A stretch of 64,000 nucleotides of DNA from the NCBI GenBank assembly GCA_965222115.1, contig CBDCTJ010000007.1, positions 2,560,001 to 2,624,000 of the forward strand, written 5' to 3'. The notes under the pieces are model-generated. The model saw nothing but the letters and a program-made list of their open reading frames with translations. It did not search any database and had not been told where the DNA came from. How positions within the stretch are numbered: the first letter of the stretch is position 1; each line of letters starts with the position of its first letter. The stretch comes from Planctomycetota bacterium (lineage in GTDB: Bacteria > Planctomycetota > PLA2 > JAEUHO01). Positions 1 through 64,000 of the stretch are shown piece after piece. Both the position numbers and the translations under genes were made by a program.

Positions 1-664
1 GTTGGGCCTTGGCCATCTTTTGGGCACCATGACGCGCGAGAACATGACCGATCTCGTGACCCAATACGCCTGCAAGTTGGCCTTCGGTTCGAAGGCGTGT
101 CAAAAGTGCATCGGTGATGAACACTTGCCCACCCGGTAGCGCAAAGGCATTGACGGTGTTCGGGTCGGCCAAACAGTGGAAGTTGTACTGATAGTTTTCC
201 ATGGTCTTGGGCTCGGCGCGCAGAAGGCGCTGACCCACCGACGTCACGGCGTCTTGTTTACGATAGTCCTGGTGAAGTCCGCCGTGCTGCGCGGCCATCT
301 GAGGGGCGGCTTGGAGTCCAAGCGCGCGCTCTTGTTCCACGGTCATTTTTCCAACGAACTGTTGTTCACCCGTAAAGGGATTGGTTTCACACGACTTGAG
401 GTACATGAACAAGGGAATCGCAGCCACAACAAGGGCAAGCAGGAAGCGACCCTTTAAGAGTTTCCCAATGCCTCCCAATCCGCCGCTTGGACGTTGGGGC
501 ACGCGCTGCCCTCCGGTGGGCATCGGCATGGGCGAACGTCGGTAACGAGGATCGGTGTAACGGGGGTCTTGGTAGCGCGGGTCCACGCGTCGCTGGGGAA
601 AGGGTTGTCCCGAGTAGCCACCGCCGTATTGCGGTTGCCTTGATCCTCGTTGTCCAAATGGCAT
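1..664 (-). CDS. M48 family zinc metallopeptidase (partial, runs off the left edge; absent from the ORF track)
   Basis: Manual translation from ATG at 664 (AGGAG RBS upstream) gives MPFGQRGSRQ...RFLLALVVAAIPLFMY (TM)...NPFTGEQQ...VNAFALPGGQVFIT...LAGVLGHEIGHVLARH. NAFALPGG plus HEXXH is typical of M48. Confidence 0.9.
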   Translation of the reverse strand, partial: MPFGQRGSRQPQYGGGYSGQPFPQRRVDPRYQDPRYTDPRYRRSPMPMPTGGQRVPQRPSGGLGGIGKLLKGRFLLALVVAAIPLFMYLKSCETNPFTGEQQFVGKMTVEQERALGLQAAPQMAAQHGGLHQDYRKQDAVTSVGQRLLRAEPKTMENYQYNFHCLADPNTVNAFALPGGQVFITDALLTRLRTEGQLAGVLGHEIGHVLARHGAQKMAKAQ

Positions 665-702
665 TTGAAATCTCCTGACAGTCGGTCCGAGCGGAACGGC
701 GT

Positions 703-2658
703 CTAGGCCCCATCGGGGGCCAACGCGTTCTCCAGCTCGACCCACTCTTCATAACATAGTTCGAGGTCCGCGCGGGCTTGCTCCAGAGCCCGGAGGATCT
801 CGTCGGGCGATTCGTCCGCTCTATCGGGGTTGCTGCTATAGGCCCGCTCCAACGAGGCTGCGAGTGTCGTCACCTTGGGTTCAAGCTCGGCGATCTTGGC
901 CTCGAGGGTTCGATGGCGACTCTGAAGTCGATTTCGTTCGCGTTTCTTGGTGCGCTCGGCCTCGAATGCGGCCCGGGCACTAGCCTTCTCCGCCTCTCGG
1001 TCCTCGTTGCGATTGGCGAGCGCCTGCGCGCGCGGCGGTTCGCGCCGCGTCTGCCACCACTCCGCAAAGGAACAGCGATGATCGGCCAGCGCGAGGTCTT
1101 TCACCTCAACGACACGCTCAACCAACTTGTCGAGGAAATAGCGATCGTGACTGATGACGAGCAAGGTGCCTTCAAACTCTTGAAGCATGTCTTCCAACTG
1201 CTCACACGCCTCGATGTCCAGATGGTTCGTGGGCTCATCCAACATGAGGAAGTTCACGTCGTTGCTCACAAGCCGTGCGAGCTGTAGCCGACTCTTCTCG
1301 CCTCCCGAAAGCGTGGTCACAGCACGCCCGAGGTCTTCGCGGGTGAACATAAAGCGGTGCAATGTGTCGCGGGCGTCGGCCGGTTGAAGTCCGCTGGCCT
1401 CCACAAGCCAGTCTTCGAGTGTGCCACCCTCGACCACGTCGTCGTGCAATTGTCGATATTCATCGACGATCACCGACTTACCGAGGCGCAAGGTGGGGTG
1501 TTCCCAATGCCCCTGTTCCAAGATGGCCCGAAACAACGTGGACTTCCCCGCGCCGTTGGGGCCCACCAGACAAACCCGTTCTCCGTATTCGATTTCAAGC
1601 GATGCTCGGTCAAAGAGCACGCGATCGCCGTAGGCGAAGGAGAAGTCGTTGATCTGGAGTGCAATGCGTCCGTGGCGTCCGCTCGTACTTACGCTGGCTG
1701 AGAATCGTCGCTTGATGTCGGTGGGTGCTTCGATCTTCTCCATGCGCTCGATGCGTTTGAGCATGGATTTGGCACGTTTGGCTTGAGCTGGATCATCGTA
1801 CGCGTTGGCCATGTCCCGAAGCCGTCGTGCTTGAAACTCGATTCGTTGAATGAGCCGTTGTTGCACCTTGTATTGCCGCGCCTGCAAGGCAAGCGCCTCT
1901 TCCCGCTGGCGGACAAATTCGGAGTAGTTGCCCTTCCACGCGTGAATCTTTGCGCGTCGCAATTCCCAAATGGACTGTGCGACGGCGTCCAGGACATGCC
2001 GGTTGTGACTGACCATGACCACGGCCGAATCCATTTTTCGAATGAACCGAATGAACCATTCGACGCCGTCCATGTCGAGATGGTTCGAGGGCTCGTCAAG
2101 CAACAACACATCGGGGCGCGAAAGCAGCGCGCGGGCAAGTCCTATGACGTTTCGCTCCCCGCCCGAGAAACGCGCGAGGTCCTTGTGCCAGGATGACTCC
2201 GGAACACCCAACTGCGTAAGCATGGTCTTAATGCGTCGTTCTACATCATAGATCCCCGATTGCTCCTGTTCTCGTTGCAACGCCTCGTACGTTCGAAGCA
2301 ATGGATCCGACGGCTCCCGGTCGTGCCCGTCTGCAAGCCGCGCCTCAATCTCCCGAAGTCGAGACTCGCGCATTGCCTCATCTTCAAACGCGGACTGCAT
2401 GAACTCGAAGACCGTTGCCCCGACGCTCGTGTCGAGCTCTTGCGCTTGATACGCAATTCGAACCGCGCCGTTGGCTGTGACCGATCCGGATGTGGGCGCA
2501 AGCTGCCCCGCGATCAAACGAAGCAATGTGGACTTTCCGCTCCCATTTGGACCAATGAGTCCGACGCGGCACCCGCGCTCGATCTTGACGTTAACGCCAT
2601 CAAGCAAGACGGGGCCGCCGAAGTGCATCGACAAGCCATTGGCCGCTACCAGGGTCAT
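703..2658 (-). CDS. ABC-F family ATP-binding cassette protein with C-terminal coiled coil (Uup/YheS-like)
   Basis: Two NBDs (GPNGSGKST/FSGGE/LLLDEPSNHLD and GPNGAGKST/LSGGE/LMLDEPTNHLD), GNYS linker, no TM segments. Start placed at ATG 2658 (MTLVAAN). Confidence 0.93.
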   Translation of the reverse strand: MTLVAANGLSMHFGGPVLLDGVNVKIERGCRVGLIGPNGSGKSTLLRLIAGQLAPTSGSVTANGAVRIAYQAQELDTSVGATVFEFMQSAFEDEAMRESRLREIEARLADGHDREPSDPLLRTYEALQREQEQSGIYDVERRIKTMLTQLGVPESSWHKDLARFSGGERNVIGLARALLSRPDVLLLDEPSNHLDMDGVEWFIRFIRKMDSAVVMVSHNRHVLDAVAQSIWELRRAKIHAWKGNYSEFVRQREEALALQARQYKVQQRLIQRIEFQARRLRDMANAYDDPAQAKRAKSMLKRIERMEKIEAPTDIKRRFSASVSTSGRHGRIALQINDFSFAYGDRVLFDRASLEIEYGERVCLVGPNGAGKSTLFRAILEQGHWEHPTLRLGKSVIVDEYRQLHDDVVEGGTLEDWLVEASGLQPADARDTLHRFMFTREDLGRAVTTLSGGEKSRLQLARLVSNDVNFLMLDEPTNHLDIEACEQLEDMLQEFEGTLLVISHDRYFLDKLVERVVEVKDLALADHRCSFAEWWQTRREPPRAQALANRNEDREAEKASARAAFEAERTKKRERNRLQSRHRTLEAKIAELEPKVTTLAASLERAYSSNPDRADESPDEILRALEQARADLELCYEEWVELENALAPDGA

Positions 2659-2771
2659 TGGCAGAGGATACCCACGCACGCGAAATCAGGCTAGCCGTGG
2701 ATTGCATCGACTGGACGTGTTTCAATTTTCTGTTTCGCAGGTACGATTCCCGTCGCGGGAGACTGAATTCA

Positions 2772-5700
2772 TTGAATGCGTCCGCTGATTTTCGTGACTT
2801 GCTCTTTGCGGATGTGGCGCTGGTCGAGGGACACGCTTCCGCGCGACACGTAGCCGCCGCACTGCTCAAGTATTGGGATCGACGTGATCGCGTCGAACGC
2901 TCGTTGGCCGACGAACTTGCCACAACGGCAGGGATTGGCGAGGCCGATATGGCGGCCATCAGCAAGCGTGTCGAGGAATTGGTGTCGGCCGCAAACGGAG
3001 ATCCTCGCCTGGCCGTCACGGAGCGCGGCGGACTCACCCATGAATTGCACGTGGCGGTGTCGCGCCAAGATCATCAGGCTTCACGGCAACTCACCGAACT
3101 CGGCGCCGGCATTCGCTTCGAGTTGCGCGAGCTACCCAAGGATCGCTATCTCGACTTTATGCCCGTGGGCGAGGGCGGGATGGGAATCGTGTATTGGGCG
3201 ATGGACACGGAGCTCGGACGTCAAGTCGCGTTCAAAGTCGTTCGGCCACCTACGGAGGGCATGGGCTCCGGCGTCACACCCCCTGCGCCGCTCCACATGC
3301 AGGCACCGAGCAAAGGCGACCGCTCCACGTCGGCGTTTGAAGAGCTAAAAGCTCGCTTTCTTCAAGAGGCTTGGGTTACGGGCGGTATGGAGCATCCCGG
3401 TATTGTGCCGGTGTATGAGATCGGTCGAACGCGTGGTGGCGTGCCCTACTACACGATGCGTTTCGTCCGCGGGCACCGAACACTTGAAACCGCTCTCGAC
3501 GAACGACGTGCTCGCGGCTTTGACACTCGCATTGAGCTCTTAGAGCCCTTCTTGCGTGTGTGCGATGCCATCGCCTACGCGCACAACCGCGGTGTGATTC
3601 ACCGCGATCTTAAACCCGCCAACGTTGCGCTTGGTGAGTACGGCGAAGCCGTGGTGTTGGACTGGGGTCTTGCCAAGCTCGGCGCACAACCCGACGTCTT
3701 TGCCAGTCGTTGGCAAGAAAAAGTATCGGACTTTCGGGACGCGGCATCCATGAAGACGATGACGTCTGCGTTGGGCACGCCGGGGTATATGTCGCCTGAA
3801 GCAGCCGCCGGGCGCATCGATGAAGTCGGCGCGTCATCCGACGTCTACAGCCTCGGTGTCATGCTGTTTGAGATTGCCACGGGTGTACGACCCTTCGAGT
3901 TCAAAAGTTTCGAAGAATATGCGTCCAAGGTGAACGCAACCGATGCACCGGACGCGTCCACGGTGGAGCCAGCCGTTCCTGCCGATCTTGCGGCGATCTG
4001 CGCTTCGGCGTTGGCGCGTCACCCATCTCGACGACCGAACGACGTGGCCACGCTCGCTACACAGATTCGCAATTGGCAACGGGACCGCGCGACCAAAGCC
4101 GAAGTGCGGGGCATACTCGCGGAAGCCGAACTCGCCCTTGAAGACAATCCGTCACTTTCCCCGCTTGAAATGACGCGACACGCCGAACGTGCCACCGTGG
4201 CATGCCAACGCGTCCTAGCGAGACGACCCGACGACTCACGCGCCAAGGTGTTGCTTGCAAAGGCCCACACCTTGCGCGACGAGAGCATCCGCGCCCGGGC
4301 ACGCCGCTCCCAAAAGATGTTTCTTCGGAAGCTCGCACTGGGTGCGCTTGCGGGCCTTGCCGTTGTGGGAGCCGCAGTGGCGTACCTCATGAATGTGGAG
4401 CGCCAGAAAGCCGAAGACGCGCGACATGTGGCCAAGGCAGAGCGCGACAACGCCCAGCGACACCGGCAGCGAGCCGAGGAGGCGATTGGGTTCATTACCG
4501 AAGAGCTGCGGGATCAACTGGAGCCAGAGGGCAGACTTGACATCCTGGCGACGATCGCCGAACGCGCGCGCGCCCATTTTGAGTCCATTCCCGTGGAGAC
4601 GGATCACGAGGAGAGTTTCGCGCTGCGTATGCGTGCGCTGCGTCAGTTGGGCGAAGTCAACTTGGCCCGCGGTGACTTGGAGGGAGCGCGCCGCGCGTTT
4701 CAGGAAGCCGTTAGCGAATGCGACAAGCGCTTGGTCGTCCATGGGCGTGATGCGCGCACTGTGTTTGAACGGAATCGCGCGGTTTCGAACGTCGCGCGCG
4801 TTGACTTAGCTCAGGGCTTCCCGCGGCGTGGCGCCGACAAGCTCCAAGCGGTGGTTGAGGCGCTCAATGACGAGCCATTTGATGGCATTGGGCAGAATGA
4901 CTTGACGAAAACTCGGGTGCGTGCGCAAATCGCACTGGCCCACTCGCTGCGAGGGGTGTCTGACCGAGACACGGCCAATGAGGTGGCCAGCGTCGCGCTG
5001 AAGGAAGCGGAGTCTTGGTTGTCCCGACACCCCACGGATCTCGATGCGCTGCGCCTTGCAGCGGAGGCCGGGATGTCGACTGCGCTTATGGCGTATCTCA
5101 CCAATAACGCGCAGCGGAGCGACTTGATCATCAATCTAGCGGTTACGCGCGCGAAGATGATGCGATCCAATCGCGTCGACAATAAGTCCATCGCAGCGTT
5201 TGCTGCACACGTGCTGGGTCGCAAGGCATGGCTTTGCCGATACACCCGCCGGCACGAAGAAGCCGAGCAGATCCTGGTTCCCGCCATCGAGATCATGAAG
5301 CGGCTCACACGGGAACGCCCGAGCAACATGGCGTGGCGCGCGCAGTTGGCGTATTTGCTCCTGACGTTAGGTGACGCCAGGGCGCGATCCAATCGGGAAT
5401 ACACACAGGGGTTTGACGCATTTACTCAGTCCTACGACACGTTCAAGGAACTTCATGCGCGAGACCCCTCCAACGCGAGTTGGATTCATGCACTCATCAC
5501 ACTATGCGATCGGCACGCCGCCATTGCCGCCAAGGCCGATCCGCGTGACGCTGTGGCCGAACTTCGCTTTCGGCGTCAGGCCATTCAGTTCGCAGAAGCG
5601 CTTTCTGCGCTTGAGCCTGAGAATCCTCGGTGGCGATTTTTGGTCGTGTGGACAACGTCGGCCGCCCTTGTGCTAGAACGAGATCCCCAGCGAATCAAGC

Positions 5701-6167
5701 AGGGCCGGAAGGAAGCTCGCCAGCAATGTCGCTACGTCATGCGTCGCATCGTAGATGCAACGGACGTTCTTGAAACATGGCAACTGCTCTCAATCAGTGC
5801 ATGCAGTGATGAGCAGGATCCACTCGCGCGCATTGCGATTGCCGCGGATGGGTTGCGCGAGTTCAGGCGTGCTACACAGTCAAAGGGTGCGACGGTGCTT
5901 ACCCACAAATTCCTCGGTGCGTACGTACACAACATCGCGGGTATTCTTGCGGCATCAGGCGAAGATGGCATTGATGAGGTCCGCCGACAACAGGCACTCG
6001 TTCGCTCGTGGTACCAGGCGGAAATTGACGGTCGCGGGCGCACCGACGATGCATGGAAACGCGCCATCACGGGCTATCTGGCGCGCCTCAATGAGCTCGA
6101 CGTCGATTCGCTCGCCGCCAAGGACAAGGAAGGCGAGAACGAGGACGACGAGAACAAAGAAGACTAG
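2772..6167 (+). CDS. Hanks-type Ser/Thr protein kinase with TM helix and C-terminal helical-repeat (TPR-like) region
   Basis: GEGGMGIVY, VAFK, HRDLKPANV, DWGLAK, GTPGYMSPE, DVYSLG; hydrophobic segment LALGALAGLAVVGAAVAYLM. Start uncertain: TTG 2772 follows GGGAG, while the ORF is open from 2658. Confidence 0.9.
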   Translation: MNASADFRDLLFADVALVEGHASARHVAAALLKYWDRRDRVERSLADELATTAGIGEADMAAISKRVEELVSAANGDPRLAVTERGGLTHELHVAVSRQDHQASRQLTELGAGIRFELRELPKDRYLDFMPVGEGGMGIVYWAMDTELGRQVAFKVVRPPTEGMGSGVTPPAPLHMQAPSKGDRSTSAFEELKARFLQEAWVTGGMEHPGIVPVYEIGRTRGGVPYYTMRFVRGHRTLETALDERRARGFDTRIELLEPFLRVCDAIAYAHNRGVIHRDLKPANVALGEYGEAVVLDWGLAKLGAQPDVFASRWQEKVSDFRDAASMKTMTSALGTPGYMSPEAAAGRIDEVGASSDVYSLGVMLFEIATGVRPFEFKSFEEYASKVNATDAPDASTVEPAVPADLAAICASALARHPSRRPNDVATLATQIRNWQRDRATKAEVRGILAEAELALEDNPSLSPLEMTRHAERATVACQRVLARRPDDSRAKVLLAKAHTLRDESIRARARRSQKMFLRKLALGALAGLAVVGAAVAYLMNVERQKAEDARHVAKAERDNAQRHRQRAEEAIGFITEELRDQLEPEGRLDILATIAERARAHFESIPVETDHEESFALRMRALRQLGEVNLARGDLEGARRAFQEAVSECDKRLVVHGRDARTVFERNRAVSNVARVDLAQGFPRRGADKLQAVVEALNDEPFDGIGQNDLTKTRVRAQIALAHSLRGVSDRDTANEVASVALKEAESWLSRHPTDLDALRLAAEAGMSTALMAYLTNNAQRSDLIINLAVTRAKMMRSNRVDNKSIAAFAAHVLGRKAWLCRYTRRHEEAEQILVPAIEIMKRLTRERPSNMAWRAQLAYLLLTLGDARARSNREYTQGFDAFTQSYDTFKELHARDPSNASWIHALITLCDRHAAIAAKADPRDAVAELRFRRQAIQFAEALSALEPENPRWRFLVVWTTSAALVLERDPQRIKQGRKEARQQCRYVMRRIVDATDVLETWQLLSISACSDEQDPLARIAIAADGLREFRRATQSKGATVLTHKFLGAYVHNIAGILAASGEDGIDEVRRQQALVRSWYQAEIDGRGRTDDAWKRAITGYLARLNELDVDSLAAKDKEGENEDDENKED

Positions 6168-6182
6168 GGCAGGAGATACCCC

Positions 6183-6896
6183 ATGCCAATTATTGAAACG
6201 TCCCGGCGACTGCGCTCGATTATCACACGCAAGTCGCTCCTACCCAAGTTAGCCGATCGAGAAAGCGCCTCATGGTCGGAGAGTTGGCAGTTGCTCTTTT
6301 CGCTCTATACACCCGCCATGGTGCGGTACGTGTCGAGTGTGTTGTCACGCGCGCTCAAGCGCCCCGCGGATCCTGATGAAGCACAGGATATTGTGCAAGA
6401 CTACTTTTCAATGTGCATTGAGAAGGGCTGGCTCACACGAGATGTCGAGTCCATCCGATGCTTTCGTGCCTATCTCCAGACACACCTCAAGCGCTTCGTC
6501 TACAAACACCTCGACAAGAAGTTCGCCCAAAAACGACACTCCGGCGCGCTTGCGTCTGCCGAAGCCCTTGAAGGCGTCATGGGCGACAGCCTCGACCCCT
6601 CCGCCGTAGAGTTGGATGAAGGGTGGGTCGCCGTTGCCATTGAGCAGGCACTGGCAGAACTTCGTGGTGGCAACGAACTCTATGCCGAAGTCATTGCCGA
6701 CCTCTTGCGCACGGACGGCGAAGGAAGTCATGATCTCGGTGAGCGTTTAGGGCAGAGCAGCAAGCAACTTACGCACCTCCGCCATCGTGCCCGCAAGCGC
6801 TTTGGCGCCTTGTTTCACGAACATTTGCGGCAAACGGTACTTGATGACGATGCGTTCGAGGAGTTGTGTGTTCGTTTGGAGTCCTATCTCCCCTAA
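6183..6896 (+). CDS. ECF-type sigma-70 factor, kinase-associated
   Basis: Region 2-like features (SWQLLFSLYTPAM, DEAQDIVQDYF, CFRAYL) and region 4 HTH (LGERLGQSSKQLTHLRHRARKRF); AGGAG RBS; 15 nt downstream of the kinase. Confidence 0.78.
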   Translation: MPIIETSRRLRSIITRKSLLPKLADRESASWSESWQLLFSLYTPAMVRYVSSVLSRALKRPADPDEAQDIVQDYFSMCIEKGWLTRDVESIRCFRAYLQTHLKRFVYKHLDKKFAQKRHSGALASAEALEGVMGDSLDPSAVELDEGWVAVAIEQALAELRGGNELYAEVIADLLRTDGEGSHDLGERLGQSSKQLTHLRHRARKRFGALFHEHLRQTVLDDDAFEELCVRLESYLP

Positions 6897-7093
6897 TCTG
6901 AAGCTGAATCTGTTTCCTTGTCCTTATCCCCTTCTGCTCCACCCGCAGCCCAGCCTTGGCTTGATGGCCACACAGAGAAGTTCCCAAAGTCTTTGCGCGC
7001 GAGCTAGCTAAGAAGGGTGCGGGGAGAAGGAATAGAGTTGGGCGAGTGATTCAGATTTAGGTTCAGAGAGGGAGAAGGAGAAGGAGGAAGGGG
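6897..7093. repeat. Degenerate inverted low-complexity intergenic element between convergent genes
   Basis: Pyrimidine-rich left arm and purine-rich right arm with about 6-nt periodicity. CTGAAGCTGAATCTG (6898-6912) is a 13/15 inverted match to 7052-7066. Confidence 0.45.
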
Positions 7094-8506
7094 CTAGCAC
7101 TCGGGCAAGCTCACAGCCAATCCGCCTTCGCTGGTTTCTTTGTATTCGCGGCGCATATCCAGACCTGTGCGTTTCATGACGCGAATGACGCGATCGAGCG
7201 AAATGACATGTTCGCCGTCACTGTGCAGCGCCAACTGGGCCGCGCTCCACGCTTTGGCTACGCCCATGGCATTACGCTCGATACATGGTGCTTGTACGAG
7301 CCCCTTTAGTGGATCACACGTGAGGCCCAAATTGTGCTCCATGGCGATTTCGGCCGCGAACTCGACTTGTTCGCGAGAACCTCCTTGGATTTCGCACAAG
7401 GCTGCAGCGGCCATGGCGGTGGCCGTGCCAACTTCGCCCTGGCATCCGACTTCGGCGCCCGAAAGACTTGCGTGGGTCTTTACCAGCATCGCGATGGCGC
7501 CCGCGGTGGCCAACGCGCGCACGATCACTTCGTCTCTAAGCTTCATGCGATTGCGTATCTCGAATAGTACGGCAGGGAGAATGCCCGCCGCGCCGTTGGT
7601 GGGGGCCGTAACGATGCGCCCGCCCGCCGCGTTTTCTTCATTGACTGCGAACGCATATGCCTGAGCTCTTGCAATATGTTCATAGCCAGGGTCTACCGCG
7701 CGTGCGTCGCAACGCTCGAGGAGTGCTTTCGCGCGTCGGCGCATGCCAAGGCCGCCGGGGAGTTGACCCTCAACGTCAAGGCCACGCTGAATGCAGGCCA
7801 CCATTTCTTTCCAGGCACGCAGCAATGTGTTGTGAATGGGCTCGAGTCCGAGCGCTTCGTCCCATGCCATTTCGTTTCGCAGCACGACTTCGCCGAGCGT
7901 AAGATCGCGCGACGCGCCTTGAGCCATCAACGTCTGTGCATCCGAGAATGGAATTGCAGGCGGTGGACGCCTACGCGGCGCCGGTTCTCCAGCACGACGA
8001 ATCGAGCCACCACCGGGAGACAACCATGTTTCCTCAAGAATCGTATGCGTCTCGGGCTGCGGCGTATCGTCCTTCGTCCCAGTAAGTTCAAGCAGTCGAA
8101 ACCGAATGGTATTGGGATGTTCCAGCGCCACGTCCGCGCTCTCACGCCACGGGACATACTGAATCGAATCGTTCGACCAGGCGACCGTTGCCTGACTCCA
8201 ATTTGTTGAGCGTTCTGAGGCGTACCCTGCTTCGATTGTTCGGAAGGCATCGGGGTCACAGGTTTCGGGATCCCAGTCCAGCAAGCCCGCGAGAATGGCG
8301 AGATGCGTGCCGTGTCCACGCCCCGTAGCACTGAGGGATCCAAAGAGCTCAACGGTGACCTTGGCTTCGCGTACGCCAACGAGCCGTGAAATGGCTGATG
8401 CACGAAACGCACGTGCCGCGCGCATCGGTCCCAACGTGTGGCTCGAACTGGGTCCCGGTCCTACACGGTAGAGTTCGCGTAGGCTGGTGAGGATGGGGGT
8501 GGTCAT
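7094..8506 (-). CDS. sdaA: L-serine ammonia-lyase, Fe-S dependent (single chain)
   Basis: [72 protein letters not shown]. Confidence 0.94.
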
Positions 8507-8517
8507 GGTGGCGCAGC

Positions 8518-9783
8518 CTACTCAGTAGGCCGCAATTCAGAAGCACAGGACGACCCCGCAACGAAACCGCTGGCCCACGCCCACTGAAAATTGAATCCAC
8601 CGATGCGCCCGTCCACATCAAGAATCTCGCCAGACAGGTAGAGCCCGGCACACACTCGAGAGGCCATGGTTGCCGTGTTGGCTTCGCTGAGCGGAATGCC
8701 ACCCGCCGTGACTTCGGCAAATCGCCAGCCGCGACTGCCCAAAATCGACAACGGATGAGCGACCAGTGTATTCACCAAGCGGCGTCGCTCGACACGGGTG
8801 AGTTGATTGCCTGCTTGCGTAGCATCGACGTGCGCGAGTTGCATCAGTACGCCAGCCAATCGCTTGGGGACATGGCCCTCGATCCATTCAAGAACTGTTC
8901 CCCGTGCAATCGAACGAAGCGCATCGTCAACGTCGTCGGGCGTGAGGTCAGGAAGCCACGACACCAGCAAGCGGCAGTGAGGGTCGTCGGCACGTGTAGC
9001 ATCCACATGACGACTCATGTCCAGAACCACGGGTCCACTGATGCCGAAGTGTGTACAGAGCATTGCGCCCGTTGCACGGTGCACGTGGCGTCCCGTCGCA
9101 GTCGTCAGTGAAAGTGTCACTGGTAGGGATACACCCTGTAGCAATCGCAATGGATCCGTTTCGGGAAGCAGCAACGGGACCAGTGCGGGATATAGACGTT
9201 GCGTCGTGGTGTGGCCCAATGCGCGAGCGATTTCGTAGCCGTGGCCGTCCGAACCCGTCTTTGGAAGGCTCTGTCCCCCTGTTGCCAGCACAACGCGGCG
9301 AGCCTCAAATCGCTGTTGATCGCAATCGATCGCAAATCCCGATGTCGAACACACAATACGGTCCACGCGATTCCCAAACACGGACTGTACGCCCAATGAC
9401 GTTGCGTGCCGAATCAAGCCTGACGAGATATCTTTGGCGCGGTCCGATACGGGGAACAGCTTGCCCGTGTCCTCGCGCTTTAGCGCAATGCCCATGCGCG
9501 TAAAGAACGCGACGGTGTCGTCCACGGTGAAGCGACGGAGAACCTTGGCAATCGCGGGCCGCGTCGATCCGCAAAAGTCGTCTGCCCCAACGACTGCGTG
9601 GGTCACATTGCAACGCCCGCCGCCTGAGATGTTGATTTTGGCGCCGGGTTTTCGTGCTGAATCAAACAGCCCAATGGTGGCTTGTGGATTTTCGGTAGCA
9701 GCGGTGATCGCACACATGAGTCCCGCGGCGCCCGCGCCAATGATCGCGACGTCTAACGGATGGGGGCGGTCAGCGCTGGGCAT
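8518..9783 (-). CDS. HI0933/BaiN/YhiN family NAD(P)/FAD-dependent oxidoreductase
   Basis: IIGAGAAG, KINISGGGRCNVT, ATGGQS.P.TGSDG.GY, THFGISGP, VTAGGI, GE.LDVDG.IGGFNFQWAW.SG. Confidence 0.92.
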   Translation of the reverse strand: MPSADRPHPLDVAIIGAGAAGLMCAITAATENPQATIGLFDSARKPGAKINISGGGRCNVTHAVVGADDFCGSTRPAIAKVLRRFTVDDTVAFFTRMGIALKREDTGKLFPVSDRAKDISSGLIRHATSLGVQSVFGNRVDRIVCSTSGFAIDCDQQRFEARRVVLATGGQSLPKTGSDGHGYEIARALGHTTTQRLYPALVPLLLPETDPLRLLQGVSLPVTLSLTTATGRHVHRATGAMLCTHFGISGPVVLDMSRHVDATRADDPHCRLLVSWLPDLTPDDVDDALRSIARGTVLEWIEGHVPKRLAGVLMQLAHVDATQAGNQLTRVERRRLVNTLVAHPLSILGSRGWRFAEVTAGGIPLSEANTATMASRVCAGLYLSGEILDVDGRIGGFNFQWAWASGFVAGSSCASELRPTE

Positions 9784-9828
9784 CGGCGTATTGTGATGCG
9801 ATGCGAGGGAGCGTGCACGTTGCGGTCG

Positions 9829-11283
9829 CTACATTTCCGCGTCGAGCAGTAGGGCTTCCACGGCGACGCCGCCATCACCGCGTTGATGACTGAGATCCAG
9901 ACGCGACTGATCACCCGAACGGAACAGATTGCCATCGGGACCCTCTTCCAGATCAACTACGGGCTGATGGAGCGACTTGGTCTGGCGAACCACACGCCCC
10001 GACTCGCCGGTATTGAGTCGTACGCGACTGCCAACCGGGAAAATGCCCTGAGTGAGCATGAATCGCTTGAGCAGCGTGGGCTCAAAGTGTTCCTTCATGG
10101 TCATCATGATGCGGTACGCGCGCACGGGACTCATGCGCGGTTTGTAGGGGCGTACGGCCGTGAGTGCTTCGTACACATCACAGATCTTGACAATCTTGGT
10201 GACGACCGATTGACGTGTGCGGTGTACGGCACGAGGATAGCCCTGCTGACGGATGGTGCGATGGTGACCGAACGCCGCCGCCACGGCAATCGGATCGCAA
10301 TTGACCATGTCGAGCAGAATCTCTCCGCCGTACGTCGTGTGGCGCTCCATTTCGAAACGTTCTTGATCATCGAGGCGGCCCCGCTTGTGAAGCACCTCAT
10401 ACGGAACCCACGCTTTACCCACGTCGTGGAGTAGTGCGGCGAGCCCAATTTTGTGGAGCGTCTCTTCGTCGCGCGTCAGTACACGGGCAAAGTCCAGCGC
10501 CAGAAGGCACACGCGAATGCTGTGGCCAAAGGTAAATGCATCAAATTGCTCGTAGCGACTGATGCTCATCAATCCCTTGGCATCTTCACTTAGGCACTTC
10601 AAGACATCGGCTACGAAGTTCCTCGACTCGCTGACATCAATCGCATCGCCACTGCACGCGCGGACCATGACGTCCTGCATGTGGGCAACGATACCGCTAT
10701 ACAAGTGTCGTGGAATATGAACACGTTCCATGGCAGTGGGATCGATTCCCCCTTCCACACTGCCCGACACACGGAAGCCACCCGAGTCTACGCCAATGCC
10801 ATCGCCTTCGCCTTCGGAGATGGAGTAACTTCCGAGCAACTCGATGGACGTGCAGTTCTCACTCACCAAGCGCGCATTGGATTCGATGTGATTATTCGGT
10901 GCATCGGCCGGACGCGCACCCAACAGTTCAACCAGCGAACGTAGGTCGTCCACCGATACGTCTTTGCGAAAGAGCAGGCCGCCGCTTTCCAGCCGCTTGA
11001 TGGGTTCAATCACACGTGGCGCGCTCAAACTGGCACCCAGCAACGGGCGCTGGTTGTAGAACAAGAAGCCGTCCGCGATACCAAATACCAATTCATCCAA
11101 GTTTTCTTTGGCGAGTAGGGCGCGGTGCATGTCGGCCAGGGCGCGTAGTGATGTGAGCACACGCGGGTGATCGCGCCAATAGATGCGCGCGTTGGTCACA
11201 CACACCACAAGTTGATCGATAAATTCACTGGCGCCGACCGGTTGGTCCTCGGTTGCGATGCCGTGATGATGGAGTTCACACAT
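9829..11283 (-). CDS. HD-GYP domain c-di-GMP phosphodiesterase with uncharacterised N-terminal domain
   Basis: HSIRV, LLHDVGK, GHH, QGYP, ICDVYEALT.RPYK. Start placed at ATG 11283, just after the upstream stop. Confidence 0.88.
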   Translation of the reverse strand: MCELHHHGIATEDQPVGASEFIDQLVVCVTNARIYWRDHPRVLTSLRALADMHRALLAKENLDELVFGIADGFLFYNQRPLLGASLSAPRVIEPIKRLESGGLLFRKDVSVDDLRSLVELLGARPADAPNNHIESNARLVSENCTSIELLGSYSISEGEGDGIGVDSGGFRVSGSVEGGIDPTAMERVHIPRHLYSGIVAHMQDVMVRACSGDAIDVSESRNFVADVLKCLSEDAKGLMSISRYEQFDAFTFGHSIRVCLLALDFARVLTRDEETLHKIGLAALLHDVGKAWVPYEVLHKRGRLDDQERFEMERHTTYGGEILLDMVNCDPIAVAAAFGHHRTIRQQGYPRAVHRTRQSVVTKIVKICDVYEALTAVRPYKPRMSPVRAYRIMMTMKEHFEPTLLKRFMLTQGIFPVGSRVRLNTGESGRVVRQTKSLHQPVVDLEEGPDGNLFRSGDQSRLDLSHQRGDGGVAVEALLLDAEM

Positions 11284-11287
11284 GGGC

Positions 11288-13456
11288 TTAGATTTCCGCC
11301 GAGGGTTGAGCCGCGCTCTCGCGCATCGCTTGCAACACATAGCGTGCGGCGTCTCGAATGTCCTTGTGCTCTCGCTTCCAGAACGTGGGAAAGGCGCCCC
11401 ACGAAAGCAGTTCGCGTAGCACGGGTTCGGCCAAACTGGCGTCGTGGGCGGCAAGCAAATGAATGGCCTGCAGACGCCGATGATGCATGTGGTCGAGGCC
11501 TTTGGCGCTGCGCACCACGTTGCACAGGGCCAGCGTGGACACACGCGACATCAAGGCGATCTGAGACTCGCTGGGCGTCGTGTCCAGGGCCGCGCGCAAC
11601 CACTCTACCGACCATGCCGATGGCTGATCCACGACTTTGAGCACGGAACGCAAGACGGATCGCGAGTCATGATGCTGCAAAAAATTGACAATGGCATCGC
11701 GGTAGCGCGAGCCGTCTACTCGGGCAAGCATGCTCACAAACGGTGTGCTGTCTATGTGACTCAGCGAGAAGATCAGCTCGGGTCGCGGATCGGATGCGAG
11801 ACCATCACCCAGGGTGAGTTGCTTTTCGGCCGTGAGCAATCGCTGCGGACCCAGCTGCTTGACAACATCGAGCAGCTCGCGCGATTCATCGGCGTTGGTT
11901 AGATCGAGGGAATCAAAGTAGGTGACAAAGTGCTTAGGGAACTGCGAAACGGCGTTGGCCGACGTCAAGACACCGAATTCACGCAGTAGGCGCGTGCGAT
12001 CGCCACGCCTGAAGAGTCGAAACAGGCGGTCCTGCGCCAGAATGCGTTCCTCAGGAAGGGGTTGATTACCGGCGTCTTCGTTTTCCGTGGCGTCTGACCA
12101 GAAGTAGTCCACGTACTGCCGCAGGACACCGCGCTCTTCGGGACCAAGATTGTCCAGCAGCGGATCCAGCGCATCGATCAGTGCGGTGGACTTGGCGCTC
12201 TCCTCCGCCGACACCAGGTAGTGCAACAAGACGCCGATCTGCTCGGCGCGAATATCCACCTCAACTGAGGAAATTGGCTTCACGCGTTCTTGGGGCAACT
12301 TCTCAAGTTCTTTGAGAAACGAAGCCACATCGTCGGTGATTTGGTCGTCGCCGGCGTGGCCGGCCCTCTTGGGGTCGTGTTCGACTTTTTCTTGTTTGGA
12401 CCAACGCTCGAAATGATTGCCGCCCAATACGGGGGCCGCACCGTCTACCCGCATGAAGAGTTGGCGCGATACCGAGGCGATCAAGGTACCCAGCGTGTTT
12501 TCGCTTAGCGCGTCCTCCAACTCGTTTGCTTCATCTTGCCAAACGATGCGGTCCTCAAGATTCTCAAGAACGCTTTCGGCAACCCGTCGCGCCGTATCTT
12601 CCGCTGCCAACAGGCGACTTCCCATGTGCTGCACAATGCGGCGGACAAGGCGCTTGCCGTCAATACTCAGTTCCGGGGCAATGTCGTCGTCGATCTCTTC
12701 CAACAACTCTTCGCGCATGCGATCAATCGACGCCTGCGATCGATCGGCAAACGGATCGGACGTGTCGGATGCGGCGGCTGCCTGAAGCGTGTCTTGGTTG
12801 TTCTTGTGAAAGCGCTCGATGAGCCACACACGCACAGCGACGTCGCGGCTCTCCCACAACGACCGCGCAAGACGGGACTCAGGCGTGTCTTCTTCGAGGA
12901 AAGCATCGCCGTCGCCCCACGAGCGTATCGGTTTGGCCTCTTCGAGTTCAACTTCGCGCTTGGACTTGGTGTCGCGGCGGAATCCTCCGGCAAAGCGACG
13001 TTGAATCAGTTCGATGCCGAGATAGCGTTCAGGCCATAGCGATCCAAATTCGCTGTCGCCACCAATGCGCATGTGATTGCCGAGCAGGCGTTTGGTGAAC
13101 GCCACCAAACGCTCTCGATCGACATCGGGCAAAAAGCCAACGCCAGCCAAGGCGCCGCGTTCCACGCGCGATCGTAGCCACGTCAGATTGGTGTTGGGGC
13201 GCGGCGTGTGCAGGTGTTGACCCAGAAGGACTTGACTCCCCGTAAAGATCACGCGCACATGACCACCGGCATCGGTGTGTCCGGCGGCACTCGATTCCGT
13301 CAAGGCTTGTTGCAGGGCGTCCAGGGCGCGCCCCACTCGCACATTGGCCTCGGGGTAGATGGCCATTGCTTTGGTAAAATCCGCCCAGCGCTCCGCTACG
13401 GCGAGCAGCGGTTTGGGCGGAGCGTCGGCAGGAGAAATGGTCTTGGGCAGATTCAT
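11288..13456 (-). CDS. Hypothetical helical protein (HEAT-like C-terminus), co-transcribed with the HD-GYP gene
   Basis: Long ORF; likely start ATG 13456 (MNLPKT). N-terminus resembles that of the HD-GYP neighbour; C-terminus REHKDIRDAARYVL is HEAT-like. Confidence 0.7.
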   Translation of the reverse strand: MNLPKTISPADAPPKPLLAVAERWADFTKAMAIYPEANVRVGRALDALQQALTESSAAGHTDAGGHVRVIFTGSQVLLGQHLHTPRPNTNLTWLRSRVERGALAGVGFLPDVDRERLVAFTKRLLGNHMRIGGDSEFGSLWPERYLGIELIQRRFAGGFRRDTKSKREVELEEAKPIRSWGDGDAFLEEDTPESRLARSLWESRDVAVRVWLIERFHKNNQDTLQAAAASDTSDPFADRSQASIDRMREELLEEIDDDIAPELSIDGKRLVRRIVQHMGSRLLAAEDTARRVAESVLENLEDRIVWQDEANELEDALSENTLGTLIASVSRQLFMRVDGAAPVLGGNHFERWSKQEKVEHDPKRAGHAGDDQITDDVASFLKELEKLPQERVKPISSVEVDIRAEQIGVLLHYLVSAEESAKSTALIDALDPLLDNLGPEERGVLRQYVDYFWSDATENEDAGNQPLPEERILAQDRLFRLFRRGDRTRLLREFGVLTSANAVSQFPKHFVTYFDSLDLTNADESRELLDVVKQLGPQRLLTAEKQLTLGDGLASDPRPELIFSLSHIDSTPFVSMLARVDGSRYRDAIVNFLQHHDSRSVLRSVLKVVDQPSAWSVEWLRAALDTTPSESQIALMSRVSTLALCNVVRSAKGLDHMHHRRLQAIHLLAAHDASLAEPVLRELLSWGAFPTFWKREHKDIRDAARYVLQAMRESAAQPSAEI

Positions 13457-13614
13457 CCGTGTCTCACGGCGACTGCGTATGCCGCCACTATTTCTTCGGC
13501 GGTTCCTCATTCTCGGTCGTAGCGGAAAGCCCACCGGTCGGCGTTTTTTAGTATTTTGTACGCCGATCTGGGCGCGAAGGCACAGAGCCCGTCCCCCGGA
13601 TCCTGAGGTTGCTC

Positions 13615-16212
13615 CTATGCGGCGCGAACGAATGCGTCGCGGATGCCTAAAACGTTCTCCCACCGACGGATGACGAGGTCCGCGAGGAAGAGGAGCAATG
13701 CGAGGCCCAGGCACAGGGGCACAAGGTCGCGCGTGCGTACGCGGCCCGCCGGTAGGGGGGCCATCGTGAGGTTGTCGTTTCCACGCAGCATGCCGCCACA
13801 GGTTGACACAATGCGATTTGCCAGGACTTCGTTGACCCGATTGGAGACGACTTCGGTCGATGTTTCATGGACGAGGCCTGCGGACACGATCTCGGCGCCG
13901 GCCCGCGCGCGAACGAGATAGATCCCAGGGCGGCTTGGGACAAACGAACCTCGATAGCGCCCGGGGCCCGCTTGAGCGAGCGTATCCTCCGACACCTTCT
14001 CCATGCTCGAGCCGAGGGCGCCACGCGGGACGTAGTAGATCGTTGCGCGCACGTCGGCCGCGTTCTTAAACGAAGCGGCGTCTTCTAAGAGGTCCACAAT
14101 GATCTGGGCCTTACCCGATTCGCGTGCAATGCGCACATCCATGGTGCGTCCCTGGGGATTGCGCGCCATTTCGCGCAAGACTTGGCCCCAGAATTGGCCG
14201 TAGCCTTCCCAGCCCGAAACCCATAGCGCAGCCCAACGTGATTTGCAATCCGACGTAAACGCCGTGACCTTCCCAAGTCCGTATCGCCAGTGAGCAAGCA
14301 GCGGGTCGCCAATATCGGTTACCAGTGGCACCTGGCTGGTGGCTTTGGGAAGCGTGCGAACGTAACCAAGGAGCGAAGGCGCTTGATCGGCGTCCCAACC
14401 CGCCAGCATGGCATGGCGTTCCACCTGCTGGGGCTTGAAGGCCTGCTCCCGTACCATCTTGCCCAAGTGGGTGGCCGCGTCTTGGCTGAAGATCTTCGGA
14501 ATGCTAGAGGGATCCACCGTGGCGTAGTGCTTTCCACCGCCCGCTTGCGCGATGCGTTGCAACAACTGATTGTCGGCGCCATGACCCACGCCCACGGCGG
14601 ACACGGTCATACCTTCTGAGTTCATCGTTTGTGCCAGTTGCTCGTAGCCGGCGCCTTGCGAGTGGCCGTCGGTCAACACGATCATGTGCTTGACGCGTGC
14701 GCGCGTGTTCTTGAGTCCCTCGTAGCCCATCGACATGCCGGGGTAAATGTTGGTGCCGCCGCCGGCCGACAACGAGGCGATGCGGCGCTCAATCTCGCCC
14801 TTACGACCCGCGCGCATTACGGGAACCACCCACGAGGCACTGCCTGAGAATGCCACCACGCCAATGTAGTCCTTGCGACTCAACATTTCGGACGTGCCAA
14901 TGGCTGCGGCTTTACAGATGTCGATTTTGCCGCCGCCCATGGACCCCGATCGATCGATGACGAGCACAAGCGCGGTTGAATAGCGCTCCTCTTTGTCAGG
15001 CGGTTGCATGCGAACGGGCAAGATGTCTTCAATGGCCGTTCTGTAGTACCCGCCAACGCCAAAGGAGTTGACGCCACCAATCATGAGAAAGCCACCGCCC
15101 AGCTGCTCGACGTAATCCTGAACGAGTGTCATGGTGCGTTCCGGGAGGCGAAATGCCGCTACATCGGAAAACACAATGCCATCAAATACCGCCAACTCTT
15201 CAAGCGATTGAGGAATCGACTCCGGAGGGCGCACAACGAGTCGAATGCCCTCTTCTTGCATAGCATCAGGCAAGAAGTGGCCCTGTTCCGCATCACCTTC
15301 CACCAACAAAAGAAGCGGGCGTCCGCGAACTTCAACCAACGCCATGGCTTCGTTGTTCTGCGGAATTTCGTCGGTGCGATCGTCTTCAAAGCGGGCCAAG
15401 TAACGATAGAGATTGCGCTCCTCGGGCGTACGCGAAAAGGTCACGTTGCCGTCTTCGCCCGCTTTGAGCGTGACGGGTTTGCTGGCGACTTGCACGCCGT
15501 TCTCAAAAAAGAGGACGCTGCCCTTCGTGTCGTAATTGCTTTGGAGCTCTACCGTAAATTTCAGCGTGGCGCCTTCATGCGATCGTGCTTTGCTCGAACG
15601 CAAACGCACAATGCGCGCATCGGGGCGAGCCTCACCCTTTACGGCCACTACGTCAACGACCACGCCGCCAATACCCAGATCGCGGGCCGCCTCTTCGGCG
15701 TCGCCCTGCGTCTCAACAGCATCACTTACGACAACGATGCGACGTGCCACACCGGGTGGAAATAGGCCGGCCGCGAGAGACAGTCCCGCCGACAGGTCCG
15801 TGGCATGGCCCTGATCGCGCTGAAAGGCATCGTCTGGTACAAAGGAGACAGCGTCCTTCGTGGGGGGAATTAACACTTTCGGTGAAGCGGCAAAGGCCAA
15901 TGCCCCAACAAAAGCACCATCGGGGATGTGATCGAGCAGCGTAGTGACGCGTTCGGTCGCTCGCCGTAGGCCGGCTTCCCCAAGGCTCTTGCTGTGATCG
16001 ACCAAGAAGATCACCGCTTGCTCTTCGCTCGTCTCGTCGACACTGGGCATGGCAAGTGCAAGGATCAACAACGAAAGAAGCGCGGAACGCACAATGAGCA
16101 GGAGTTTCTTACGCTCGGGGCTCATGGGGTGAACCGATCGCTTGGCGGCCCACATGACCAGCAAGACCGCGGGGACGATGAGCAATAGAAGCGCGGGATG
16201 TTCGAAGCTCAA
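13615..16212 (-). CDS. BatA-like N-terminus, two VWA domains and a glutamine amidotransferase-like domain; membrane protein
   Basis: FEHPALLLL N-terminus; MIDAS motifs VDHSKS and IDRSGS with GGGT and LTDG; GGGFLMIGG.NSFG.GGY; WRYGLGKV.AFTSD; C-terminal TM. Confidence 0.88.
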   Translation of the reverse strand: MSFEHPALLLLIVPAVLLVMWAAKRSVHPMSPERKKLLLIVRSALLSLLILALAMPSVDETSEEQAVIFLVDHSKSLGEAGLRRATERVTTLLDHIPDGAFVGALAFAASPKVLIPPTKDAVSFVPDDAFQRDQGHATDLSAGLSLAAGLFPPGVARRIVVVSDAVETQGDAEEAARDLGIGGVVVDVVAVKGEARPDARIVRLRSSKARSHEGATLKFTVELQSNYDTKGSVLFFENGVQVASKPVTLKAGEDGNVTFSRTPEERNLYRYLARFEDDRTDEIPQNNEAMALVEVRGRPLLLLVEGDAEQGHFLPDAMQEEGIRLVVRPPESIPQSLEELAVFDGIVFSDVAAFRLPERTMTLVQDYVEQLGGGFLMIGGVNSFGVGGYYRTAIEDILPVRMQPPDKEERYSTALVLVIDRSGSMGGGKIDICKAAAIGTSEMLSRKDYIGVVAFSGSASWVVPVMRAGRKGEIERRIASLSAGGGTNIYPGMSMGYEGLKNTRARVKHMIVLTDGHSQGAGYEQLAQTMNSEGMTVSAVGVGHGADNQLLQRIAQAGGGKHYATVDPSSIPKIFSQDAATHLGKMVREQAFKPQQVERHAMLAGWDADQAPSLLGYVRTLPKATSQVPLVTDIGDPLLAHWRYGLGKVTAFTSDCKSRWAALWVSGWEGYGQFWGQVLREMARNPQGRTMDVRIARESGKAQIIVDLLEDAASFKNAADVRATIYYVPRGALGSSMEKVSEDTLAQAGPGRYRGSFVPSRPGIYLVRARAGAEIVSAGLVHETSTEVVSNRVNEVLANRIVSTCGGMLRGNDNLTMAPLPAGRVRTRDLVPLCLGLALLLFLADLVIRRWENVLGIRDAFVRAA

Positions 16213-16261
16213 CTACATCCCTCCCAAAATCGGAGGTGCGCCATGGGTTGTTGTGTGGCCA

Positions 16262-18229
16262 TCAGAACATGCTCCAGCGATGAAAGAGCCACGCCTCGCC
16301 AATCAACAGCAAGAGCAAAATCCAAATCAGGTGCGGGCGCAAGTCGCCCTGAAACCATGAGGATCCTCCAACCGTTGCCTCGTGTTGCTCGACGTCGGTT
16401 TCGGCCGTTGGCGGCATCGTTTCTGAATGTGAGAGTAGCGCGGCACTGCCGCGACGATCCCCAACTTGCCAGGCGCCAACGGATGTAAGCTCCAGCAACG
16501 CGCCCGAAGCCGTGGCCTGCGTCTCCTTGAGTGCGCCATGTGCATCGGGAATCAACCAGCGGACGTCTCGTGCCCCGTCATTGGCATCTGCCACGTCGAG
16601 CACGTCTCCGGTACGTCGATAGGTTGAGCGGGTTGGATCGTCGTCTTTCTGGCAACACCAAAGAATTGCGTTGCCGAGTAGCAGCGGGTAAGCGGGCGTA
16701 AACGGTAAGGACTCAGAACGCTCCGCGGAGAATCCCATGACCACAACGCGTTGCCCACGAACATCACCGGCGACAAGGAGCGGGCCGTTCGGGCCAAGCC
16801 ATAGCGGCGTCATGGGTCCGTCGCCCTCGAGCACTGTGGTTTGCGTGAGCGCCACGCGTTCGCTGGCAACGCCATAGAGCAATGGATGATCCTGGTTGAT
16901 TGCCCGCAGGTGATCTACCGGAAGACCGTCGCCCGACAGTGCTGCCGCTTCAATGGGTCCTATGGACCCCGTGGGACGCAGCACAATCGCCGGGACGTTC
17001 GTTGGCCACGTAGGCGGCAGCCATCCGTCAAAGAGCACCACGTCAACGTCGTCGCCCACTGGCTTTTCCGCGTAGGGCCACCCCGCGGGCTCCATTTCGA
17101 ACCCCTCGACTTCGCCGCCATCCATGAACGATTGCAACGCAATCTGTGTGAACGGATCGGGGTTGTCTCGCACCCACAGCACATTGAGGGGCTTACGTGG
17201 AGGCAGAGGCGCGACGACGCGGTTGTCGGACGCCAGTGCGTCGCCGGGTGTCTTTAGGTGGAACTGAACCGTATCGCCCGCTTGCCCTTCAATGGGAATC
17301 ATCAACCGAACGGGTTCGCCGGGTGGAATCGATACCTCGCGAAGTGCAACCAGTTCTTTGTCGAGGCGCACGTCCAACGAACAGGCGAGCGGCTTGTCAT
17401 CGGTACCCTGTCCGCGCAATTCAACGAAGGCTTCAAAGCGCCCGTGTTCAAGCGGAAGCGGTCGCATAGAAAACGCCGTAATGCCGGCATTGACGACTGC
17501 CGTGTCACCAATCACAAGTTGCGCGAATTCTACATCGTCCGAAAGGCCGAAATAGTGTTCTAGCGACAGTGCCTTCGGCTCCTGATCGGGTGCGTCAGTG
17601 CCTTCGATTGCAGTGCCTGAGGATTCACGTTTCGGCATGGCGAACGAGCGATCCGAAATGTGTAGAATCCGTGCGGGTTTCACCATACCCGCCAGTCGCC
17701 CAGCAAGTCGGAGGGCGCGTTCGGGATCACCGGCAACCGGTCGCGTTTCAAGCCCTCGGAGCGCCCGGCGAAATTCGCGCCGATCCAAACTGTGGGGCAC
17801 CAAAATTTCGGGCCGCTTGTCGTAACGCATAAGCAAGAGACTCGTGCCCGCGCCCAACGCAGCGATCCGGCGTTCGATTTCCTGCTTGGCCGCGTCCATG
17901 CGCGTGCGTCCTTCTGCGTCTTTCATGGCCATGGAGGCGGAGCCATCCAACACAACCACCATGCCGTTCCAACTTCCCGCCGCGGGTGACGCGATGAGTC
18001 GGCTCAATCCAAAGACGATGCACGCCAACGTAAGCACGGCAAAGAGCACGGCGAGCAGCTTCTTTAGCCGACGCAGCCAGGGCGACTCTTGGTACACCAC
18101 CGCCAACGACTTGAAGAAGGGTAGTGTGCTCACGCGCACGCGTTGGGGGCGACGCTTGAACACAAATAGCAAGATCGCCGGAACGATCAACCAAAGCAGA
18201 GCAAGTAGGGCGGGTGAAGCGAATCGCAT
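16262..18229 (-). CDS. BatA-domain/VWA-domain membrane protein
   Basis: MRFASPALLALLWLIVPAILLF (BatA-like), VLDGSASM MIDAS, DAL.SDN motif, C-terminal TM LIWILLLLLIGEAWL. Confidence 0.85.
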   Translation of the reverse strand: MRFASPALLALLWLIVPAILLFVFKRRPQRVRVSTLPFFKSLAVVYQESPWLRRLKKLLAVLFAVLTLACIVFGLSRLIASPAAGSWNGMVVVLDGSASMAMKDAEGRTRMDAAKQEIERRIAALGAGTSLLLMRYDKRPEILVPHSLDRREFRRALRGLETRPVAGDPERALRLAGRLAGMVKPARILHISDRSFAMPKRESSGTAIEGTDAPDQEPKALSLEHYFGLSDDVEFAQLVIGDTAVVNAGITAFSMRPLPLEHGRFEAFVELRGQGTDDKPLACSLDVRLDKELVALREVSIPPGEPVRLMIPIEGQAGDTVQFHLKTPGDALASDNRVVAPLPPRKPLNVLWVRDNPDPFTQIALQSFMDGGEVEGFEMEPAGWPYAEKPVGDDVDVVLFDGWLPPTWPTNVPAIVLRPTGSIGPIEAAALSGDGLPVDHLRAINQDHPLLYGVASERVALTQTTVLEGDGPMTPLWLGPNGPLLVAGDVRGQRVVVMGFSAERSESLPFTPAYPLLLGNAILWCCQKDDDPTRSTYRRTGDVLDVADANDGARDVRWLIPDAHGALKETQATASGALLELTSVGAWQVGDRRGSAALLSHSETMPPTAETDVEQHEATVGGSSWFQGDLRPHLIWILLLLLIGEAWLFHRWSMF

Positions 18230-18238
18230 GCCTAGGAA

Positions 18239-19156
18239 CTAGGCGCCTGCTAATGCGCTGCCCTTGGACAGTAGATCCAAGAACGCGCCTTCAAAGGGCG
18301 CTTCGGTGTTCCACAAGCTGTAGGCCACCTGCTTTTGCATACAGAACTGGCGTAGGTCCTCCACAAAGGCATCAAACGCGTTGGTGTATCGTTCCATGTC
18401 ACGTTTGTTGAGATGGATTCGACGCATTTCACCGGTCTCAACGTCCACCAATTGCAACTCGCCTTCCAGGCGCGGGCGGAGTTCGAGCGGATGCAGAAAC
18501 TGCACGACGTGAGTTTCCGCAGGCCAATGAAGCGCGCTCCGTAAGGATTCACGTGCCTGCGAGGGGTCGAGACTCAGAAGATCACTGAGCACAAAGACGA
18601 TGCCCTTGCGGCCCTGCCCCGGGCGAAACGCACGCAGGCACGAGAGATTGGTTTCACCTTGAAACGATAGGCCCGATAAGTGGTCGAGCACCTTGTGAAT
18701 GTGACCTTGGCCTTTGAGCGGGGGCGTGGCAATGTCAAGCGTGTCACCGAAGGTGCGCAGCGATACGCGGTGTTGGTTCATCAACGCGAGATAGGCGAGC
18801 GCAACGGCGAGCCGCAGCGACATGACGCGCTTCTCGGGGTGGGGCTCAATCATGGACGCCGAGCGGTCCAGCAGAATGTGAACGTGAAACTCTTGAATCT
18901 CTTCGAAGAGCTTTACATACAGCTTGTCCATGCGGGCATACAGCCGCCAATCGATACTTCGAAAGTCGTCGCTGGAGGTGTAGGAGCGGTAGTCCTTGAA
19001 CTCACGTGTAAATCCAAGTGCCGTGGTTTGTTCAGCGCCCTTTTTCTGAAGTTGGCGGCGCTTGCGTAGCTTGAAGAAGAGCGTACGGAGACGTCGCAAA
19101 AAGTCGGCATCAAAGAGCTGCTCGTCACTCGCATTGTCACTTACATAGTCACTCAT
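18239..19156 (-). CDS. DUF58 domain protein
   Basis: EFKDYRSY...DDFRSIDWRLYAR.DKLYVKLFEE, LLDRSASM, VLSD. ATG 19156 overlaps the upstream stop. Confidence 0.92.
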   Translation of the reverse strand: MSDYVSDNASDEQLFDADFLRRLRTLFFKLRKRRQLQKKGAEQTTALGFTREFKDYRSYTSSDDFRSIDWRLYARMDKLYVKLFEEIQEFHVHILLDRSASMIEPHPEKRVMSLRLAVALAYLALMNQHRVSLRTFGDTLDIATPPLKGQGHIHKVLDHLSGLSFQGETNLSCLRAFRPGQGRKGIVFVLSDLLSLDPSQARESLRSALHWPAETHVVQFLHPLELRPRLEGELQLVDVETGEMRRIHLNKRDMERYTNAFDAFVEDLRQFCMQKQVAYSLWNTEAPFEGAFLDLLSKGSALAGA

Positions 19157-22100
19157 CGCGGGTCCCCGTACCGCGCGATCCCGACTTTGGATCTGCCTTT
19201 TGTGTGGGCATTTCCAAGGCAACAACTTCGCTGTACGAACGCGTGGTGTAGAGCGCGCTCGGGTCTACAACCATTACGCGCGTGGCGCGAAGGTCGGTGG
19301 CTGTACTGCCGGTCTGCTGAATTACGGGGGGCTGGTAGTAGGGCATGCGGTAGCCGCGCCGCATCATCATCATGCGCGAACGATGCTGGGCCATAGCGAG
19401 CCTACTTTTGGCCGACGATTGGGCGTTTACCACGCCGCGGAACAGATAACGCAATCGCGGCGCCGCTTTGCGCTTCTTTCGTGTGCGGCCCCAGGCATCT
19501 ACGGTTTCTTCGTAGGCGTCATCCTCGTCTATGGCGAGTTCATGGGGCCATGGGACGTCCGCTACCGTGGTGCCGCTCTCCACGTGAATCGTTAGGATGC
19601 GCTCATCGCCTGCGGCATACACGTATCCATCCACATACGTGGCTCGGATCGGGTGATCGTTCGCGAAGTCTTTATCAAAGGCGATGAGGCGACGATTGCC
19701 GGTGATTGGATGTAGGCGCGTGATGCCCTTCTCACTGAGGAAGAGCAAGTGCTGCTGGTGCCGGCCCATGTACACGCCTGGCATTTCGTCGTGGACGTGC
19801 GTTCGGAATGGCTCACGAATGCTGGCGACCGTCAATGTGCCCTTGGCGGGCGCCGTTGTTTCAAGCGAATCGCGAAACAGGAGCAGGGATTCGTCTTCGA
19901 TGAGCCCCTTACGTTTTTGGTTGCCGATAAGCGGCGATCCCCAGTGGGCAACGGTCGCCACAGGATGCAACGTCGATGCGGATGACGCCGCGCTCCACGC
20001 GGGTGGCGGCGCGCCGAAGTGAGAACCCATGTAGATCGGGGTGCCGGAACTCGAATAAATCATGGGCGGGCTGCTCGCAAACGGCGAAGAACCGCCGCAG
20101 CTACCGCCGCACGACAAGCCTGAGGAGAATGATGAATAGATGGGGCCGCCCATGGGCATCCCACCGCCAAAGAGCGGCGAGGAGAACAAGGAGGACCAGC
20201 CGCCGCGACCACCACCGTCTTCGCGCTCGGGCTCTTTGAGTTCCACGGGTACGGAGCGAACCTTACTTGGGTCAAAGCGCCACAAGTGGTGTCCATCCGA
20301 TGCGTCGAGCACAAAGGTGTGTTTTCCGAACGCCAAGATGTGGTCGCCCTGTACCGAGAGACCTGAATTGGTGGCATGGGCGCCATCGGCCGCGTCCCCA
20401 AGTTCGTGCCACCACTTGACCTTGCCGTGAGCCGGCTCAATACAACGAATCTCTTCGGAATAGGCGTCGAACACAATGAGCCCATGCGGTGACGTCGCAA
20501 TGTGCACCGGACCGTGGTCGGCCACAATTCGCCACGCCAAGTTTCCGGCTTCATCGTAACACTCGACATTTGGACCGCGCACGAGTGCCACGCGATTGCT
20601 GGCGGGCAGCGCGACTTGACTTTCGCTCGTCACGGAACTCGGTAGTGTCCAGGTGAGCTTGCCCGACGCGCGATTCAAGCAATGCATCGCACCGTCGCTT
20701 GTAGTCAACAGCAGTCGCGCGTTGCCAAACCCAAGCAGCGCCGTGGGCCGACTGTCGTAGAGTTTGAATACCCAGCGCACCCGATCGGCGCCTGCCGGAC
20801 CTGCCCCGACACCCTTGCCCGTATTGGCGGCATTCGGCTTCGTGCTAGCGGGCGTGCCGTTGGTCCCCAAGTCGGCCATTCTCTCCAGCCCTTGCCACGA
20901 GGCGGCCAATCCATCGGGAAACGCAATCCACTCAGACTCATCGCCCATGGCCAACGTGTTCGCTCGCTTGCGTGACGGTTTGTTGTCGCGCGTCTTGGTC
21001 GTCCGACCGGCTTCTTCGCTTTGAAGGGTGCGAAGTTCCTTGAGTGTTTCTAAGGCATCGGCCTTTGCCTTTGTTCGTCCCAGGCGACCCAGTGCGTAAA
21101 CGCGAGACCAGCTCTGCCAAAGCGGGCGGCGGGTTGGGGGATACAAGCGTTCTGCTCGGTCAAGCGTGCTCAATGCCTGAATGAACTCGCCTTCATGTCC
21201 CCGACGAAATGCAGCGGATACACCGCGCCAGTAACTGTCGGATAGGTGTTCTCGCAGTAGGCGACGGGTTTCATTGGCAACCGGCATGCGTGGTATTCCA
21301 CGCAGAAGTCGCCGTAGCGTGCGGCGGAGTTTGTCCTCGTCGCCAACGGCTACAAGCGTGGTGATCCAGCGCTCCCAGTTGGAGCGACGCTCGGGTTCGG
21401 CCTGGGTGAGCCGCTCATAGATGCTTAACAGGCGCTCGTAGTCATTGAGTTGGCGGTAGGGGCGAGCGAGACGTGCCAAGAGCTCGGCGTCGCCGATCTT
21501 GGAAACATCCAGCGACTCGAGGTGCTTCTCAGCGCGTGGGTAGTCACGTTCATCAAAGTAGACCAACGCCAAACGCGCTTTGTATTCTTCGGCGTGATCG
21601 GTGTCGTCCTCGATAAGCGACTCAAGTTCCGCGCCGGCAAGTACGGAGTGGCGGGAATTGCGTTCTAGATGCAGCGCGAGATGTCGCCGCAAAGCAAGGG
21701 CTGCTTTCTCGGGTGGATTGCCTGCTAGCAACTCTTCTACCAGGGCACGTGCTTCGGCAATCCGGTAGCGGCGCGAACTCACGTCAAGAAACGCAGCGAT
21801 GCGGTCGACGCGCGTGCCATCCCAAGCACCGGTCTCTTGGGCGAGGCGGACCTGTTCTTGTTCCAAGAACTTGCCCGATTCGGCATACGATGCGGCAAAG
21901 TCGGTGGCAAGTGTAAGCCACCGTCGATAGCGCGCCGGGGAGTCGGCCAGACGACGAAGATCAAGGACAAGTCGTGCGCCACTACGAGGTCGAATCAAGT
22001 AGCCGCGAACTTTGAGTAGGGCCAAACCAAGTGCGAAGTGCTCGGGTTGTTTGGCGTGACGCTCCATGAGTGCGCGTTCGGCTTGCCGAAAGTGGCCCGC

Positions 22101-23672
22101 CTCCATCATGAAGTTCATGAGGTCTAAGAACTCATCGTTGCCAACGGCATCGGGGATGGGACGAACCATGAGGCGGTGTAGCGCCGCGCGGTCTCGTTGT
22201 GTGCGAAGCATTTCACCGAGTTCACGCAAGACGGCCGCGCGCTCGGGTGCCAAGTCGAGCGCGCGCATAAAGAGCGTAACGCTCGGCTTGGGGCGATTGT
22301 TTCCGCGTAAGAAACGTGCCATATCGAGCAGCCGCGAGACCTGCTTGTCGCTCGGAAGATTGGCAATGGCCTTTTCGAACTCCGCGGTGGCGTCTTTCGT
22401 GCGACGCAACAAGAACAGCGCGCGAATATGGCGATCGACGAGATCGTCGCGGCTAGGAAATTTCTCAATTCGTGCTTCGAGGTATTTGACGCGACGGCGT
22501 ACATCGCCCAAGTGATCGAAGACGTCCAGCGTTTCCTTTTCGAGCTGGGCCGAGTTGGGCATGCGCTTGGATGCATCAAGCAGTACGGTCAAGGCCTCGC
22601 GATGGCGATCGAATCCACGTAACATGCGCGCCAAGTCAAGGGCCACGGTATCTCGATTTGGGTGGTCGGCAACCGCTCTGCGCGCCGCGTCGAGCATGGT
22701 GTCGCGTTCGCCTTCGGATGCAATCAACCGTTGGCGCATGGTGAGCACTTCGGAGCGACGCCAATGATCGGCCGTCAATCGAGTCAGCAGCTTGTCGAGT
22801 CGATCGCGCGCGGCTTTGCTTCGGCGAAGCGATATCTCGCTAACCGCGGACAGCAACTCGATATCAATAATGGTCTCCGGCGAGGGTCCCGCCCCCGCGG
22901 CCTGCGTCAATACCTCTAACGCCTTCTCGTGCAGTCCAAATGAAGCAAGGCGCTTGGCCGCGCGCACCTTGCCCTCTGCCCGCGGACCTTGGATGTCGAT
23001 CATGGTCTTAACGTGGCGCTTGGCCACGTCGCGGCGATCGTCTTCCAAGGCGAGTTTGAGCAGCTTTTCAATCCACTTGGCGCGAGCCCGAGGATCGGTA
23101 CCAAACTCGACGGCCTTGTCGAGTGCGTCAATCGCCTTTGGATCGCCCGCCTCGTGCAAGTGTTCGAAGAGCAAGTAGTGCAGGTAGCCGCTCTTTGGGA
23201 ACACGCGCAGCGCTTCGCGCACCTGGTTGGCTGCCTCCGGATCGTTGATCGACGAAAGCAGCCGCACATAGACAATGCGCCCCGCTTCATCGTTGGGATA
23301 TACCGTGGTGTGTTGCCGGTACATGCCGACCAACCGATCGACCTCGCCGGCCTTTTGATACATCTCAAGCAATCGGGCGAAGAGTGCGTCCTGCGTTGGG
23401 TATTGTTGGAGGCGCGCGCGAAACTCCAGACTCCGCTCGTCCAAGCTCTGAGTTGCTGCACCCGTGTCGCGCTTGTCGATTTCTGCCGTCTTGTCCTCTT
23501 TGTTGTCTTCTTCGGCGAAGACCGTTGGGGTGAAGCGCAAGGCCTCGCCACCGCCAAGGGCGAATAGAACCAGCACAAGCCAAAGTAGAGAACGCGCCCC
23601 GCGCCAGCGCATCGAATGCGATGGGGACGACATGGCGGCACGCGACCGGTCGGTGCGTCGAGCACGGTACAT
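19149..23672 (-). CDS. Large secreted TPR-repeat plus PQQ-type beta-propeller protein
   Basis: Signal-peptide-like LLWLVLVLFALGG; long helical-repeat region; propeller motifs LNRASGKLTW, GNLAW, GKVKW, DASDGHHLW; G/S/P-rich insert containing SCGGSCGG. Confidence 0.75.
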   Translation of the reverse strand: MYRARRTDRSRAAMSSPSHSMRWRGARSLLWLVLVLFALGGGEALRFTPTVFAEEDNKEDKTAEIDKRDTGAATQSLDERSLEFRARLQQYPTQDALFARLLEMYQKAGEVDRLVGMYRQHTTVYPNDEAGRIVYVRLLSSINDPEAANQVREALRVFPKSGYLHYLLFEHLHEAGDPKAIDALDKAVEFGTDPRARAKWIEKLLKLALEDDRRDVAKRHVKTMIDIQGPRAEGKVRAAKRLASFGLHEKALEVLTQAAGAGPSPETIIDIELLSAVSEISLRRSKAARDRLDKLLTRLTADHWRRSEVLTMRQRLIASEGERDTMLDAARRAVADHPNRDTVALDLARMLRGFDRHREALTVLLDASKRMPNSAQLEKETLDVFDHLGDVRRRVKYLEARIEKFPSRDDLVDRHIRALFLLRRTKDATAEFEKAIANLPSDKQVSRLLDMARFLRGNNRPKPSVTLFMRALDLAPERAAVLRELGEMLRTQRDRAALHRLMVRPIPDAVGNDEFLDLMNFMMEAGHFRQAERALMERHAKQPEHFALGLALLKVRGYLIRPRSGARLVLDLRRLADSPARYRRWLTLATDFAASYAESGKFLEQEQVRLAQETGAWDGTRVDRIAAFLDVSSRRYRIAEARALVEELLAGNPPEKAALALRRHLALHLERNSRHSVLAGAELESLIEDDTDHAEEYKARLALVYFDERDYPRAEKHLESLDVSKIGDAELLARLARPYRQLNDYERLLSIYERLTQAEPERRSNWERWITTLVAVGDEDKLRRTLRRLLRGIPRMPVANETRRLLREHLSDSYWRGVSAAFRRGHEGEFIQALSTLDRAERLYPPTRRPLWQSWSRVYALGRLGRTKAKADALETLKELRTLQSEEAGRTTKTRDNKPSRKRANTLAMGDESEWIAFPDGLAASWQGLERMADLGTNGTPASTKPNAANTGKGVGAGPAGADRVRWVFKLYDSRPTALLGFGNARLLLTTSDGAMHCLNRASGKLTWTLPSSVTSESQVALPASNRVALVRGPNVECYDEAGNLAWRIVADHGPVHIATSPHGLIVFDAYSEEIRCIEPAHGKVKWWHELGDAADGAHATNSGLSVQGDHILAFGKHTFVLDASDGHHLWRFDPSKVRSVPVELKEPEREDGGGRGGWSSLFSSPLFGGGMPMGGPIYSSFSSGLSCGGSCGGSSPFASSPPMIYSSSGTPIYMGSHFGAPPPAWSAASSASTLHPVATVAHWGSPLIGNQKRKGLIEDESLLLFRDSLETTAPAKGTLTVASIREPFRTHVHDEMPGVYMGRHQQHLLFLSEKGITRLHPITGNRRLIAFDKDFANDHPIRATYVDGYVYAAGDERILTIHVESGTTVADVPWPHELAIDEDDAYEETVDAWGRTRKKRKAAPRLRYLFRGVVNAQSSAKSRLAMAQHRSRMMMMRRGYRMPYYQPPVIQQTGSTATDLRATRVMVVDPSALYTTRSYSEVVALEMPTQKADPKSGSRGTGTRDE

Positions 23673-23677
23673 AGACA

Positions 23678-24790
23678 CTACTCCGCGGCGTGGCTGGGAG
23701 CCGGGGTCTCACGAATCAAGGTGTCGATCAAATCATCCACATTGAGCGACTCGGCTTCACCTTCGAAGTTGAGAATGATGCGGTGGCGCAACGCGGGTTT
23801 GGCCGCGCGACGTACGTCGTCAATGGAGACCGCCGTGCGACCGTCGAGTAGGCAGTACACGCGGGCCGCTCGTATAAGCGTCTGCATGCCTCGTGGGCTG
23901 GCGCCATAGGCCACCATGCGCTTGACCTGCTCGTTGCCGTCGCCATCGGGATGGGTACTCAAAACCAGGGACGCGGCATACGTGGCAATGGGATCGGCCA
24001 CCGGCACATGCGTAATGAGCTGTTGGAAGCGCGTGAGATCGTCACCCGTCATCACCGTATCCACATCCGGCTCCACAAAGCCTGTGGTGCGGCGTGAGAT
24101 TTCGACCAACTGCTCTTTGCTGGGGTATCGCACACGCAACTTGAAAAAGAATCGGTCAAGCTGTGCTTCGGGAAGCGGATAGGTGCCTTCCATCTCCAGT
24201 GGATTTTGCGTTGCGAGCAAGAAGAAGGGCGCTGGTAAGTCGAACTGATCACCGCCCACCGTGACGCGTCGCTCCTGCATGACTTCCAATAGGGCGGCTT
24301 GCGTCTTGGGCGTGGCTCGGTTGATTTCATCGACGAGCAGCAAGTGTGTAAAAACGGGTCCCTTTTCAAATCGGAAGGAGCGATGCCCTCGATCGTCTTC
24401 ACTCACAATGTGGTTACCCAGAATGTCGGCAGGCATGAGATCGGGCGTGCACTGAATGCGACCAAAGCCGAGTTCAAGCACACGGCCCAACATGCGCACC
24501 AAAAACGTCTTACCGAGTCCGGGCACACCTTCTAAGAGCACATGACCGCCACTAAACACACCAATGAGCACGTCGCGAATGAGTTCGTCGTGGCCGACGA
24601 CCGCGCGTTGCATCTGCTTGAGCGTGTTTGGGAAGGTGGTGCGGAAGTGTTCAAACTCGGATGCGAGCGCTTTGGCGTCCTGGCCTTCAAACGCATCGCG
24701 CATCCCAGTGGCGGACGCAGTCGCGCTCGCCGAGGCCGTTCCACCTACGGGCACATCCCCGCGCCCCTCACTCGTCTGCGGGTCACTCAT
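23678..24790 (-). CDS. moxR: MoxR family AAA+ ATPase
   Basis: LLEGVPGLGKT, RIQCTPDLMPAD, LLVDEINRATPKTQAALLE, ATQNPLEMEGTYPLPEAQLDRF, YGASPR. Confidence 0.95.
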   Translation of the reverse strand: MSDPQTSEGRGDVPVGGTASASATASATGMRDAFEGQDAKALASEFEHFRTTFPNTLKQMQRAVVGHDELIRDVLIGVFSGGHVLLEGVPGLGKTFLVRMLGRVLELGFGRIQCTPDLMPADILGNHIVSEDDRGHRSFRFEKGPVFTHLLLVDEINRATPKTQAALLEVMQERRVTVGGDQFDLPAPFFLLATQNPLEMEGTYPLPEAQLDRFFFKLRVRYPSKEQLVEISRRTTGFVEPDVDTVMTGDDLTRFQQLITHVPVADPIATYAASLVLSTHPDGDGNEQVKRMVAYGASPRGMQTLIRAARVYCLLDGRTAVSIDDVRRAAKPALRHRIILNFEGEAESLNVDDLIDTLIRETPAPSHAAE

Positions 24791-24793
24791 GGC

Positions 24794-26812
24794 TTAGCGT
24801 CCTTCTTCTTTGGCGCGCGCAGGTTGCCCGGCTTCCGACCCAGGGTCTTCCAACCGACGGCGTAGTTCTGTGAAGTATCGAAGCACTTGTTCACGGCGCG
24901 ACAGGGGTATGGGGTCATCGGCCAGTGCTTCTTCTTGTGCCTTTAAGAACTCCACCGTGATGTCTTGCACCGAACGCGACGAGCCCTCCGAACGCGGTTG
25001 GCCATCGATGTCGCGGGTTGTGCTTGGGCCGGCGCCGCGAGGAGCCACGCTAATGCGTTCTTCGCGATTGGCGCGCGAACCGGGGCGCGTGCCCCCGCCC
25101 ATAGGTGCCGATCCTGAACCGGCACTGTTGCTGCTTGAGTTGCTCTGTGAGCCACTCTGTCCACCTTGACCGGGGATTACGCCTGCGCCAGAACTTGAGG
25201 AGCTACCTGCTCCTGAGCCGGAACCACTTCAGGTTCCGCCTGGGCCGCTCTTTCAGGTGCCGCCGGGTGATGTGCCCGGAATGGGGGCGCCGCCGCGTCG
25301 TCCTTTGTTGCCGGTCCCCGGTGTAGGGGTTCGCCCGCTCCGCGAGCGTCCACAGTTCGGTCAGCACGGTCCTTGATTGCCGGGTGGTGGTTGGGTGCCC
25401 GGCGTGGGGGTTGAGGACGATTGATGACTGTTGTAGCGACGATTGTTCTTGGGCTGATTGCGCTGATAGGACGAGTAGCGCCGCGTCAATGGAATCGGCT
25501 GATTTGAGTTGTTGTTGCGCAACGACTTGAGGTTGCGATTCGCGGTCATGGTTGTGAGCTGTTTCATGGTGCGGCCCGACTTGCCAAGCGCGCGCTGCCC
25601 CGATGCCCGCAGATTGCGTGCGAGACGACGAAGTTGATTGCGCATACGAAGTCGATTGGCCGCCTTTTTGTACTTGCGCGCCAGTTCACGGAGTTCGCGT
25701 GAGGCCCCCTTGGCGTCTTTGGCATCCAGTCGCTTCTGCGCCGCCGCCAAATGGCGACCCAAGGCAGTCTTTAGATCCTTGGCCGAAGCCTTCTTGAGTC
25801 CCGCGGCGAACGCAGTCGAAATCCTCGCGCGTTCTTCATGGGTGAGTTTGTCGGATGCCAATCGTTCGGCGAGCTTGAGCGCTTCGGCCGAGGCGCGCTT
25901 CATGTCTTCGGCGCGAAGTGCACCGGCGAGCGCTGCGGTGTCGGCATGTCGCTCCAACTCGGCCAACAGCGCGGAACTTACCTTTTCGCCCATGGCCTTA
26001 AGCCCGGCCGCCAGCTTTTCTGCTTCGCGTGCTTGCTTCTCAAGGGCTTCGAGCACCTTTCGAGACGACTGCTTCTCCTTTTCCTTCATCTTCTCGGCAC
26101 TGGCCTTCATTTCTTTCTTGAGATCGTCGAGTGCTTTGGCTTCTTCGGGCGTGAGAGCCTTCTTCTCGTCTTCGAGACGCTTCGCTTCGTCTTCCATGGC
26201 GGTGGCGACGTCGGTGGCATCAACCGTGCGGTCTTCAGGTGCAGAAATCTTGTCGATCACAACAATCGAGAGTGCAACGGCACAGAAGAGGGCCGGAGCA
26301 AGCAAGCTCGAGAGCGGTGCGCGCAGCGGTACATACGTGGACACCTTGGTACGCGCTTGATCCAGGGCTCGCGTAGCGCGTTCCATGTGGAGCATCTCGC
26401 CGGCATCGGTCGGCATACCTCCAGCGCGACGCTCAAAGGCATGGGCTGAAAGTAGGGTTTCGCCGGTTCCTGCGCTGCGGTCAACCAGTGCCAATGCAGA
26501 TGCGGGCGACGGTCTACGCAGAAGGCTGTAAAACAAACACGCCAAGGCCCAGACACCTACGGCCAACACACAGATTGCGACGCGCGCAAAGGCGGATTCC
26601 GGCGCCCAGGGGTGACCGAAGATACGGCTAAGCACTACCAGGACGGCCAGCGCGCCAAAAACGGGCCATGCACTGGCGCGAAGGGATCGGAACCAGTCTC
26701 GAAGCAAAAGCCTCGAAGCAAGGCGTTCACCAAACGCCGTAAACGGTCCTCCTACGGTTGCGTTCGATATGACGCGGTGCGCATCGGCTTGTGGTGTGGT
26801 TGGATTGTTCAT
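24794..26812 (-). CDS. Membrane-anchored coiled-coil protein, putative selenoprotein with three in-frame UGA codons (672 aa; U484, U520, U528)
   Basis: ORFs 25361..26812 and 24794..25102 share a frame. The gap contains only TGA stops (25361-63, 25253-55, 25229-31) and reads GPC*PNCG...PGGT*KSGPGGT*SGSGSG...APMGGG. The distal part ends in EEALADDPIPLSRREQVLRYF, a C-terminal motif typical of such MoxR-operon proteins. A hairpin follows each TGA. Confidence 0.75.
25198..25214 (-). promoter_or_regulatory. Candidate bacterial SECIS hairpin for UGA 25229-31
   Basis: AGGAGC-AGGUA-GCUCCU (6 bp, loop at +21, G second). Confidence 0.62.
25215..25250 (-). promoter_or_regulatory. Candidate bacterial SECIS hairpin for UGA 25253-55
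   Basis: CGGAACC-UGAAGU-GGUUCCG (7 bp, loop at +22, G second) with a lower GAGC/GCUC stem. The loop contains the third UGA. Confidence 0.6.
25336..25348 (-). promoter_or_regulatory. Candidate bacterial SECIS hairpin for UGA 25361-63
   Basis: CGCUC-GCG-GAGCG; loop starts with G at +18 after the UGA. Confidence 0.55.
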
Positions 26813-26854
26813 TGAAACCTCAGGTTTCGTTGTTTGGCGTGAAGAGACGACGCA

Positions 26855-29104
26855 CTAGCGATCGTCTCCAACTTCTTGAAGCAAACGACGCAAGCGTCGC
26901 TCGACTTCGGGGTCTTTGGTGAGCCGCAGGGCCTGTTCCATGGGCAAACGCGCCACGTCGCCCATCTCTTGCAGTTTGACGTAGGCGGCTTCGCGGCGTT
27001 CCCAACTGTTGGCACCAAGATCCTGAATGGTCTTGGTGAGGCGCGACAGGAGCGCATCCGGTATGACGGGTGTGGGTACGTGGACTTCCACAATATCTCG
27101 CACGGGAATCATCATGCGCCCCCGATCGGTCTCGAAGGGCAACAACACTTCTTCCAACGTGCCAAAGATCTGTCCGCCGCCCCAAATCTCTGCCTGAAAC
27201 TGGGGAACGAACAGAGGATCTTCGGGGTCGCCCTCTTCGGCGTTTCGCATGACGCGCATCTGGCTGGGGGACACGGGCAGTGTCTCCCCGGCGGCACGGA
27301 AGTGGAGCGTGTCCAAATCCACGCGGCCCAATATCACGTCCCCACCACTGAGAATCGCGTGGGGGCGCATGGCGGCGTCATCGTCTTCGCCGGAATGATC
27401 CTCGCGATGAAATGACGACTCTTCGGATTGGTCGCGTTCAATCGGCTCTTCGTATTGCAGTGCGCGGAGCTCATGTCCCTTGAGTTCAATCTTCCCAAGC
27501 AGTTTGTTTTCAAGTGCGAGGGAGGAAGCGCGCAAAAACGCGCGCAGCCGCGTGCCGTCTTTCAGTTGGACCATATAGCCGGGGTAGTCGTCGTCGAGAG
27601 GACGAATCATTCGTATATCTTCAAGCGGGAGATCGAGTGGACCCCACGATGTGGCAATACCCAAAGATCCGGTCGTCTTCATGCTGCGCAACACGAGTCC
27701 TGCGCGCGTCATCACCATCCAGCTGTCTTTGGGGTCACTGTCTTTGGGGTCAGTGTCATTCACGTCACTGCCCTTGGAATCACCGCTTTCGGGATCCGCA
27801 CCGTCTTTATCATCGATCGGGTCATCGATCGGGTCGAGTAGGCTGGGCCCGCGTCGTTTATCGGCCGACTTGGTCATGACCAATCGGTCGAGGCGATCAA
27901 TTGAGAGATCCACCGTTGCGCCGCTCGTCATATCAAACCGCAGGTCCGTGGCTTCCAAATCGCCGAGCAGGCGTTGTCCGTCACGCAGATACACGCGCGG
28001 CGAAAGGGCTGTGTTTCGTAACCCGACGATTGCAGCAACGTCCTTCATCGGCACGTCAACCGTGCCGTGATCCGTCAATACGGCCAGGCGGCTGCACGCG
28101 GCTTTGCCCTGCACCAGGGTTTGTTTGCCAAGTGCGAGGACGTCAAAATTTGTGGGCGTGAGGCCCAGTTCCGACTCGATTGATGGGGTAAGACCGCCCT
28201 CCGAGCTACCCCAGCCGCCACGTCCCACGTTGACCAAGCTCTTACGCACGGATCGCGGGAGATCTCGCGTCCATCGTGAGCCGTTGAAGTGACGAAACTC
28301 GCGAGCGACCTTGTCCTTTTTCAATGTGGGCTTCGAAACGATGCGCGCACCCAGCATGATGCCAATCGTGCGGCCCGGCTGAATGGTCACGGAGTAACTG
28401 AAGTTGAGCGACTGATTGTTGTTGTTGGTTCGGAAGAACGGCTTCACACTGCTCTTAGGAGAGCGCAGATACCAAAATACGTGCCCGTTGATATTGCCTT
28501 GGACCCGCGCGTAAACGCCCACATCCTTCGCGGTCATCTGCCGCGAACCCGATTGACCGGAGGACGTGAGCATGGACGACGGTCGCACATTGAGATGGCC
28601 CATCACATTGTGTGTGATCTTCATTGGGGCTTTGGACGTGTTGGTCACGCGATCGACGAGTCGTGCACCTCGAAGTTTGGGGTGAACTTTGAGTCGTCGT
28701 TCCACCGTGAATCTGCCACAGCGGCCCCGCAGGACGTACTCGCTGCCATCCGGCGTCATCATGGGCGGCTGGGACGGTTGAAACTGCTGTCCGTTGATGT
28801 TCATGTTGGAGAGCAGATAGCTATTGTTGACGTGGGCGCGCCCATGCGCATCGCACGTCCACGTGGCGCCACCCCCCGCGTTCTTCGCGCCCCACTTTGC
28901 TGGGACCAGGCGTTCCTTTGCCGTGGCGTGGGTGGGCATCCCGATCCATGCTGTCAACGCGATGGTGACGAGACACAACGACCTTGTTAGATGTCGCTTT
29001 GTAGAATCAGCTCGCTGAGGTAGATCGTCGAGTCGGGCAATCAACGTGTTGGTGTCCTTGGTATCTGGTTGACGACTGGGATGGGCTGGCTGTTGGATAC
29101 GCAC
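26855..29104 (-). CDS. Secreted hypothetical protein with C-terminal HEAT-like helical pair
   Basis: Signal-like SLCLVTIALTAWIGMPTHATA; repeated beta modules (L.DG..L.G...L...T..G...VP..D); C-terminal LGANSWERREAA...DPEVERR. Start uncertain (GTG 29104 or TTG 29044). Confidence 0.72.
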   Translation of the reverse strand: MRIQQPAHPSRQPDTKDTNTLIARLDDLPQRADSTKRHLTRSLCLVTIALTAWIGMPTHATAKERLVPAKWGAKNAGGGATWTCDAHGRAHVNNSYLLSNMNINGQQFQPSQPPMMTPDGSEYVLRGRCGRFTVERRLKVHPKLRGARLVDRVTNTSKAPMKITHNVMGHLNVRPSSMLTSSGQSGSRQMTAKDVGVYARVQGNINGHVFWYLRSPKSSVKPFFRTNNNNQSLNFSYSVTIQPGRTIGIMLGARIVSKPTLKKDKVAREFRHFNGSRWTRDLPRSVRKSLVNVGRGGWGSSEGGLTPSIESELGLTPTNFDVLALGKQTLVQGKAACSRLAVLTDHGTVDVPMKDVAAIVGLRNTALSPRVYLRDGQRLLGDLEATDLRFDMTSGATVDLSIDRLDRLVMTKSADKRRGPSLLDPIDDPIDDKDGADPESGDSKGSDVNDTDPKDSDPKDSWMVMTRAGLVLRSMKTTGSLGIATSWGPLDLPLEDIRMIRPLDDDYPGYMVQLKDGTRLRAFLRASSLALENKLLGKIELKGHELRALQYEEPIERDQSEESSFHREDHSGEDDDAAMRPHAILSGGDVILGRVDLDTLHFRAAGETLPVSPSQMRVMRNAEEGDPEDPLFVPQFQAEIWGGGQIFGTLEEVLLPFETDRGRMMIPVRDIVEVHVPTPVIPDALLSRLTKTIQDLGANSWERREAAYVKLQEMGDVARLPMEQALRLTKDPEVERRLRRLLQEVGDDR

Positions 29105-29108
29105 GTGG

Positions 29109-31427
29109 TTAAGGCGCCTTCGGAGGGCTCGGCGCCTTCTTCGGGGGTGCGACGGGGGCGGGTGGGGGTGCCTTAGGCTTACTCGGCACAGCCTGAGACT
29201 TTGGTGGCGCCGATGTTTCTTCCGGCGCGTCCTTCTTCTTGGCTTCCTTTTCACCCGTACCGTTCGACTTGCCTTCAGCGTCCTCTTTCACGGTTTTTTC
29301 AGGAATTCGATCGTTCACCGCAGCGCTCATAATGTGGGTGGCCGGGACATTCCAAACGCCATACGCTGTCTTGACGGGGACGACCTGCGTGCGCAAGACA
29401 CCCGGCGACTTTTCGCCGGATGTAGATACCCAATTGATGGCGAGGCCCGCCGACTCACGGGCCTTCTTGTCGCGGGCAAATGTATGCACGATGGACACGG
29501 GAATATCTCTCGCGCGCTTCCCGTTGCTTATCTTTAGCGATTTTAACTCGATGGTTCCGGCTAACCGCGCGCCTCCAATCAACTCGATAAACTTCGTCTT
29601 GGCCTTGGGGGACTTCGATCCGTCCGCTTCGGTTGACTTGGCTTCCGTTGATTTCGTATCGGAGTCTGCTGTATTGGAATCATCGGCATTGGAATCATCC
29701 GTGGCGGAATCCTCGCCGTTGTCCGTCACGGTGCGATAGACGGCCGCAATGTCGCCAATCTTGAGTTTCGCCTTCGCGAATCGTTTGGGCGTGAACGGCG
29801 CGTCGCCTGCTGTGAGCGCTGCGGGAAAGCGCGAGCCGAGCCGATCGACAACCCAATACGACGGGTATGGTTCCAGCGAATGCCCCATGTGAACGATGTC
29901 TGCCGGACGGGCATCAAATTCGCCCCACGGAGCAATGCCTTTTATGTTCACGTCATTATTGGTCGCCGCGAGACATTTTGATCCGTCGAGCAGTCGAAGA
30001 AATACTTCGTCCTTCGCCAATCGCGCGCCGTCCGATTCCTTGTAGCGAAGTACGAGCAACTCCATCGAGTCCACGCGAACCGGAATCACGAGGCCTGAAC
30101 TGGTCTTGATGGTGAGAACACCTTGCGGCTTGATGTCGCCCGTAAAGATCTCGCCGTTGCGGAGTAATAGGCGGGTGGGGAATCCCTCGCCTCGTCCCCC
30201 AACGATTGCGGCGACGTCATCCGCTGGAACCGTAATGGAGCCCATCCGCGAACGGATGGCCATGGGGCTTGCGGTGACCTCTCCGCCGAGTTCCTGACCA
30301 TCATCCAAGATCAACGTGTCGGCATTGTCTACGCGTTCGAGGCCACGTGCCTTTAGGAGGCTATCCAGCTCGACCAACGCACCTTCGGCGATCGCCACCG
30401 TGCCAGAAAAGGACTTGCCCGCTTGCAAATTGTCGATGGGGCCAACCAGAGGCTGAAGTTTGAGGCTGGCTGTGGCTGCCACGTCGAGCGGTTTGAGGAG
30501 CGTCGTGGCGGCCTCGGCGCTGGGTTGTGCGTCGAGGTGTCGCTGAGCAATCGTGATGCACACCGACCGCGACTTGCCGGGTGGAAGCTTTAGGTTGTAG
30601 AGAAAGTTGTAGTAGCGGTGGGATCCTTCCACCGAGAGATTGGGTCGATTGCCCGCTCCAAGGGCACAAAGATGAAACACAACAGACGGTCGACTTTGCC
30701 GGTTGCGGTAGGCGACAATCCCCGTTTCGTCCTTTCCAAGGGGGCCGCTCATGGCCACCCGTCCCGTGTTGCTTACCGTGTTTTGTGCCGAAGAGCCAAG
30801 GGTTGAGCGGTAGGCAATCGACAGGTCGTGTCGTGCTCGAGACGTATTCGTGAACGTGTCGATGTATCGCAGCAAGGCGTTCTTCTTATCAAAGAGCATG
30901 CGCCGGCGAATCTCGACGGGTGCCGCGGTGCTTGTACCGGTCACGACCATCTCGCCACCGGGCTTGGTCTTCTTCACCTCGCCGGACGTGGACCAGTTTT
31001 TTCCGTTTACGGAGAGCGACATGGCGGTGTCGAAGCAGTCACTGGTCCCATCGCCGATCTCACCTTTGTTGTTGGGATCCCAGTTCATCTTCAAACTGTC
31101 TTTGCCGCTGAACTCTTTGATGCCGGAGCTCACCAATGTCTCGACGAGCTTCTTCTTTGCAGCGCCCTTCTTCTTCGCGGCGACCTTTGCTGATTTGGCT
31201 TTGGGGGCGGGCGCGCCTCCGCGTGGCGCTCCCCAGGCAGGGGACAGCGGCCATGCGACACACACTACCCCTAACGCCATGGCCAAGCTGTGAGCCATGA
31301 CCCTGAGCCCCATGACCCTGAGCCGTGGATGTATGCGCGGACGTATGCAGTTTTGCAGTGGGTGCGTCTTGGGGTGGCCCGAGGGTTCGCGCATGGATGG
31401 TGCGCATCGGGAGAGAGGCAGATGCAT
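29109..31427 (-). CDS. Secreted hypothetical protein, probable paralog of the downstream gene
   Basis: Signal-like ALGVVCVAWPLSPAWG; shared motifs with the downstream gene (RRMLFD..LLRYIDTFTNTS vs RRLKVH..ARLVDRVTNTS; VPADDVAAIVG vs VPMKDVAAIVG); P/K-rich tail. GGAGG upstream of ATG 31427; true start may be further in. Confidence 0.72.
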   Translation of the reverse strand: MHLPLSRCAPSMREPSGHPKTHPLQNCIRPRIHPRLRVMGLRVMAHSLAMALGVVCVAWPLSPAWGAPRGGAPAPKAKSAKVAAKKKGAAKKKLVETLVSSGIKEFSGKDSLKMNWDPNNKGEIGDGTSDCFDTAMSLSVNGKNWSTSGEVKKTKPGGEMVVTGTSTAAPVEIRRRMLFDKKNALLRYIDTFTNTSRARHDLSIAYRSTLGSSAQNTVSNTGRVAMSGPLGKDETGIVAYRNRQSRPSVVFHLCALGAGNRPNLSVEGSHRYYNFLYNLKLPPGKSRSVCITIAQRHLDAQPSAEAATTLLKPLDVAATASLKLQPLVGPIDNLQAGKSFSGTVAIAEGALVELDSLLKARGLERVDNADTLILDDGQELGGEVTASPMAIRSRMGSITVPADDVAAIVGGRGEGFPTRLLLRNGEIFTGDIKPQGVLTIKTSSGLVIPVRVDSMELLVLRYKESDGARLAKDEVFLRLLDGSKCLAATNNDVNIKGIAPWGEFDARPADIVHMGHSLEPYPSYWVVDRLGSRFPAALTAGDAPFTPKRFAKAKLKIGDIAAVYRTVTDNGEDSATDDSNADDSNTADSDTKSTEAKSTEADGSKSPKAKTKFIELIGGARLAGTIELKSLKISNGKRARDIPVSIVHTFARDKKARESAGLAINWVSTSGEKSPGVLRTQVVPVKTAYGVWNVPATHIMSAAVNDRIPEKTVKEDAEGKSNGTGEKEAKKKDAPEETSAPPKSQAVPSKPKAPPPAPVAPPKKAPSPPKAP

Positions 31428-31745
31428 TGAGCGCGATCCTCCAAGCCTAGAAGACTACCGATATCGCGAGTGTTGATATCGCGCGAGGTTTCCATCTCGC
31501 AAAGTCCTCGCTAGATCGTACGGGAAAGCACGGGGCCGGTTCACCTCGAAACCGTCGTAAGTAGGCAAAAAATAGCGCTTTCGGCGCGTTGCGCCCGCAC
31601 CCCGTGTCACGAAACGAACGAACAGGATGAAAACTGGACATAGGCGTTGGACGCCCGGCATCTCGGCGACTTGCTACGACCGTCTCGGATACGATTCGCG
31701 CCCGACGTTCTGTAGCGCCACCGCAACTCAGAAGGACAACGTTCC

Positions 31746-32654
31746 ATGCCGCAGTCTCATAGTAACGCCGCCTCATCTCGCTGGCATCCACCGGTGGAAC
31801 ATAGGTATTTGGTCCCCATGGACGGGACATTCGAACAGGCCACGGCGCCGACCTCGCCACCGAAGGGCGACGACGATCGCAAGCGCAACAAGAAGCGGCT
31901 GCGAAAGCGTGTTGAGCAATTGGGCGAACTGCAGGAACTGCTCTATGCGCATGATCGATACTCGGTATTGCTCGTGTTTCAGGCGATGGACGCGGCGGGC
32001 AAGGATGGAACCATTCGTGCGGTGCTGAGCGGTGTAAATCCGGCCGGTTGCCAAGTGTTTTCGTTCAAACAGCCATCCAAGCGGGAATTGGATCACGATT
32101 TCCTATGGCGCACGACGCGGTCTTTGCCTGAGCGAGGGCGCATTGGCGTATTCAATCGCAGTTATTACGAAGAGACACTGGTGGTCCGCGTGCATCCGGA
32201 ATTCCTTGAGGGGCAGCAGTTGCCTCCGCGCTACAACGTCGATGAGTTGTGGAATCAGCGATTTCAATCCATCCGAGACCACGAGCAGCACCTGGCGCGT
32301 AGTGGGACGGTCATCTTGAAATTTTGGCTAAACGTTTCCAAAGACGAGCAGCGCAATCGATTTCTTTCGCGTCTGGATGAACCCGAGAAGAATTGGAAGT
32401 TTTCTGCGGGCGACGTGCGCGAGAGGGGGCATTGGGATGCGTACATGCATGCCTACGAACAGGTCATGCGGGAGACGTCGCGGCCGTGGGCGCCGTGGTA
32501 CGCGATTCCCGCCGACGACAAGCCCTACATGCGCCAAACCGTCGCCTCGATTGTGGTGCAGACGCTGAAGGGGCTCGATATGTACTATCCCGAGGTGGCC
32601 GAGGGCGATCGGGCACGATTTGGTGAGCTGCGACATCAACTCGAGGCCGAATAG
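31746..32654 (+). CDS. ppk2: Polyphosphate kinase 2 family protein (class III-like)
   Basis: FQAMDAAGKDG, FKQPS..ELDHDFLWR, IGVFNRSYYE, KNWKFS..D..ER..W, PWYAIPADDK; AAGGA RBS. Confidence 0.93.
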   Translation: MPQSHSNAASSRWHPPVEHRYLVPMDGTFEQATAPTSPPKGDDDRKRNKKRLRKRVEQLGELQELLYAHDRYSVLLVFQAMDAAGKDGTIRAVLSGVNPAGCQVFSFKQPSKRELDHDFLWRTTRSLPERGRIGVFNRSYYEETLVVRVHPEFLEGQQLPPRYNVDELWNQRFQSIRDHEQHLARSGTVILKFWLNVSKDEQRNRFLSRLDEPEKNWKFSAGDVRERGHWDAYMHAYEQVMRETSRPWAPWYAIPADDKPYMRQTVASIVVQTLKGLDMYYPEVAEGDRARFGELRHQLEAE

Positions 32655-32716
32655 CGACGAAATAGCCCGGGTGAGAGCCTCGGGGTTGTCACCCGCCTCG
32701 TGTCCACTGGAACGCC

Positions 32717-33835
32717 GTGAACTCACGCCCCGTCAATGCCGTTCTTGATCTCACTGCCTCGTCGCGAGCAGCGGGGGCGGGCGTTGGGCGCTACGGCGTT
32801 TCATTGGCATGCGCCTTGGCGGCATTGCGCGACGATGTGAATCTCTCGTTATCGATTCGTTATGGCCCCCGCGGACGGCGCAAGTCGCTTCGCGCGCAGA
32901 TGGCATCTACGGGGTGGCCTGGAACCGAACTGCCGTCGATTGCCCGATGGGGCTGGTGGACGTCGCCGCCGAAGGGTGACGTATTCCACGCCGTGGGCAC
33001 GCGGATTCCGCGCCGCAAGCCGGGCAAGCGCATCGCTACAATTCACGACCTCAGCGCGTTGGACCTACCCGAATTTCTGGGTCCTCGCGAAACCGAACAA
33101 CAGATTCGACGATTGGCGCGCGCCACGGCAAAGGCCGATGCCATCATTGTGCCGTCAACGTTTACACGCGACCGCCTGCGGGCCCACTTCGGTAGCGTTC
33201 CCGCGGAGCGCGTTCATGTGATTCCGCACGGCAATTCCTTGGTGACATCCGATGACGAAGCGGTGCGCGCGTTTCGTACGCGCCATGGACTGCGACAGCA
33301 GTATGTCCTCCACGTCGGGCTCCACTTGCGACGCAAGAATCTCTCGTTTCTCTTTCAGGCCTTCGCGGCGGCCAAACACATGCGCGACTTCGACCTTGTG
33401 TTGGTGGGAGCCACCACGGCACACACGCGCGACTTGCTTGAACTCGCCGATCGATTGCGGATCTCCGAACGGGTGCGCATCTTGGGTCGCCTAAGCGACA
33501 CGGCGCTGGCCGCCGCGTATCGCGGTGCGGCGATCTGTGTCAATCCGTCGCTCTACGAAGGATTTGGACTCTCGCTGCTCGAAGGATTGGCGTCGGGTAC
33601 ACCGTGTGTCGCATCGGCCGAAGGAGCCCACGCCGATGTCCACGGGGGTACGGCAATCATTCCCGACGGGTTTAGCGTCTCGCGATGGGCATCGGCACTC
33701 GATGAATTGGCCACCGATTTGGATGCTTGGGAGCCCAAACGAGAAGCAGCGCAAGCGCACGCAGCCACATTCACTTGGGCCGCCACGGCAAAAGTCACGA
33801 CGGCGCTCTATCGACAGCTTGCGGGGCTCGACTAA
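32717..33835 (+). CDS. Glycosyltransferase family 4 (GT-B)
   Basis: GVGRY, TIHDL, IIVPS.FT, RKN, PSLYEGFGLSLLE, FTW..TA. Confidence 0.9.
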   Translation: MNSRPVNAVLDLTASSRAAGAGVGRYGVSLACALAALRDDVNLSLSIRYGPRGRRKSLRAQMASTGWPGTELPSIARWGWWTSPPKGDVFHAVGTRIPRRKPGKRIATIHDLSALDLPEFLGPRETEQQIRRLARATAKADAIIVPSTFTRDRLRAHFGSVPAERVHVIPHGNSLVTSDDEAVRAFRTRHGLRQQYVLHVGLHLRRKNLSFLFQAFAAAKHMRDFDLVLVGATTAHTRDLLELADRLRISERVRILGRLSDTALAAAYRGAAICVNPSLYEGFGLSLLEGLASGTPCVASAEGAHADVHGGTAIIPDGFSVSRWASALDELATDLDAWEPKREAAQAHAATFTWAATAKVTTALYRQLAGLD

Positions 33836-33925
33836 ACACTCGAATCTCATGCGATCCGCTCGCGCGATCAAAGGGATCCAACCCGCTCTCTCCGTACACT
33901 GCCGTCACTCAGCGGAGAGTTCTCG

Positions 33926-36406
33926 ATGGCGAAGAAAAAGGCGTCCGGCGCGACTCCGGCCTATGAAAAGGCCTCGACGTTTTACTTGGGCAAGGGCATC
34001 GATCCGGGAGCGGATGCACCCCGCGACGATCTCTTGCTCTATGACGCCAAGGACCTGACGACGCACGGGATGTGTGTGGGCATGACGGGTTCTGGTAAGA
34101 CGGGTCTTTGCCTCTCCTTGCTGGAAGAGGCAGCGATTGACGGCATCCCCGCGATTGCCATTGATCCGAAGGGCGATCTGGGCAATCTCATGCTCACATT
34201 CCCCAAGCTCTCGCCGAGTGATTTTGAGCCGTGGGTGGATGAAGGTGAAGCGCTGCGCAAGGGCATGGATAAACAGGCTTACGCCAAGCGCATGGCCGAC
34301 CTATGGAAGAATGGATTGGCCGATTGGGGCCAAGACGGCGCTCGCATTCAGCGCTTTCGCGATGCGGTTGATTTGAGCATCTACACCCCGGGGAGTTCGG
34401 CGGGACGGCAACTGACGGTCTTGCGTTCGTTCAGTGCGCCCGCGGAAGCCGTGCGAGGTGACAACGAGGCGATGCGCGAACGTGTTAGCTCGTCGGTTTC
34501 CAGTTTGCTTTGTTTGCTGGGCGTGGATGCCGATCCGATTCAGAGTCGTGAACACATTTTGTTGTCAACCATCTTGCATAACGCCTGGACGGAGGGGACG
34601 GATCTAAGCCTTGCCGCCGTGATTCAAAAGATCCAGAAGCCGGGTGTGGACCGCATTGGCGTGTTTGATCTCGAGTCGTTCTTTCCCGAGAAAGATCGAT
34701 TCGCGCTGGCCATGACCATCAACAACCTGTTGGCGGCGCCAGCATTTGGTGCCTGGCTTGAAGGTGAACCCCTCGACATTCAGCGGTTGCTCTGGACGGA
34801 CGAAGGCAAGCCGCGGCTATCGATCATTTCCATCGCCCATCTCAACGAGTCGGAGCGCATGTTCTTTGTGACCTTGCTGCTTAGTGAAGTCGTGGCGTGG
34901 ATGCGCGGGCAGTCGGGCAGCACCAGTTTGCGTGCGATCGTATATATGGATGAAGTGTTTGGCTTCTTGCCTCCCACGGCGAACCCGCCCTCCAAACTGC
35001 CCATGTTGACAATGCTCAAGCAGGCGCGTGCCTACGGCGTGGGCATGATGCTCGCTACGCAAAACCCCGTGGATCTTGACTACAAGGCGCTCAGCAATAT
35101 GGGCACGTGGTTTCTCGGTCGCCTCCAGACGGAGCGCGACAAAATGCGCATTTTGGATGGTCTTGAGGGCGCGTCCCGTGCAAGCGGTGCATTCAACCGC
35201 GCGGAAGTCGAGGCCACCTTGTCGGGCCTCAAGAGTCGTGTGTTTCTCATGAACAACGTACACGACGATGGGCCGATGCTCTTTCACACGCGCTGGGCGC
35301 TTTCCTACCTTCGTGGCCCGCTTACACGCCAACAGATTAAAGTGCTTTCCGGGCAAAGTCCAGCGCCCGCCAAGCCGGTCGCAAAGCCCGCAACGAAGGC
35401 CGCCAAAGCGGCAACCAAGAGAGAAGTCGCCAAGGCTGATGGGGCGGTTCCTGTTTTGCCGCCTGGCATTGAAGCGCGTTACGTCGTACGTGAAAAGGCC
35501 ATGCGCGACGGTCAATCCTTGCTCTATCGTCCTGCATTGATGGCGCAGGGTCGGCTGCACTTTGTGAATGCGCGGCGCGATATCGATCAATGGGATGAAG
35601 AGGCACTCTTCGTTGCGTTGGAGGGCAAGGCCACGCGCCCCGACCTATGGGCCGATGCCACACCGCTCGGTACGTCGCTCTTGGAGGTCGAGGACGAACC
35701 CGAGGAGGGCGCGCGATTTGGCGAGTTGCCCGGCGCCGCCACCAAGAAGACCAGCTATACGTCGTGGAAGAAGAGACTGAAAGATCACTTCTATCGTGAG
35801 CGTACATTGATGCTCTTTCGTTGTCCCGCGCTCAAGCTTTATTCCGAAGCTGGCGAGAGTGAAGGCGACTTCCGCGCGCGCATGCAACTTGCCATTCGTG
35901 AGAAGCGCGACGAGGCGATTGAGAAACTCAAGAACAAGTATCGACCGAAACTCGAGCGTCTCGACGAGCGTATTCGCAAGAGCGAGCAAAAGGTCGACAA
36001 GGAACAAGAGCAGTACGAGGCGGCGAAGTCGTCATCCGTCATGTCCTGGGGCAAAACGATTTTGGGCGCCGTGCTCGGTCGAAAACTCGGAAGCATAGGC
36101 AATGTGTCTCGCGCGGGTACGGCCATGAGCCGCTCGGCAAAGATCGCCAAAGAAAAGGAAGATGTTCGTCGCGCGTCGGAGGACCTGGACACCGCAGTCG
36201 AAAACCTGGAGGAGATGGAGAAGGCCTTTGAAGCCGATCTTGATGAACTCAAAGCCAAGTATGCCGATGACGCCTTAGAAATCGAAGACAAGCCGATTCG
36301 TCCCCGTAAATCCGACATTGATGTGACTACGTGTGACCTCGTGTGGTTGCCATGGATCGTGGATGGTGATGGCGTGGCCACGCCCGGATTTGAGATCGAG
36401 AGCTAG
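33926..36406 (+). CDS. HerA/FtsK-like P-loop ATPase (DUF87/DUF853-like) with C-terminal coiled coil
   Basis: LTTHGMCVGMTGSGKTG, IDPKGD, VYMDEVFG, KQARAYGVG..LATQNPVDLDYK. Confidence 0.87.
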   Translation: MAKKKASGATPAYEKASTFYLGKGIDPGADAPRDDLLLYDAKDLTTHGMCVGMTGSGKTGLCLSLLEEAAIDGIPAIAIDPKGDLGNLMLTFPKLSPSDFEPWVDEGEALRKGMDKQAYAKRMADLWKNGLADWGQDGARIQRFRDAVDLSIYTPGSSAGRQLTVLRSFSAPAEAVRGDNEAMRERVSSSVSSLLCLLGVDADPIQSREHILLSTILHNAWTEGTDLSLAAVIQKIQKPGVDRIGVFDLESFFPEKDRFALAMTINNLLAAPAFGAWLEGEPLDIQRLLWTDEGKPRLSIISIAHLNESERMFFVTLLLSEVVAWMRGQSGSTSLRAIVYMDEVFGFLPPTANPPSKLPMLTMLKQARAYGVGMMLATQNPVDLDYKALSNMGTWFLGRLQTERDKMRILDGLEGASRASGAFNRAEVEATLSGLKSRVFLMNNVHDDGPMLFHTRWALSYLRGPLTRQQIKVLSGQSPAPAKPVAKPATKAAKAATKREVAKADGAVPVLPPGIEARYVVREKAMRDGQSLLYRPALMAQGRLHFVNARRDIDQWDEEALFVALEGKATRPDLWADATPLGTSLLEVEDEPEEGARFGELPGAATKKTSYTSWKKRLKDHFYRERTLMLFRCPALKLYSEAGESEGDFRARMQLAIREKRDEAIEKLKNKYRPKLERLDERIRKSEQKVDKEQEQYEAAKSSSVMSWGKTILGAVLGRKLGSIGNVSRAGTAMSRSAKIAKEKEDVRRASEDLDTAVENLEEMEKAFEADLDELKAKYADDALEIEDKPIRPRKSDIDVTTCDLVWLPWIVDGDGVATPGFEIES

Positions 36407-36411
36407 CATTG

Positions 36412-37563
36412 ATGGCCGATGCACCCGACCCAAATGCGCAAGAGACGGTTCCATCTGGCCCCACGTGGGTTGTACCGGCTTTGCTTTGGTTGGTGTTGCT
36501 TGCTGGGGTTGCCGTGTTCGCGTTCGCGCATCCTCGCGCCGAGCAGCACGTTGGGCAACGGGTCATTCATCAAGTTGAGGCGGGCGGGCGCGATGTGCTT
36601 ACAGGTCGCCTTGCGGGCACTGACGGTACGCCCGTTATGCCCAAGATGGGTCCAGGATCTGCAGATCGTCCCTTGAAGCTGGCGTTTATTCCGCCCAGCG
36701 ATGCGGGCAAGGCGGGCGGCGCGATCGACAAAATGATGGCGTGGCTACGCCTGCGCACGGGCTACAACATCGAAGGTGCAATCCTCAAGAACTACGGGTT
36801 GGTGATTGAACAGATCGTTGTTGGCGAGTGTGACATTGCATTCTTGACCGCGACGAGCTACGCCCGTGCGCGCTACGCTACAGAGAATAACGACAGCGCT
36901 GAAGATGACATTGAAGCGTTCCTATCCGCCGTGCGGCAGGGCAATCCAAAGTATCCAGGCAGTGATCTTGCCTACCGGGCGGCCATCATTGTTCATAAGG
37001 ACTCGCCGCTAGAGAACGTCGCCGATCTGACGGACGAGCACAAGGTAGCCGTGGGGCCGCCGACCTCAGGTGCCAGCTATTTACTTCCTACAGCGCTGTT
37101 CAATGAGCTCGGCAAGTCGCCACGCTATGTGCCGTCCGGTGGCTACATGGTGATCATTACGTCCGTATTGCAGCAGTCGGTGGATGCCGGATGCATTTGG
37201 TGGTCGCCACCCAATCCCGATAATCCCATCAACGATGCGCGCATTACTGTCAAGAAAGCATCGCCGAACGTATTCGACGACACGCGAATCATTGGTTACT
37301 CGCGATGGATTCCCAATGAACCCGTGGTCATTCGCAAAGTCATTTCGCCTGAGATTCGACAGGCCATGGCGCGCGCACTCGCGCTGTACGTAAACACAAA
37401 GGGGCGCACGGAAGAAGGGCGACGCGAACTCGAGTTGGTTGGGAACATCGTCGGCTACATTCCCGCCACCAACAAGGACTACGACGTTCTAATGGAGACC
37501 ATTGAACGATCCTTTGCAAATGACCCCGAGGGCCGACGCGACTTCATGCGAGGTCGCAAGTGA
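36412..37563 (+). CDS. phnD: Phosphate/phosphite/phosphonate ABC transporter substrate-binding protein, N-terminally anchored
   Basis: PLKLAFIP, DIAFL..SY, YRAAIIV, PTSGASYLLP, IPNEP; directly upstream of phnC/phnE. Confidence 0.8.
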   Translation: MADAPDPNAQETVPSGPTWVVPALLWLVLLAGVAVFAFAHPRAEQHVGQRVIHQVEAGGRDVLTGRLAGTDGTPVMPKMGPGSADRPLKLAFIPPSDAGKAGGAIDKMMAWLRLRTGYNIEGAILKNYGLVIEQIVVGECDIAFLTATSYARARYATENNDSAEDDIEAFLSAVRQGNPKYPGSDLAYRAAIIVHKDSPLENVADLTDEHKVAVGPPTSGASYLLPTALFNELGKSPRYVPSGGYMVIITSVLQQSVDAGCIWWSPPNPDNPINDARITVKKASPNVFDDTRIIGYSRWIPNEPVVIRKVISPEIRQAMARALALYVNTKGRTEEGRRELELVGNIVGYIPATNKDYDVLMETIERSFANDPEGRRDFMRGRK

Positions 37564-38345
37564 ACGTGTCGAGGCCCATAGAACCCCTGCTCTCGATTTC
37601 AGACTTGAGACTGGTCTATCCCAATGGCTACGAGGCGCTGCGGGGTATCGACGTAGACATTGGCGCTGGTGAGTTTGTAGTCATTGTGGGGTTGTCGGGT
37701 GCCGGGAAGTCCACGTTTATTCGATGCCTCAATCGCCTCGTGCAGCCCACTGCGGGAACGATCCTCTTTGAGGGCGAAGACATTACGCACGTGGAGGGCG
37801 CCGAACTTCGGAGAGTTCGACAACGCCTTGCCATGATCTTTCAACGCTTCAATCTCATCAAGCGCACGTCGGTTCTGACAAACGTGCTCACCGGCTCGCT
37901 CAATCGACAGGGGACACTGGCCAGCTTATTCGGCATGTGGCCACGGGAAGATCGCGAGCGTGCTCAGCGATGCATGAAGCTCGTCGGTTTGGAGGGCTAC
38001 GAACGGCGCCGAGCCGATGCCCTCTCGGGCGGTCAGCAACAGCGTGTAGCGATTGCGCGCGCGCTCATGCAAGATCCGAAAGTGATCCTGGCCGATGAAC
38101 CGGTGGCGTCCTTGGATCCGGCAACGTCGCATAGCGTCATGCGGCATCTCAAAGCCTTGCAGGAGGAGCAGAGACTCACCATCATTGCGAATCTCCATTT
38201 CTTAAGTTTGGCGCGCGAATACGGAACGCGCGTTCTGGCACTTAAGGCCGGCGAACTGGTGTTTGATGGTCTTCCAAAGGACATTGACGAAGACCGTTTT
38301 CACAAGATCTACGGCGAGGACACCGCCGATGTGGAGCTTCACTAG
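37560..38345 (+). CDS. phnC: Phosphonate-type ABC transporter ATP-binding protein
   Basis: GLSGAGKST.IRCLNRL, MIFQRFNL, LSGGQQQRVAIARAL, LADEPVASLDP, NLH; GTGA overlap with phnD. Confidence 0.92.
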   Translation: MNVSRPIEPLLSISDLRLVYPNGYEALRGIDVDIGAGEFVVIVGLSGAGKSTFIRCLNRLVQPTAGTILFEGEDITHVEGAELRRVRQRLAMIFQRFNLIKRTSVLTNVLTGSLNRQGTLASLFGMWPREDRERAQRCMKLVGLEGYERRRADALSGGQQQRVAIARALMQDPKVILADEPVASLDPATSHSVMRHLKALQEEQRLTIIANLHFLSLAREYGTRVLALKAGELVFDGLPKDIDEDRFHKIYGEDTADVELH

Positions 38346-39634
38346 TGAGTGGCGCGCGCTTCGATGCCCCATGGTCGCGCTTGCGAGCGCGTTCAAGTGC
38401 ACTCGTCTTCGACATCGTGCTCGTCGCGTATGCACTCTGGTGCGTGCAGTACATCGCGACGCACTACAATCCCGATTGGGACTTTTTACGGCGCTACCCT
38501 GGCTTGTTGATGCTCACTTCTGTTGTTGCGGTGTTGTGGCATGCAAGCGGCGCGAGCCTTGGCATCGCGGGCCACCGCCTTCGTTTTGTTCACGCCGATT
38601 CGTCGAGTCGCACAGCGGCCAATCTCTCTCAGCGACTCACGTGGGGCGTTGCAACAGCGGTTTGGATCATGCTCTTCGCGTTGGCGATTTGGTTTGTTGG
38701 TGTGACCTGGGGCTCCGCGGCAATATGGCTCGCCTTGGCCGTTGCCGCCTGTTGGTTTGCTCTGTCGCAAGGTCCCCACGATAGCGTCGCTGAGCGAATC
38801 GCCGGTGTGCGCATCATGCGCGCCCGCGAACGGGATGTGCCCAAGGAGTTGATCCCTTGGACACGGCGCCCGGCCATGTGGGCGCTGTTGATCTTGTTGC
38901 TATTGACGTTCTGGGTGGGAGTCATTGTCACTCAGTTTGCGCTCGGCGATTTGAAGGACGGATTCAATAAGACGAAACCCATGTTTCGGGAACTGGTGAA
39001 TCCCGATACGACGATTGTGTCCGACGTCGTGGCGCGCATGATCGACACCGTGTTCATGGCGCTTATGGCGTCTGTGGTCGCCTTGCCATTCGCCTTTGGC
39101 TTGAGCTTTCTCGGGGCGCGAAACCTGACTCGAGACAGCGCATGGGGGCGCGTGTTCTACGCCATCGCGCGCGTGTTTATGAACGTGACGCGGTCGATTG
39201 AGCCACTCATCTGGGCCATCATCTTTGTGTTGTGGGTGGGGGCCGGGCCCTTTGCCGGCATGTTGGCGCTTACGGTGCATTCGATTGCCGCGCTCGGAAA
39301 ACTCTACAGCGAGGCGATCGAATCGATTGACGACGGACCATTGGAAGCGATGCGCGCAACAGGTGCCGACACGCTCCAGACCATTCGCTACGGCGTGGTT
39401 CCGCAAGTCATCCCGCCGTTTCTTTCGTTCACTGTGTATCGTTGGGACATCAATGTACGCATGGCTACCATCCTCGGCATCATTGGCGGTGGGGGCATTG
39501 GCGATCTGTTGGTGAACTACAGCCAGATTGGATCGTGGTCGAAAGTGGGCACGATTATCTTCTTTATCACAATTGTTGTGTGGGCGATGGACATGGCCTC
39601 GGGGAAGGCTCGCGAACTATTGATGAAAGATTGA
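38345..39634 (+). CDS. phnE: Phosphonate-type ABC permease with N-terminal RDD-like domain
   Basis: C-terminal half: TRSIEPLIWA, GPFAG.LAL..HSIAALGKLYSEAIE, YRWDINVRMATILG. N-terminal about 160 aa shows an RDD pattern. Confidence 0.88.
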   Translation: MSGARFDAPWSRLRARSSALVFDIVLVAYALWCVQYIATHYNPDWDFLRRYPGLLMLTSVVAVLWHASGASLGIAGHRLRFVHADSSSRTAANLSQRLTWGVATAVWIMLFALAIWFVGVTWGSAAIWLALAVAACWFALSQGPHDSVAERIAGVRIMRARERDVPKELIPWTRRPAMWALLILLLLTFWVGVIVTQFALGDLKDGFNKTKPMFRELVNPDTTIVSDVVARMIDTVFMALMASVVALPFAFGLSFLGARNLTRDSAWGRVFYAIARVFMNVTRSIEPLIWAIIFVLWVGAGPFAGMLALTVHSIAALGKLYSEAIESIDDGPLEAMRATGADTLQTIRYGVVPQVIPPFLSFTVYRWDINVRMATILGIIGGGGIGDLLVNYSQIGSWSKVGTIIFFITIVVWAMDMASGKARELLMKD

Positions 39635-39826
39635 TTCCTCAATCCCTCGCCGAATCCATCTCCGAATTTGAATCCTTTGCCTGGCCCTTTCCTGTATCCG
39701 CACTCGGGTCGTCGCAATTGCGCTCAACGAATTTGGGAATTTCACCTGAGTGGCGCAACGCGAGCCGCCTGCGGTTGCCCGCCCCGCAGGCTCTGCGTCT
39801 CTGCGCGAGGCGTTCTTCTTAAACGC

Positions 39827-41242
39827 CTAGTTCTTTTTCTGCCGATACAGCCACACATGCCCCGTCGCGACAGTGTCGACGTGCTTGCTACGGGTGCGGT
39901 AGAACGCTGAATACTCAGTGCGAAGCTTCTTTACGTAGCCCTGAAGCGCCTTTACGCGGGCCTCGATTTTGGCATCGTCGAACTCGGACAAATCCTCGGG
40001 AGGATTATCACTTCCTTTGTCTCCTGGATCTTCACTAGCTGCATGCTCGCCGTCCTCGGCACTCAGTGCGTTGGCCGCAGCGGCTTTTTGGAGCAATTGG
40101 CGAGCGGATTCGACCGTAGATTTGTAGCCGTTGGCCACACGCGACGCGGCATTCAATTCATCGCGCTTGACTTTGAGGGCCGCTTGGAACTTGGCCTCGA
40201 GCTTCTTGGTTTCTTCCAGGCTTACGTCCACCTTAGGGGTGCTAAAGCGCACAAGATCGCCGAGCAAGATATCGAGTGCCCCATCGCCGTCGTAGTCGGT
40301 TACCCAGAGGCGTGTACATGTTGACGGAGGCACCTCCGTATCACGCGGCAATATGCCCGATAAGCGCTTTGCTGGTCCGGGAATCAGTTCTTCGAAATCT
40401 CCAAAGGAGGGCACGCCATCGTCACCAGGATTGTTCTTTGAAATCTGGACACCGCCCGTGGTGCTTCCACTCAACAAATCGAAGTCCCCGTCGCCATCAA
40501 AGTCAACGAGATGGGGGGCCGAGTGCATGCCTTCAATCTTTAGGGGCTCCCCCTTGGCACTCTTCAGCAGGATGGGCTCGCCGGTGAATTTTGGCTCCTT
40601 CTTGGTGCCCACGTTCGTAGCAAGCAAGAACGTGCCCTCGAAGTTGCCAATGACAAAGTCAAGATCGCCGTCCTGATCCCAGTCGATGGCGAACGGTTCG
40701 GTACAGATGTGGCGTGTGCGGGGTGCATTGGGCGTATCGGTGAGGACCAGGTGCCGATCCTCGGCGGTCTTAAGCGCAACGGGTTTTGCATAGTCGCCTT
40801 CGCCTTTGCCGTACAGCACATAGACGGGTGCGTGCATGACCTTGAGCCCCTTGCCTGTGTAGCAGCCGGATACGATATCGAGGTGACCGTCGTCGTTGAG
40901 ATCCACAAACTGTGGGGTTGAACTGGCGCATCACCACACGCCCGGCACTTCGGCGATTTTGTCGCCTACACGAATCCAATCGCCCTGGGCGAATGCCGGG
41001 GCCTCGTTGGACCCGGTGTTTTTGAAGGCGTGCATCTTGCCGGATTTGAATTGTCCGACGACAAGATCCTTCAGATCGTCGCCATCGATGTCCACAAAGG
41101 TGGGGCAGGCGTATCCGGGCGACTCCACCGCGATCGGTTGATCGCCCGCTTTTAGCAGCTCGGGCTCATGAAACTCGGTGGCCCAGGCCGTGCTGCTCAG
41201 AAGGCCGAGCGACGCGGCGACAACGATCGTCTTGATACTCAT
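39827..41242 (-). CDS. Secreted FG-GAP/VCBS repeat protein, putative selenoprotein (471 aa; U104-C105)
   Basis: ORFs 40931..41242 and 39827..40906 share a frame and are joined by one TGA (40931-33): EVPGVW*CASSTPQFVDLNDDGHLD. Signal peptide; repeats DIDGDD, DLNDDG, DWDQDGD, DFDGDGD, DYDGDG on both sides of the TGA. Confidence 0.82.
40903..40915 (-). promoter_or_regulatory. Candidate bacterial SECIS hairpin for UGA 40931-33
   Basis: CCACA-GUU-UGUGG; loop G at +21; partial lower stem GUU/AAC. Confidence 0.58.
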
Positions 41243-41252
41243 GCGCGAGAGT

Positions 41253-42929
41253 CTACTTCACGGCGTCGTGTGTGTTCAAGCTGCCGATGCTCGCGGGGGA
41301 GAGCCCCAAGAAGTTCGCGTCGAGCGCGCCACTTACGACGGCGAACACTTCATCCTGCATGGGACCGGTTGCGTAAATAAGGGGAGACGAGAGATTGCGA
41401 CCGTTCGCTGCCGCGAATTCATTGGCTTCCGGCACGAATTGGGTGCCAAAGCCGGAGCCAGTTACGACGTTGTGCGGGAGGGAGAGCGCATACAGCGTGC
41501 CGCCCTTCGGCGTGGGTGATGCGAACAGGTCGCCAAAAGTCGTGGCAATCAATGTGCGTCCATCGCCTGAAAGTGCAACGCCAGAGATGTTTCGACCGGG
41601 CACCGATGCGCCGGATGGTTGAACGATGGGAATGCCATTGCCTACGCCGCGTAGGATGGCAAGTTGGTTGGGTGCAATGACCGGCGAGTACAACCCCTTT
41701 AGATTGAGAAGGTAGATTTCGCCCGTGATCTGGGATGGAAAGAAGCCAACATAGTTGCCCGCACCATCTTGGCCAATGGCCGGTGGTTTGGCCGCAAGCG
41801 CCGCCATGCCCATAGCGAACCACCCTTCGCGATAGCCGGATACGGCGTCATAGGCTTCTACGGCGGCAGGCGTGGCGGGAATCAGATTGAAGTTGGCGTC
41901 GGCACCAAGCGCGCCGGCCACGGTCACCAAGAGGCGGGGGGTGGGCGGATTGCCGGGCGGCGATTGTGGGTAGATGACGGAAAGCTCTACCGGATTGTAG
42001 TGAAGGGTTTGAAGGGTGCGCGTGCTACGACCCGCTTCTGGAAATTGCGATACGGGTAGCGGTGCGCCTTGCGTGACGCGAAAACACTGCAAGGTCCCCG
42101 GGTTCCAGATGGCCGGGTAGGTGTTCGTTGCATTTGCCATCGCGACGTAAAGCAAATCCTGTCCGTTTATGCCGGGCACATACGCAATGCCCTCCGCACT
42201 GCTCTGCATGAACGTGCTCGAATTGACGTACGCGCCATTGCTATCCACAAGTTGCGTCGTGGAATCGCTGTAGGGAATCGCCAGGTTGACGACCTGAACG
42301 ATGGCGCCCGTGGACGGATTGAAGACAATGAGATTGGAGAGATTGGGGCGGGTATCGGAGCCGCCGGCATTTACGAGTGCGAATCCCAGCGTGGGGGACG
42401 CCACCGCCAAGTCATTGACGAAGAACCCGAATCCAATTGGACTGGCCAGCGACGCCGGTTGCCCGAGCGCATCCACGAGATCCATATCGCGAATCATGGT
42501 GGGTAGAAAGAGCGCACTGGGTACAAGGCCGGAAGCCGTCATGTCCACAGGGACAATGCGCGCATTTGACGAGTCGATCTCATCCGCGTCAACGGTAAAG
42601 AGTGTGTCGCCGTATCGCTCCAAGTCGCTGGGGTAGGCGCCAAAGTAGGGTACGCGTCCGTGTTGATACGCGTTCTCGTTCCAAACGGGCTGTACCGTGG
42701 GTGCAGGTGGTGGAACCACGCCACCACTTCCATTGCCACCGTTTCCGTTCCCGCCGCCTCCGATGTATGGGCCATCTACGAATGGCGAACCGCCGATCAC
42801 AAACGGCGTTGATCCACCTCCGCCGCCTCCACAAGCGCTCATGAGGCATAAGGCAAGCGCTGCGAAAGCAAATCGTGAAACGGCACGGACCCGACTGCGC
42901 GGTTGTGAGATCGAATAACGTAAAGACAT
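41253..42929 (-). CDS. Lipoprotein, probable beta-propeller, unknown function
   Basis: Lipobox MSAC followed by GGGGGG and a Gly/Pro linker; beta-rich body (PSDL, SAEGI, SGVALSGDGRTL). Start ATG 42929 or 42935. Confidence 0.75.
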   Translation of the reverse strand: MSLRYSISQPRSRVRAVSRFAFAALALCLMSACGGGGGGSTPFVIGGSPFVDGPYIGGGGNGNGGNGSGGVVPPPAPTVQPVWNENAYQHGRVPYFGAYPSDLERYGDTLFTVDADEIDSSNARIVPVDMTASGLVPSALFLPTMIRDMDLVDALGQPASLASPIGFGFFVNDLAVASPTLGFALVNAGGSDTRPNLSNLIVFNPSTGAIVQVVNLAIPYSDSTTQLVDSNGAYVNSSTFMQSSAEGIAYVPGINGQDLLYVAMANATNTYPAIWNPGTLQCFRVTQGAPLPVSQFPEAGRSTRTLQTLHYNPVELSVIYPQSPPGNPPTPRLLVTVAGALGADANFNLIPATPAAVEAYDAVSGYREGWFAMGMAALAAKPPAIGQDGAGNYVGFFPSQITGEIYLLNLKGLYSPVIAPNQLAILRGVGNGIPIVQPSGASVPGRNISGVALSGDGRTLIATTFGDLFASPTPKGGTLYALSLPHNVVTGSGFGTQFVPEANEFAAANGRNLSSPLIYATGPMQDEVFAVVSGALDANFLGLSPASIGSLNTHDAVK

Positions 42930-43451
42930 AGCCATCCTTTCGCCGGCATCGAAGTGCGGATGCGCGCAGGATGGAGGGTTCGAAAGCAAGGCCGTGCGCG
43001 TGTCACTGCCAGCCTTGCCGTCGGCCTTCCATTCCTTCGAGCCGGAAGAAAAAGAAACCAAGGAACAGGTGACGAGGTCCGTCTTCTGGCTTCCGATTCA
43101 TCCTTCCACCGCGCCTTCCCATGCCGGTGAATCCTCGCGCTTCAACGAGCGCGAAAATCTACGCGGCACAGTGGCTGCACGCCCATTGGGCATGCGTTGC
43201 GGTGGTCGTCCTCGGTTACAGCGGCGGTCCCGCGGGGGAATTGCACCCCACTTCCGTTCGAACCAAGCGGCCCGAACAATCGACTTCGACACCCAGCATT
43301 CCGCGGCGTACGTCCCATGGAGCGCTTCGTCGCGAAATGTTCCGAATTGAAAAGAGCGGCCCGGAGAATACGGCCCCGAGACACCACTTTCCATTGTTGA
43401 CCTGGGCTTCGAGGCACGCGAAATTGCCGGCGCCTTTCAGATTCACAGCGT

Positions 43452-43527
43452 GGGGCTGTAGCTCAATTGGTAGAGCGCTTGAATGGCATTCAAGAGGTAA
43501 GGGGTTCGATCCCCCTCAGCTCCACCA
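43452..43527 (+). tRNA. tRNA-Ala(GGC)
   Basis: Acceptor GGGGCTG/CAGCTCC with G3:U70, D-arm GCTCAATTGGTAGAGC, anticodon stem CTTGA/TCAAG with loop ATGGCAT, T-loop GGTTCGATCC, encoded CCA. Confidence 0.98.
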
Positions 43528-43910
43528 CCACGCTGACCGACGCTACTTCCAAGACGTCCACCCTTCGTGCGCGTCAATCTTTCGATGCGCACTGGGCGAA
43601 TCAACGATCCGTTGGTGCTTACTCAGGGTCTCGCGCAAATGGCTAAGCCATTTACTCTTGACGTCCACGTCGCTGGGCGAATTGTTCATCGGGCGCTTAT
43701 GCCTGAGTCCGGGTTTCGGGTTTTGGGTTTCGGGTAACGGGAAGCTCAGAGAGTTGAGGAGTGGGTCTTTGAAGTTGGGGGGCCGCTTGTTGCGGGACGT
43801 GTCCTGAAGAAGAGGCTCACACAAAGGGCGCTAAGGAACGAAGCGCAAAGCGTTGGGGGTGCATCCAGAGAATGTGAAGAAGTTCCTTATGGCGAAACAG
43901 TTTTGGAGAG

Positions 43911-43954
43911 GAAGAAGGGTCTCACCAAGGGCGCCAAGATCACCAAGCGCAGCC
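43911..43954 (+). repeat. Dispersed intergenic repeat, copy 1
   Basis: GAAGAAG..CTCACCAAGG-N10-CACCAAGCGCAGCC; matches 51952-51999. A more degenerate copy lies at about 43806-43850. Confidence 0.6.
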
Positions 43955-44250
43955 GTACACGTGGAATGCGCGTCCTCGCCTCCGGATTAAGAGCGCGGGC
44001 GGTCATTCACATGACGATTTGCAATCAGCAAATGATTGAGTGCCAATCAGTTCGTAATCGACTGCGAATCCATGCTGTAGGCATGGCGTGTCAAGCCCAA
44101 GGGCTTTAACCCCAGGAAAAGCACATCTCCCATCCATCGCGTCCTGTAGGTACGCCGCACGACTGCGGTATTTCGTAGCTAGACACACCCCCAGGACAAC
44201 GGCTGACGGTTGTTCCATTCGTCTCACCATCGCGCTTCCCCAATGCTTCG

Positions 44251-45123
44251 TTACGTCAACAAAAACGCTGCCACCACACCCGCCGCCAACACCGCGCAAG
44301 CGATGCCCAGCCAGAAGATTCTTGTTTGGGCGGAATGCACACGATCCACAAGCATCTCGACTTGTTTGTTGAGCACCTTTTGTGTTTCGCGATGCTGGGT
44401 CATGACTTGTTGTTGGGAGCGGTGGAACACGTTGAGTGCGCGGTTCTGAGTGTTTTGAAACGTAGCGAAGATGTCTTCCTGCGTGGTCGCCATGCTGCGA
44501 ATCATCTGGAGCTGTGTTTCGGAGTTCTTGCGTGACTGGTCAAGCCCTTCGCGAATGGCGCCTGCTTGGATCTCAAGCGTTTCGGCGAGGCGGCCCTGCA
44601 AACCATCGAGGAACTGTTGTTGTTCCTTCTGTCCCAGTGCGAGTGTGCGAAGGAGATCGGGGAGGCCGTCGAGGCGCGCGAGGACGTCGCGTGTACCACC
44701 GCCCATGTGTTCGAGTTGCTTGCTGATCTGCGCGAGGCACTCGATTTCGGCACGATGAATGCGGGGGACTTGTGCCAAGAACTCGGGTAGCGCCGAAAGC
44801 GTTTGTTGCACTTGGCCGTCGCGGCTCTGGAGCGTTTCCTTGATCGCACCCAGCAGGCGCGACATGTCTTTCATGCTCGATTGCACGCCCGTCGATGAAA
44901 GCTCCGAAGTTGAGTGGCGGCCTTCGTCCGTGCTTGTAACCACCTTGGGAATCGAAACGCCTTTCTGGGTATCAGTGCGGTGGGTATCACTGCGGTGGGT
45001 ATCATCGCGATGGGTGTCACCAGGCCCTGAGTTGGCAGGTTTCGAGTTGGCACGACCATCCCCCGCCGCCGAGGCAGCCGGCGGGCGTCGTTGTTCCGTC
45101 TTTGGCTTGCTCTCGCCTTGCAC
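44251..45123 (-). CDS. Hypothetical coiled-coil protein with C-terminal TM anchor
   Basis: Disordered N-terminus with THRxD repeats, Q/L-rich heptads, terminal hydrophobic IFWLGIACAVLAAGVVAAFLL. Confidence 0.7.
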   Translation of the reverse strand: MQGESKPKTEQRRPPAASAAGDGRANSKPANSGPGDTHRDDTHRSDTHRTDTQKGVSIPKVVTSTDEGRHSTSELSSTGVQSSMKDMSRLLGAIKETLQSRDGQVQQTLSALPEFLAQVPRIHRAEIECLAQISKQLEHMGGGTRDVLARLDGLPDLLRTLALGQKEQQQFLDGLQGRLAETLEIQAGAIREGLDQSRKNSETQLQMIRSMATTQEDIFATFQNTQNRALNVFHRSQQQVMTQHRETQKVLNKQVEMLVDRVHSAQTRIFWLGIACAVLAAGVVAAFLLT

Positions 45124-45265
45124 GCGAATGTCCTAGGGTCGCTCTTTGGCCACGAGGTTGTCGTCCCCGCGCTTGCGTAGGGACGGTGCCAGCATAGCAA
45201 CGCAACCAACCGTCGCCGTCGATCGAATCGCTTCGAGCGACCTTGATACGTTGTTCGGCGTAGCG

Positions 45266-45310
45266 CCCAAGTTCTTCACCCCCAAGTTCTTCACCCCCAA
45301 GTTCTTCACC
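45266..45310. repeat. Perfect 15-bp tandem repeat x3 (intergenic)
   Basis: CCCAAGTTCTTCACC three times, abutting the stop codon at 45311. Confidence 0.95.
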
Positions 45311-46843
45311 CTACGGCGGGTAGATGCCGTGTGCGCTGCCGATGGTTGTGATGCCGGGCACGGTGGCCGACAAGTCGACCCCTTGTATGTCATCGGTCAC
45401 GGCGTCCAGATCTTCCTGGAGAAATTCACTTTCCGTGAGCGTCCAGGTCGTTGCGTAGCCGTTGTCGAAGAGGAACAAAAAGCGTCGGGGGAACGCGAGG
45501 CGTCCCATAGCCGTCACGCTCGCGATGCCGGTGGGGCCGCCCGCCGTGTCATCGATCACAATGACAGGGGCCACTGTGCTGTAGCCGTCGGCTAGCGTGC
45601 GAACGTCGAGCGCTTCATCGGAGGCGAATCCGGCGAGACCCACGAACGCGATTTCGGCGCCTTCTGTGCTGGTGAGGGCCGGGACGGCCGAGGCGGTCGT
45701 GGTCGTTGTACTCACGCTGGCAGAGGGCACTTGGAGATCCACGAGCGTTACGCCGCCATGCGCATTGTGGCCAATGATTGCCCGCGTTCCCTGCGCAACA
45801 ATTGGACCCGCGCCTTCGGGCAACACAAACGCCTGTACGTCGGGAAGGGCATCGTCTTGATCCACTTCCGTAAACGTCTCGAGTTCAACGAAGGCGAGCT
45901 GCCCGGTGGCGCCGTCTTCACACGAAACCAACAGATGTTCACCGTTGGCATCCAGGACCATGCCGAGTGGTTCCGACGCGCCGTCCATGGGTATCGACAG
46001 CAAGATGGCCGCAACTTCGTCGCCGACTTCCACGTCGATCTTGAACACGCGCACCATGCCTTCATCATCGTCGCGATACGCTGCATAGAGATACACGCCG
46101 TCCGGGCCAAGCACAATGGCGTCTGCACTTGCAGAGAGATCGCCGAGTCCGCCTTCGGTGGAGAGTGTGACGGGGGTCATCGCTGCGTCGCCTGGTGCGA
46201 AGTAGGCAAGTGCCGTCCCGGTTCCGTCGCCATCATTTAGTTGGACCCAAATGCGACGCATGGTCCCTGCATACGCGTCCACGATGCCAACCGGATCGCG
46301 TCCAGCCGGCGTCGCGATGCTGCCCTCCAGCGTGAGGGTATCTGCGTTTAGAAACGAAACTGTGCCCGGCGAACCCACCATGATGTCGGGCGCGGTACCG
46401 GACGTGAAGTTGTATGCAAATCGATCGAGTGCGTAGCTGCCATCTTGGGCGACGACGGCGCCCTCGCCAACAGCAACGGTTAAGAACTCATTGGGCGGAA
46501 AACCTTCACCGGGCAGCGGTCGAATCAAAATGCATGAGGGGTCATCGGGGCACATGCGCATGAACACAGGAACGCCAACGCCGTTGGCCGCAACACCCAC
46601 GAGGTCACCTCGAAGAATCTCCACGGGTCGGTCGTAATGCACGCGGATTTCTGAAAGCGCGCCATCGAGAATCTCAGCACGAGCCGGATAGGTGGCGATC
46701 ACTTCAGGTCGATCGGGTCCATCGCCACCACAGGCAGCGAAGAACGATGCTAGCGCCATGACTCCGATGGAGAGGGCGCATCGAAGGCACCTAGCGTGCC
46801 TACGGATACCGGGGAAGATGAGAGGGTTTTGTTCGCTGTCCAT
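45311..46843 (-). CDS. Acidic lipoprotein with N-terminal Ig-like domain and YncE-like beta-propeller
   Basis: Lipobox FAAC-GG; PEVIATYP...IRVHYDRPV...YNFTSG (Ig-like); propeller motifs DPVGI, LGPDGVYLY, PLGMVLDANGEHLLV. Start uncertain. Confidence 0.72.
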   Translation of the reverse strand: MDSEQNPLIFPGIRRHARCLRCALSIGVMALASFFAACGGDGPDRPEVIATYPARAEILDGALSEIRVHYDRPVEILRGDLVGVAANGVGVPVFMRMCPDDPSCILIRPLPGEGFPPNEFLTVAVGEGAVVAQDGSYALDRFAYNFTSGTAPDIMVGSPGTVSFLNADTLTLEGSIATPAGRDPVGIVDAYAGTMRRIWVQLNDGDGTGTALAYFAPGDAAMTPVTLSTEGGLGDLSASADAIVLGPDGVYLYAAYRDDDEGMVRVFKIDVEVGDEVAAILLSIPMDGASEPLGMVLDANGEHLLVSCEDGATGQLAFVELETFTEVDQDDALPDVQAFVLPEGAGPIVAQGTRAIIGHNAHGGVTLVDLQVPSASVSTTTTTASAVPALTSTEGAEIAFVGLAGFASDEALDVRTLADGYSTVAPVIVIDDTAGGPTGIASVTAMGRLAFPRRFLFLFDNGYATTWTLTESEFLQEDLDAVTDDIQGVDLSATVPGITTIGSAHGIYPP

Positions 46844-47042
46844 GGCGACAGGGTAGCGAGGCACGCCGAAACTCCGTTGGCATTCCTTTTGGGAACTCCG
46901 GGCGATTTTGGCGGGCTCGTACGGCTCCGCGGCGGGCATCGATTGGATGCGAATCGGTGGTCGTGCCCTACTAAATCCCCATTTGTTGGGGTTCGGAGAC
47001 CCTTGACGTGGGCAAAGGGGCCGACGCTTGCTTTCGTCAAAG

Positions 47043-47063
47043 TGTATGGTATGAACTAATACA
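47043..47063. promoter_or_regulatory. Probable YtrA-subfamily GntR operator
   Basis: AT-rich imperfect palindrome TGTATGGTATGAACTAATACA (TGTAT...ATACA) about 65 nt upstream of the GntR gene. Confidence 0.7.
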
Positions 47064-47127
47064 GTTGGGTCAGTGAACCCGTTCGTGAGTCACAGACCCG
47101 GTCCGAAATCACAGCACCGTGAGCGCC

Positions 47128-47568
47128 ATGATCATCCGCATCAATCCCCAGGGACCCGATCCCATCTTCGAGCAGATCGTCTACCAGATCAAAGGGGCGG
47201 TCGCGCGAGGGGAGCTCGAAGACGGCGACAAGCTGCCTTCAGTTCGTGCATTGGCGCGTGAGGTCTCAATCAATCCCAACACGGTGTCGCGTGCATACGA
47301 GTTGTTGCATCGCGAAGGCGTCATTGTGAAGCGGCAAGGGGCGGGGTGCTTTGTGCATGTGGATCGCGCCTCGTCGATGCGCGCCGCCGAACGGTTGCAG
47401 CGGCTGCAAGACATTGCAACTCGTGCCGTGACCGACGCGTTCCATCTCGGCTGCCAACCGCCGGAAATATTGCGCGCTGTGAATGACGCATTGGGCGGCC
47501 TGTCGTTTGGTGATGAGGTGCATGGTGACGCCTCGGAACAGCCTAAGAAGCGAAGGAAAGCAAAGTGA
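47128..47568 (+). CDS. GntR family transcriptional regulator, YtrA subfamily
   Basis: PIFEQI...GEL..GDKLPSVRALA.E..INPNTVSRAY..L..EG...QG.G.FV; short C-terminus; precedes ABC genes. Confidence 0.93.
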   Translation: MIIRINPQGPDPIFEQIVYQIKGAVARGELEDGDKLPSVRALAREVSINPNTVSRAYELLHREGVIVKRQGAGCFVHVDRASSMRAAERLQRLQDIATRAVTDAFHLGCQPPEILRAVNDALGGLSFGDEVHGDASEQPKKRRKAK

Positions 47569-48491
47569 ACACAACATCCTCAGCCATTGTGTTTGATGAC
47601 GTCTATCGTCGCTTCAACAAGCAAGAGGTACTGCGCGGTCTCACGTTTCGCGTGGAACCCGGTACGGTCTACGCCCTGTTGGGACGCAACGGGTGTGGTA
47701 AATCCACCGCAATACGCATTCTGCTTGGATTCCTACGACCCCATCACGGTACGGCATCGATTTTAGATTGCGATAGTACACAGCTCACACCGGCGCATCG
47801 CGCGCGCATTGCCTATGTCACCGAGGGGCACAAGCTCTATGGAAGCATGAAGGTGGATCATGTGTTGCGCTTCGAAGCGGGCACGCGCAAGACGTTTGAA
47901 CTTGCCGAAGCACGAAAGCATGTGAGTGAGCTGGGACTTGATAGCAAGAAACGTGTTCGCCGGCTCTCGCGTGGACAACGCGCGCAACTTGCTTTGGCCA
48001 TCGCTGCCGCTTCAAGGCCCGAAGTGCTTGTCTTTGACGACCCCGCGCTGGGGCTTGACGCAGTGATGCGCCGCGAACTTCTCGACGCCATGATTTCTCT
48101 GTTGAGTGATCGCGGATGCGCGGTGCTGATGACCAGTCATATTCTCACCGACGTCGAACGCATGGCCGATCGCGTGGGCATCTTGCGCGACGGACAATTG
48201 ATCGTGGACGCCACCGTGGACGACATGAAGCGCCGTGTAACGCAACGTCATTGGATTCCGCAGGTGTCGTGCGAACCACCTGTGGATGCGCGCATTGTGA
48301 GTTCGCGGCCCACGCGCACCGGACACGAGCTCACGCTGGTGGATTGCAACCGTGAACTTGAGTCGCTGTTGACAAGGTCCGGTGAGACGTTGACGCGTCC
48401 TAAAACACCGACGTTGGAAGAGTTCTTTGTGAATCTCGTGGGTGGCAGTCCTGCCGTGGCAGCCGGTGATAGAAAGGAGGCCGTGGCATGA
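47565..48491 (+). CDS. ABC transporter ATP-binding protein (YtrB-like)
   Basis: GRNGCGKST, LSRGQ, VFDDPALGLD, TSH, C-terminal TLEEFF. Confidence 0.92.
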   Translation: MNTTSSAIVFDDVYRRFNKQEVLRGLTFRVEPGTVYALLGRNGCGKSTAIRILLGFLRPHHGTASILDCDSTQLTPAHRARIAYVTEGHKLYGSMKVDHVLRFEAGTRKTFELAEARKHVSELGLDSKKRVRRLSRGQRAQLALAIAAASRPEVLVFDDPALGLDAVMRRELLDAMISLLSDRGCAVLMTSHILTDVERMADRVGILRDGQLIVDATVDDMKRRVTQRHWIPQVSCEPPVDARIVSSRPTRTGHELTLVDCNRELESLLTRSGETLTRPKTPTLEEFFVNLVGGSPAVAAGDRKEAVA

Positions 48492-50656
48492 GAGCGCTAC
48501 TTCGCAAAGACTTCGTTTGGTATGCCCTGTTGTTGGTGGGGGCGACCGGAATCTTCGGCGCGGCGATTCTCTCCAATCGTGCAGACCGACTGTGGATTCA
48601 CGGCATTGAGCTTCGATTCGATGTTGTGTTCGCCGTTTGGATCATCGCCGGAGTTGTAGTGGGTTTTGTCGCGTGCTTTGCGGATCGAGCGCTGGGCACT
48701 CGCGAGTATCTATTGCATCGTCCCCAGTCTTGGTCGCGCGTGTTCTGGGTACGCACGGCGATGTGCCTTGGCATTCTCCTGCTCGCCAACGTGCTTCCCT
48801 ACGTGTATTCATGGATCAGTCCGACGGAAGACACTGGCAATCGGACGGTGTGGGACGCGAGCCGTGCATGGCTTCATCTGTCCATGGCTTCGTGCATCGT
48901 GCCTGCATTTGCTCTCGGAGCATTTGCCGCGTTGTCCCATGGGTCGTTCGTGGCTATTCTCTTCAAGCTCGGTGTCCTGGGCATGCCCACGATCTTCTTG
49001 ATGCAACGCCTCCTGCGTCCTTTGGATTCTGGATACCTCGCCTCGCCTTGGCTCTACGCGGCCGTTCAGTTGATGGTCGGTCTGTTCATCCTGCATCTTT
49101 CCGCACGCGGCTTCATCCGTGGATTCGATCGCGATGTAGATGACGCCCTGAGCGAACGAATGCCTTTACTCGGGGGCGTTGCACTTACGGCATCCCTATT
49201 GGCGGGTCTTTTCGCTGGAGGCGCACAACAGAGTTGGCAAAGGAACGTTCGACGCGCGTATCCAGAGATCATTGCTCAGCCCGATGGTGTACCCCACCTC
49301 GCCAAAGTTCGCCACATGATGCTTGAGCGCGAGAATGAAGGCGAGTTGAGGAATTCTTGGCCCAACTGGATCACGGTGCGATTCGCGGAGTTTAGAAACG
49401 AACAACACAGGCGCCGCGCGAAGCCGACGATCATGCTTGATGACAACGACCGACTCTTCCGAACGAACACGGAGGGCTGGCGTCCGTACAGCGATCAATA
49501 CTGGCATATGCAGTTGTGGCCGCGGAACCACGTTCGAAACGATTGGTCGCCCATGTTTGAAGAATCGGCGGACACGCTGCTCAATCAAATGCAACGTAGT
49601 TGGACCATTCACTCCACCATGCATCGCATCGTTCGCATTCTGCGACCGAGTGGGCGCCTCCGTGTCATGGCCCTTCGCAATCGAGGCGTTCCGTCGCTTC
49701 GGCGCAATGACCTGGAAACACTACCCAAGCCTTGGACGCGGGACTTTCAACGCGCAGACAAAAAACCGTTTGGGCATCGCGTATCGATCGTAACGGTCTC
49801 CGACGGGTCATTTCTGTTTGATGGATCCGATTTGACGCTGTGGCGGCTCACCGCCGATGTGACTCGAGGACCCCATGAGGCCTCCTTAGAGTCGATTCCC
49901 TTGCCAAAGCCCTTCCGTCCAACGGCGTTGTCGCATGCTCCGGGAAACCCACACCTTGCCAATAACCGCGTGGGAATACAGCGAGACATCCGAGACAACG
50001 TCGCGTATCTGCTCCTTGTGCAAGATGGGGACTGCTATCACTGGAAGAACGATCAACTCGTCCCCGTCGAACCGACACCAAAATTGCGGGAATTGTTGGA
50101 ACAGCAGCGTCGCATCGAAGCCGCATTGCCCATCCAACGGCGCTTGGTTTCGCGGGTTACTGCGGCAGGCATTCGGGATTCGCTCAAGCATCGCGCTGAG
50201 ATTCTGGACGAAAAGGGCCGCACGATTTTTTCGCATGACTATGAGCCCAGGACGAAATTCGAGCACGCGCTTGTCTTGGTCGGTTGTGCCTACTCCGCGT
50301 TGCGAGCCCCTCTCTTCGAACTCGGGAGTTACGCGCTTGACAGCAACCAAGCGTGGCTCTTTGATCCCTTCGTCATGGGGAACAAACGCATCGCGCCCCT
50401 GCTCTTTTGCCTCGTCGCGATGGTCATTCTCTTGCTCATCGCAATCTGGCGCATGAAACGCCTCCACATGCAGCGCTCGACGCGATTGTTGTGGCTGGTG
50501 CTAATCGCGTTGTTTGGGGTGGGCGCGTTCGTGGCGTTTTTCTTCCTCGAACGCGCCCGGGCCCATCGGCCGGTGCCACTGCGGAATTCAGGACAACGTC
50601 CCGCGCTGCTCCTTGCGTCACCGGCACGAGCCGATCACCGCGCGGTTGCTACGTAG
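48488..50656 (+). CDS. ABC-2-type permease-like membrane protein with large extracytoplasmic loop
   Basis: MRALLRKD start, GT.EYLLHRP.S motif, many TM segments; ATGA overlap with the ATPase. Confidence 0.75.
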   Translation: MRALLRKDFVWYALLLVGATGIFGAAILSNRADRLWIHGIELRFDVVFAVWIIAGVVVGFVACFADRALGTREYLLHRPQSWSRVFWVRTAMCLGILLLANVLPYVYSWISPTEDTGNRTVWDASRAWLHLSMASCIVPAFALGAFAALSHGSFVAILFKLGVLGMPTIFLMQRLLRPLDSGYLASPWLYAAVQLMVGLFILHLSARGFIRGFDRDVDDALSERMPLLGGVALTASLLAGLFAGGAQQSWQRNVRRAYPEIIAQPDGVPHLAKVRHMMLERENEGELRNSWPNWITVRFAEFRNEQHRRRAKPTIMLDDNDRLFRTNTEGWRPYSDQYWHMQLWPRNHVRNDWSPMFEESADTLLNQMQRSWTIHSTMHRIVRILRPSGRLRVMALRNRGVPSLRRNDLETLPKPWTRDFQRADKKPFGHRVSIVTVSDGSFLFDGSDLTLWRLTADVTRGPHEASLESIPLPKPFRPTALSHAPGNPHLANNRVGIQRDIRDNVAYLLLVQDGDCYHWKNDQLVPVEPTPKLRELLEQQRRIEAALPIQRRLVSRVTAAGIRDSLKHRAEILDEKGRTIFSHDYEPRTKFEHALVLVGCAYSALRAPLFELGSYALDSNQAWLFDPFVMGNKRIAPLLFCLVAMVILLLIAIWRMKRLHMQRSTRLLWLVLIALFGVGAFVAFFFLERARAHRPVPLRNSGQRPALLLASPARADHRAVAT

Positions 50657-50833
50657 GAGCCGTCGCCTGCAAGCTGGATATCTATTCGAAACACGGTGTG
50701 CGCGTCTATCAAGGGCGTTCCCGTACTGAGCAAGCGAGAGACGGAAGCGGTGTACTACACCCCGTAGGCATTTTTCCGGTGTGACCCGCGAACTTCTGGG
50801 TGTTGTCCTGCCAAGACGCGCGATACTCGGGTC

Positions 50834-51892
50834 ATGGACGTCGATCTACCGAAACGCGAGGGGCAGGCGACACGACTCGACGTTGACTTGCCGTCGGTGT
50901 TGGAACCGGTGCAAGCCGATTTGGTGCGCGTGCGTGACGCATTCGTTGGCATCGTGGCCGATGTATCGGAAGAGGCCGCAACGATGGTCAAGAGCGCGGC
51001 GGCGTTTTCGGGAAAGCAATTGCGTCCCGCACTCACTTGTTTGGCGGCGCGGGTTGCGGGCGGTGGGGTGGACGACGATGTGGCAACCGTGGCGGCGATT
51101 GTGGAGTTGATTCACACCGCAACGCTCGTCCACGACGACATCTTGGATTCCGCCGACTTGCGCCGCGAACGAAAGACGCTCAACGCCAAGTGGGGCGAGC
51201 AAGCCGCTGTGTTGGTGGGGGACGTGCTCTTTTCGAAGGCCTATCGCACGGCGTCTTATCTCGATGATCGTTTTGCGTCGCAACACCTAGCCGATGCCGT
51301 GGGTGAGGTTCTCGAAGGCGAGATTCTTCAAGATGTGCTCGCGGTGGATGTAGACGATCAAGATCACAGTGATCTTGACGCTGCCGAACATCAGTATCGA
51401 CGCATCATTCGCGGTAAGACGGCGGCGCTCTACGACGCAGCACTGCAGGTGGGCGCGCATTACGGTGGGGCTACTGAGACCGTTCGTGAAACGTTGGGAC
51501 GCTACGGCCATCACGTGGGCATGGCATTTCAGATCGTGGATGATCGTTTGGATTTGAGCGGTGACGAGGCGCGTGTCGGCAAGTCTCTAGGTCGCGACAT
51601 CAGCGAGGGCAAGCTTACGTTGCCCATGATTTGTTGGTTACGTGAACAGACGGATGCAAGTCGGGCCAAGGCCGAGGCGCTTCTTTCTCGAGCGCGAACC
51701 GATGAGGCCGCAGCCGCAGAGTTGCTTGCGGCGATAAAAGACAGCAAGGCACTCTCTGCAACCGATGACGCTGCACGACATGAATGTGAACAAGCCCGTG
51801 CGGTGCTTGCTGAATTCTCTGGCGCAGCGGATCAAGAGGCGGTTGTATGTCTGGATGCGATCGCTGCGTTCGTGTTGCGGCGGACGTACTAG
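50834..51892 (+). CDS. Polyprenyl diphosphate synthase (IspB-like)
   Basis: GKQLRP, ELIHTATLVHDDILD..LRR, GKTAAL, FQIVDD.LD, GK..G.D..EGK.TLP. Confidence 0.93.
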   Translation: MDVDLPKREGQATRLDVDLPSVLEPVQADLVRVRDAFVGIVADVSEEAATMVKSAAAFSGKQLRPALTCLAARVAGGGVDDDVATVAAIVELIHTATLVHDDILDSADLRRERKTLNAKWGEQAAVLVGDVLFSKAYRTASYLDDRFASQHLADAVGEVLEGEILQDVLAVDVDDQDHSDLDAAEHQYRRIIRGKTAALYDAALQVGAHYGGATETVRETLGRYGHHVGMAFQIVDDRLDLSGDEARVGKSLGRDISEGKLTLPMICWLREQTDASRAKAEALLSRARTDEAAAAELLAAIKDSKALSATDDAARHECEQARAVLAEFSGAADQEAVVCLDAIAAFVLRRTY

Positions 51893-51922
51893 AGCCCGGA
51901 CTATTCATGAATAGTCCGGGCT
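51893..51922. repeat. Perfect 30-bp palindrome flanked by CTAG
   Basis: AGCCCGGACTATTCA|TGAATAGTCCGGGCT, with CTAG at 51889-92 and 51921-24. Confidence 0.85.
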
Positions 51923-51951
51923 AGCTTCGGTATTTGGTGGAGCGATTCTTG

Positions 51952-51999
51952 GAAGAAGAGGGGCTCACCAAGGAAAGGCGAAGGGCACCAAGCGCAGCC
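51952..51999 (+). repeat. Dispersed intergenic repeat, copy 2
   Basis: GAAGAAG...CTCACCAAGG-N12-CACCAAGCGCAGCC; matches 43911-43954. Confidence 0.6.
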
Positions 52000-52271
52000 C
52001 GATGTTCGGTTACGGCGATCAATGGGAAAGGTTCGGGAGAAAGGGCTCCGAAGGAGCCAAAGCTGATAGCTAAGGGTGAGCGAAGCGAACCCTGTGATAG
52101 CAAAGGGTGTACGACGAGCGAAGCGAGGAGAAACCCTGGATGCAATCGAATTCTTGATTTCGCCTCTTGGCGCGAAGGAAGATTCACGCCACGCGCATCG
52201 AAGGGCCGAATCAAGAGTCGCGTAGATTGGGAAATGGCGGAGCCATCGCGGTTTCCCCTCGTGACCTCGAC

Positions 52272-54092
52272 CTACCGAATCACATAGGCCGCACCGGCAT
52301 CAAAGGCAGTGTTGTTGGTTTGATCTCCGCCGATGAGCGTCGCGTTGCTGCTCTCAAGTTCTGCGCCGATTGCGTACGAGTCGGAATTCAGCGAAACGCT
52401 GGTGCCAAAGCGGTCGTCGGCATCGGTATTGGAAGCCTTCAGGTAGAGCGATTGAGCCCATGCGCTCCCGTCGAACTCAAAGACGAACGCTGCACCAGCA
52501 CCCATGCTGTCGTTATTGGATGCGTCACCGCCAATACCCTCGGCGTTGCCGTCTTCGCGTGGTGCACCAATAATCAGCCGATTTTCGAAGAGCTGTAGCG
52601 ATACACCAAACTCTTCGGTCACGCCAACGTCAGACGGTTTGATGTAGGACGTCTGACTCCATGCACCCCCGACGCGATCAAATACATAGGCCGCACCGGT
52701 GTCGGCAAGGCTGTTGTCGGTTTCATCACCGCCAATGGACGTCGCCGCGCTGTCTTCTCCGGGTGCACCGATAACCATTGTCTCCGTCCAACAGGTAACG
52801 CTTGCGCCAAAGCGGTCAAACGGATCGGCGTTGGATGCCTTGATGTATGCCTCTTGGATCCAAGAAGGACCGTTTCGAAAAAACACGTAGACGGCGCCGG
52901 CTTCTTCCTGCGAGTTGTCTGCTTGTCCTGATGGATTGACACCCGTTGCATTGCTGTCCTCGCCGGGTGCGCCCACAACGATGATGGTGTCGGATACGGC
53001 AACCGCACTTCCGAATGCGTCCAAGTCGTCGGTGTTGGATGCCTTGAGGTAGATCGGGGCCGACCATGACGTGCCGTCAAATTGGAAAGCGTAGGCAGCA
53101 CCGGCAGCGAATGCGTTATTGTCGGCTTCGTTCCCCCCAACGCCCGTTGCGTTGCTGTCTTCACCGGGTGCTCCAACAACCAAGGTGTCCACCTGCAGCG
53201 CAACGGCATTGCCGAAGAAGTCCTCGTTGCCTGGATTCATTGCTTTGAGATAGGTCTGGAATGACCAGGTTGTGCCCGAGCGCGTGAATACATAGACCGC
53301 GCCCGATCGCGACACGGAGTTATCGGCTTGGTTTGCCGCGCTACCGCTGGATTCGTGCGGCGCACCGACCGCAATCGTGTCTCCCGACACCGCTACGGCG
53401 CGTCCGAATTCATCAAGCATGTCGGCATTGGGTGCTTTGAGAAGTGCTTGAAAAGTCCACGTTGTGCCACTACGCACATACACGTAAGCGGCGCCCGCCC
53501 AGACATGCGTATTCACGTTTGGGTCTGAACCGTCACTGCTTTCAAAGTTCGCACCCACGACGAGCGTATCGCCATCGATAGCCACGCTGGTGCCAAAGTG
53601 ATCGCCATCGCTGGTGTTGGCTGCCTTGATGTATGCCTCAAGTGCAATGCTCGGGCGATTGATAACAATGGTGTAGGTCTGTTGCGATCCATCTTCCGCC
53701 GTAACGACGACGGTGATGGGGTTGAGCCCGGTCGCTAGCGGGATGGATTGCGAAGGGGAGCCACTCGGCACGGCCATGCCGTCAACGAGAATCGTCGCCG
53801 TCGCATCATCCGCGGTCGGTTGAATCGTTATCGATGTGTCGCCGGTAGCCACACGGGCGGTATAGGCTGCAACGGCGGGATCAAATGCGGGCGTGAGAGC
53901 ACCTAGGGATAGGACCAGCCCACTTAGGTCGGCCTTATCGCTCAATGGTCCGTCACCTCCGGAACCGTTTCCACCCCCGCCGCCTCCGCCACCACCGCAA
54001 CCGATCAGGAGGGCGGCAATCAGTGCCAAGCTCCCAGTCGTGAACGACATTCGTTGAGGGGCATCACGTCGGACGCGGGTTAACCATGGCAT
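52272..54092 (-). CDS. Lipoprotein with cadherin-like beta-sandwich and integrin-type FG-GAP propeller
   Basis: GAGGAG RBS; lipobox LIGC-G9; L..L.LS.G.L.P.F...Y...V...I.V..TAEDG..Y (cadherin-like); seven FG.SV....L.VGAP...GA.YV repeats. Confidence 0.9.
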   Translation of the reverse strand: MPWLTRVRRDAPQRMSFTTGSLALIAALLIGCGGGGGGGGGNGSGGDGPLSDKADLSGLVLSLGALTPAFDPAVAAYTARVATGDTSITIQPTADDATATILVDGMAVPSGSPSQSIPLATGLNPITVVVTAEDGSQQTYTIVINRPSIALEAYIKAANTSDGDHFGTSVAIDGDTLVVGANFESSDGSDPNVNTHVWAGAAYVYVRSGTTWTFQALLKAPNADMLDEFGRAVAVSGDTIAVGAPHESSGSAANQADNSVSRSGAVYVFTRSGTTWSFQTYLKAMNPGNEDFFGNAVALQVDTLVVGAPGEDSNATGVGGNEADNNAFAAGAAYAFQFDGTSWSAPIYLKASNTDDLDAFGSAVAVSDTIIVVGAPGEDSNATGVNPSGQADNSQEEAGAVYVFFRNGPSWIQEAYIKASNADPFDRFGASVTCWTETMVIGAPGEDSAATSIGGDETDNSLADTGAAYVFDRVGGAWSQTSYIKPSDVGVTEEFGVSLQLFENRLIIGAPREDGNAEGIGGDASNNDSMGAGAAFVFEFDGSAWAQSLYLKASNTDADDRFGTSVSLNSDSYAIGAELESSNATLIGGDQTNNTAFDAGAAYVIR

Positions 54093-54341
54093 GGAGCGCT
54101 CCTCGATGGCAGATGCACGCGTGTTAGGCACTGGGAACTGAATCCCAACGCGGATGAATGGCAGCCAATCCGCGCCTGAGCTGGCGCCCTACGCATTTAC
54201 CTCTGATTTTGAGATCAACCCGCGGTTTTCCGTGCCGCTGCATCCGCAAGGTAGCACGAAGTGAGATTCTGAATTCTCAGGTGTGAATGGTCTCGGACAA
54301 GAATCTCCCCGAGGTCGTAGGTCTCGCGCTACGCTGTGCCT

Positions 54342-55214
54342 ATGCGATGTCTCCTCTCGCGCTGGTACGTCCTCCTGATTCTGGCCTTTGCTCTGTGCAT
54401 TGAAGCACCGCGGCTGGCGGGCGCGGCCGGGTACCAACTCGACGGTCAAATGGCGCGTGAGATTACGTTTTCAAGTGGCCTCTATGGGGCTGACGCCTCC
54501 ACGCCGTTGTCGTCGTTTCGCGGGCACGTGGTGTGGATCAAGTTTTGGCTGCGTGACTGTCCCGTGTGTCAGGCGCAGATGCCCGAGGCGCAACGCATGC
54601 ACGAGCGGTACAACCGCGCGGGGTTGGTCGTGCTCACGGTCATGAATCATTGGCAACCCAATCAAGTAGAACCGCTAATGCGTCGCAACGGGTGGAACTT
54701 TCGCGTGGGCATTGATCGCCATGGCCGCATGGGTCGTCGGTATGGTGTGGGACGTCGCCCCACGGACTATTTGGTTGATATTGATGGGCGCATCGTGGCG
54801 AGCAATCGGGTGAGCGCGTCTCAGGTGGAGCGCGAGTTACGGAAGTATCGGGCACGCGAATATGACGGTCGTGTTCCGCGCGTTGCCAACTGGAGCCACG
54901 TACGTGACGCGGCCATCCGCGACGACTATGGCGCGGCACTCCGCTTGGCCGAGTCGATGAAAGACGCCACCAATCCCGCGACGGCTGCGCGCCAACAGTT
55001 GAAGATCCTTGCTACGGAAAAGGTCAACCATCAGGCGGAGTTGGCTCGGCGAGGGGCAGCTCGAGGACGCCGGGCGCGGGCGGTGACAGACCTTCGCAGC
55101 TTGTATACGGCGTACCGTGGCACGAGTCTTGAGGCGTACACAAAGCAGATTTACGACAAGTTCTTGGCGTCGTTGTCTTCGGGCCACAAAACGCGCCAGC
55201 CGATTCGTCGCTGA
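54342..55214 (+). CDS. Secreted TlpA/redoxin-like thioredoxin-fold protein with helical C-terminal extension
   Basis: Signal-like N-terminus, LSSFRGHVVWIKFW..CPVC...P, YGV...PT.YLVD.DG.I. Confidence 0.85.
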   Translation: MRCLLSRWYVLLILAFALCIEAPRLAGAAGYQLDGQMAREITFSSGLYGADASTPLSSFRGHVVWIKFWLRDCPVCQAQMPEAQRMHERYNRAGLVVLTVMNHWQPNQVEPLMRRNGWNFRVGIDRHGRMGRRYGVGRRPTDYLVDIDGRIVASNRVSASQVERELRKYRAREYDGRVPRVANWSHVRDAAIRDDYGAALRLAESMKDATNPATAARQQLKILATEKVNHQAELARRGAARGRRARAVTDLRSLYTAYRGTSLEAYTKQIYDKFLASLSSGHKTRQPIRR

Positions 55215-55508
55215 CTACGAGGTCTCATTCCAATGCGTGATTGGCCGAGCGTGCCGCCGCGAGATAGGTCGCAAATACCAGATGCGATTCCCACAGGTCA
55301 CATCCCTCGTGACAATGCCATGACGCGCGAAGAAGCGCTCCAGGAGATAGGCGGCCTTGTCGGGTAGCTCGAAGGTGCCCTATTGCTGCTTTGCCTGGGA
55401 TTTGCAACCCGCGGGCGCTAGTCTGTGTGCGCGGTGGTCCGACACCGTAATTGCCGACGCGTCGGGAGGGGCGCGTCGGTGATTCACATCCCAAGGGAGG
55501 GAACCGGT

Positions 55509-57014
55509 ATGGAATCCGTGGGACGAATCAATTTGGATCAGGCCCATTCGAACCAGGGAGCCACGTCACCACGTGTCGCGCCTGTGCTACTGCGATTCGC
55601 GATGTTCACGCTTATCGCAGTTGGACTCATCACTGCCTCCACGGCCTGCCGTGGAACCCGCCTCACATCCAACGCCAACGGTGGCCTCGACGCGGTGTTG
55701 TTTCCGGTTCATTTGACACCTTCATCTGTCCCTCCGGCCTGCAACCAATGCATCTGCGCACGCAAGTGGGTGCCAGCCGTCACAAAGACCGTATGTAAGA
55801 CGGTGTGCGTAAAGCCCGCCAGCGTGAGCAAGCATTGGAACCCGCCCGAGTATGGGTACCGCATGAAGCTCAAGTGCGTTGAAGCTGCCGGAATCAAGCA
55901 CGAAGTCACTCCCGCCGAGTTCAAGATTCGCCGCAAGACCGTCATTGTTCGTCATGGCAGTGAAGTCGTGGTGCCCGTGGTGTGCGATACGTGCAACACG
56001 GGGACGTGTGGCGACCCGTGTGGCGATGCCTGCGGTACGTGCGGGCCGGTCGAAAAGACGTGTGGCTGCTGGAAGAAGGAAGTCATTCCACCCATCTTTG
56101 CCGAGAAGTGCGAGAAGGTCTGCATTGGCCCGTCCCGAACGAAACTCCACTACAAGCCCGCGCAGTATCGCGAAGTGCAAGAGCGCTATATCGTCAAGCC
56201 GGCGACGTGCGTTGAGATCCCCGTCCCCGCACAATACAAGACGATTCGCCGCAAAATCACCATCCGTCCCGGCTACTGGAAGAGCGTCCGCCGCGTGCTT
56301 TGTAGCGAATGTCGCAGCGCGGGGCACACGTGTGAACCGCTCGTCGCAACGGCGGCTGAGTACACACCTTCCTATATGGCACCACCAACATTCACGGTCG
56401 AGCCTGTGATTTCCCCCGATTGTTCCATTTGCGACACGCCATCGGAACTGCCGGAGCCCGCTCCCATCATTGAGCAGGAACCTGCGGTCGTAGCCGAAAT
56501 GCCAGCGCCCGCGCCGGTTGAAGCACCTGCTCCTCTTCCCGCTCCTTTTCCCGATGCGCCGGTTGCAAAGGCAAAGGTAGGCAAAGGCCTGCCATCGCTT
56601 CAGGTCGAGCTGGTGGACATGAATCCATCGGGTTCTGATGCCGGCGTGTTCTCGGTGGGCGACAGTGTCCGCTATCGCCTGATTGTGTCCCACGATGGTG
56701 GCACCGAGGGAATGACCGCCATGCGCGTCCAGTTCCGCTTGCCCCCGAGCCTGAGCTTCGTTTCCGGGTCTGGCGAAGGCATCGTGTCCATCACAGGAGC
56801 TGGACAATCGGCGACATCGAGCGACTTCACGTTACCCGTTGGCGAGTCACGCACACTGAATGTGCTTGCGCGAGTGGACGCTGCACCCCCGGGGCGCATG
56901 GTGAAAGTCACCGCCGATGTCAATACGGTAGACGGCACCATGCTGGCCACCGAGACGGAGAGCACCACCTTGGTAGGCTCATCCTCGTCTGGCGCTGAAT
57001 ACTCCGAACGGTAG
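55509..57014 (+). CDS. Cysteine-rich lipoprotein with PAxY-type beta repeats and C-terminal DUF11-like Ig domain
   Basis: GGGAGG RBS; STAC lipobox-like; about 23 Cys; repeats VPAVTKTVCKTVCVKPA, KPAQYREVQERYIVKPA, VPAQYKTIRRKITIRP; C-terminal VGD.V.Y.L.V...G...LP..L.FVS. Confidence 0.75.
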   Translation: MESVGRINLDQAHSNQGATSPRVAPVLLRFAMFTLIAVGLITASTACRGTRLTSNANGGLDAVLFPVHLTPSSVPPACNQCICARKWVPAVTKTVCKTVCVKPASVSKHWNPPEYGYRMKLKCVEAAGIKHEVTPAEFKIRRKTVIVRHGSEVVVPVVCDTCNTGTCGDPCGDACGTCGPVEKTCGCWKKEVIPPIFAEKCEKVCIGPSRTKLHYKPAQYREVQERYIVKPATCVEIPVPAQYKTIRRKITIRPGYWKSVRRVLCSECRSAGHTCEPLVATAAEYTPSYMAPPTFTVEPVISPDCSICDTPSELPEPAPIIEQEPAVVAEMPAPAPVEAPAPLPAPFPDAPVAKAKVGKGLPSLQVELVDMNPSGSDAGVFSVGDSVRYRLIVSHDGGTEGMTAMRVQFRLPPSLSFVSGSGEGIVSITGAGQSATSSDFTLPVGESRTLNVLARVDAAPPGRMVKVTADVNTVDGTMLATETESTTLVGSSSSGAEYSER

Positions 57015-57276
57015 GCTTCCTTCGCCCCGTTGGCGTGAAATCGCATCGTTTTAGGTCGTGACCGAATTTCGCGATTGGGCGAAACGGGACGCTGGTTTCA
57101 AGCCCGACCCGGGGTAGAAGTCTCACTGTCGGTGCGAGGATCGAAGGATCCGAGGAGGCCTCACGGAACAGTCCGGATCAGGACCCGAAGACACGGCGCC
57201 AGGACCGAATAAAGAGAACGGTACGCAGCCGCCTTCTCCAGGCGATGCATTCGAACAAGCGCCATCCGAACATACA

Positions 57277-59124
57277 TTGCCTGATTCGTCCACCGCCGCA
57301 TCAAATGCAACGCAGTCCGATGATTCAGCCGCTACAGCGCCAAGTGGGCCAGCGCCTCACAAACATGAGATCCTGAAAGACAGCAAGCACGGCGGCTTGG
57401 GAGAGTTGGCTTCGACCGCCATCTGCGGGAACGACATTACGTCGTCGTGTCTCTATGTTTCGGGGTTGGCCGTCATTGCGGCGGGGCCATGGGCACCGGT
57501 GGCACTACTCCTCGTGGCCGTCTTGCTATGGATGTTCCGCAAGATTTACGCCGAAGTTGTTGGCGCTCTGCCACTCAATGGTGGCGCCTACAATGCCTTG
57601 CTCAACACCACGAGCAAGTCACGCGCATCGGTGGCCGCGTGCCTGACGATACTTTCGTATATGGCGACGGCCGTTATCTCTGGTATCGAGGCCGTCCACT
57701 ACATCGGCCACCTCGTGAATGGACTCGATCACACGGTCACGCTGTGGGCCACCGTTGGTGTGTTGGCATTCTTTATGATGCTGACCATCGTAGGCATCTC
57801 CGAATCGGCTGTGGCCGCGATTGCTATCTTTTTGTTTCATATCTTCTCATTGCTCTTGTTGCTTGGGGTTGGGATCGTCTTCCTCTCGTCAAATGGCCTG
57901 GGCAATCTCATGGAGAACTTGTCGGCGCCAGCACCGGGGGGCATCGGGAAGGCCCTGTTTTTCGGGTTTTGCGTTTCGCTACTGGGGATTTCGGGCTTTG
58001 AAAGCTCATCGAACTTTGTGGAAGAGCAGGCGGATGGGGTGTTTCCGAAGACGCTGCGCAATATGTGGATGGCGGTCTCATTCTTCAATCCGGTGATGGC
58101 ACTGCTTGTGCTTGCCGTAATTCCCATGGCGGCCGTGGAGCCAAACAAGGGCGCGCTGCTTGCGCACATTGGTCATGAAACCGGTGGCGCGTGGCTCTCA
58201 ACGCTCATCAGCATCGACGCCGCCCTCGTGCTCTGTGGTGCCGTGCTTACGAGCTTTGTCGGCGTGAGCGGGCTTGTCCGACGCATGACGCTGGATCGTT
58301 GCTTACCTCAATTCCTTCTCAAGACCAACCGCAAGGGCACCACCCATCGCATCTTGATCGGGTTCTTCCTGCTCACCGCATCGGTGTTGTTTATCACGCA
58401 GGGCAATCTGGATGCGTTGGCCGGCGTGTATACGATTTCATTCCTTTCCGTGATGGCACTCTTTGCGTTGGGCAACATTCTGCTCAAGGTCAAACGCGAT
58501 CGATTGCCGCGACCGGTTCGTGCCGGGTGGATCACGGTGTTGGTGGCCATGGCTGGCGTGATTGTGGGCATTATTGGCAATGCGACGCGCAACCCCGAGT
58601 ACTTTGGCATATTTCTTCAGTACTTCATTCCTGCCATGCTCGTGATCACCCTCATGTTGGCGCGCGTGCCCGTGCTGAAGGCCGCTTTGTTTGCTACCAA
58701 GGGCATGATGGAACGTGTTCGAACACCGCTCGCGAAGTTTGCCGGATCGCTCGAGCAGCACATCGAGCACATTAACTCACAGCAGTTCGTGTTCTTTACG
58801 CGCGGGGACAACCTCGCCAATCTCAATCGCGCCGTGCTGTATGTGCGCCGAAACGAACACACCAATCGCATGAAGATTGTGACGGTGCTTCGGCCCGGCG
58901 AGCATGTTCACGAACGATTGACGCAGAACATCGACTTCTTGGATGAGGCGTATCCCGACGTCGTCATCGAGTTTGTGACCCTGGAAGGTAAATTTGGGCC
59001 CGAACTCGTGCAGGATCTCTCGCGCAAGTGGAACGTGCCCACCAATTTCATGTTCATCGGCTCGCCGGGCGATGGCTTCATGTATGGCCTCGCCGAACTG
59101 GGCGGGGTGCGTCTGATCATCTGA
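57277..59124 (+). CDS. APC family amino acid permease with C-terminal cytoplasmic domain
   Basis: TAICGNDITSSCLY, LPLNGGAYNALLN, GISGFESSSNFVEEQ, about 12 TM segments, C-terminal PTNFMFIG. Confidence 0.9.
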   Translation: MPDSSTAASNATQSDDSAATAPSGPAPHKHEILKDSKHGGLGELASTAICGNDITSSCLYVSGLAVIAAGPWAPVALLLVAVLLWMFRKIYAEVVGALPLNGGAYNALLNTTSKSRASVAACLTILSYMATAVISGIEAVHYIGHLVNGLDHTVTLWATVGVLAFFMMLTIVGISESAVAAIAIFLFHIFSLLLLLGVGIVFLSSNGLGNLMENLSAPAPGGIGKALFFGFCVSLLGISGFESSSNFVEEQADGVFPKTLRNMWMAVSFFNPVMALLVLAVIPMAAVEPNKGALLAHIGHETGGAWLSTLISIDAALVLCGAVLTSFVGVSGLVRRMTLDRCLPQFLLKTNRKGTTHRILIGFFLLTASVLFITQGNLDALAGVYTISFLSVMALFALGNILLKVKRDRLPRPVRAGWITVLVAMAGVIVGIIGNATRNPEYFGIFLQYFIPAMLVITLMLARVPVLKAALFATKGMMERVRTPLAKFAGSLEQHIEHINSQQFVFFTRGDNLANLNRAVLYVRRNEHTNRMKIVTVLRPGEHVHERLTQNIDFLDEAYPDVVIEFVTLEGKFGPELVQDLSRKWNVPTNFMFIGSPGDGFMYGLAELGGVRLII

Positions 59125-59217
59125 CGACTGCGCCATCGATTCACCTCGATGCGGACCGCGAGTATCCTCATCCCTCGTCAAAGCGGTTGACGCGCGCAGG
59201 TTGCGCAGGAGGTATGT

Positions 59218-60372
59218 GTGTCCTATTCCTTCCAGAATGCCAAGACGTGGTTTCGAAAGAGCTTTTCTTGGCTCATGAATGAACTCGATGATGAGGCGCA
59301 GCAGCTACTCCTCATGTCGCTTGAGCCGATGTACCTCGACGCGGGGGAAGCTCTTTGCCGGTTTGGCGAATACCACGATGCCCTCATTTTTGCTCCGCTA
59401 GGAAAGTTGGACGTGAGCAAATCGGCGAGCCGCAAAGCGAAGGCTCCTACGATCATGCTTCAGCCTGGTACGGGTGTTCTGGTGGGAGACTTGGGTGCGG
59501 TTCGCCCCGGTAAGGCATCTGCCACGGTCAAGGTTGGCAAGTCCATGCCGCTGTTTCGCCTCCGCTACGACAAGCTGCGCTGGCTCGTGGACTCGGACCA
59601 TCCCGAAATCGCGGGACAGATCTACTTGCGCCTTGGCAAACAAATCGCGTTGCGGTTGGCGCGCGCTTCGGCGGTTCGCTTTGAGAGAAATGAAAATGAA
59701 GAGGGGGAACTCATGTTCCCCAGTGCTATGGCGATTCGTGACGGGATCGAAGACGCGTATCGAAACGTCCGGATACGAATTCCTCGGAGCCATTCGGGCG
59801 ATACGTTGTCTTCCATCGAGGCGAAGAACACGAGTGAGACCTTGCTAAAGCGCATGCTCGAAGAAAAGGAACTCTGGCCACTTGGGTACAAGCGTGGTGA
59901 TGTGCCGCATGACGTGGAAGAGCGCGGCGCGACCGATACGCCGGAAGACATGGGCAAACAGTCAATTGGATTCTTGTCGCGCGCGGCGGAGCTGTTGTCG
60001 TACCAAAACGCATCAATCGTTTCTCAGGGCGATCCAAGCGACGCGGTGTTCTACATCATTGAAGGCGAGTGCGGACTTTCGGTGGAAGGAGATAAGGACG
60101 CCGATTTCGAGATTCAGAAGCCCATGGGACCCGGGCGGCTGTTTGGTCAGGTGGGGTTCTTTCTCAATGACGAGCGCACCGCGACGGTGCGGGGATCCTG
60201 TCGGGTGGCCGTGTTTCACGTGGCGTTAATCAATATGGTCATGAGTGCGGGCATCACAGGTACTCGCGTCGGAAGCCACTTCCTTCGCTGGATGGCCGCG
60301 GAGATTGCCGACGATGCCCGCGAGTTGAATCGCCGCATCTGGGAGGCGTTTCAGCAGCACGAGCGAGGGTAG
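59218..60372 (+). CDS. Tandem cyclic nucleotide-binding domain protein without output domain
   Basis: AGGAGG RBS; two CNB-like units (AGEALCRFGE...VGDLG...ASATV; IVSQGD...FYIIEG...FGQVGF...RTATV). Confidence 0.78.
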   Translation: MSYSFQNAKTWFRKSFSWLMNELDDEAQQLLLMSLEPMYLDAGEALCRFGEYHDALIFAPLGKLDVSKSASRKAKAPTIMLQPGTGVLVGDLGAVRPGKASATVKVGKSMPLFRLRYDKLRWLVDSDHPEIAGQIYLRLGKQIALRLARASAVRFERNENEEGELMFPSAMAIRDGIEDAYRNVRIRIPRSHSGDTLSSIEAKNTSETLLKRMLEEKELWPLGYKRGDVPHDVEERGATDTPEDMGKQSIGFLSRAAELLSYQNASIVSQGDPSDAVFYIIEGECGLSVEGDKDADFEIQKPMGPGRLFGQVGFFLNDERTATVRGSCRVAVFHVALINMVMSAGITGTRVGSHFLRWMAAEIADDARELNRRIWEAFQQHERG

Positions 60373-60522
60373 GGCGCGCGTTCCAGTTGCAAGGAACTGT
60401 CGCTTGGTCGAATTGGTGGAATCCGTGAGGTACCCGAGGCAGGATTGGCGTACTAGCTAGTGGACGGAGATCGCAACGCTGGCATGAACGCGGCGAGCGG
60501 CGTCCCGAATGGAGAATGGATC

Positions 60523-62100
60523 ATGATCCGCGCACGTTCACTCGGGAAAGGCGATTGGGCACTCGGGAAAGGCAATTGGGCACTCGGCCGAGTCAATTGG
60601 GTTGCGTTGCTGGTGTACACGATGCTTGTGTTTGCGCTCGCATCGTGCGGTGGCGATACGGATTCGTCGGTTCGTCACGGTGATCAGGCTGCTCGCTCCA
60701 ATCAGGAGCCGGTTGACCACGGAGACCCGGACAATACTGATCCATCCGATCCTGACGATAGCCAGCCGGCGGGATGGACACCTCGAGGCGGCGGCGAGGA
60801 TCCGTTTGGTGACGACCTATTGGATGACGACGTTGGCGTCGCCAGCCCCACGAGCGCCGCTGTACCGCCAAGTCTTGTGCCACCGGGGAAGAACCCCGAC
60901 GCGGTCGATGTCACCGTCTACTACGCCACGAGTCGTGCGCGCGGTGGGTTTTCCCTCAACGCCTACAAGCGACAGTTGTGGATCGGTGGAGCCTTACTCC
61001 TTTTCGCCGCTTTGATGTCCTTCTTTGGGCCCCGGTGGTTTCGCGGACGTTGGAAGTTTTCGCCCGCCTCGCTCAGAACCGTTACGTGGCTTTTGTTGCT
61101 CGCCGGCGCATTGTGGCAGGTCCATGAGATTTATGGCGACTACCAACGCGACAAACGGTGGGGCTTCATCTACACCGGTGACCGTCGCGTGGCGAATGCC
61201 GGGGAAGATCGCTATACATCTGACCTCGGCCAAGTCACGGTGTCGGTACCCTTACGTCGTGAACGTGGCACCATGCACACCGAGCGCTGGTGGAAGGGCG
61301 AGTTCATTCCCGATCCCGTAAAGCACTTCGTTCTCACCGACATCGATCCCCAGGCGGAAGGTGAGTACTTTCAACACGTGCGTGGTCGTGTGACGTCTGA
61401 TCCCGATAAGAGCGCATTCGTGTTTATTCACGGCTACAACACGACCTTTGAGCGTGCGGCGCTTCGAACCGCGCAGATTGCACATGATCTGCAATTCAAG
61501 GGCGCGCCAATTTTCTACAGTTGGCCCTCCGACGCGATCAAGACCGCCTATTTTGTAGACCGTGACGACGCGGAATGGGGCAGTGGCCACTTGCGCGAGT
61601 TCTTGAAGAATCTGAAAACGAAGTCGGGCGCGGAGATTATCCACCTCGTCGCACACAGCATGGGTACGCGGTGTCTCTGCAAAGCACTGCGGGATCTTGA
61701 GCCCATGGGTGATGGCCCCGACTTTCAGTCAATCATTCTCGCGGCACCCGACTTAGACGCCGACGCGTTTGAAAACGAAATCGCCCCACGCATCGGTAAG
61801 CGTGCTCACATGGTTACGCTCTACGCAAGTGCCAATGACGAAATGATCAAGCTCTCCTCCGAGTTCAATGGCAACCGACGGGTGGGGGATGCGACCTACC
61901 TCGCGCACTACAAGGGTTACTCCTCCGTCGATGCGATCGACGTATCGGGCATCTCTCAGGGTCACTCGTATATGGGCAATAACGGACGCGTCCTCTCGGA
62001 TGTCCGTGCGCAACTGATTCAGCGGCTCCCGGCGAAAATGCGCCCGGGCCTGCGCTGGGTCAACGAGCCACCTCATTGGATCCTTGAAGATCTTCGGTAA
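60523..62100 (+). CDS. DUF900-like alpha/beta hydrolase, membrane-associated
   Basis: VYYATSR, FVFIHGYN, YSWPS, LVAHSMG nucleophile elbow, LAAPD.D, YAS.ND, GHSY; LASC lipobox-like N-terminus and two internal TM segments. Confidence 0.87.
   Translation: MIRARSLGKGDWALGKGNWALGRVNWVALLVYTMLVFALASCGGDTDSSVRHGDQAARSNQEPVDHGDPDNTDPSDPDDSQPAGWTPRGGGEDPFGDDLLDDDVGVASPTSAAVPPSLVPPGKNPDAVDVTVYYATSRARGGFSLNAYKRQLWIGGALLLFAALMSFFGPRWFRGRWKFSPASLRTVTWLLLLAGALWQVHEIYGDYQRDKRWGFIYTGDRRVANAGEDRYTSDLGQVTVSVPLRRERGTMHTERWWKGEFIPDPVKHFVLTDIDPQAEGEYFQHVRGRVTSDPDKSAFVFIHGYNTTFERAALRTAQIAHDLQFKGAPIFYSWPSDAIKTAYFVDRDDAEWGSGHLREFLKNLKTKSGAEIIHLVAHSMGTRCLCKALRDLEPMGDGPDFQSIILAAPDLDADAFENEIAPRIGKRAHMVTLYASANDEMIKLSSEFNGNRRVGDATYLAHYKGYSSVDAIDVSGISQGHSYMGNNGRVLSDVRAQLIQRLPAKMRPGLRWVNEPPHWILEDLR
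60539..60601 (+). repeat. 21-bp tandem repeat x3 in the N-terminal coding region
   Basis: CACTCGGGAAAGGCGATTGGG / CACTCGGGAAAGGCAATTGGG / CACTCGGCCGAGTCAATTGGG, encoding LGKGDWA-like heptads. Confidence 0.9.
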
Positions 62101-62732
62101 TCGGAACTCAATTCACTTCTACGCTTGCGTCGAACTCATGCCCATTCATGTCCCATTGGTCGTGACCCTCACATTTCACGAATAGCACGCCAAGTAGCAG
62201 TGTCCGTTTGTTGGGGCATTCTCAATTCGTTCACACTCCTAATGGAGCGTGACTCACGCTCCTTTCTTCATAGTTATCTTCAATGAGGGGGTCAATTAGA
62301 CCGCTTCGTGTAGAATTCATGACTCGTGCATCGCAAATCGTCCCCAATTTGGGACCATCTCGACCACTATTGTCGCTTTTTTCATCATTTGCACTTAGGT
62401 AGGTCTTGATCCTGTTAGTCACTCAGCTAGTGTGTTCAATCCGTTGAACGCAGCCGGTCGCGAAGCGCAATTTCTCAAACATTTTGAGCGATGCCCACGG
62501 CCAGTAGGTTCATCGTAATTGCCTGTAAATAGGAGGTTTACGCCAAATTTATCGCGTCGTGGTGCAGTGGGCACTACGCGTGCGTATTGGCGGGCGAAGC
62601 CGGTTTTCTGCGTGCAATTTGCCAACGACCTAACGTTGAGAAATACGTGACGTTGAGGCACACGCGCGTAGGTGGAGGTAGGCAGAGGAGCCCCACCCGT
62701 CCGGCGTCGTGAATCAACTGGAGTTTTCACCC

Positions 62733-64000
62733 ATGTTCAAACGGTTCTTCATCCCCGCGCTATTGCTCATAGCGTTGGTGCCGTTTTGCGGTGTGATTCA
62801 GGATGCGTTGGCAACGCCACCGTCCTGGGATCCCGCAGGCGCAGGATTTCAGGGTCTTCCCGACAACGACGACGACAGCGCTCGTTTCATGGTCCTTTCA
62901 GGACCGGCCAACAATTCGTTGGTTGGTACCGAAAACGGGCCCGGCGAAACGTTCGTTCAGCTTGTCTTTACGCCAGCGTCCGATAGCGACCCCATTCGGG
63001 TTGGCATTTTCGACGCGAATGGTATTGGCGTATGGGATCAGCGTGCGTTCGGCATCTTCCTGAACAAGGCGCCCAATATTCGCTATCGTCTCTATGCCGA
63101 CCCGGCGGGCGATGCGCTATCGCTTCTTCAGGATGGCGTGGCCGCCAACGATCCTTCGGCATTGGTCACGACGAACTCCGAGACCGACTACGACCCCGAT
63201 GCCACAACGGACAATGCGTGGGTTTCGTTTTTCGATCAGCCCGCGTCGGCCGTGCCCGCCGCACAGTCTGCCAATGGCTCGTACCGCTTCTTGATGCGGA
63301 TCTCCATGACGCCTGCTGCAGGATCATTCGCCTTGCAGGGGCCCGAGCGTGCCGGTCACAAGATTGCGTTTAACGGTACATACATCCTTCCCGGTGGAAC
63401 CGTGTTTGGCTTTGCCGGTGGTGCAGTGGATGAGCGCACCATTGTGGGTACCGAGAATCAGGCGATTCACGACACGCGTGATCCCAACACCTATCTCACC
63501 AAGTCGAGTGCGCCGGTTCCGGTTCAGAACGCAGGTACGCCCTACTTGTTCAACGGTGTGTTTGACTTCCACTTCCGCTCGTCCAACGCGTGCGAAGACG
63601 ACCTCGTCTTCAGCGAGGCCGATGCGGACTATCAGACGCCCACCACCGCGGGCCAGACCAAGGCCAACCCGCTTGTCGAGCCGGCCCTCGTCGGTATTCC
63701 TCCCGACAACGTGCCCTATTACTTGCGACCCGGCGACACGTTCAACTTCCGTGACGTTAGTGCCTTCCTGATTACGGATGACATTGGGAATGGCCCCCGC
63801 CCCGTACGTTGGTCGATTTACCCCGTTGCCGACATCACCACGCCCCCCGATGGTGCCAATACACCGGCTGCGCCGCAGTTCACCGACGTGGCCAACGCGC
63901 CCAGCAATCACGCGTCGATTACAGCAGCCAAGCAGGCTGGAACCTTCCAAGCCAGCACCATGCCCAAGGAGGATATCCTTGCGAACCCGGGCTTTTACCG
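62733..64000 (+). CDS. Large secreted hypothetical protein (partial, runs off the right edge; absent from the ORF track)
   Basis: ATG 62733 after GGAG; MFKRFFIPALLLIALVPFCGVIQDALA signal peptide; frame open to the window end; D/T/A/P/G-rich and beta-rich. Confidence 0.85.
   Translation, partial: MFKRFFIPALLLIALVPFCGVIQDALATPPSWDPAGAGFQGLPDNDDDSARFMVLSGPANNSLVGTENGPGETFVQLVFTPASDSDPIRVGIFDANGIGVWDQRAFGIFLNKAPNIRYRLYADPAGDALSLLQDGVAANDPSALVTTNSETDYDPDATTDNAWVSFFDQPASAVPAAQSANGSYRFLMRISMTPAAGSFALQGPERAGHKIAFNGTYILPGGTVFGFAGGAVDERTIVGTENQAIHDTRDPNTYLTKSSAPVPVQNAGTPYLFNGVFDFHFRSSNACEDDLVFSEADADYQTPTTAGQTKANPLVEPALVGIPPDNVPYYLRPGDTFNFRDVSAFLITDDIGNGPRPVRWSIYPVADITTPPDGANTPAAPQFTDVANAPSNHASITAAKQAGTFQASTMPKEDILANPGFY

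What the first reader, a model, noticed from the sequence alone, without database searches (positions are those of the whole stretch)
24794..26812. Candidate triple-selenocysteine membrane protein inside a MoxR-VWA operon
Seen: the gene just upstream of moxR is one frame broken only by three TGA codons (25361-63, 25253-55, 25229-31), with no TAA/TAG and no frameshift. Read through, it gives 3 TM helices, a coiled coil, a G/S/P linker with C-U-P-N-C and GT-U-KSGPGGT-U-SG, then the C-terminal IP..RR..V.RYF motif. Each TGA has its own hairpin whose loop starts at +18, +22 or +21 with G in the first two loop positions. Established: bacterial SelB-dependent Sec insertion uses a hairpin just 3' of the UGA with such a G-containing loop, and CU/UxxC are redox-type Sec contexts. 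Inference: a 672-aa multi-Sec protein, probably with the Sec cluster outside the cytoplasm (three TMs, if N-in), acting as a redox or metal-binding part of a MoxR/VWA complex. I know of no described selenoprotein family of this type. Caveat: an AGGA lies 9 nt before ATG 25102, so separate translation of the distal ORF is possible.
Basis: partly seen in the sequence, partly recalled or inferred. Interest (0 to 1): 0.92.

Follow-up and report, generated by a model that had tools for sequence, protein, structure and literature searches.

The report
New multi-selenocysteine membrane protein family
The gene upstream of moxR is almost certainly one 672-residue membrane protein whose three in-frame TGA codons are read as selenocysteine, and it founds a selenoprotein family (2 to 4 selenocysteines in a flexible linker) that I could not find described.

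Summary
One minus-strand frame (26812..24794) is broken only by TGA at 25361-63, 25253-55 and 25229-31.

In a single sequence this is not beyond chance, because the other two frames have two stops each over the same stretch. Comparison makes the case:
- Six species of one Planctomycetota family carry 2-4 in-frame TGAs at the same places.
- All six keep the frame into a conserved C-terminal domain, across six different linker lengths.
- Site 1 is a Sec/Cys pair: C-U-PNC or CPT-U against CPGC.
- 16 of 18 UGAs have a hairpin with its loop 19-27 nt downstream and G at the loop start. Controls gave 9-11% in linkers and 5% at 414 real TGA stops.
- The genome's own Prx, TlpA-like and SelD selenoprotein genes show the same geometry.
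- tRNA-Sec, selA, selB and selD are present, and TGA is otherwise an ordinary stop.
- Independent run contigs confirm the TGAs.

The TGA forms are one derived clade inside about 190 representative clusters of single-ORF homologues. All sit between a 799-aa paralogue and moxR.

No Pfam or NCBIfam family matches. No entry resembles it among the 119 families of a 2026 selenoprotein inventory.

What the selenocysteines do (redox, metal binding or cross-linking) is inferred, not shown.

The parts
24794..26812 (-). Whole read-through coding sequence, 672 codons plus TAA. ATG is at 26812 with GAGG a few bases upstream. The stop TAA at 24796-24794 lies 3 nt before the moxR ATG.
   Evidence: Orthologues keep the same single frame.
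26630..26686 (-). Hydrophobic segment 1 (about aa 43-61).
   Evidence: Kyte-Doolittle scan, (crude). The flank before it is rich in K/R: 47 K/R against 14 D/E summed over 9 homologues.
26519..26575 (-). Hydrophobic segment 2 (about aa 80-98).
26243..26311 (-). Hydrophobic segment 3 (about aa 168-190).
25493..26230 (-). Long E/K/A-rich region (about aa 195-440), probably alpha-helical or coiled coil. It contains the family's most conserved block, AELERHAD.
   Evidence: Alignment A1. Helical character is inferred from composition and was not modelled.
25043..25492 (-). Low-complexity P/G/S/N/Q linker (about aa 441-590) with PxPGT repeats. It holds all three Sec codons.
25361..25363 (-). UGA 1 (U484), in C-U-P-N-C-G. 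The same alignment column holds Cys in CPGC-PNC (G352, G324, P0005) and CPNCG (P0018), and U in CPT-U (G365, G406, G407).
25332..25348 (-). Hairpin after UGA 1: 7 bp, loop GGA beginning 20 nt after the UGA.
   Evidence: -9.8 kcal/mol. Coordinates checked.
25253..25255 (-). UGA 2 (U520), in P-G-G-T-U.
   Evidence: GGT-U is conserved in 6 of 6 genomes. Seven called ORFs end exactly at ...GGT.
25219..25238 (-). Hairpin after UGA 2: 7 bp, loop UGAAGU beginning 22 nt after UGA 2. The loop and 5' arm contain UGA 3.
   Evidence: -11.2 kcal/mol.
25229..25231 (-). UGA 3 (U528), in G-G-T-U-S-G-S-G.
25198..25214 (-). Hairpin after UGA 3: 6 bp, loop AGGUA beginning 21 nt after the UGA.
   Evidence: -8.6 kcal/mol. 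A consensus hairpin at this place in six genomes has compensatory changes.
24797..25042 (-). Conserved C-terminal domain (about aa 591-672), ending in two helices around ...EEALA-DPIPLSRREQVLRYF...
   Evidence: Alignment A2: 34-51% identity to 15 homologues. AlphaFold2 on the 102-aa distal ORF gave two helices at residues 45-61 and 67-85 but a low mean pLDDT of 61.5.
23678..24790 (-). moxR (AAA_3 plus AAA_lid_2), P-loop GVPGLGKT. It starts 3 nt after the stop of the selenoprotein gene.
   Evidence: It follows the homologue in 27 of 29 loci.
11288..23678 (-). Rest of the operon downstream:
- 1509-aa TPR plus PQQ beta-propeller protein (19149-23678)
- DUF58 (18239-19225)
- BatA-N plus VWA (16262-18229)
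- VWA plus GATase1_like (13615-16212)
- 808-aa protein with no family (11288-13714)
26855..31427 (-). Two upstream paralogous genes (799 aa and 772 aa) with no Pfam or NCBIfam match. The 799-aa type precedes the homologue in most loci.

Best explanation
The region is one gene for a 672-residue selenoprotein.

Proposed decoding: the ribosome reads each of the three UGAs as selenocysteine through the standard bacterial route. That route uses Sec-tRNA(Sec) delivered by SelB, which binds a hairpin whose loop lies about 20-22 nt past each UGA. The hairpin serving UGA 2 contains UGA 3. Once UGA 2 is decoded and that hairpin is unwound, a second hairpin serves UGA 3.

The product:
- It is anchored by three N-terminal membrane helices.
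- A long helical region follows.
- Then comes a flexible Pro/Gly/Ser linker that carries the Sec residues.
- It ends in a small conserved two-helix domain.

By the positive-inside rule, everything after helix 3 probably lies outside the cytoplasm (inferred).

Site 1 is a CxxC-type motif: U-P-N-C-G here, C-P-T-U or C-P-x-C-G in relatives. The other two sites are G-G-T-U repeats.

Inferred function: the selenols act as redox-active or soft-metal-binding groups on a flexible arm of a conserved membrane complex built around a MoxR ATPase, DUF58 and BatA/VWA proteins.

Shown: conservation of the UGAs, of the frame and of the hairpins; the Sec/Cys exchange; the Sec machinery.

Inferred: actual Se insertion, topology and chemistry.
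For: 1. Conserved TGAs.
- Six GTDB species of one family carry 18 in-frame TGAs in all: G000 3, G365 4, G352 2, G324 2, G407 3, G406 4.
- They sit at homologous places although the proteins are only 42-43% identical.

2. Frame kept.
- The distance from the last UGA to the QEEALA motif is 98, 94, 104, 108, 113 and 96 codons.
- That is six different lengths, all in frame, and no internal start is conserved.
- The C-terminal domain is as conserved as the N-terminal part: 43-51% to the TGA orthologues and 34-48% to single-ORF homologues.

3. Sec/Cys exchange.
- Site 1 is U in G000, P0003, G365, G406 and G407, and Cys in G352, G324, P0005, P0018, P0009 and P0007.
- GGT-U has Cys look-alikes in single-ORF homologues: PGGT-C-AGGT in P0037, GGT-C-PIPG in L056, PGT-C-SSSG in P0083.

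4. Hairpins.
- 16 of 18 UGAs have a hairpin of at least 5 bp and at most -7 kcal/mol, with the loop starting 16-37 nt from the U (in fact 19-27) and G in the first two loop bases.
- Linker sense codons more than 10 codons from a UGA: 148 of 646 meet the wide window and 56 of 646 the narrow one.
- Linkers of non-Sec homologues: 312 and 119 of 1095.
- Real TGA stops of long ORFs in this genome: 35 and 19 of 414.
- The stem after the last UGA has four different sequences at the same place. RNAalifold finds both hairpins, and 5 of 15 pairs show compensatory change.

5. Same geometry in this genome's recognisable selenoprotein genes.
- Prx (FTFV-U), two TlpA-like (GTG-U-KPC, GTT-U-GPC) and SelD (GG-U-AAK) have loops at 23, 23, 20 and 24 from the U.
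- The target has 22, 24 and 23.

6. Machinery.
- tRNA-Sec, the only tRNA with a UCA anticodon among the 50 found, plus selB, selA and selD.

7. TGA is a normal stop here: 414 of 1514 ORFs of at least 400 codons end in TGA.

8. The TGA forms are one clade.
- All 11 rows that end at a U site fall in a 14-row clade (support 94) with no full-length row inside.
- That clade is nested among single-ORF forms.

9. Run contigs match the window with no differences over all three TGAs.
Against: - There is no direct evidence of selenium in the protein.
- In this assembly selD is broken by several frameshifts. I read these as errors at a poor contig end, because the last 328 nt of C1 overlap the start of C7 with 4 gaps. 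A true pseudogene is not excluded.
- In the single sequence, frame 0 is no more open than the other frames.
- Gly/Ser/Pro codons make hairpins easily: 23-29% of control positions pass the wide criterion. The narrow 19-27 window was chosen after seeing the data.
- The 18 UGAs come from related genomes, about four lineages, so they are not independent.
- Two of 18 UGAs lack a qualifying hairpin: G407 site 1 at -6.6 and the first GGT-U of G406 at -4.2.
- The Cys matches for GGT-U rest on similar context in a low-complexity region, not on a firm alignment column.
- 96 of 116 full-length representatives have no Cys in the linker, so Sec is not at a family-wide essential site.
- Reading three or four UGAs in a row is expected to be inefficient (recalled from work in E. 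coli).
Confidence: 0.87

Rival explanations
1. The TGAs are real stops. The product would be a 483-aa protein (or about 520 aa in relatives with Cys at site 1). The distal part would be untranslated, a decaying relic, or made separately from an internal start such as ATG 25102.
For: - Gene callers end the ORFs at these TGAs (P0002-P0018).
- AGGA lies 9 nt before ATG 25102.
- Most of the family needs no Cys or Sec in the linker.
- Some truncated product is likely even if Sec is inserted.
Against: - The distal domain is as conserved as the rest.
- It stays in the same frame over six different linker lengths.
- No start codon is conserved among the six genomes.
- The stretches between the TGAs still read as the homologous protein.
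- Separate translation would not need the frame to be kept, and a relic would have picked up frameshifts and TAA/TAG stops.
Confidence: 0.06
2. The UGAs are read through, but not as selenocysteine. Candidates are near-cognate suppression (Trp, Cys or Arg), a local reading as another residue such as Gly, or ribosomal frameshifting at ACC-UGA-A.
For: - The GGT-U sites lie in Gly/Ser-rich sequence where many residues would be tolerated.
- Firm Cys counterparts in the same column exist only for site 1.
- The sequence just before the UGA is conserved (ACC/ACG-UGA), as in some recoding sites.
Against: - The only tRNA with a UCA anticodon is tRNA-Sec.
- TGA ends 414 of 1514 long ORFs.
- Frameshifting cannot explain it: genomes with 2, 3 and 4 UGAs all continue in frame 0.
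- The hairpin position and G-rich loops match this genome's own selenoprotein genes.
- Site 1 is a classical Cys/Sec pair in a CxxC motif.
Confidence: 0.05
3. The TGAs are assembly or sequencing errors in a low-complexity region.
For: The assembly has indel-rich stretches: the end of contig C1 has 4 gaps in 328 nt against C7, and selD there is frameshifted.
Against: - Contigs from three runs (two samples, one study) agree base for base over 25082-25767.
- Five other species assembled independently carry TGA at the same sites.
Confidence: 0.01

Closest known systems
Bacterial SelB/SECIS-dependent selenoproteins with UxxC or CxxU motifs (for example Sec forms of thioredoxin, DsbA-like and AhpD-like proteins in Table 1 of PMC13188914)
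   Same: - In-frame UGA followed by a hairpin at the usual distance.
- A Cys/Sec pair in a CxxC-type motif.
- The genome has the full Sec machinery.
- Sec forms are a derived clade among non-Sec homologues.
   Different: - No thioredoxin-like or other known fold surrounds the motif. It sits in a disordered Pro/Gly/Ser linker of a membrane-anchored helical protein.
- There are 2-4 Sec per chain.
- No Pfam or NCBIfam selenoprotein model matches.
Known multi-Sec prokaryotic selenoproteins (UxxU metal-binding protein, MbdU, and the arsenite methyltransferase/AhpD fusion with 3 Sec; Table 1 of PMC13188914)
   Same: More than one UGA is decoded in one message. The Sec residues may serve as metal ligands.
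   Different: - That table lists at most 3 Sec per protein. G365 and G406 orthologues have 4.
- Here the UGAs are 7-8 codons apart in a repeat unit, and each has its own hairpin.
- The next UGA lies inside the previous hairpin.
Bat (Bacteroides aerotolerance) type operons: MoxR (MRP type), DUF58, BatA/BatB VWA and TPR proteins
   Same: - The neighbours are MoxR AAA_3, DUF58, BatA-N plus VWA, a second VWA protein and a TPR protein.
- Bat proteins were proposed to reduce periplasmic proteins or to export reducing power (quoted in PMC3557215). A redox-active Sec arm would fit that proposal.
   Different: - The selenoprotein matches none of the Bat families.
- The operon also holds two large paralogues of unknown family and a 1509-aa TPR plus beta-propeller protein.
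- The Bat function is itself unproven. The Leptospira work found no oxidative-stress phenotype (PMC3557215).
MoxR-vWA-beta-propeller ternary systems (Kaur et al. 2020, PMC7159879, section 22)
   Same: - Found in Planctomycetes.
- A component with TPR plus beta-propeller regions.
- Extra linked alpha-helical proteins of no known superfamily.
- The MoxR scores 41.8 bits on the bpMoxR model.
   Different: - The P-loop is the ordinary GVPGLGKT, not the GXXXTAKS variant.
- AAA_3 is the far better match at 198 bits.
- No vWA protein with a C-terminal beta-propeller was identified.
- DUF58 and BatA point instead to the Bat type.
CPxCG metal knuckles that bridge coiled-coil proteins, such as the Rad50 zinc hook (recalled, not tested)
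   Same: A single C-P-x-C-G motif (CPNCGRP, CPICGRP, CPQCGQP; U-P-N-C-G here) follows a long helical region. Two chains together could hold one metal ion.
   Different: - There is no sequence or structural test here.
- The motif is in a disordered linker, not at a coiled-coil apex.
- It is absent from most of the family.

Membership tests
Bacterial selenoprotein (SelB/SECIS-dependent UGA recoding) | In-frame UGA conserved among orthologues, with coding sequence continuing in frame | tested here: met
   18 UGAs in 6 genomes at homologous sites. The frame is kept over six different linker lengths.
Bacterial selenoprotein (SelB/SECIS-dependent UGA recoding) | Homologues with Cys at the Sec position | tested here: met
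   Site 1 has U against Cys in the same column of a CxxC motif. For the GGT-U sites there are only similar contexts (GGT-C, PGT-C) in low-complexity sequence, so those two sites alone would be inconclusive.
Bacterial selenoprotein (SelB/SECIS-dependent UGA recoding) | Hairpin just 3' of the UGA, apical loop about 16-37 nt away with G at its start (criteria recalled from bSECISearch) | tested here: met
   16 of 18 UGAs qualify, against 23-29% (wide window) or 9-11% (narrow window) of linker controls and 8% or 5% of 414 real TGA stops. Compensatory changes are present. The geometry matches the genome's Prx, TlpA-like and SelD genes. There is no Rfam SECIS match.
Bacterial selenoprotein (SelB/SECIS-dependent UGA recoding) | Genome encodes tRNA-Sec, SelA, SelB and SelD | tested here: met
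   selD carries the canonical Sec codon but is frameshifted in this assembly, at an indel-rich contig end. Relatives G365 and G324 have intact Sec-type selD.
Bacterial selenoprotein (SelB/SECIS-dependent UGA recoding) | Selenium physically present in the polypeptide | not testable with these tools
   Needs 75Se labelling or mass spectrometry.
Any of the 119 listed prokaryotic selenoprotein families | Match to the family's Pfam, NCBIfam or TIGRFAM model, or to its Sec motif and architecture | tested here: not met
   No Pfam hit at E up to 0.01 for the read-through protein, nor at E up to 10 for its two natural ORFs. The only NCBIfam hit is a chance 16-bit match to aspartate kinase. Table 1 of PMC13188914, read in full, has no entry with this architecture or a GGT-U motif.
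Bat-type MoxR operon (context, not the protein itself) | MoxR AAA_3 with DUF58 and BatA-N/VWA proteins in one operon | tested here: met
   The order of 799-aa gene, homologue, moxR and TPR protein holds in 27 of 29 loci.
MoxR-vWA-beta-propeller ternary system | vWA component with a C-terminal beta-propeller | not tested
   Neither VWA protein in the window showed a propeller in Pfam. The 799-aa and 772-aa proteins have no hits. No structure was modelled.
MoxR-vWA-beta-propeller ternary system | MoxR P-loop variant GXXXTAKS (often present) | tested here: not met
   The P-loop reads GVPGLGKT.
MoxR-vWA-beta-propeller ternary system | Third component with TPR and beta-propeller regions | tested here: met
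   The 1509-aa protein has TPR_14 and PQQ_2 matches.

The most novel reading that the evidence does not exclude
The GGT-U sites belong to a self-propagating Sec cassette.
- It is a 21-24-nt unit encoding S-G-S-G-G-T-U.
- Its UCA serine codon pairs with the UGA, so each tandem copy adds a new Sec codon and also supplies the SECIS hairpin for the copy before it.
- Copy number already varies from 2 to 3 among species.

Because several UGAs must be passed in series, selenium supply would then set the ratio of two products. One is a truncated membrane anchor. The other is the full-length protein with the C-terminal domain.

The full-length stop lies 3 nt before the moxR start. Selenium supply might therefore also set translational coupling into moxR. 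That would make the whole MoxR-VWA machine responsive to selenium or redox state.
Probability: 0.25. Interest if true: 0.88.

Novelty: new variant of a known kind. Interest (0 to 1): 0.74.

Why it matters
- It would add a selenoprotein family in a phylum (Planctomycetota) that the 2026 inventory text never mentions.
- Some orthologues would have more Sec residues (4) than any entry in that inventory.
- The Sec residues sit in a disordered linker of a structural membrane protein, not in an enzyme active site.
- The closely spaced UGAs, each with its own hairpin and the next UGA buried in the previous hairpin, are a natural test case. They show how bacterial ribosomes and SelB handle serial recoding, and how Sec codons can multiply by tandem duplication.
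- It gives a chemical handle (a selenol/thiol arm) on the Bat-like MoxR-DUF58-VWA operons. Their function has stayed open since their description in Bacteroides.
- It shows that gene callers systematically truncate this family: at least nine called ORFs end exactly at a Sec codon.

Tried and rejected
- Frameshift model: rejected. Genomes with 2, 3 and 4 UGAs all stay in frame 0.
- Genome-wide TGA reassignment: rejected. TGA ends 414 of 1514 long ORFs.
- Internal start at ATG 25102: not conserved.
- Rfam scan of 24700-25500 at E up to 10: only a chance snoRNA hit, no SECIS family.
- PDB sequence searches with the C-terminal alignment and the 483-aa ORF: nothing meaningful (E 0.84 and 0.056).
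- AlphaFold2 of the 102-aa distal ORF with 16 sequences: two helices but mean pLDDT 61.5. I ran no fold search because the model is too uncertain.
- Protein atlas with the 483-aa ORF: only unnamed Planctomycetota clusters.
- Hairpins after the Cys codons of G352 and G324 at site 1: inconsistent and uninformative.
- FdhA search in the genome: no Sec-type FdhA found.
- TRF on the window: no tandem repeat called. One was called in L024.
- RNA evidence: no RNA holder was listed among the sequencing runs, so expression is untested.
- Complex prediction, fold search and the covariance-model tools were not used.
- Supplements were closed and I did not ask for them. Table S9 of PMC4807772 (selenoprotein candidates in Planctomycetes) and Table S2 of PMC13326102 could list this family, and I could not see them.

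What I saw of each paper:
- PMC13188914: passages, and section 7 parts 1-2 including all of Table 1.
- PMC13326102, PMC4807772 and PMC3557215: passages only.
- PMC7159879: passages and section 22.
- PMC13036017: search listing only.
- PMC12013261 is not held.
- The bSECISearch criteria, the inefficiency of serial UGA decoding in E. coli and the Rad50 hook motif are recalled, not read.
- The statement that the family is not in print rests on searches, on Table 1 of the review, and on the Pfam and NCBIfam scans.
Full report
**What is in the sequence**

On the minus strand, one frame runs from ATG 26812 to TAA 24796-24794. It is interrupted only by TGA at 25363-25361, 25255-25253 and 25231-25229. 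Read through, it gives 672 residues with:
- three hydrophobic segments near residues 43-61, 80-98 and 168-190;
- a long E/K/A-rich region;
- a Pro/Gly/Ser/Asn-rich linker holding C-U-P-N-C-G and P-G-G-T-U-K-S-G-P-G-G-T-U-S-G-S-G;
- a C-terminal block ending ...DPIPLSRREQVLRYF....

The stop lies 3 nt before the ATG of a MoxR ATPase gene (AAA_3, 198 bits).

Taken alone it is not beyond chance. Between the first TGA and the C-terminal block, the other two frames have two stops each. G/S/P-rich DNA at 59% G+C tends to stay open in several frames.

**Are the TGAs real?**

Logan contigs from three public runs lie on 25082-25767 with no differing letter and no gap. The runs come from two samples of one study, possibly the sample the genome came from. 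Five other species assembled independently carry TGA at the same sites (see below). Assembly error is excluded for practical purposes.

**Does the organism use selenocysteine?**

- ARAGORN finds one tRNA-Sec, the only tRNA with anticodon UCA among 50. Rfam's tRNA-Sec model scores it 71.6 bits against a cut-off of 47.
- selB scores 346.6 bits, selA 480.7 bits, and selD 150.6 bits. All are above their curated cut-offs.
- The genome also has recognisable selenoprotein genes with TGA at the catalytic position: a peroxiredoxin (FTFV-U), two TlpA-like oxidoreductases (GTG-U-KPC and GTT-U-GPC), and SelD itself (GG-U-AAK).
- TGA is otherwise an ordinary stop. It ends 414 of 1514 ORFs of at least 400 codons.

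One blemish: selD is broken by several frameshifts. It lies within 1.2 kb of the end of contig C1. The last 328 nt of C1 overlap the start of contig C7 at 98.8% identity with 4 gaps. selA is split over the same junction. I read this as indel error at a poorly polished contig end, but a real pseudogene is not excluded. Relatives G365 and G324 have intact Sec-type selD.

**Comparative evidence**

A search of 401 genomes of the phylum found matches in 28. A search of the 40 genomes held for the order found matches in 8. Six species of one family have in-frame TGAs in the linker:

| Genome | TGAs | Site 1 | GGT-U copies |
|---|---|---|---|
| G000 (window) | 3 | C-U-PNC | 2 |
| G365 | 4 | CPT-U | 3 |
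| G406 | 4 | CPT-U | 3 |
| G407 | 3 | CCPT-U | 2 |
| G352 | 2 | CPGCPNC (Cys) | 2 |
| G324 | 2 | CPGCPNC (Cys) | 2 |

. The five relatives belong to another genus and are only 42-43% identical to the window's protein.

- All six continue in the same frame to the conserved C-terminal domain.
- The distance from the last UGA to the QEEALA motif is 98, 94, 104, 108, 113 and 96 codons. That is six different lengths, all multiples of three. No ATG, GTG or TTG sits at a conserved place in between.
- The C-terminal domain is 43-51% identical between the window and these orthologues, and 34-48% identical to distant single-ORF homologues. It evolves like the rest of the protein, so it is translated.
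- At site 1 the same column holds U in five genomes and Cys in two, within a CxxC-type motif.
- Metagenome proteins of the same clade show CPNCGRP, CPICGRP, CPGCEKC and CPGCPNCGRP there.
- Seven called ORFs end exactly at ...GGT and two end at ...GPC. That is where a gene caller stops at a Sec codon.

**The wider family**

- A profile-free search of 1.84 billion representatives found 190 relatives at E up to 0.001 and 86 at E up to 1e-30.
- Every more distant locus whose contig reaches that motif reads without an internal stop.
- In a FastTree of the N-terminal parts (79 rows, linker excluded), all 11 rows that end at a U site fall in one clade of 14 (support 94).
- That clade contains no full-length row. 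Its other three rows are P0044, P0006 (ends ...PPGKT) and P0011, whose tail is the frameshifted reading of the same GGT-TGA region.
- One change of state suffices on the tree.
- Sec use is therefore a single, derived innovation.
- Of 116 full-length representatives, 96 have no Cys in the linker. The other 20 have Cys in recurring contexts: x-C-PVPG, PGT-C-PGG, PGT-C-SSSG and PGGT-C-AGGT.
- The last two resemble GGT-U-SSSG and GGT-U-SG closely. In low-complexity sequence this is a resemblance of context, not a secure column.

**Hairpins**

I listed, for each UGA, the best perfect or G-U hairpin of at least 5 bp whose loop starts 16-37 nt from the U. That range is recalled from the bSECISearch model. 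Sixteen of 18 UGAs have one at -7 kcal/mol or better with G in the first two loop bases. All sixteen have the loop at 19-27.

| Set | Wide window (16-37) | Narrow window (19-27) |
|---|---|---|
| In-frame UGAs | 16 of 18 | 16 of 18 |
| Linker sense codons more than 10 codons from a UGA | 148 of 646 | 56 of 646 |
| Linkers of ten non-Sec homologues | 312 of 1095 | 119 of 1095 |
| Real TGA stops in this genome | 35 of 414 | 19 of 414 |

- The narrow window was chosen after seeing the data, and the 18 sites are related, so no exact probability should be attached.
- The hairpin after the last UGA has four different stem sequences at the same position in the six genomes.
- RNAalifold recovers both hairpins, with 5 of 15 pairs showing compensatory change.
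- The genome's own Prx, TlpA-like and SelD genes have loops at 23, 23, 20 and 24 from the U. The target has 22, 24 and 23.
- The two failures are G407 site 1 (-6.6) and the first GGT-U of G406 (-4.2).

**An unusual arrangement**

In the GGT-U region, the hairpin that serves one UGA contains the next UGA in its 5' arm. In G352, G324 and G407 this is an 8-9-bp stem in which UGA pairs with a UCA serine codon four codons on. In G365, Tandem Repeats Finder calls a 21-nt unit in 1.9 copies that encodes T-U-S-G-S-G-G. This explains the third GGT-U in G365 and G406. A tandem copy of this unit creates a new Sec codon and also the hairpin for the preceding one. No repeat was called in the window itself.

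**Context and likely role**

The gene order is 799-aa protein, this gene, moxR, then a TPR plus beta-propeller protein. It is kept in 27 of 29 loci examined. Downstream in the window lie DUF58, BatA-N plus VWA, and VWA plus GATase1_like genes. This is a Bat-like MoxR operon.

- Bat proteins were proposed to reduce periplasmic proteins or to export reducing power, but that was not borne out in Leptospira (passages of PMC3557215).
- MoxR-VWA pairs elsewhere remodel complexes and insert metals (abstract listing of PMC13036017).
- The K/R-rich flank before helix 1 (47 K/R against 14 D/E in nine homologues) and the acidic stretch after helix 3 suggest N-in, C-out. That would put the linker and its selenols outside the cytoplasm. 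This is a crude inference.
- I therefore propose a flexible selenol/thiol arm that works in redox exchange or soft-metal binding. It might bridge two chains through the CPxCG-like knuckle.
- None of this chemistry is tested.
- The beta-propeller ternary systems of Kaur et al. (PMC7159879, section 22) share some features. However, the P-loop is ordinary and no vWA-propeller fusion was found.

**Novelty**

- Pfam and NCBIfam give no family for the protein.
- A 2026 review tabulates 119 prokaryotic selenoprotein families with at most 3 Sec each. I read the whole table and none resembles this protein. Its text never mentions Planctomycetes.
- Three full-text searches found no paper that links selenocysteine with MoxR or Bat operons, or that describes such a family.
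- Supplementary tables that might list it were closed.
- The recoding mechanism is the known one. The protein family, the number and placement of the Sec residues, and the nested tandem hairpins are new as far as I could check.

**Verdict**

This is a real feature. It is very probably a genuine multi-Sec selenoprotein (0.87). It is a new variant within a known kind. Its function is open.

Noticed in passing
L019 (G000:C1:652943-655637), selD at C1:654443-655201: selD carries the canonical Sec codon (GG-U-AAK) but is broken by several frameshifts. It lies at the end of contig C1, whose last 328 nt overlap the start of C7 with 4 gaps, and selA is split across the same junction. This is probably poor polishing at a contig end rather than a pseudogene.
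   Followed up: partly
L096 (G000:C7:2272665-2273063), L099 (G000:C3:119856-120200), G000:C7:2028037-2028303: Three further selenoprotein genes in the same genome, each with one in-frame TGA at the catalytic position: a peroxiredoxin with FTFV-U, and two TlpA-like proteins with GTG-U-KPC and GTT-U-GPC. Each has a hairpin loop 20-23 nt from the U.
   Followed up: partly
window 26855-29254 and 29109-31427 (minus strand): Two large paralogous genes (799 and 772 aa) directly upstream have no Pfam or NCBIfam match even at E up to 10. The 799-aa type still accompanies the homologue in most loci. As listed, the two ORFs overlap by 146 nt, so one start is probably further in.
   Followed up: partly
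L024 3025-3064: A 21-nt tandem repeat (1.9 copies, 84% matches) that encodes T-U-S-G-S-G-G. It accounts for the extra GGT-U in G365 and G406, and each unit is itself a hairpin.
   Followed up: partly
G000 contig C6 (48,116 bases; not in the window): This contig has 39.7% G+C against 55-59% for the other six contigs. It may be a plasmid, a phage or a binning contaminant.
   Followed up: no
protein P0011 (575 aa): Its C-terminal tail is the +1-frame reading of the GGT-TGA region (compare frame 0). The underlying contig therefore has a frameshift, real or erroneous, just before the Sec cassette.
   Followed up: no
L081 (JANQEJ010000250.1) linker; protein P0067: Some single-ORF homologues carry dense Cys clusters in the linker: C-E-S-C-E-G-K-G-C-A-E-C in L081 and four Cys within 14 residues in P0067. 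These look like independent Cys-rich elaborations of the same region.
   Followed up: no
window 19149-19225: The listed 1509-aa TPR plus beta-propeller ORF and the DUF58 ORF overlap by 77 nt. The moxR stop and the start of the 1509-aa ORF share base 23678. The operon is tightly packed.
   Followed up: no

Follow-up and report, generated by a model that had tools for sequence, protein, structure and literature searches.

In bacteria, each UGA codon that specifies selenocysteine (Sec) needs its own hairpin within the reading frame. Sec insertion in bacteria is thought to be costly, and a hairpin placed in the coding sequence constrains the residues that follow; the need for a hairpin per UGA is one reason why a single Sec is the rule among bacterial selenoproteins. 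The closest described system is the fdhF type of Escherichia coli, in which SelB acts with a SECIS that is a small coding-sequence hairpin following an in-frame UGA, as in the gene described here. The fdhF element has a bulged U and makes exact loop contacts, whereas the stems found here are perfect and without a bulge. The present family differs further by having three to four putative Sec codons within 45 codons, two or three of which are only 7-8 codons apart, so that one SECIS contains the next UGA.

Bacterial polypeptides with more than one Sec have been described. In the available part of a 2026 review (PMC13188914), a small subset of 119 prokaryotic families and subfamilies is credited with two to three Sec at most, the examples being TsoB with its UxxxxU motif (NF045694), UXX-star fusions, and an arsenite methyltransferase/AhpD with three. 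Multiple Sec per polypeptide would be common to these proteins, as far as that part describes them, and to the family reported here, in which, however, the Sec residues would lie in a disordered low-complexity linker and not in an enzyme active site. The same part of the review contains no mention of Planctomycet, Verrucomicrob, MoxR or transmembrane, and the family is apparently absent from its table. Table S9 of PMC4807772 holds only candidates split over two genes, one of them a nameless "hypothetical", and in the published bacterial and prokaryotic selenoprotein and SECIS literature no description was found of this family or of a SECIS that holds the next UGA.

In the accounts of eukaryotic SELENOP available to us, many UGA-Sec codons occur in one mRNA with a C-terminal cluster, as here, and its premature termination products depend on selenium supply. 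SELENOP has no sequence relationship to this gene, and its SECIS lies in the 3'-UTR and acts remotely via SBP2/eEFSec, in contrast with the local in-frame hairpin per UGA found here; the chained layout follows from the need for such a local hairpin at each bacterial UGA.

The gene was found in a Planctomycetota genome (GenBank assembly GCA_965222115.1, contig CBDCTJ010000007.1), in a stretch of 64,000 nucleotides referred to as the window. We consider it likely, with a probability of about 0.8, that it encodes a single, membrane-anchored, mostly helical protein of 672 residues upstream of moxR, in which three UGAs are Sec codons, each served by a hairpin.

Three UGA codons in one reading frame

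The gene lies on the minus strand at 26812..24794 and comprises 672 sense codons and a TAA (24796-24794). Its three in-frame UGAs, all on the minus strand, are UGA1 (25363-25361, codon 484, context C-U-P-N-C), UGA2 (25255-25253, codon 520, context P-G-G-T-U) and UGA3 (25231-25229, codon 528, context G-G-T-U-S-G-S-G). The minus-strand sequence bears out the original prediction of an 8-codon spacing between UGA2 and UGA3 and of a GGx-ACC ahead of each, which reads GGC-ACC for UGA2 and GGA-ACC for UGA3, as well as the product lengths that it gave, 483, 519, 527 and 672 aa for termination at UGA1, UGA2, UGA3 and the TAA. Annotation and databases end the gene at UGA1, giving 483 aa.

Conservation of a UGA across organisms and the alignment of Cys homologs to it are used to recognise selenoprotein genes (PMC1976440, PMC12013277). 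Among the matches listed, seven non-redundant loci, all from Planctomycetota, have in-gene UGAs: this gene, five genomes of the genus g10 and the metagenome locus L069. They hold 21 UGAs, two to four per gene, at aligned places, and the positions are kept at 42-44% protein identity; four putative Sec codons occur in L016 and L021. UGA1 is aligned to the second Cys of a CxxC, in the forms CPGC, CPIC or CPQC, in L017, L018, P0004, P0007, P0008 and P0010. The site reads CPGCPNCG in L017, L018 and P0004, CPG-U-ANC in L069, and CPT-U in L016, L019 and L021. In no homolog is a Cys aligned to UGA2 or UGA3, and the repeated unit around these codons is missing from Cys-only relatives, whose linkers offer merely similar contexts (PGT-C and PGS-C in L034, GGT-C in L067). 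Taken with the hairpins described below, these alignments suggest that UGA1-UGA3 are very probably decoded as Sec.

The UGAs could instead be ordinary stops, with a real 483-aa product and 189 downstream codons that are decaying or separately translated, for example from an ATG-started in-frame ORF of 102 aa (25102..24794, minus strand). The presence of this ORF speaks for such a reading, as does the fact that gene callers and databases give proteins of 483-525 aa ending at UGAs. Yet seven of 13 database homologs terminate precisely at one of the gene's UGA positions: P0002, 82% identical and from another assembly, stops at the same ...GPC as UGA1, while P0003, P0004, P0007, P0008 and P0011 end at ...GGT and P0005 at ...GKT, the UGA2 site, which indicates that the gene callers halted at one conserved TGA. 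The stop-free homologs P0006, P0009, P0012 and P0014 (565-621 aa) span 93-94% of the gene as a single protein, joining the C-terminal domain to a conserved region that precedes the ATG of the short ORF (e.g. GGL-x-AG-x-G-x-A). Past the first UGA the frame stays open in all pairs compared, and substitutions between relatives favour codon position 3 (61 vs 26 and 18; 53 vs 23 and 15). These findings, together with the conserved UGA positions and the lack of hairpins after the terminal TGA stops of three relatives (0 of 3), make termination at the UGAs improbable.

Read through to the TAA, the protein begins with a helical membrane region (26243..26746, minus strand; residues ~23-190), with hydrophobic segments at 48-66, 80-98 and 168-186 by hydropathy and an AlphaFold2 pLDDT mostly of 71-90. 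A helical soluble domain follows (25514..26230, minus strand; residues ~195-433), with an invariant AELERHADT motif in alignment columns 284-292 and a pLDDT of 93-96 over residues 281-380. The next segment is a predicted disordered linker rich in Gly, Ser and Pro (24983..25522, minus strand; residues ~431-610; pLDDT <50 at 431-495 and 497-610), which holds all non-membrane Cys and putative Sec residues: C483, U484, C487, U520 and U528. The gene ends with a conserved C-terminal two-helix domain (24848..24988, minus strand; residues ~609-655; EEAL-x3-P(L/I)PL-x-RR-x-QVLRYF), with helices at 609-632 and 637-655 and a pLDDT of about 69-84. Since it lies 3' of all UGAs, this domain is made only upon read-through of all three; it is in frame with the N-terminal motif in most loci holding both. 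By the positive-inside rule, the one criterion applied, the C-terminal part would lie outside the membrane, and the cluster formed by C-U-x-x-C and two G-G-T-U units may serve in redox chemistry or metal binding, carried by a linker that is flexible and probably extracytoplasmic. Neither Pfam nor NCBIfam gave a family for the protein, its halves, its stop-free homologs or the two upstream genes. A search of the ESM Atlas with P0006 returned unnamed clusters only, and Foldseek against the PDB gave no usable fold for the AlphaFold2 model (mean pLDDT 67.4, pTM 0.39; best E 0.21).

The Sec-decoding trait is present in this genome, which carries tRNA-Sec, selA (480.7 bits), selB (346.6 bits) and selD (150.6 bits). 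The selD gene itself has a U at its catalytic position, followed at 21 nt by the start of a hairpin loop. It lies at the end of contig C1, where several frameshifts interrupt it. Over the 328 nt in which this contig end overlaps the start of C7, the two sequences differ (98.8%, unequal length). In view of the poor contig end and of the relatives, whose selD is intact with one TGA, the frameshifts are taken as assembly error, although selD may alternatively be dead. As 38 of the 40 class genomes carry selA, its co-occurrence was discarded as a discriminator between Sec forms and others. Such indel-type damage raises the question of whether frameshifts of a long-read metagenome assembly also created false in-frame stops in the gene under study. 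Against this, positions 25082-25600 are identical, with 0 differences, in Logan contigs of three runs (two samples of one study, possibly the source sample), so that the three UGAs are not assembly slips; the same UGAs are present in six other assemblies from other projects, and P0002 ends at UGA1 as described above. An artefact of assembly is thus close to refuted.

Hairpins downstream of the UGA codons

Each UGA is followed by a SECIS-like hairpin on the minus strand; measured from the UGA that it serves, the stem begins after 12-14 nt and the loop after 19-21 nt. Hairpin 1 (25332..25348, CGCUCGC/GGA/GCGGGCG) includes one G-U pair, hairpin 2 (25219..25238) is CGGAACC/UGAAGU/GGUUCCG and hairpin 3 (25198..25214) is AGGAGC/AGGUA/GCUCCU. 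As originally predicted, UGA3 sits within the loop of the hairpin of UGA2, of which it forms the first three bases (hairpin 25238-25219). The description of hairpin 3 as beginning right after is true of hairpin 2, which it follows by 4 nt, but not of the UGA3 codon, which it follows by 14 nt. The notion of sequential, overlapping recoding signals holds in that one signal contains the next UGA, an arrangement backed by the relatives, but the hairpins are adjacent and able to form together, so "nested" applies to a codon within a SECIS and not to a helix within a helix.

The available part of PMC13188914 gives four constraints of the consensus bSECIS model (bSECISearch) for bacterial SECIS elements, and all three hairpins agree with them as stated there. 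For an allowed apical loop of 3-9 nt and an upper stem of 4-16 bp, hairpins 1, 2 and 3 have 3, 6 and 5 nt in the loop and 7, 7 and 6 bp in the stem; the G required at loop position 1 or 2 is present in GGA, UGAAGU and AGGUA; a distance of 16-37 nt from UGA to loop compares with 19, 21 and 20 nt; and a minimum free energy (MFE) of -7.5 kcal/mol or lower is reached by the hairpins alone (-9.8, -11.2 and -8.6 kcal/mol). With E values of up to 10 allowed, an Rfam cmscan over positions 24700-25500 found a chance snoRNA match and no SECIS family, a result that says little because the covariance models are poorly suited to elements as short and variable as the bacterial SECIS.

It had been foreseen that synonymous shuffling might yield equally stable hairpins at these offsets by chance. 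Under synonymous-codon shuffling of this gene, the summed energy of -29.6 was reached in just 2 of 5000 whole-gene and 4 of 5000 local-region shuffles, and hairpins of -6.5 or better at all three sites in 0 of 5000. Taken singly, hairpins 1, 2 and 3 were equalled in 13, 6 and 25 of 1000 synonymous shuffles. The 41-nt unit of two hairpins (-21.4 kcal/mol) has a z of -3.10 and was equalled by 1 of 200 dinucleotide shuffles. As a background from the same genome, 1026 TGAs ending frames of >=250 codons were scored: at this offset, the hairpin energy is -6.5 or better for 4.3% and reaches -9.8 for 0.9%. Further read-through TGAs followed by a hairpin of this kind were sought across the genome, which gave 13 candidates, mostly in non-coding frames.

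The choice of measure matters here. The 51-nt segments past UGA1, UGA2 and UGA3 have MFEs of -18.3, -19.9 and -14.6, which do not improve on synonymous shuffles (z -1.07, -0.54 and +0.76), and over the 21 sites of the family the same comparison gives no signal (z -2.29 to +1.77). Codons for Gly, Ser, Thr and Pro are mutually complementary, so the UGA region folds into hairpins readily; a position-specific hairpin measure was adopted in place of the folding energy of whole 51-nt segments. The hairpins might thus be a by-product of a Gly/Ser/Thr-rich repeat, in which GGN pairs with NCC, and of its duplication, with one functional SECIS or none. The whole-segment result fits this explanation, as do the non-significant MFE of hairpin 1 against dinucleotide shuffles (z -0.43) and the finding that, for 14-17% of other codons in these regions, a hairpin at an equal offset reaches -6 or better. 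Against it, with the protein held fixed, hairpins at these offsets arise in only 0.6-2.5% of shuffles per site and never at all three, and the comparison with relatives given below makes it very improbable.

The tandem cassette in relatives

Scans of genomes and metagenome contigs recovered at least 49 loci of the family. In a search of 40 whole genomes of the class, five further genomes, all of g10, gave matches over the full length that contain 2-4 in-frame TGAs, and the Sec forms among the loci listed from the contig scans are five duplicates of class genomes, L068 (99% identical to L018) and L069. The family appears so far to be an uncharacterised membrane protein of Planctomycetota and Verrucomicrobiota, and a selenoprotein family hitherto unlisted and shortened by gene callers.

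Of the 21 UGAs, 20 are followed by a contiguous hairpin of 5-9 bp with a loop of 3-6 nt, the stem beginning 12-17 nt and the loop 19-24 nt downstream. The exception is the first GGT-U of L021, for which no hairpin occurs in the 17-24 nt range and the nearest loop, located by eye, is ~35 nt away. The summed hairpin energy is -203.9, compared with -50.0 +/- 13.8 in synonymous shuffles (0 of 1000), and hairpins of -6 or better follow 95% of the UGA sites, as against 17% of 1023 control codons from the same low-complexity regions. A G occurs at the first or second loop base in all 20 family hairpins, compared with 110 of 176 controls, and in six the loop is GGUC, the loop type of fdhF. The seven loci represent three lineages only, so these site counts are not independent.

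Covariation had been proposed as a check on the hairpins. RNAalifold recovered both helices from the seven-locus alignment, with compensatory changes in 5 of 15 pairs, and the helix of hairpin 3 shows them in four of its six. Pairing is possible in 87.6% of alignment cells, falling to 28-51% when the partners are slid. Covariation scores 0.295 vs 0.118 (1 of 500 shuffles). The terminal hairpin varies in sequence by locus (GGAGC/GCUCC, GCUUCCC/GGGAGGC, GGCUCCG/CGGAGCC, UCCCCCG/CGGGGGG). A by-product of composition is difficult to reconcile with helices that persist across lineages despite different sequences and encoded residues, and with a G rule that every loop obeys.

The short duplication suspected from the GGx-ACC contexts is real: relatives have the GGT-U unit in two or three tandem copies, spaced by 7-8 codons. 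The repeated cassette is 21 nt long, GGY-ACC-UGA-RGY-GGY-UCR-GGU, and encodes G-T-U-S/G-G-S-G if UGA is read as Sec (U). Its hairpin encloses one UGA and is positioned as the SECIS of the preceding one. How the enclosed codon is placed varies: in the five g10 relatives the next UGA lies in the 5' stem arm, ACCUGA pairing with UCRGGU, and not in the loop; in L069 the stem arm ends with its U and the loop begins with GA; and this genome is the only one among the seven loci with the whole codon in the loop. A search of 401 genomes of the phylum for GGNGGNACNTGA-N(9-15)-GGNGGNACNTGA matched five genomes, four of which are the known loci, and a reversed-pattern control for GGNGGNACNTGA gave two matches. 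The fifth match, in G360, was rejected as a cassette, being an unrelated 22-nt tandem repeat that is out of frame.

Stable structures 3' of stop codons can promote read-through in other systems. The hairpins could accordingly act without SelB, by promoting near-cognate suppression (Trp, Cys or Arg) or by slowing release-factor 2, and for UGA2 and UGA3 the absence of Cys-containing counterparts is in keeping with this. However, the hairpins conform to the distance, the small loop and the G rule that are specific to bacterial SECIS elements, and six have GGUC loops. UGA1 is moreover matched to a Cys of a CxxC, selA is kept across the class, and selB and tRNA-Sec are present in this genome. Read-through without Sec therefore retains only a small chance.

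A proposed chained decoding model and the moxR neighbourhood

The reading of the UGAs as Sec codons draws on the observed codons, on hairpins that are conserved in occurrence and position, on the pairing of Sec with Cys at UGA1 and on the genes of the Sec machinery; judged from these sequence features, hairpins 1-3 are probably bound by SelB, with insertion of Sec. SelB-GTP-Sec-tRNA(Sec) would dock on the mRNA hairpin just 3' of each UGA, each codon having its own. UGA3 falls within the hairpin of UGA2 because so short a distance, 8 codons, separates the two. The ribosome would decode UGA2 with hairpin 2 at its entrance and then melt this hairpin across the next 8 codons, which would bring UGA3 into the A site with hairpin 3 at an equal relative position. 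In the relatives, the internal hairpin of a cassette would hold its own UGA and serve as the SECIS of the preceding cassette. Tandem duplication would add Sec residues, while a separate terminal hairpin would serve the last UGA.

Downstream, moxR (23678..24790, minus strand) encodes an AAA_3 ATPase of 370 aa (Pfam AAA_3, E 5e-59; AAA_lid_2), and its ATG at 24790 follows the TAA of the gene by 3 nt, in agreement with the original prediction. The same-strand order continues with a TPR/PQQ protein of 1509 aa, DUF58 (2.4e-32), a BatA_N-VWA protein (BatA 1.1e-7, VWA_2) and a VWA-GATase1-like protein (VWA 5.1e-32, GATase1_like). This Bat-like gene set is shared with the MoxR-DUF58-vWA operons of the Bacteroides aerotolerance type; the putative selenoprotein upstream, without a Pfam or NCBIfam family, is not a described Bat component.

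Selenium supply may set the ratio of the 483-, 519-, 527- and 672-aa products, and it may also affect moxR translation, for which the 3-nt gap between stop and start is the one indication. The Sec codons all lie 5' of the C-terminal domain and the stop is 3 nt before moxR, so the chain could gate both in several steps. We propose tentatively, at somewhat less than even odds, that the 21-nt unit is a portable Sec cassette, consisting of a UGA and the SECIS of the upstream cassette and able to be duplicated, and that the chain is also a selenium gate on finishing the protein and on the coupled translation of the MoxR/vWA operon.

If true, the cassette would be a natural way around the rule of one hairpin per UGA. 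The family would offer a compact natural template for the engineering of multi-Sec proteins, with a repeat able to grow by duplication, and a system in which to examine how SelB and the ribosome deal with recoding events in close succession. It would also tie a Sec/Cys cluster, suggestive of redox or metal chemistry, to the widespread and unexplained MoxR/vWA (Bat-like) envelope system.

The predicted read-through gene and its homologs

On the minus strand, an ORF of 483 aa extends from ATG 26812 to a TGA at 25363-25361 (UGA1, codon 484), beyond which the same frame stays open through UGA2 (25255-25253, codon 520) and UGA3 (25231-25229, codon 528) up to a TAA at 24796-24794, so as to give a read-through gene of 672 sense codons. 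A gap of 3 nt separates this TAA from the start of moxR at 24790 (Pfam AAA_3, E 5e-59). Judging from sequence, we estimate at roughly four in five the probability that this is a real gene for a protein with several selenocysteines (selenium insertion being predicted), conserved among relatives and equipped with SECIS hairpins arranged in a chain.

When the read-through product was used as a protein query, 13 homologs were returned, the gene's own protein not counted. Four of them (P0006, P0009, P0012 and P0014; 565-621 aa) are free of stops, and in each the N-terminal helical part occurs together with the conserved C-terminal motif EEAL..PLPL.RREQVLRYF. Others terminate where the UGA codons stand: P0002, 82% identical and from another assembly, ends with ...GNQGPC at the UGA1 position, while at the UGA2 position P0003, P0004, P0007, P0008 and P0011 end with ...GGT and P0005 with ...GKT. 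P0013 is a partial homolog. In P0010 (575 aa) a shifted-frame continuation implies, by its letters, the same pair of T-UGA codons at a spacing of 8 codons; its last ~100 residues are a wrong-frame reading through the Sec cassette (..ARWHLKRQRRGRNLKRFRPRL..), an example of gene callers mishandling this family.

In the six-frame search of 40 genomes of the class, 5 further genomes, all of one genus (g10), gave full-length matches interrupted by 2-4 in-frame TGAs. Among the matches listed, scans of genome and metagenome contigs provided one more independent Sec form, the metagenome locus L069, and L068, a near-duplicate of L018, together with at least about 25 loci lacking an internal UGA. Past the first UGA, the g10 loci L017 and L018 differ at 61 third codon positions versus 26 and 18 at the others, and L016 and L021 at 53 versus 23 and 15; therefore, the downstream part is translated in this frame. 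Furthermore, TGA is the ordinary terminal stop of the same gene in L016, L019 and L021, besides 3-4 internal predicted Sec codons, so that no general reassignment of TGA has occurred. The stretch 25082-25600 showed 0 differences from contigs rebuilt from three public runs, which represent two samples of one study and are possibly the source of the assembly itself.

UGA1 lies in a small Cys cluster, G-P-C-U-P-N-C in the source genome, C-P-G-U-A-N-C in L069 and C-P-T-U in L016, L019 and L021. The aligned site has the Cys form C-P-G-C-P-N-C in L017, L018 and P0004 and CxxC variants in P0007, P0008 and P0010; by this alignment, Sec and Cys form a classical pair at UGA1, which corresponds to the second Cys of a CxxC. 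All the other UGAs are preceded by G-G-T, in the arrangement PGGT-U-(3-4 residues)-GGT-U-SGSG, with a third copy, GGT-U-GGSG, in L016 and L021. In the linkers compared, the GGT-U unit is absent from Cys-only relatives, some of which (L034, L067) have a Cys after G-T or G-S. Among the relatives compared, UGA2 and UGA3 have no aligned Cys homolog, which makes the usual selenoprotein argument weaker for these two codons. The linkers of the Cys-only L044, L059 and L071 bear CPNCGG.C.G.C clusters, reading C-P-N/Q-C-G-G-x-C-Q-G-x-C-Q-G where Sec forms have CxxU/CxxC, and this suggests a putative metal or redox site of varying size across the family.

Hairpins downstream of the UGA codons

Each UGA of the source gene is followed by a hairpin on the minus strand. 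The two of the original prediction are present exactly as written: CGGAACC/UGAAGU/GGUUCCG at 25238-25219, whose first three loop bases are UGA3, and AGGAGC/AGGUA/GCUCCU at 25214-25198, 3' of UGA3. To these is added CGCUCGC/GGA/GCGGGCG at 25348-25332, 3' of UGA1, which that prediction did not include. For UGA1, UGA2 and UGA3, respectively, the distance from the UGA is 19, 21 and 20 nt to the loop and 12, 14 and 14 nt to the stem.

The original prediction would be refuted if synonymous shuffling gave equally stable hairpins at these offsets by chance, and the outcome has two sides. The MFE of the 51 nt past the UGA was not unusual against synonymous shuffles over the 21 in-gene UGAs of 7 non-redundant loci (z from -2.29 to +1.77; -1.07, -0.54 and +0.76 for the three UGAs of the source gene). 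The hairpin region is GC-rich, and its Gly codons are complementary to Ser, Thr and Pro codons. Since the question concerns hairpins at these offsets, a position-specific score was used, namely the best contiguous hairpin of at least 4 bp, with a loop of 3-7 nt starting 17-24 nt past the UGA. A qualifying hairpin of 5-9 bp and -6.6 to -14.0 kcal/mol follows 20 of the 21 UGAs. Over the 21 sites, which are not independent (the 7 loci amount to about three lineages), the summed energy is -203.9 versus -50.0 +/- 13.8, a value reached in 0/1000 shuffles; for the source gene alone it is -29.6 versus -5.4 +/- 4.4 (2/5000), and hairpins at all three sites jointly were seen in 0/5000. A hairpin of -6 or better occurs at 95% of the UGA sites versus 17% of 1023 other codons of the same low-complexity regions (14% once UGA neighbours are left out); in the genome background, 4.3% of 1026 TGAs ending long frames have one of -6.5 or better. 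No hairpin stands at the SECIS offset of the TGAs that truly terminate the gene in L016, L019 and L021.

A G is found among the first two loop bases in 20/20 UGA hairpins versus 110/176 control hairpins, the loops including GGUC (six times), GUGG, GCGG, GUU, AGGUA and GGA. The prototype SECIS of fdhF has an 11-nt spacer and a GGUC loop. The constraints of the published consensus bacterial model (bSECIS), that is a stem of 4-16 bp, a 3-9 nt loop lying 16-37 nt from the UGA with a G as its first or second base, and an MFE of -7.5 or lower (PMC13188914), are those that the hairpins of this gene show.

The helices are also kept across loci despite differing sequences. The covariation analysis that had been proposed for the homologs recovered both helices in an ungapped 57-nt alignment, with 5/15 compensatory pairs, 87.6% paired cells versus 28-51% with partners slid by 1-3 columns, and a score of 0.295 versus 0.118 (1/500 shuffles).

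The repeat unit and the chained layout

The g10 relatives carry as their repeat unit a 21-nt cassette, GGY ACC UGA RGY GGY UCR GGU, in which ACCUGA(A) pairs with (U)UCRGGU, so that the UGA belongs to the 5' arm. From the preceding UGA to the start of this hairpin's loop there are 21-22 nt; thus, each unit would contribute a Sec codon and at the same time act as SECIS for its predecessor, and the last UGA is served by a different, terminal hairpin (a predicted SECIS). Two units are present in L017, L018, L019, L069 and the source genome, and three in L016 and L021, in which arms of different units can also pair, giving a single long composite hairpin. In the source genome, GGU is followed by an additional UCC-GGC, as a result of which CGGAACC pairs with GGUUCCG and UGA3 comes to lie in the loop; CCUGA and UCAGG, the former arms, are retained as read from the sequence, now 12 nt apart. 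L069 uses a third register, GGACCU/GGGUCC. The architecture had been described as nested: UGA3 is indeed inside the hairpin of UGA2, but the hairpins are adjacent, with no helix within a helix, and hairpins 2 and 3 coexist in the MFE structure. This comparison shows the chained layout of putative SECIS elements as a conserved, modular design and not a local accident.

A match to the cassette pattern in another genome of the phylum (G360, locus L082, 1491-1572) was rejected as chance: it belongs to a 22-nt tandem repeat of 3.7 copies, containing GGTGGGACCTGA, whose period cannot be divided by 3 and which is unrelated to the Sec family.

Selenocysteine machinery, probable recoding and genomic setting

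The source genome contains tRNA-Sec, selA, selB and selD, and selA is found in 38/40 genomes of the class. The selD gene (contig C1, about 654440-655200, minus strand, outside the window) has a UGA-encoded active-site residue (..AAGG-U-AAKVD..) with a hairpin downstream, the loop starting 21 nt past the codon. It carries several frameshifts and occupies the last 1.2 kb of C1, whose end disagrees with the overlapping start of contig C7 (328 nt, 98.8%, unequal lengths); relatives have an intact selD with one TGA. The frameshifts look like assembly damage where two contigs meet in an unpolished join, and less like the mark of a pseudogene. selA is split across C1 and C7.

Two other frames, both on the minus strand and outside the window, were noted. 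The one at C7:1391388-1393238 encodes a candidate further selenoprotein, secreted, in which a thioredoxin-like CxxC region is followed by ..IEFG-U-VGGAC..; the loop of a GUCCCC/GGUUC/GGGGGC hairpin starts 24 nt past the UGA, and 331 further codons are open. The frame at C3:168862-170694, possibly a selenoprotein or chance, begins like a signal peptide and contains an in-frame UGA (..PGAVI-U-LRGSP..) with a weak hairpin (-7.0); a Gly/Pro-rich stretch is among the 267 open codons that follow.

As proposed here, recoding would follow the route already known in bacteria. Prokaryotic selenoproteins comprise 119 families or subfamilies, a small subset having 2-3 Sec (PMC13188914). In that 2026 review, a term search of the available text did not find the words Planctomycet, Verrucomicrob, MoxR or transmembrane, and the family is not described in the available text of the deep-Sep (PMC12013277), Olavius symbiont (PMC1976440) and Porphyra planctomycete (PMC4807772, including Table S9) studies. 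A literature search on bacterial selenoproteins and SECIS found neither the family nor a SECIS containing the next Sec codon. Most likely, three successive rounds of ordinary SelB-dependent recoding would take place, with the advancing ribosome melting each hairpin once it had served. UGA-SECIS recoding in E. coli is reported to be 30-40% efficient and selenium-dependent (PMC4513850); by extrapolation, at a similar efficiency in each of three serial events, a few percent of the product would be full length, accompanied by a ladder of 483-, 519- and 527-aa products.

According to family matches, the genes downstream on the same strand encode MoxR, a 1509-aa TPR/PQQ protein, DUF58, BatA_N-VWA and VWA-GATase1-like proteins, and the setting, on this gene content, is that of a Bat-like MoxR/vWA envelope cluster. 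Directly upstream (26855-31427, minus strand), two genes of 799 and 772 aa have no Pfam or NCBIfam match; these and an 808-aa gene at 11288-13714 are unexplained members of the MoxR/DUF58/vWA cluster. From the hydrophobic segments at residues 48-66, 80-98 and 168-186 and the distribution of charges, the N terminus is predicted to face the cytoplasm (N-in) and residues 187-672 to lie outside it. The AlphaFold2 model (16-row alignment, mean pLDDT 67.4) comprises a membrane part made of helices, a helical domain predicted with confidence (pLDDT 93-96 across residues 281-380), two C-terminal helices and a disordered segment, residues 431-610, where every Cys/Sec outside the membrane is located; fold search with this model and searches of families and protein clusters gave no match. 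We conjecture that C-U-x-x-C and the two G-G-T-U on this flexible linker may form a redox-active or metal-binding tether.
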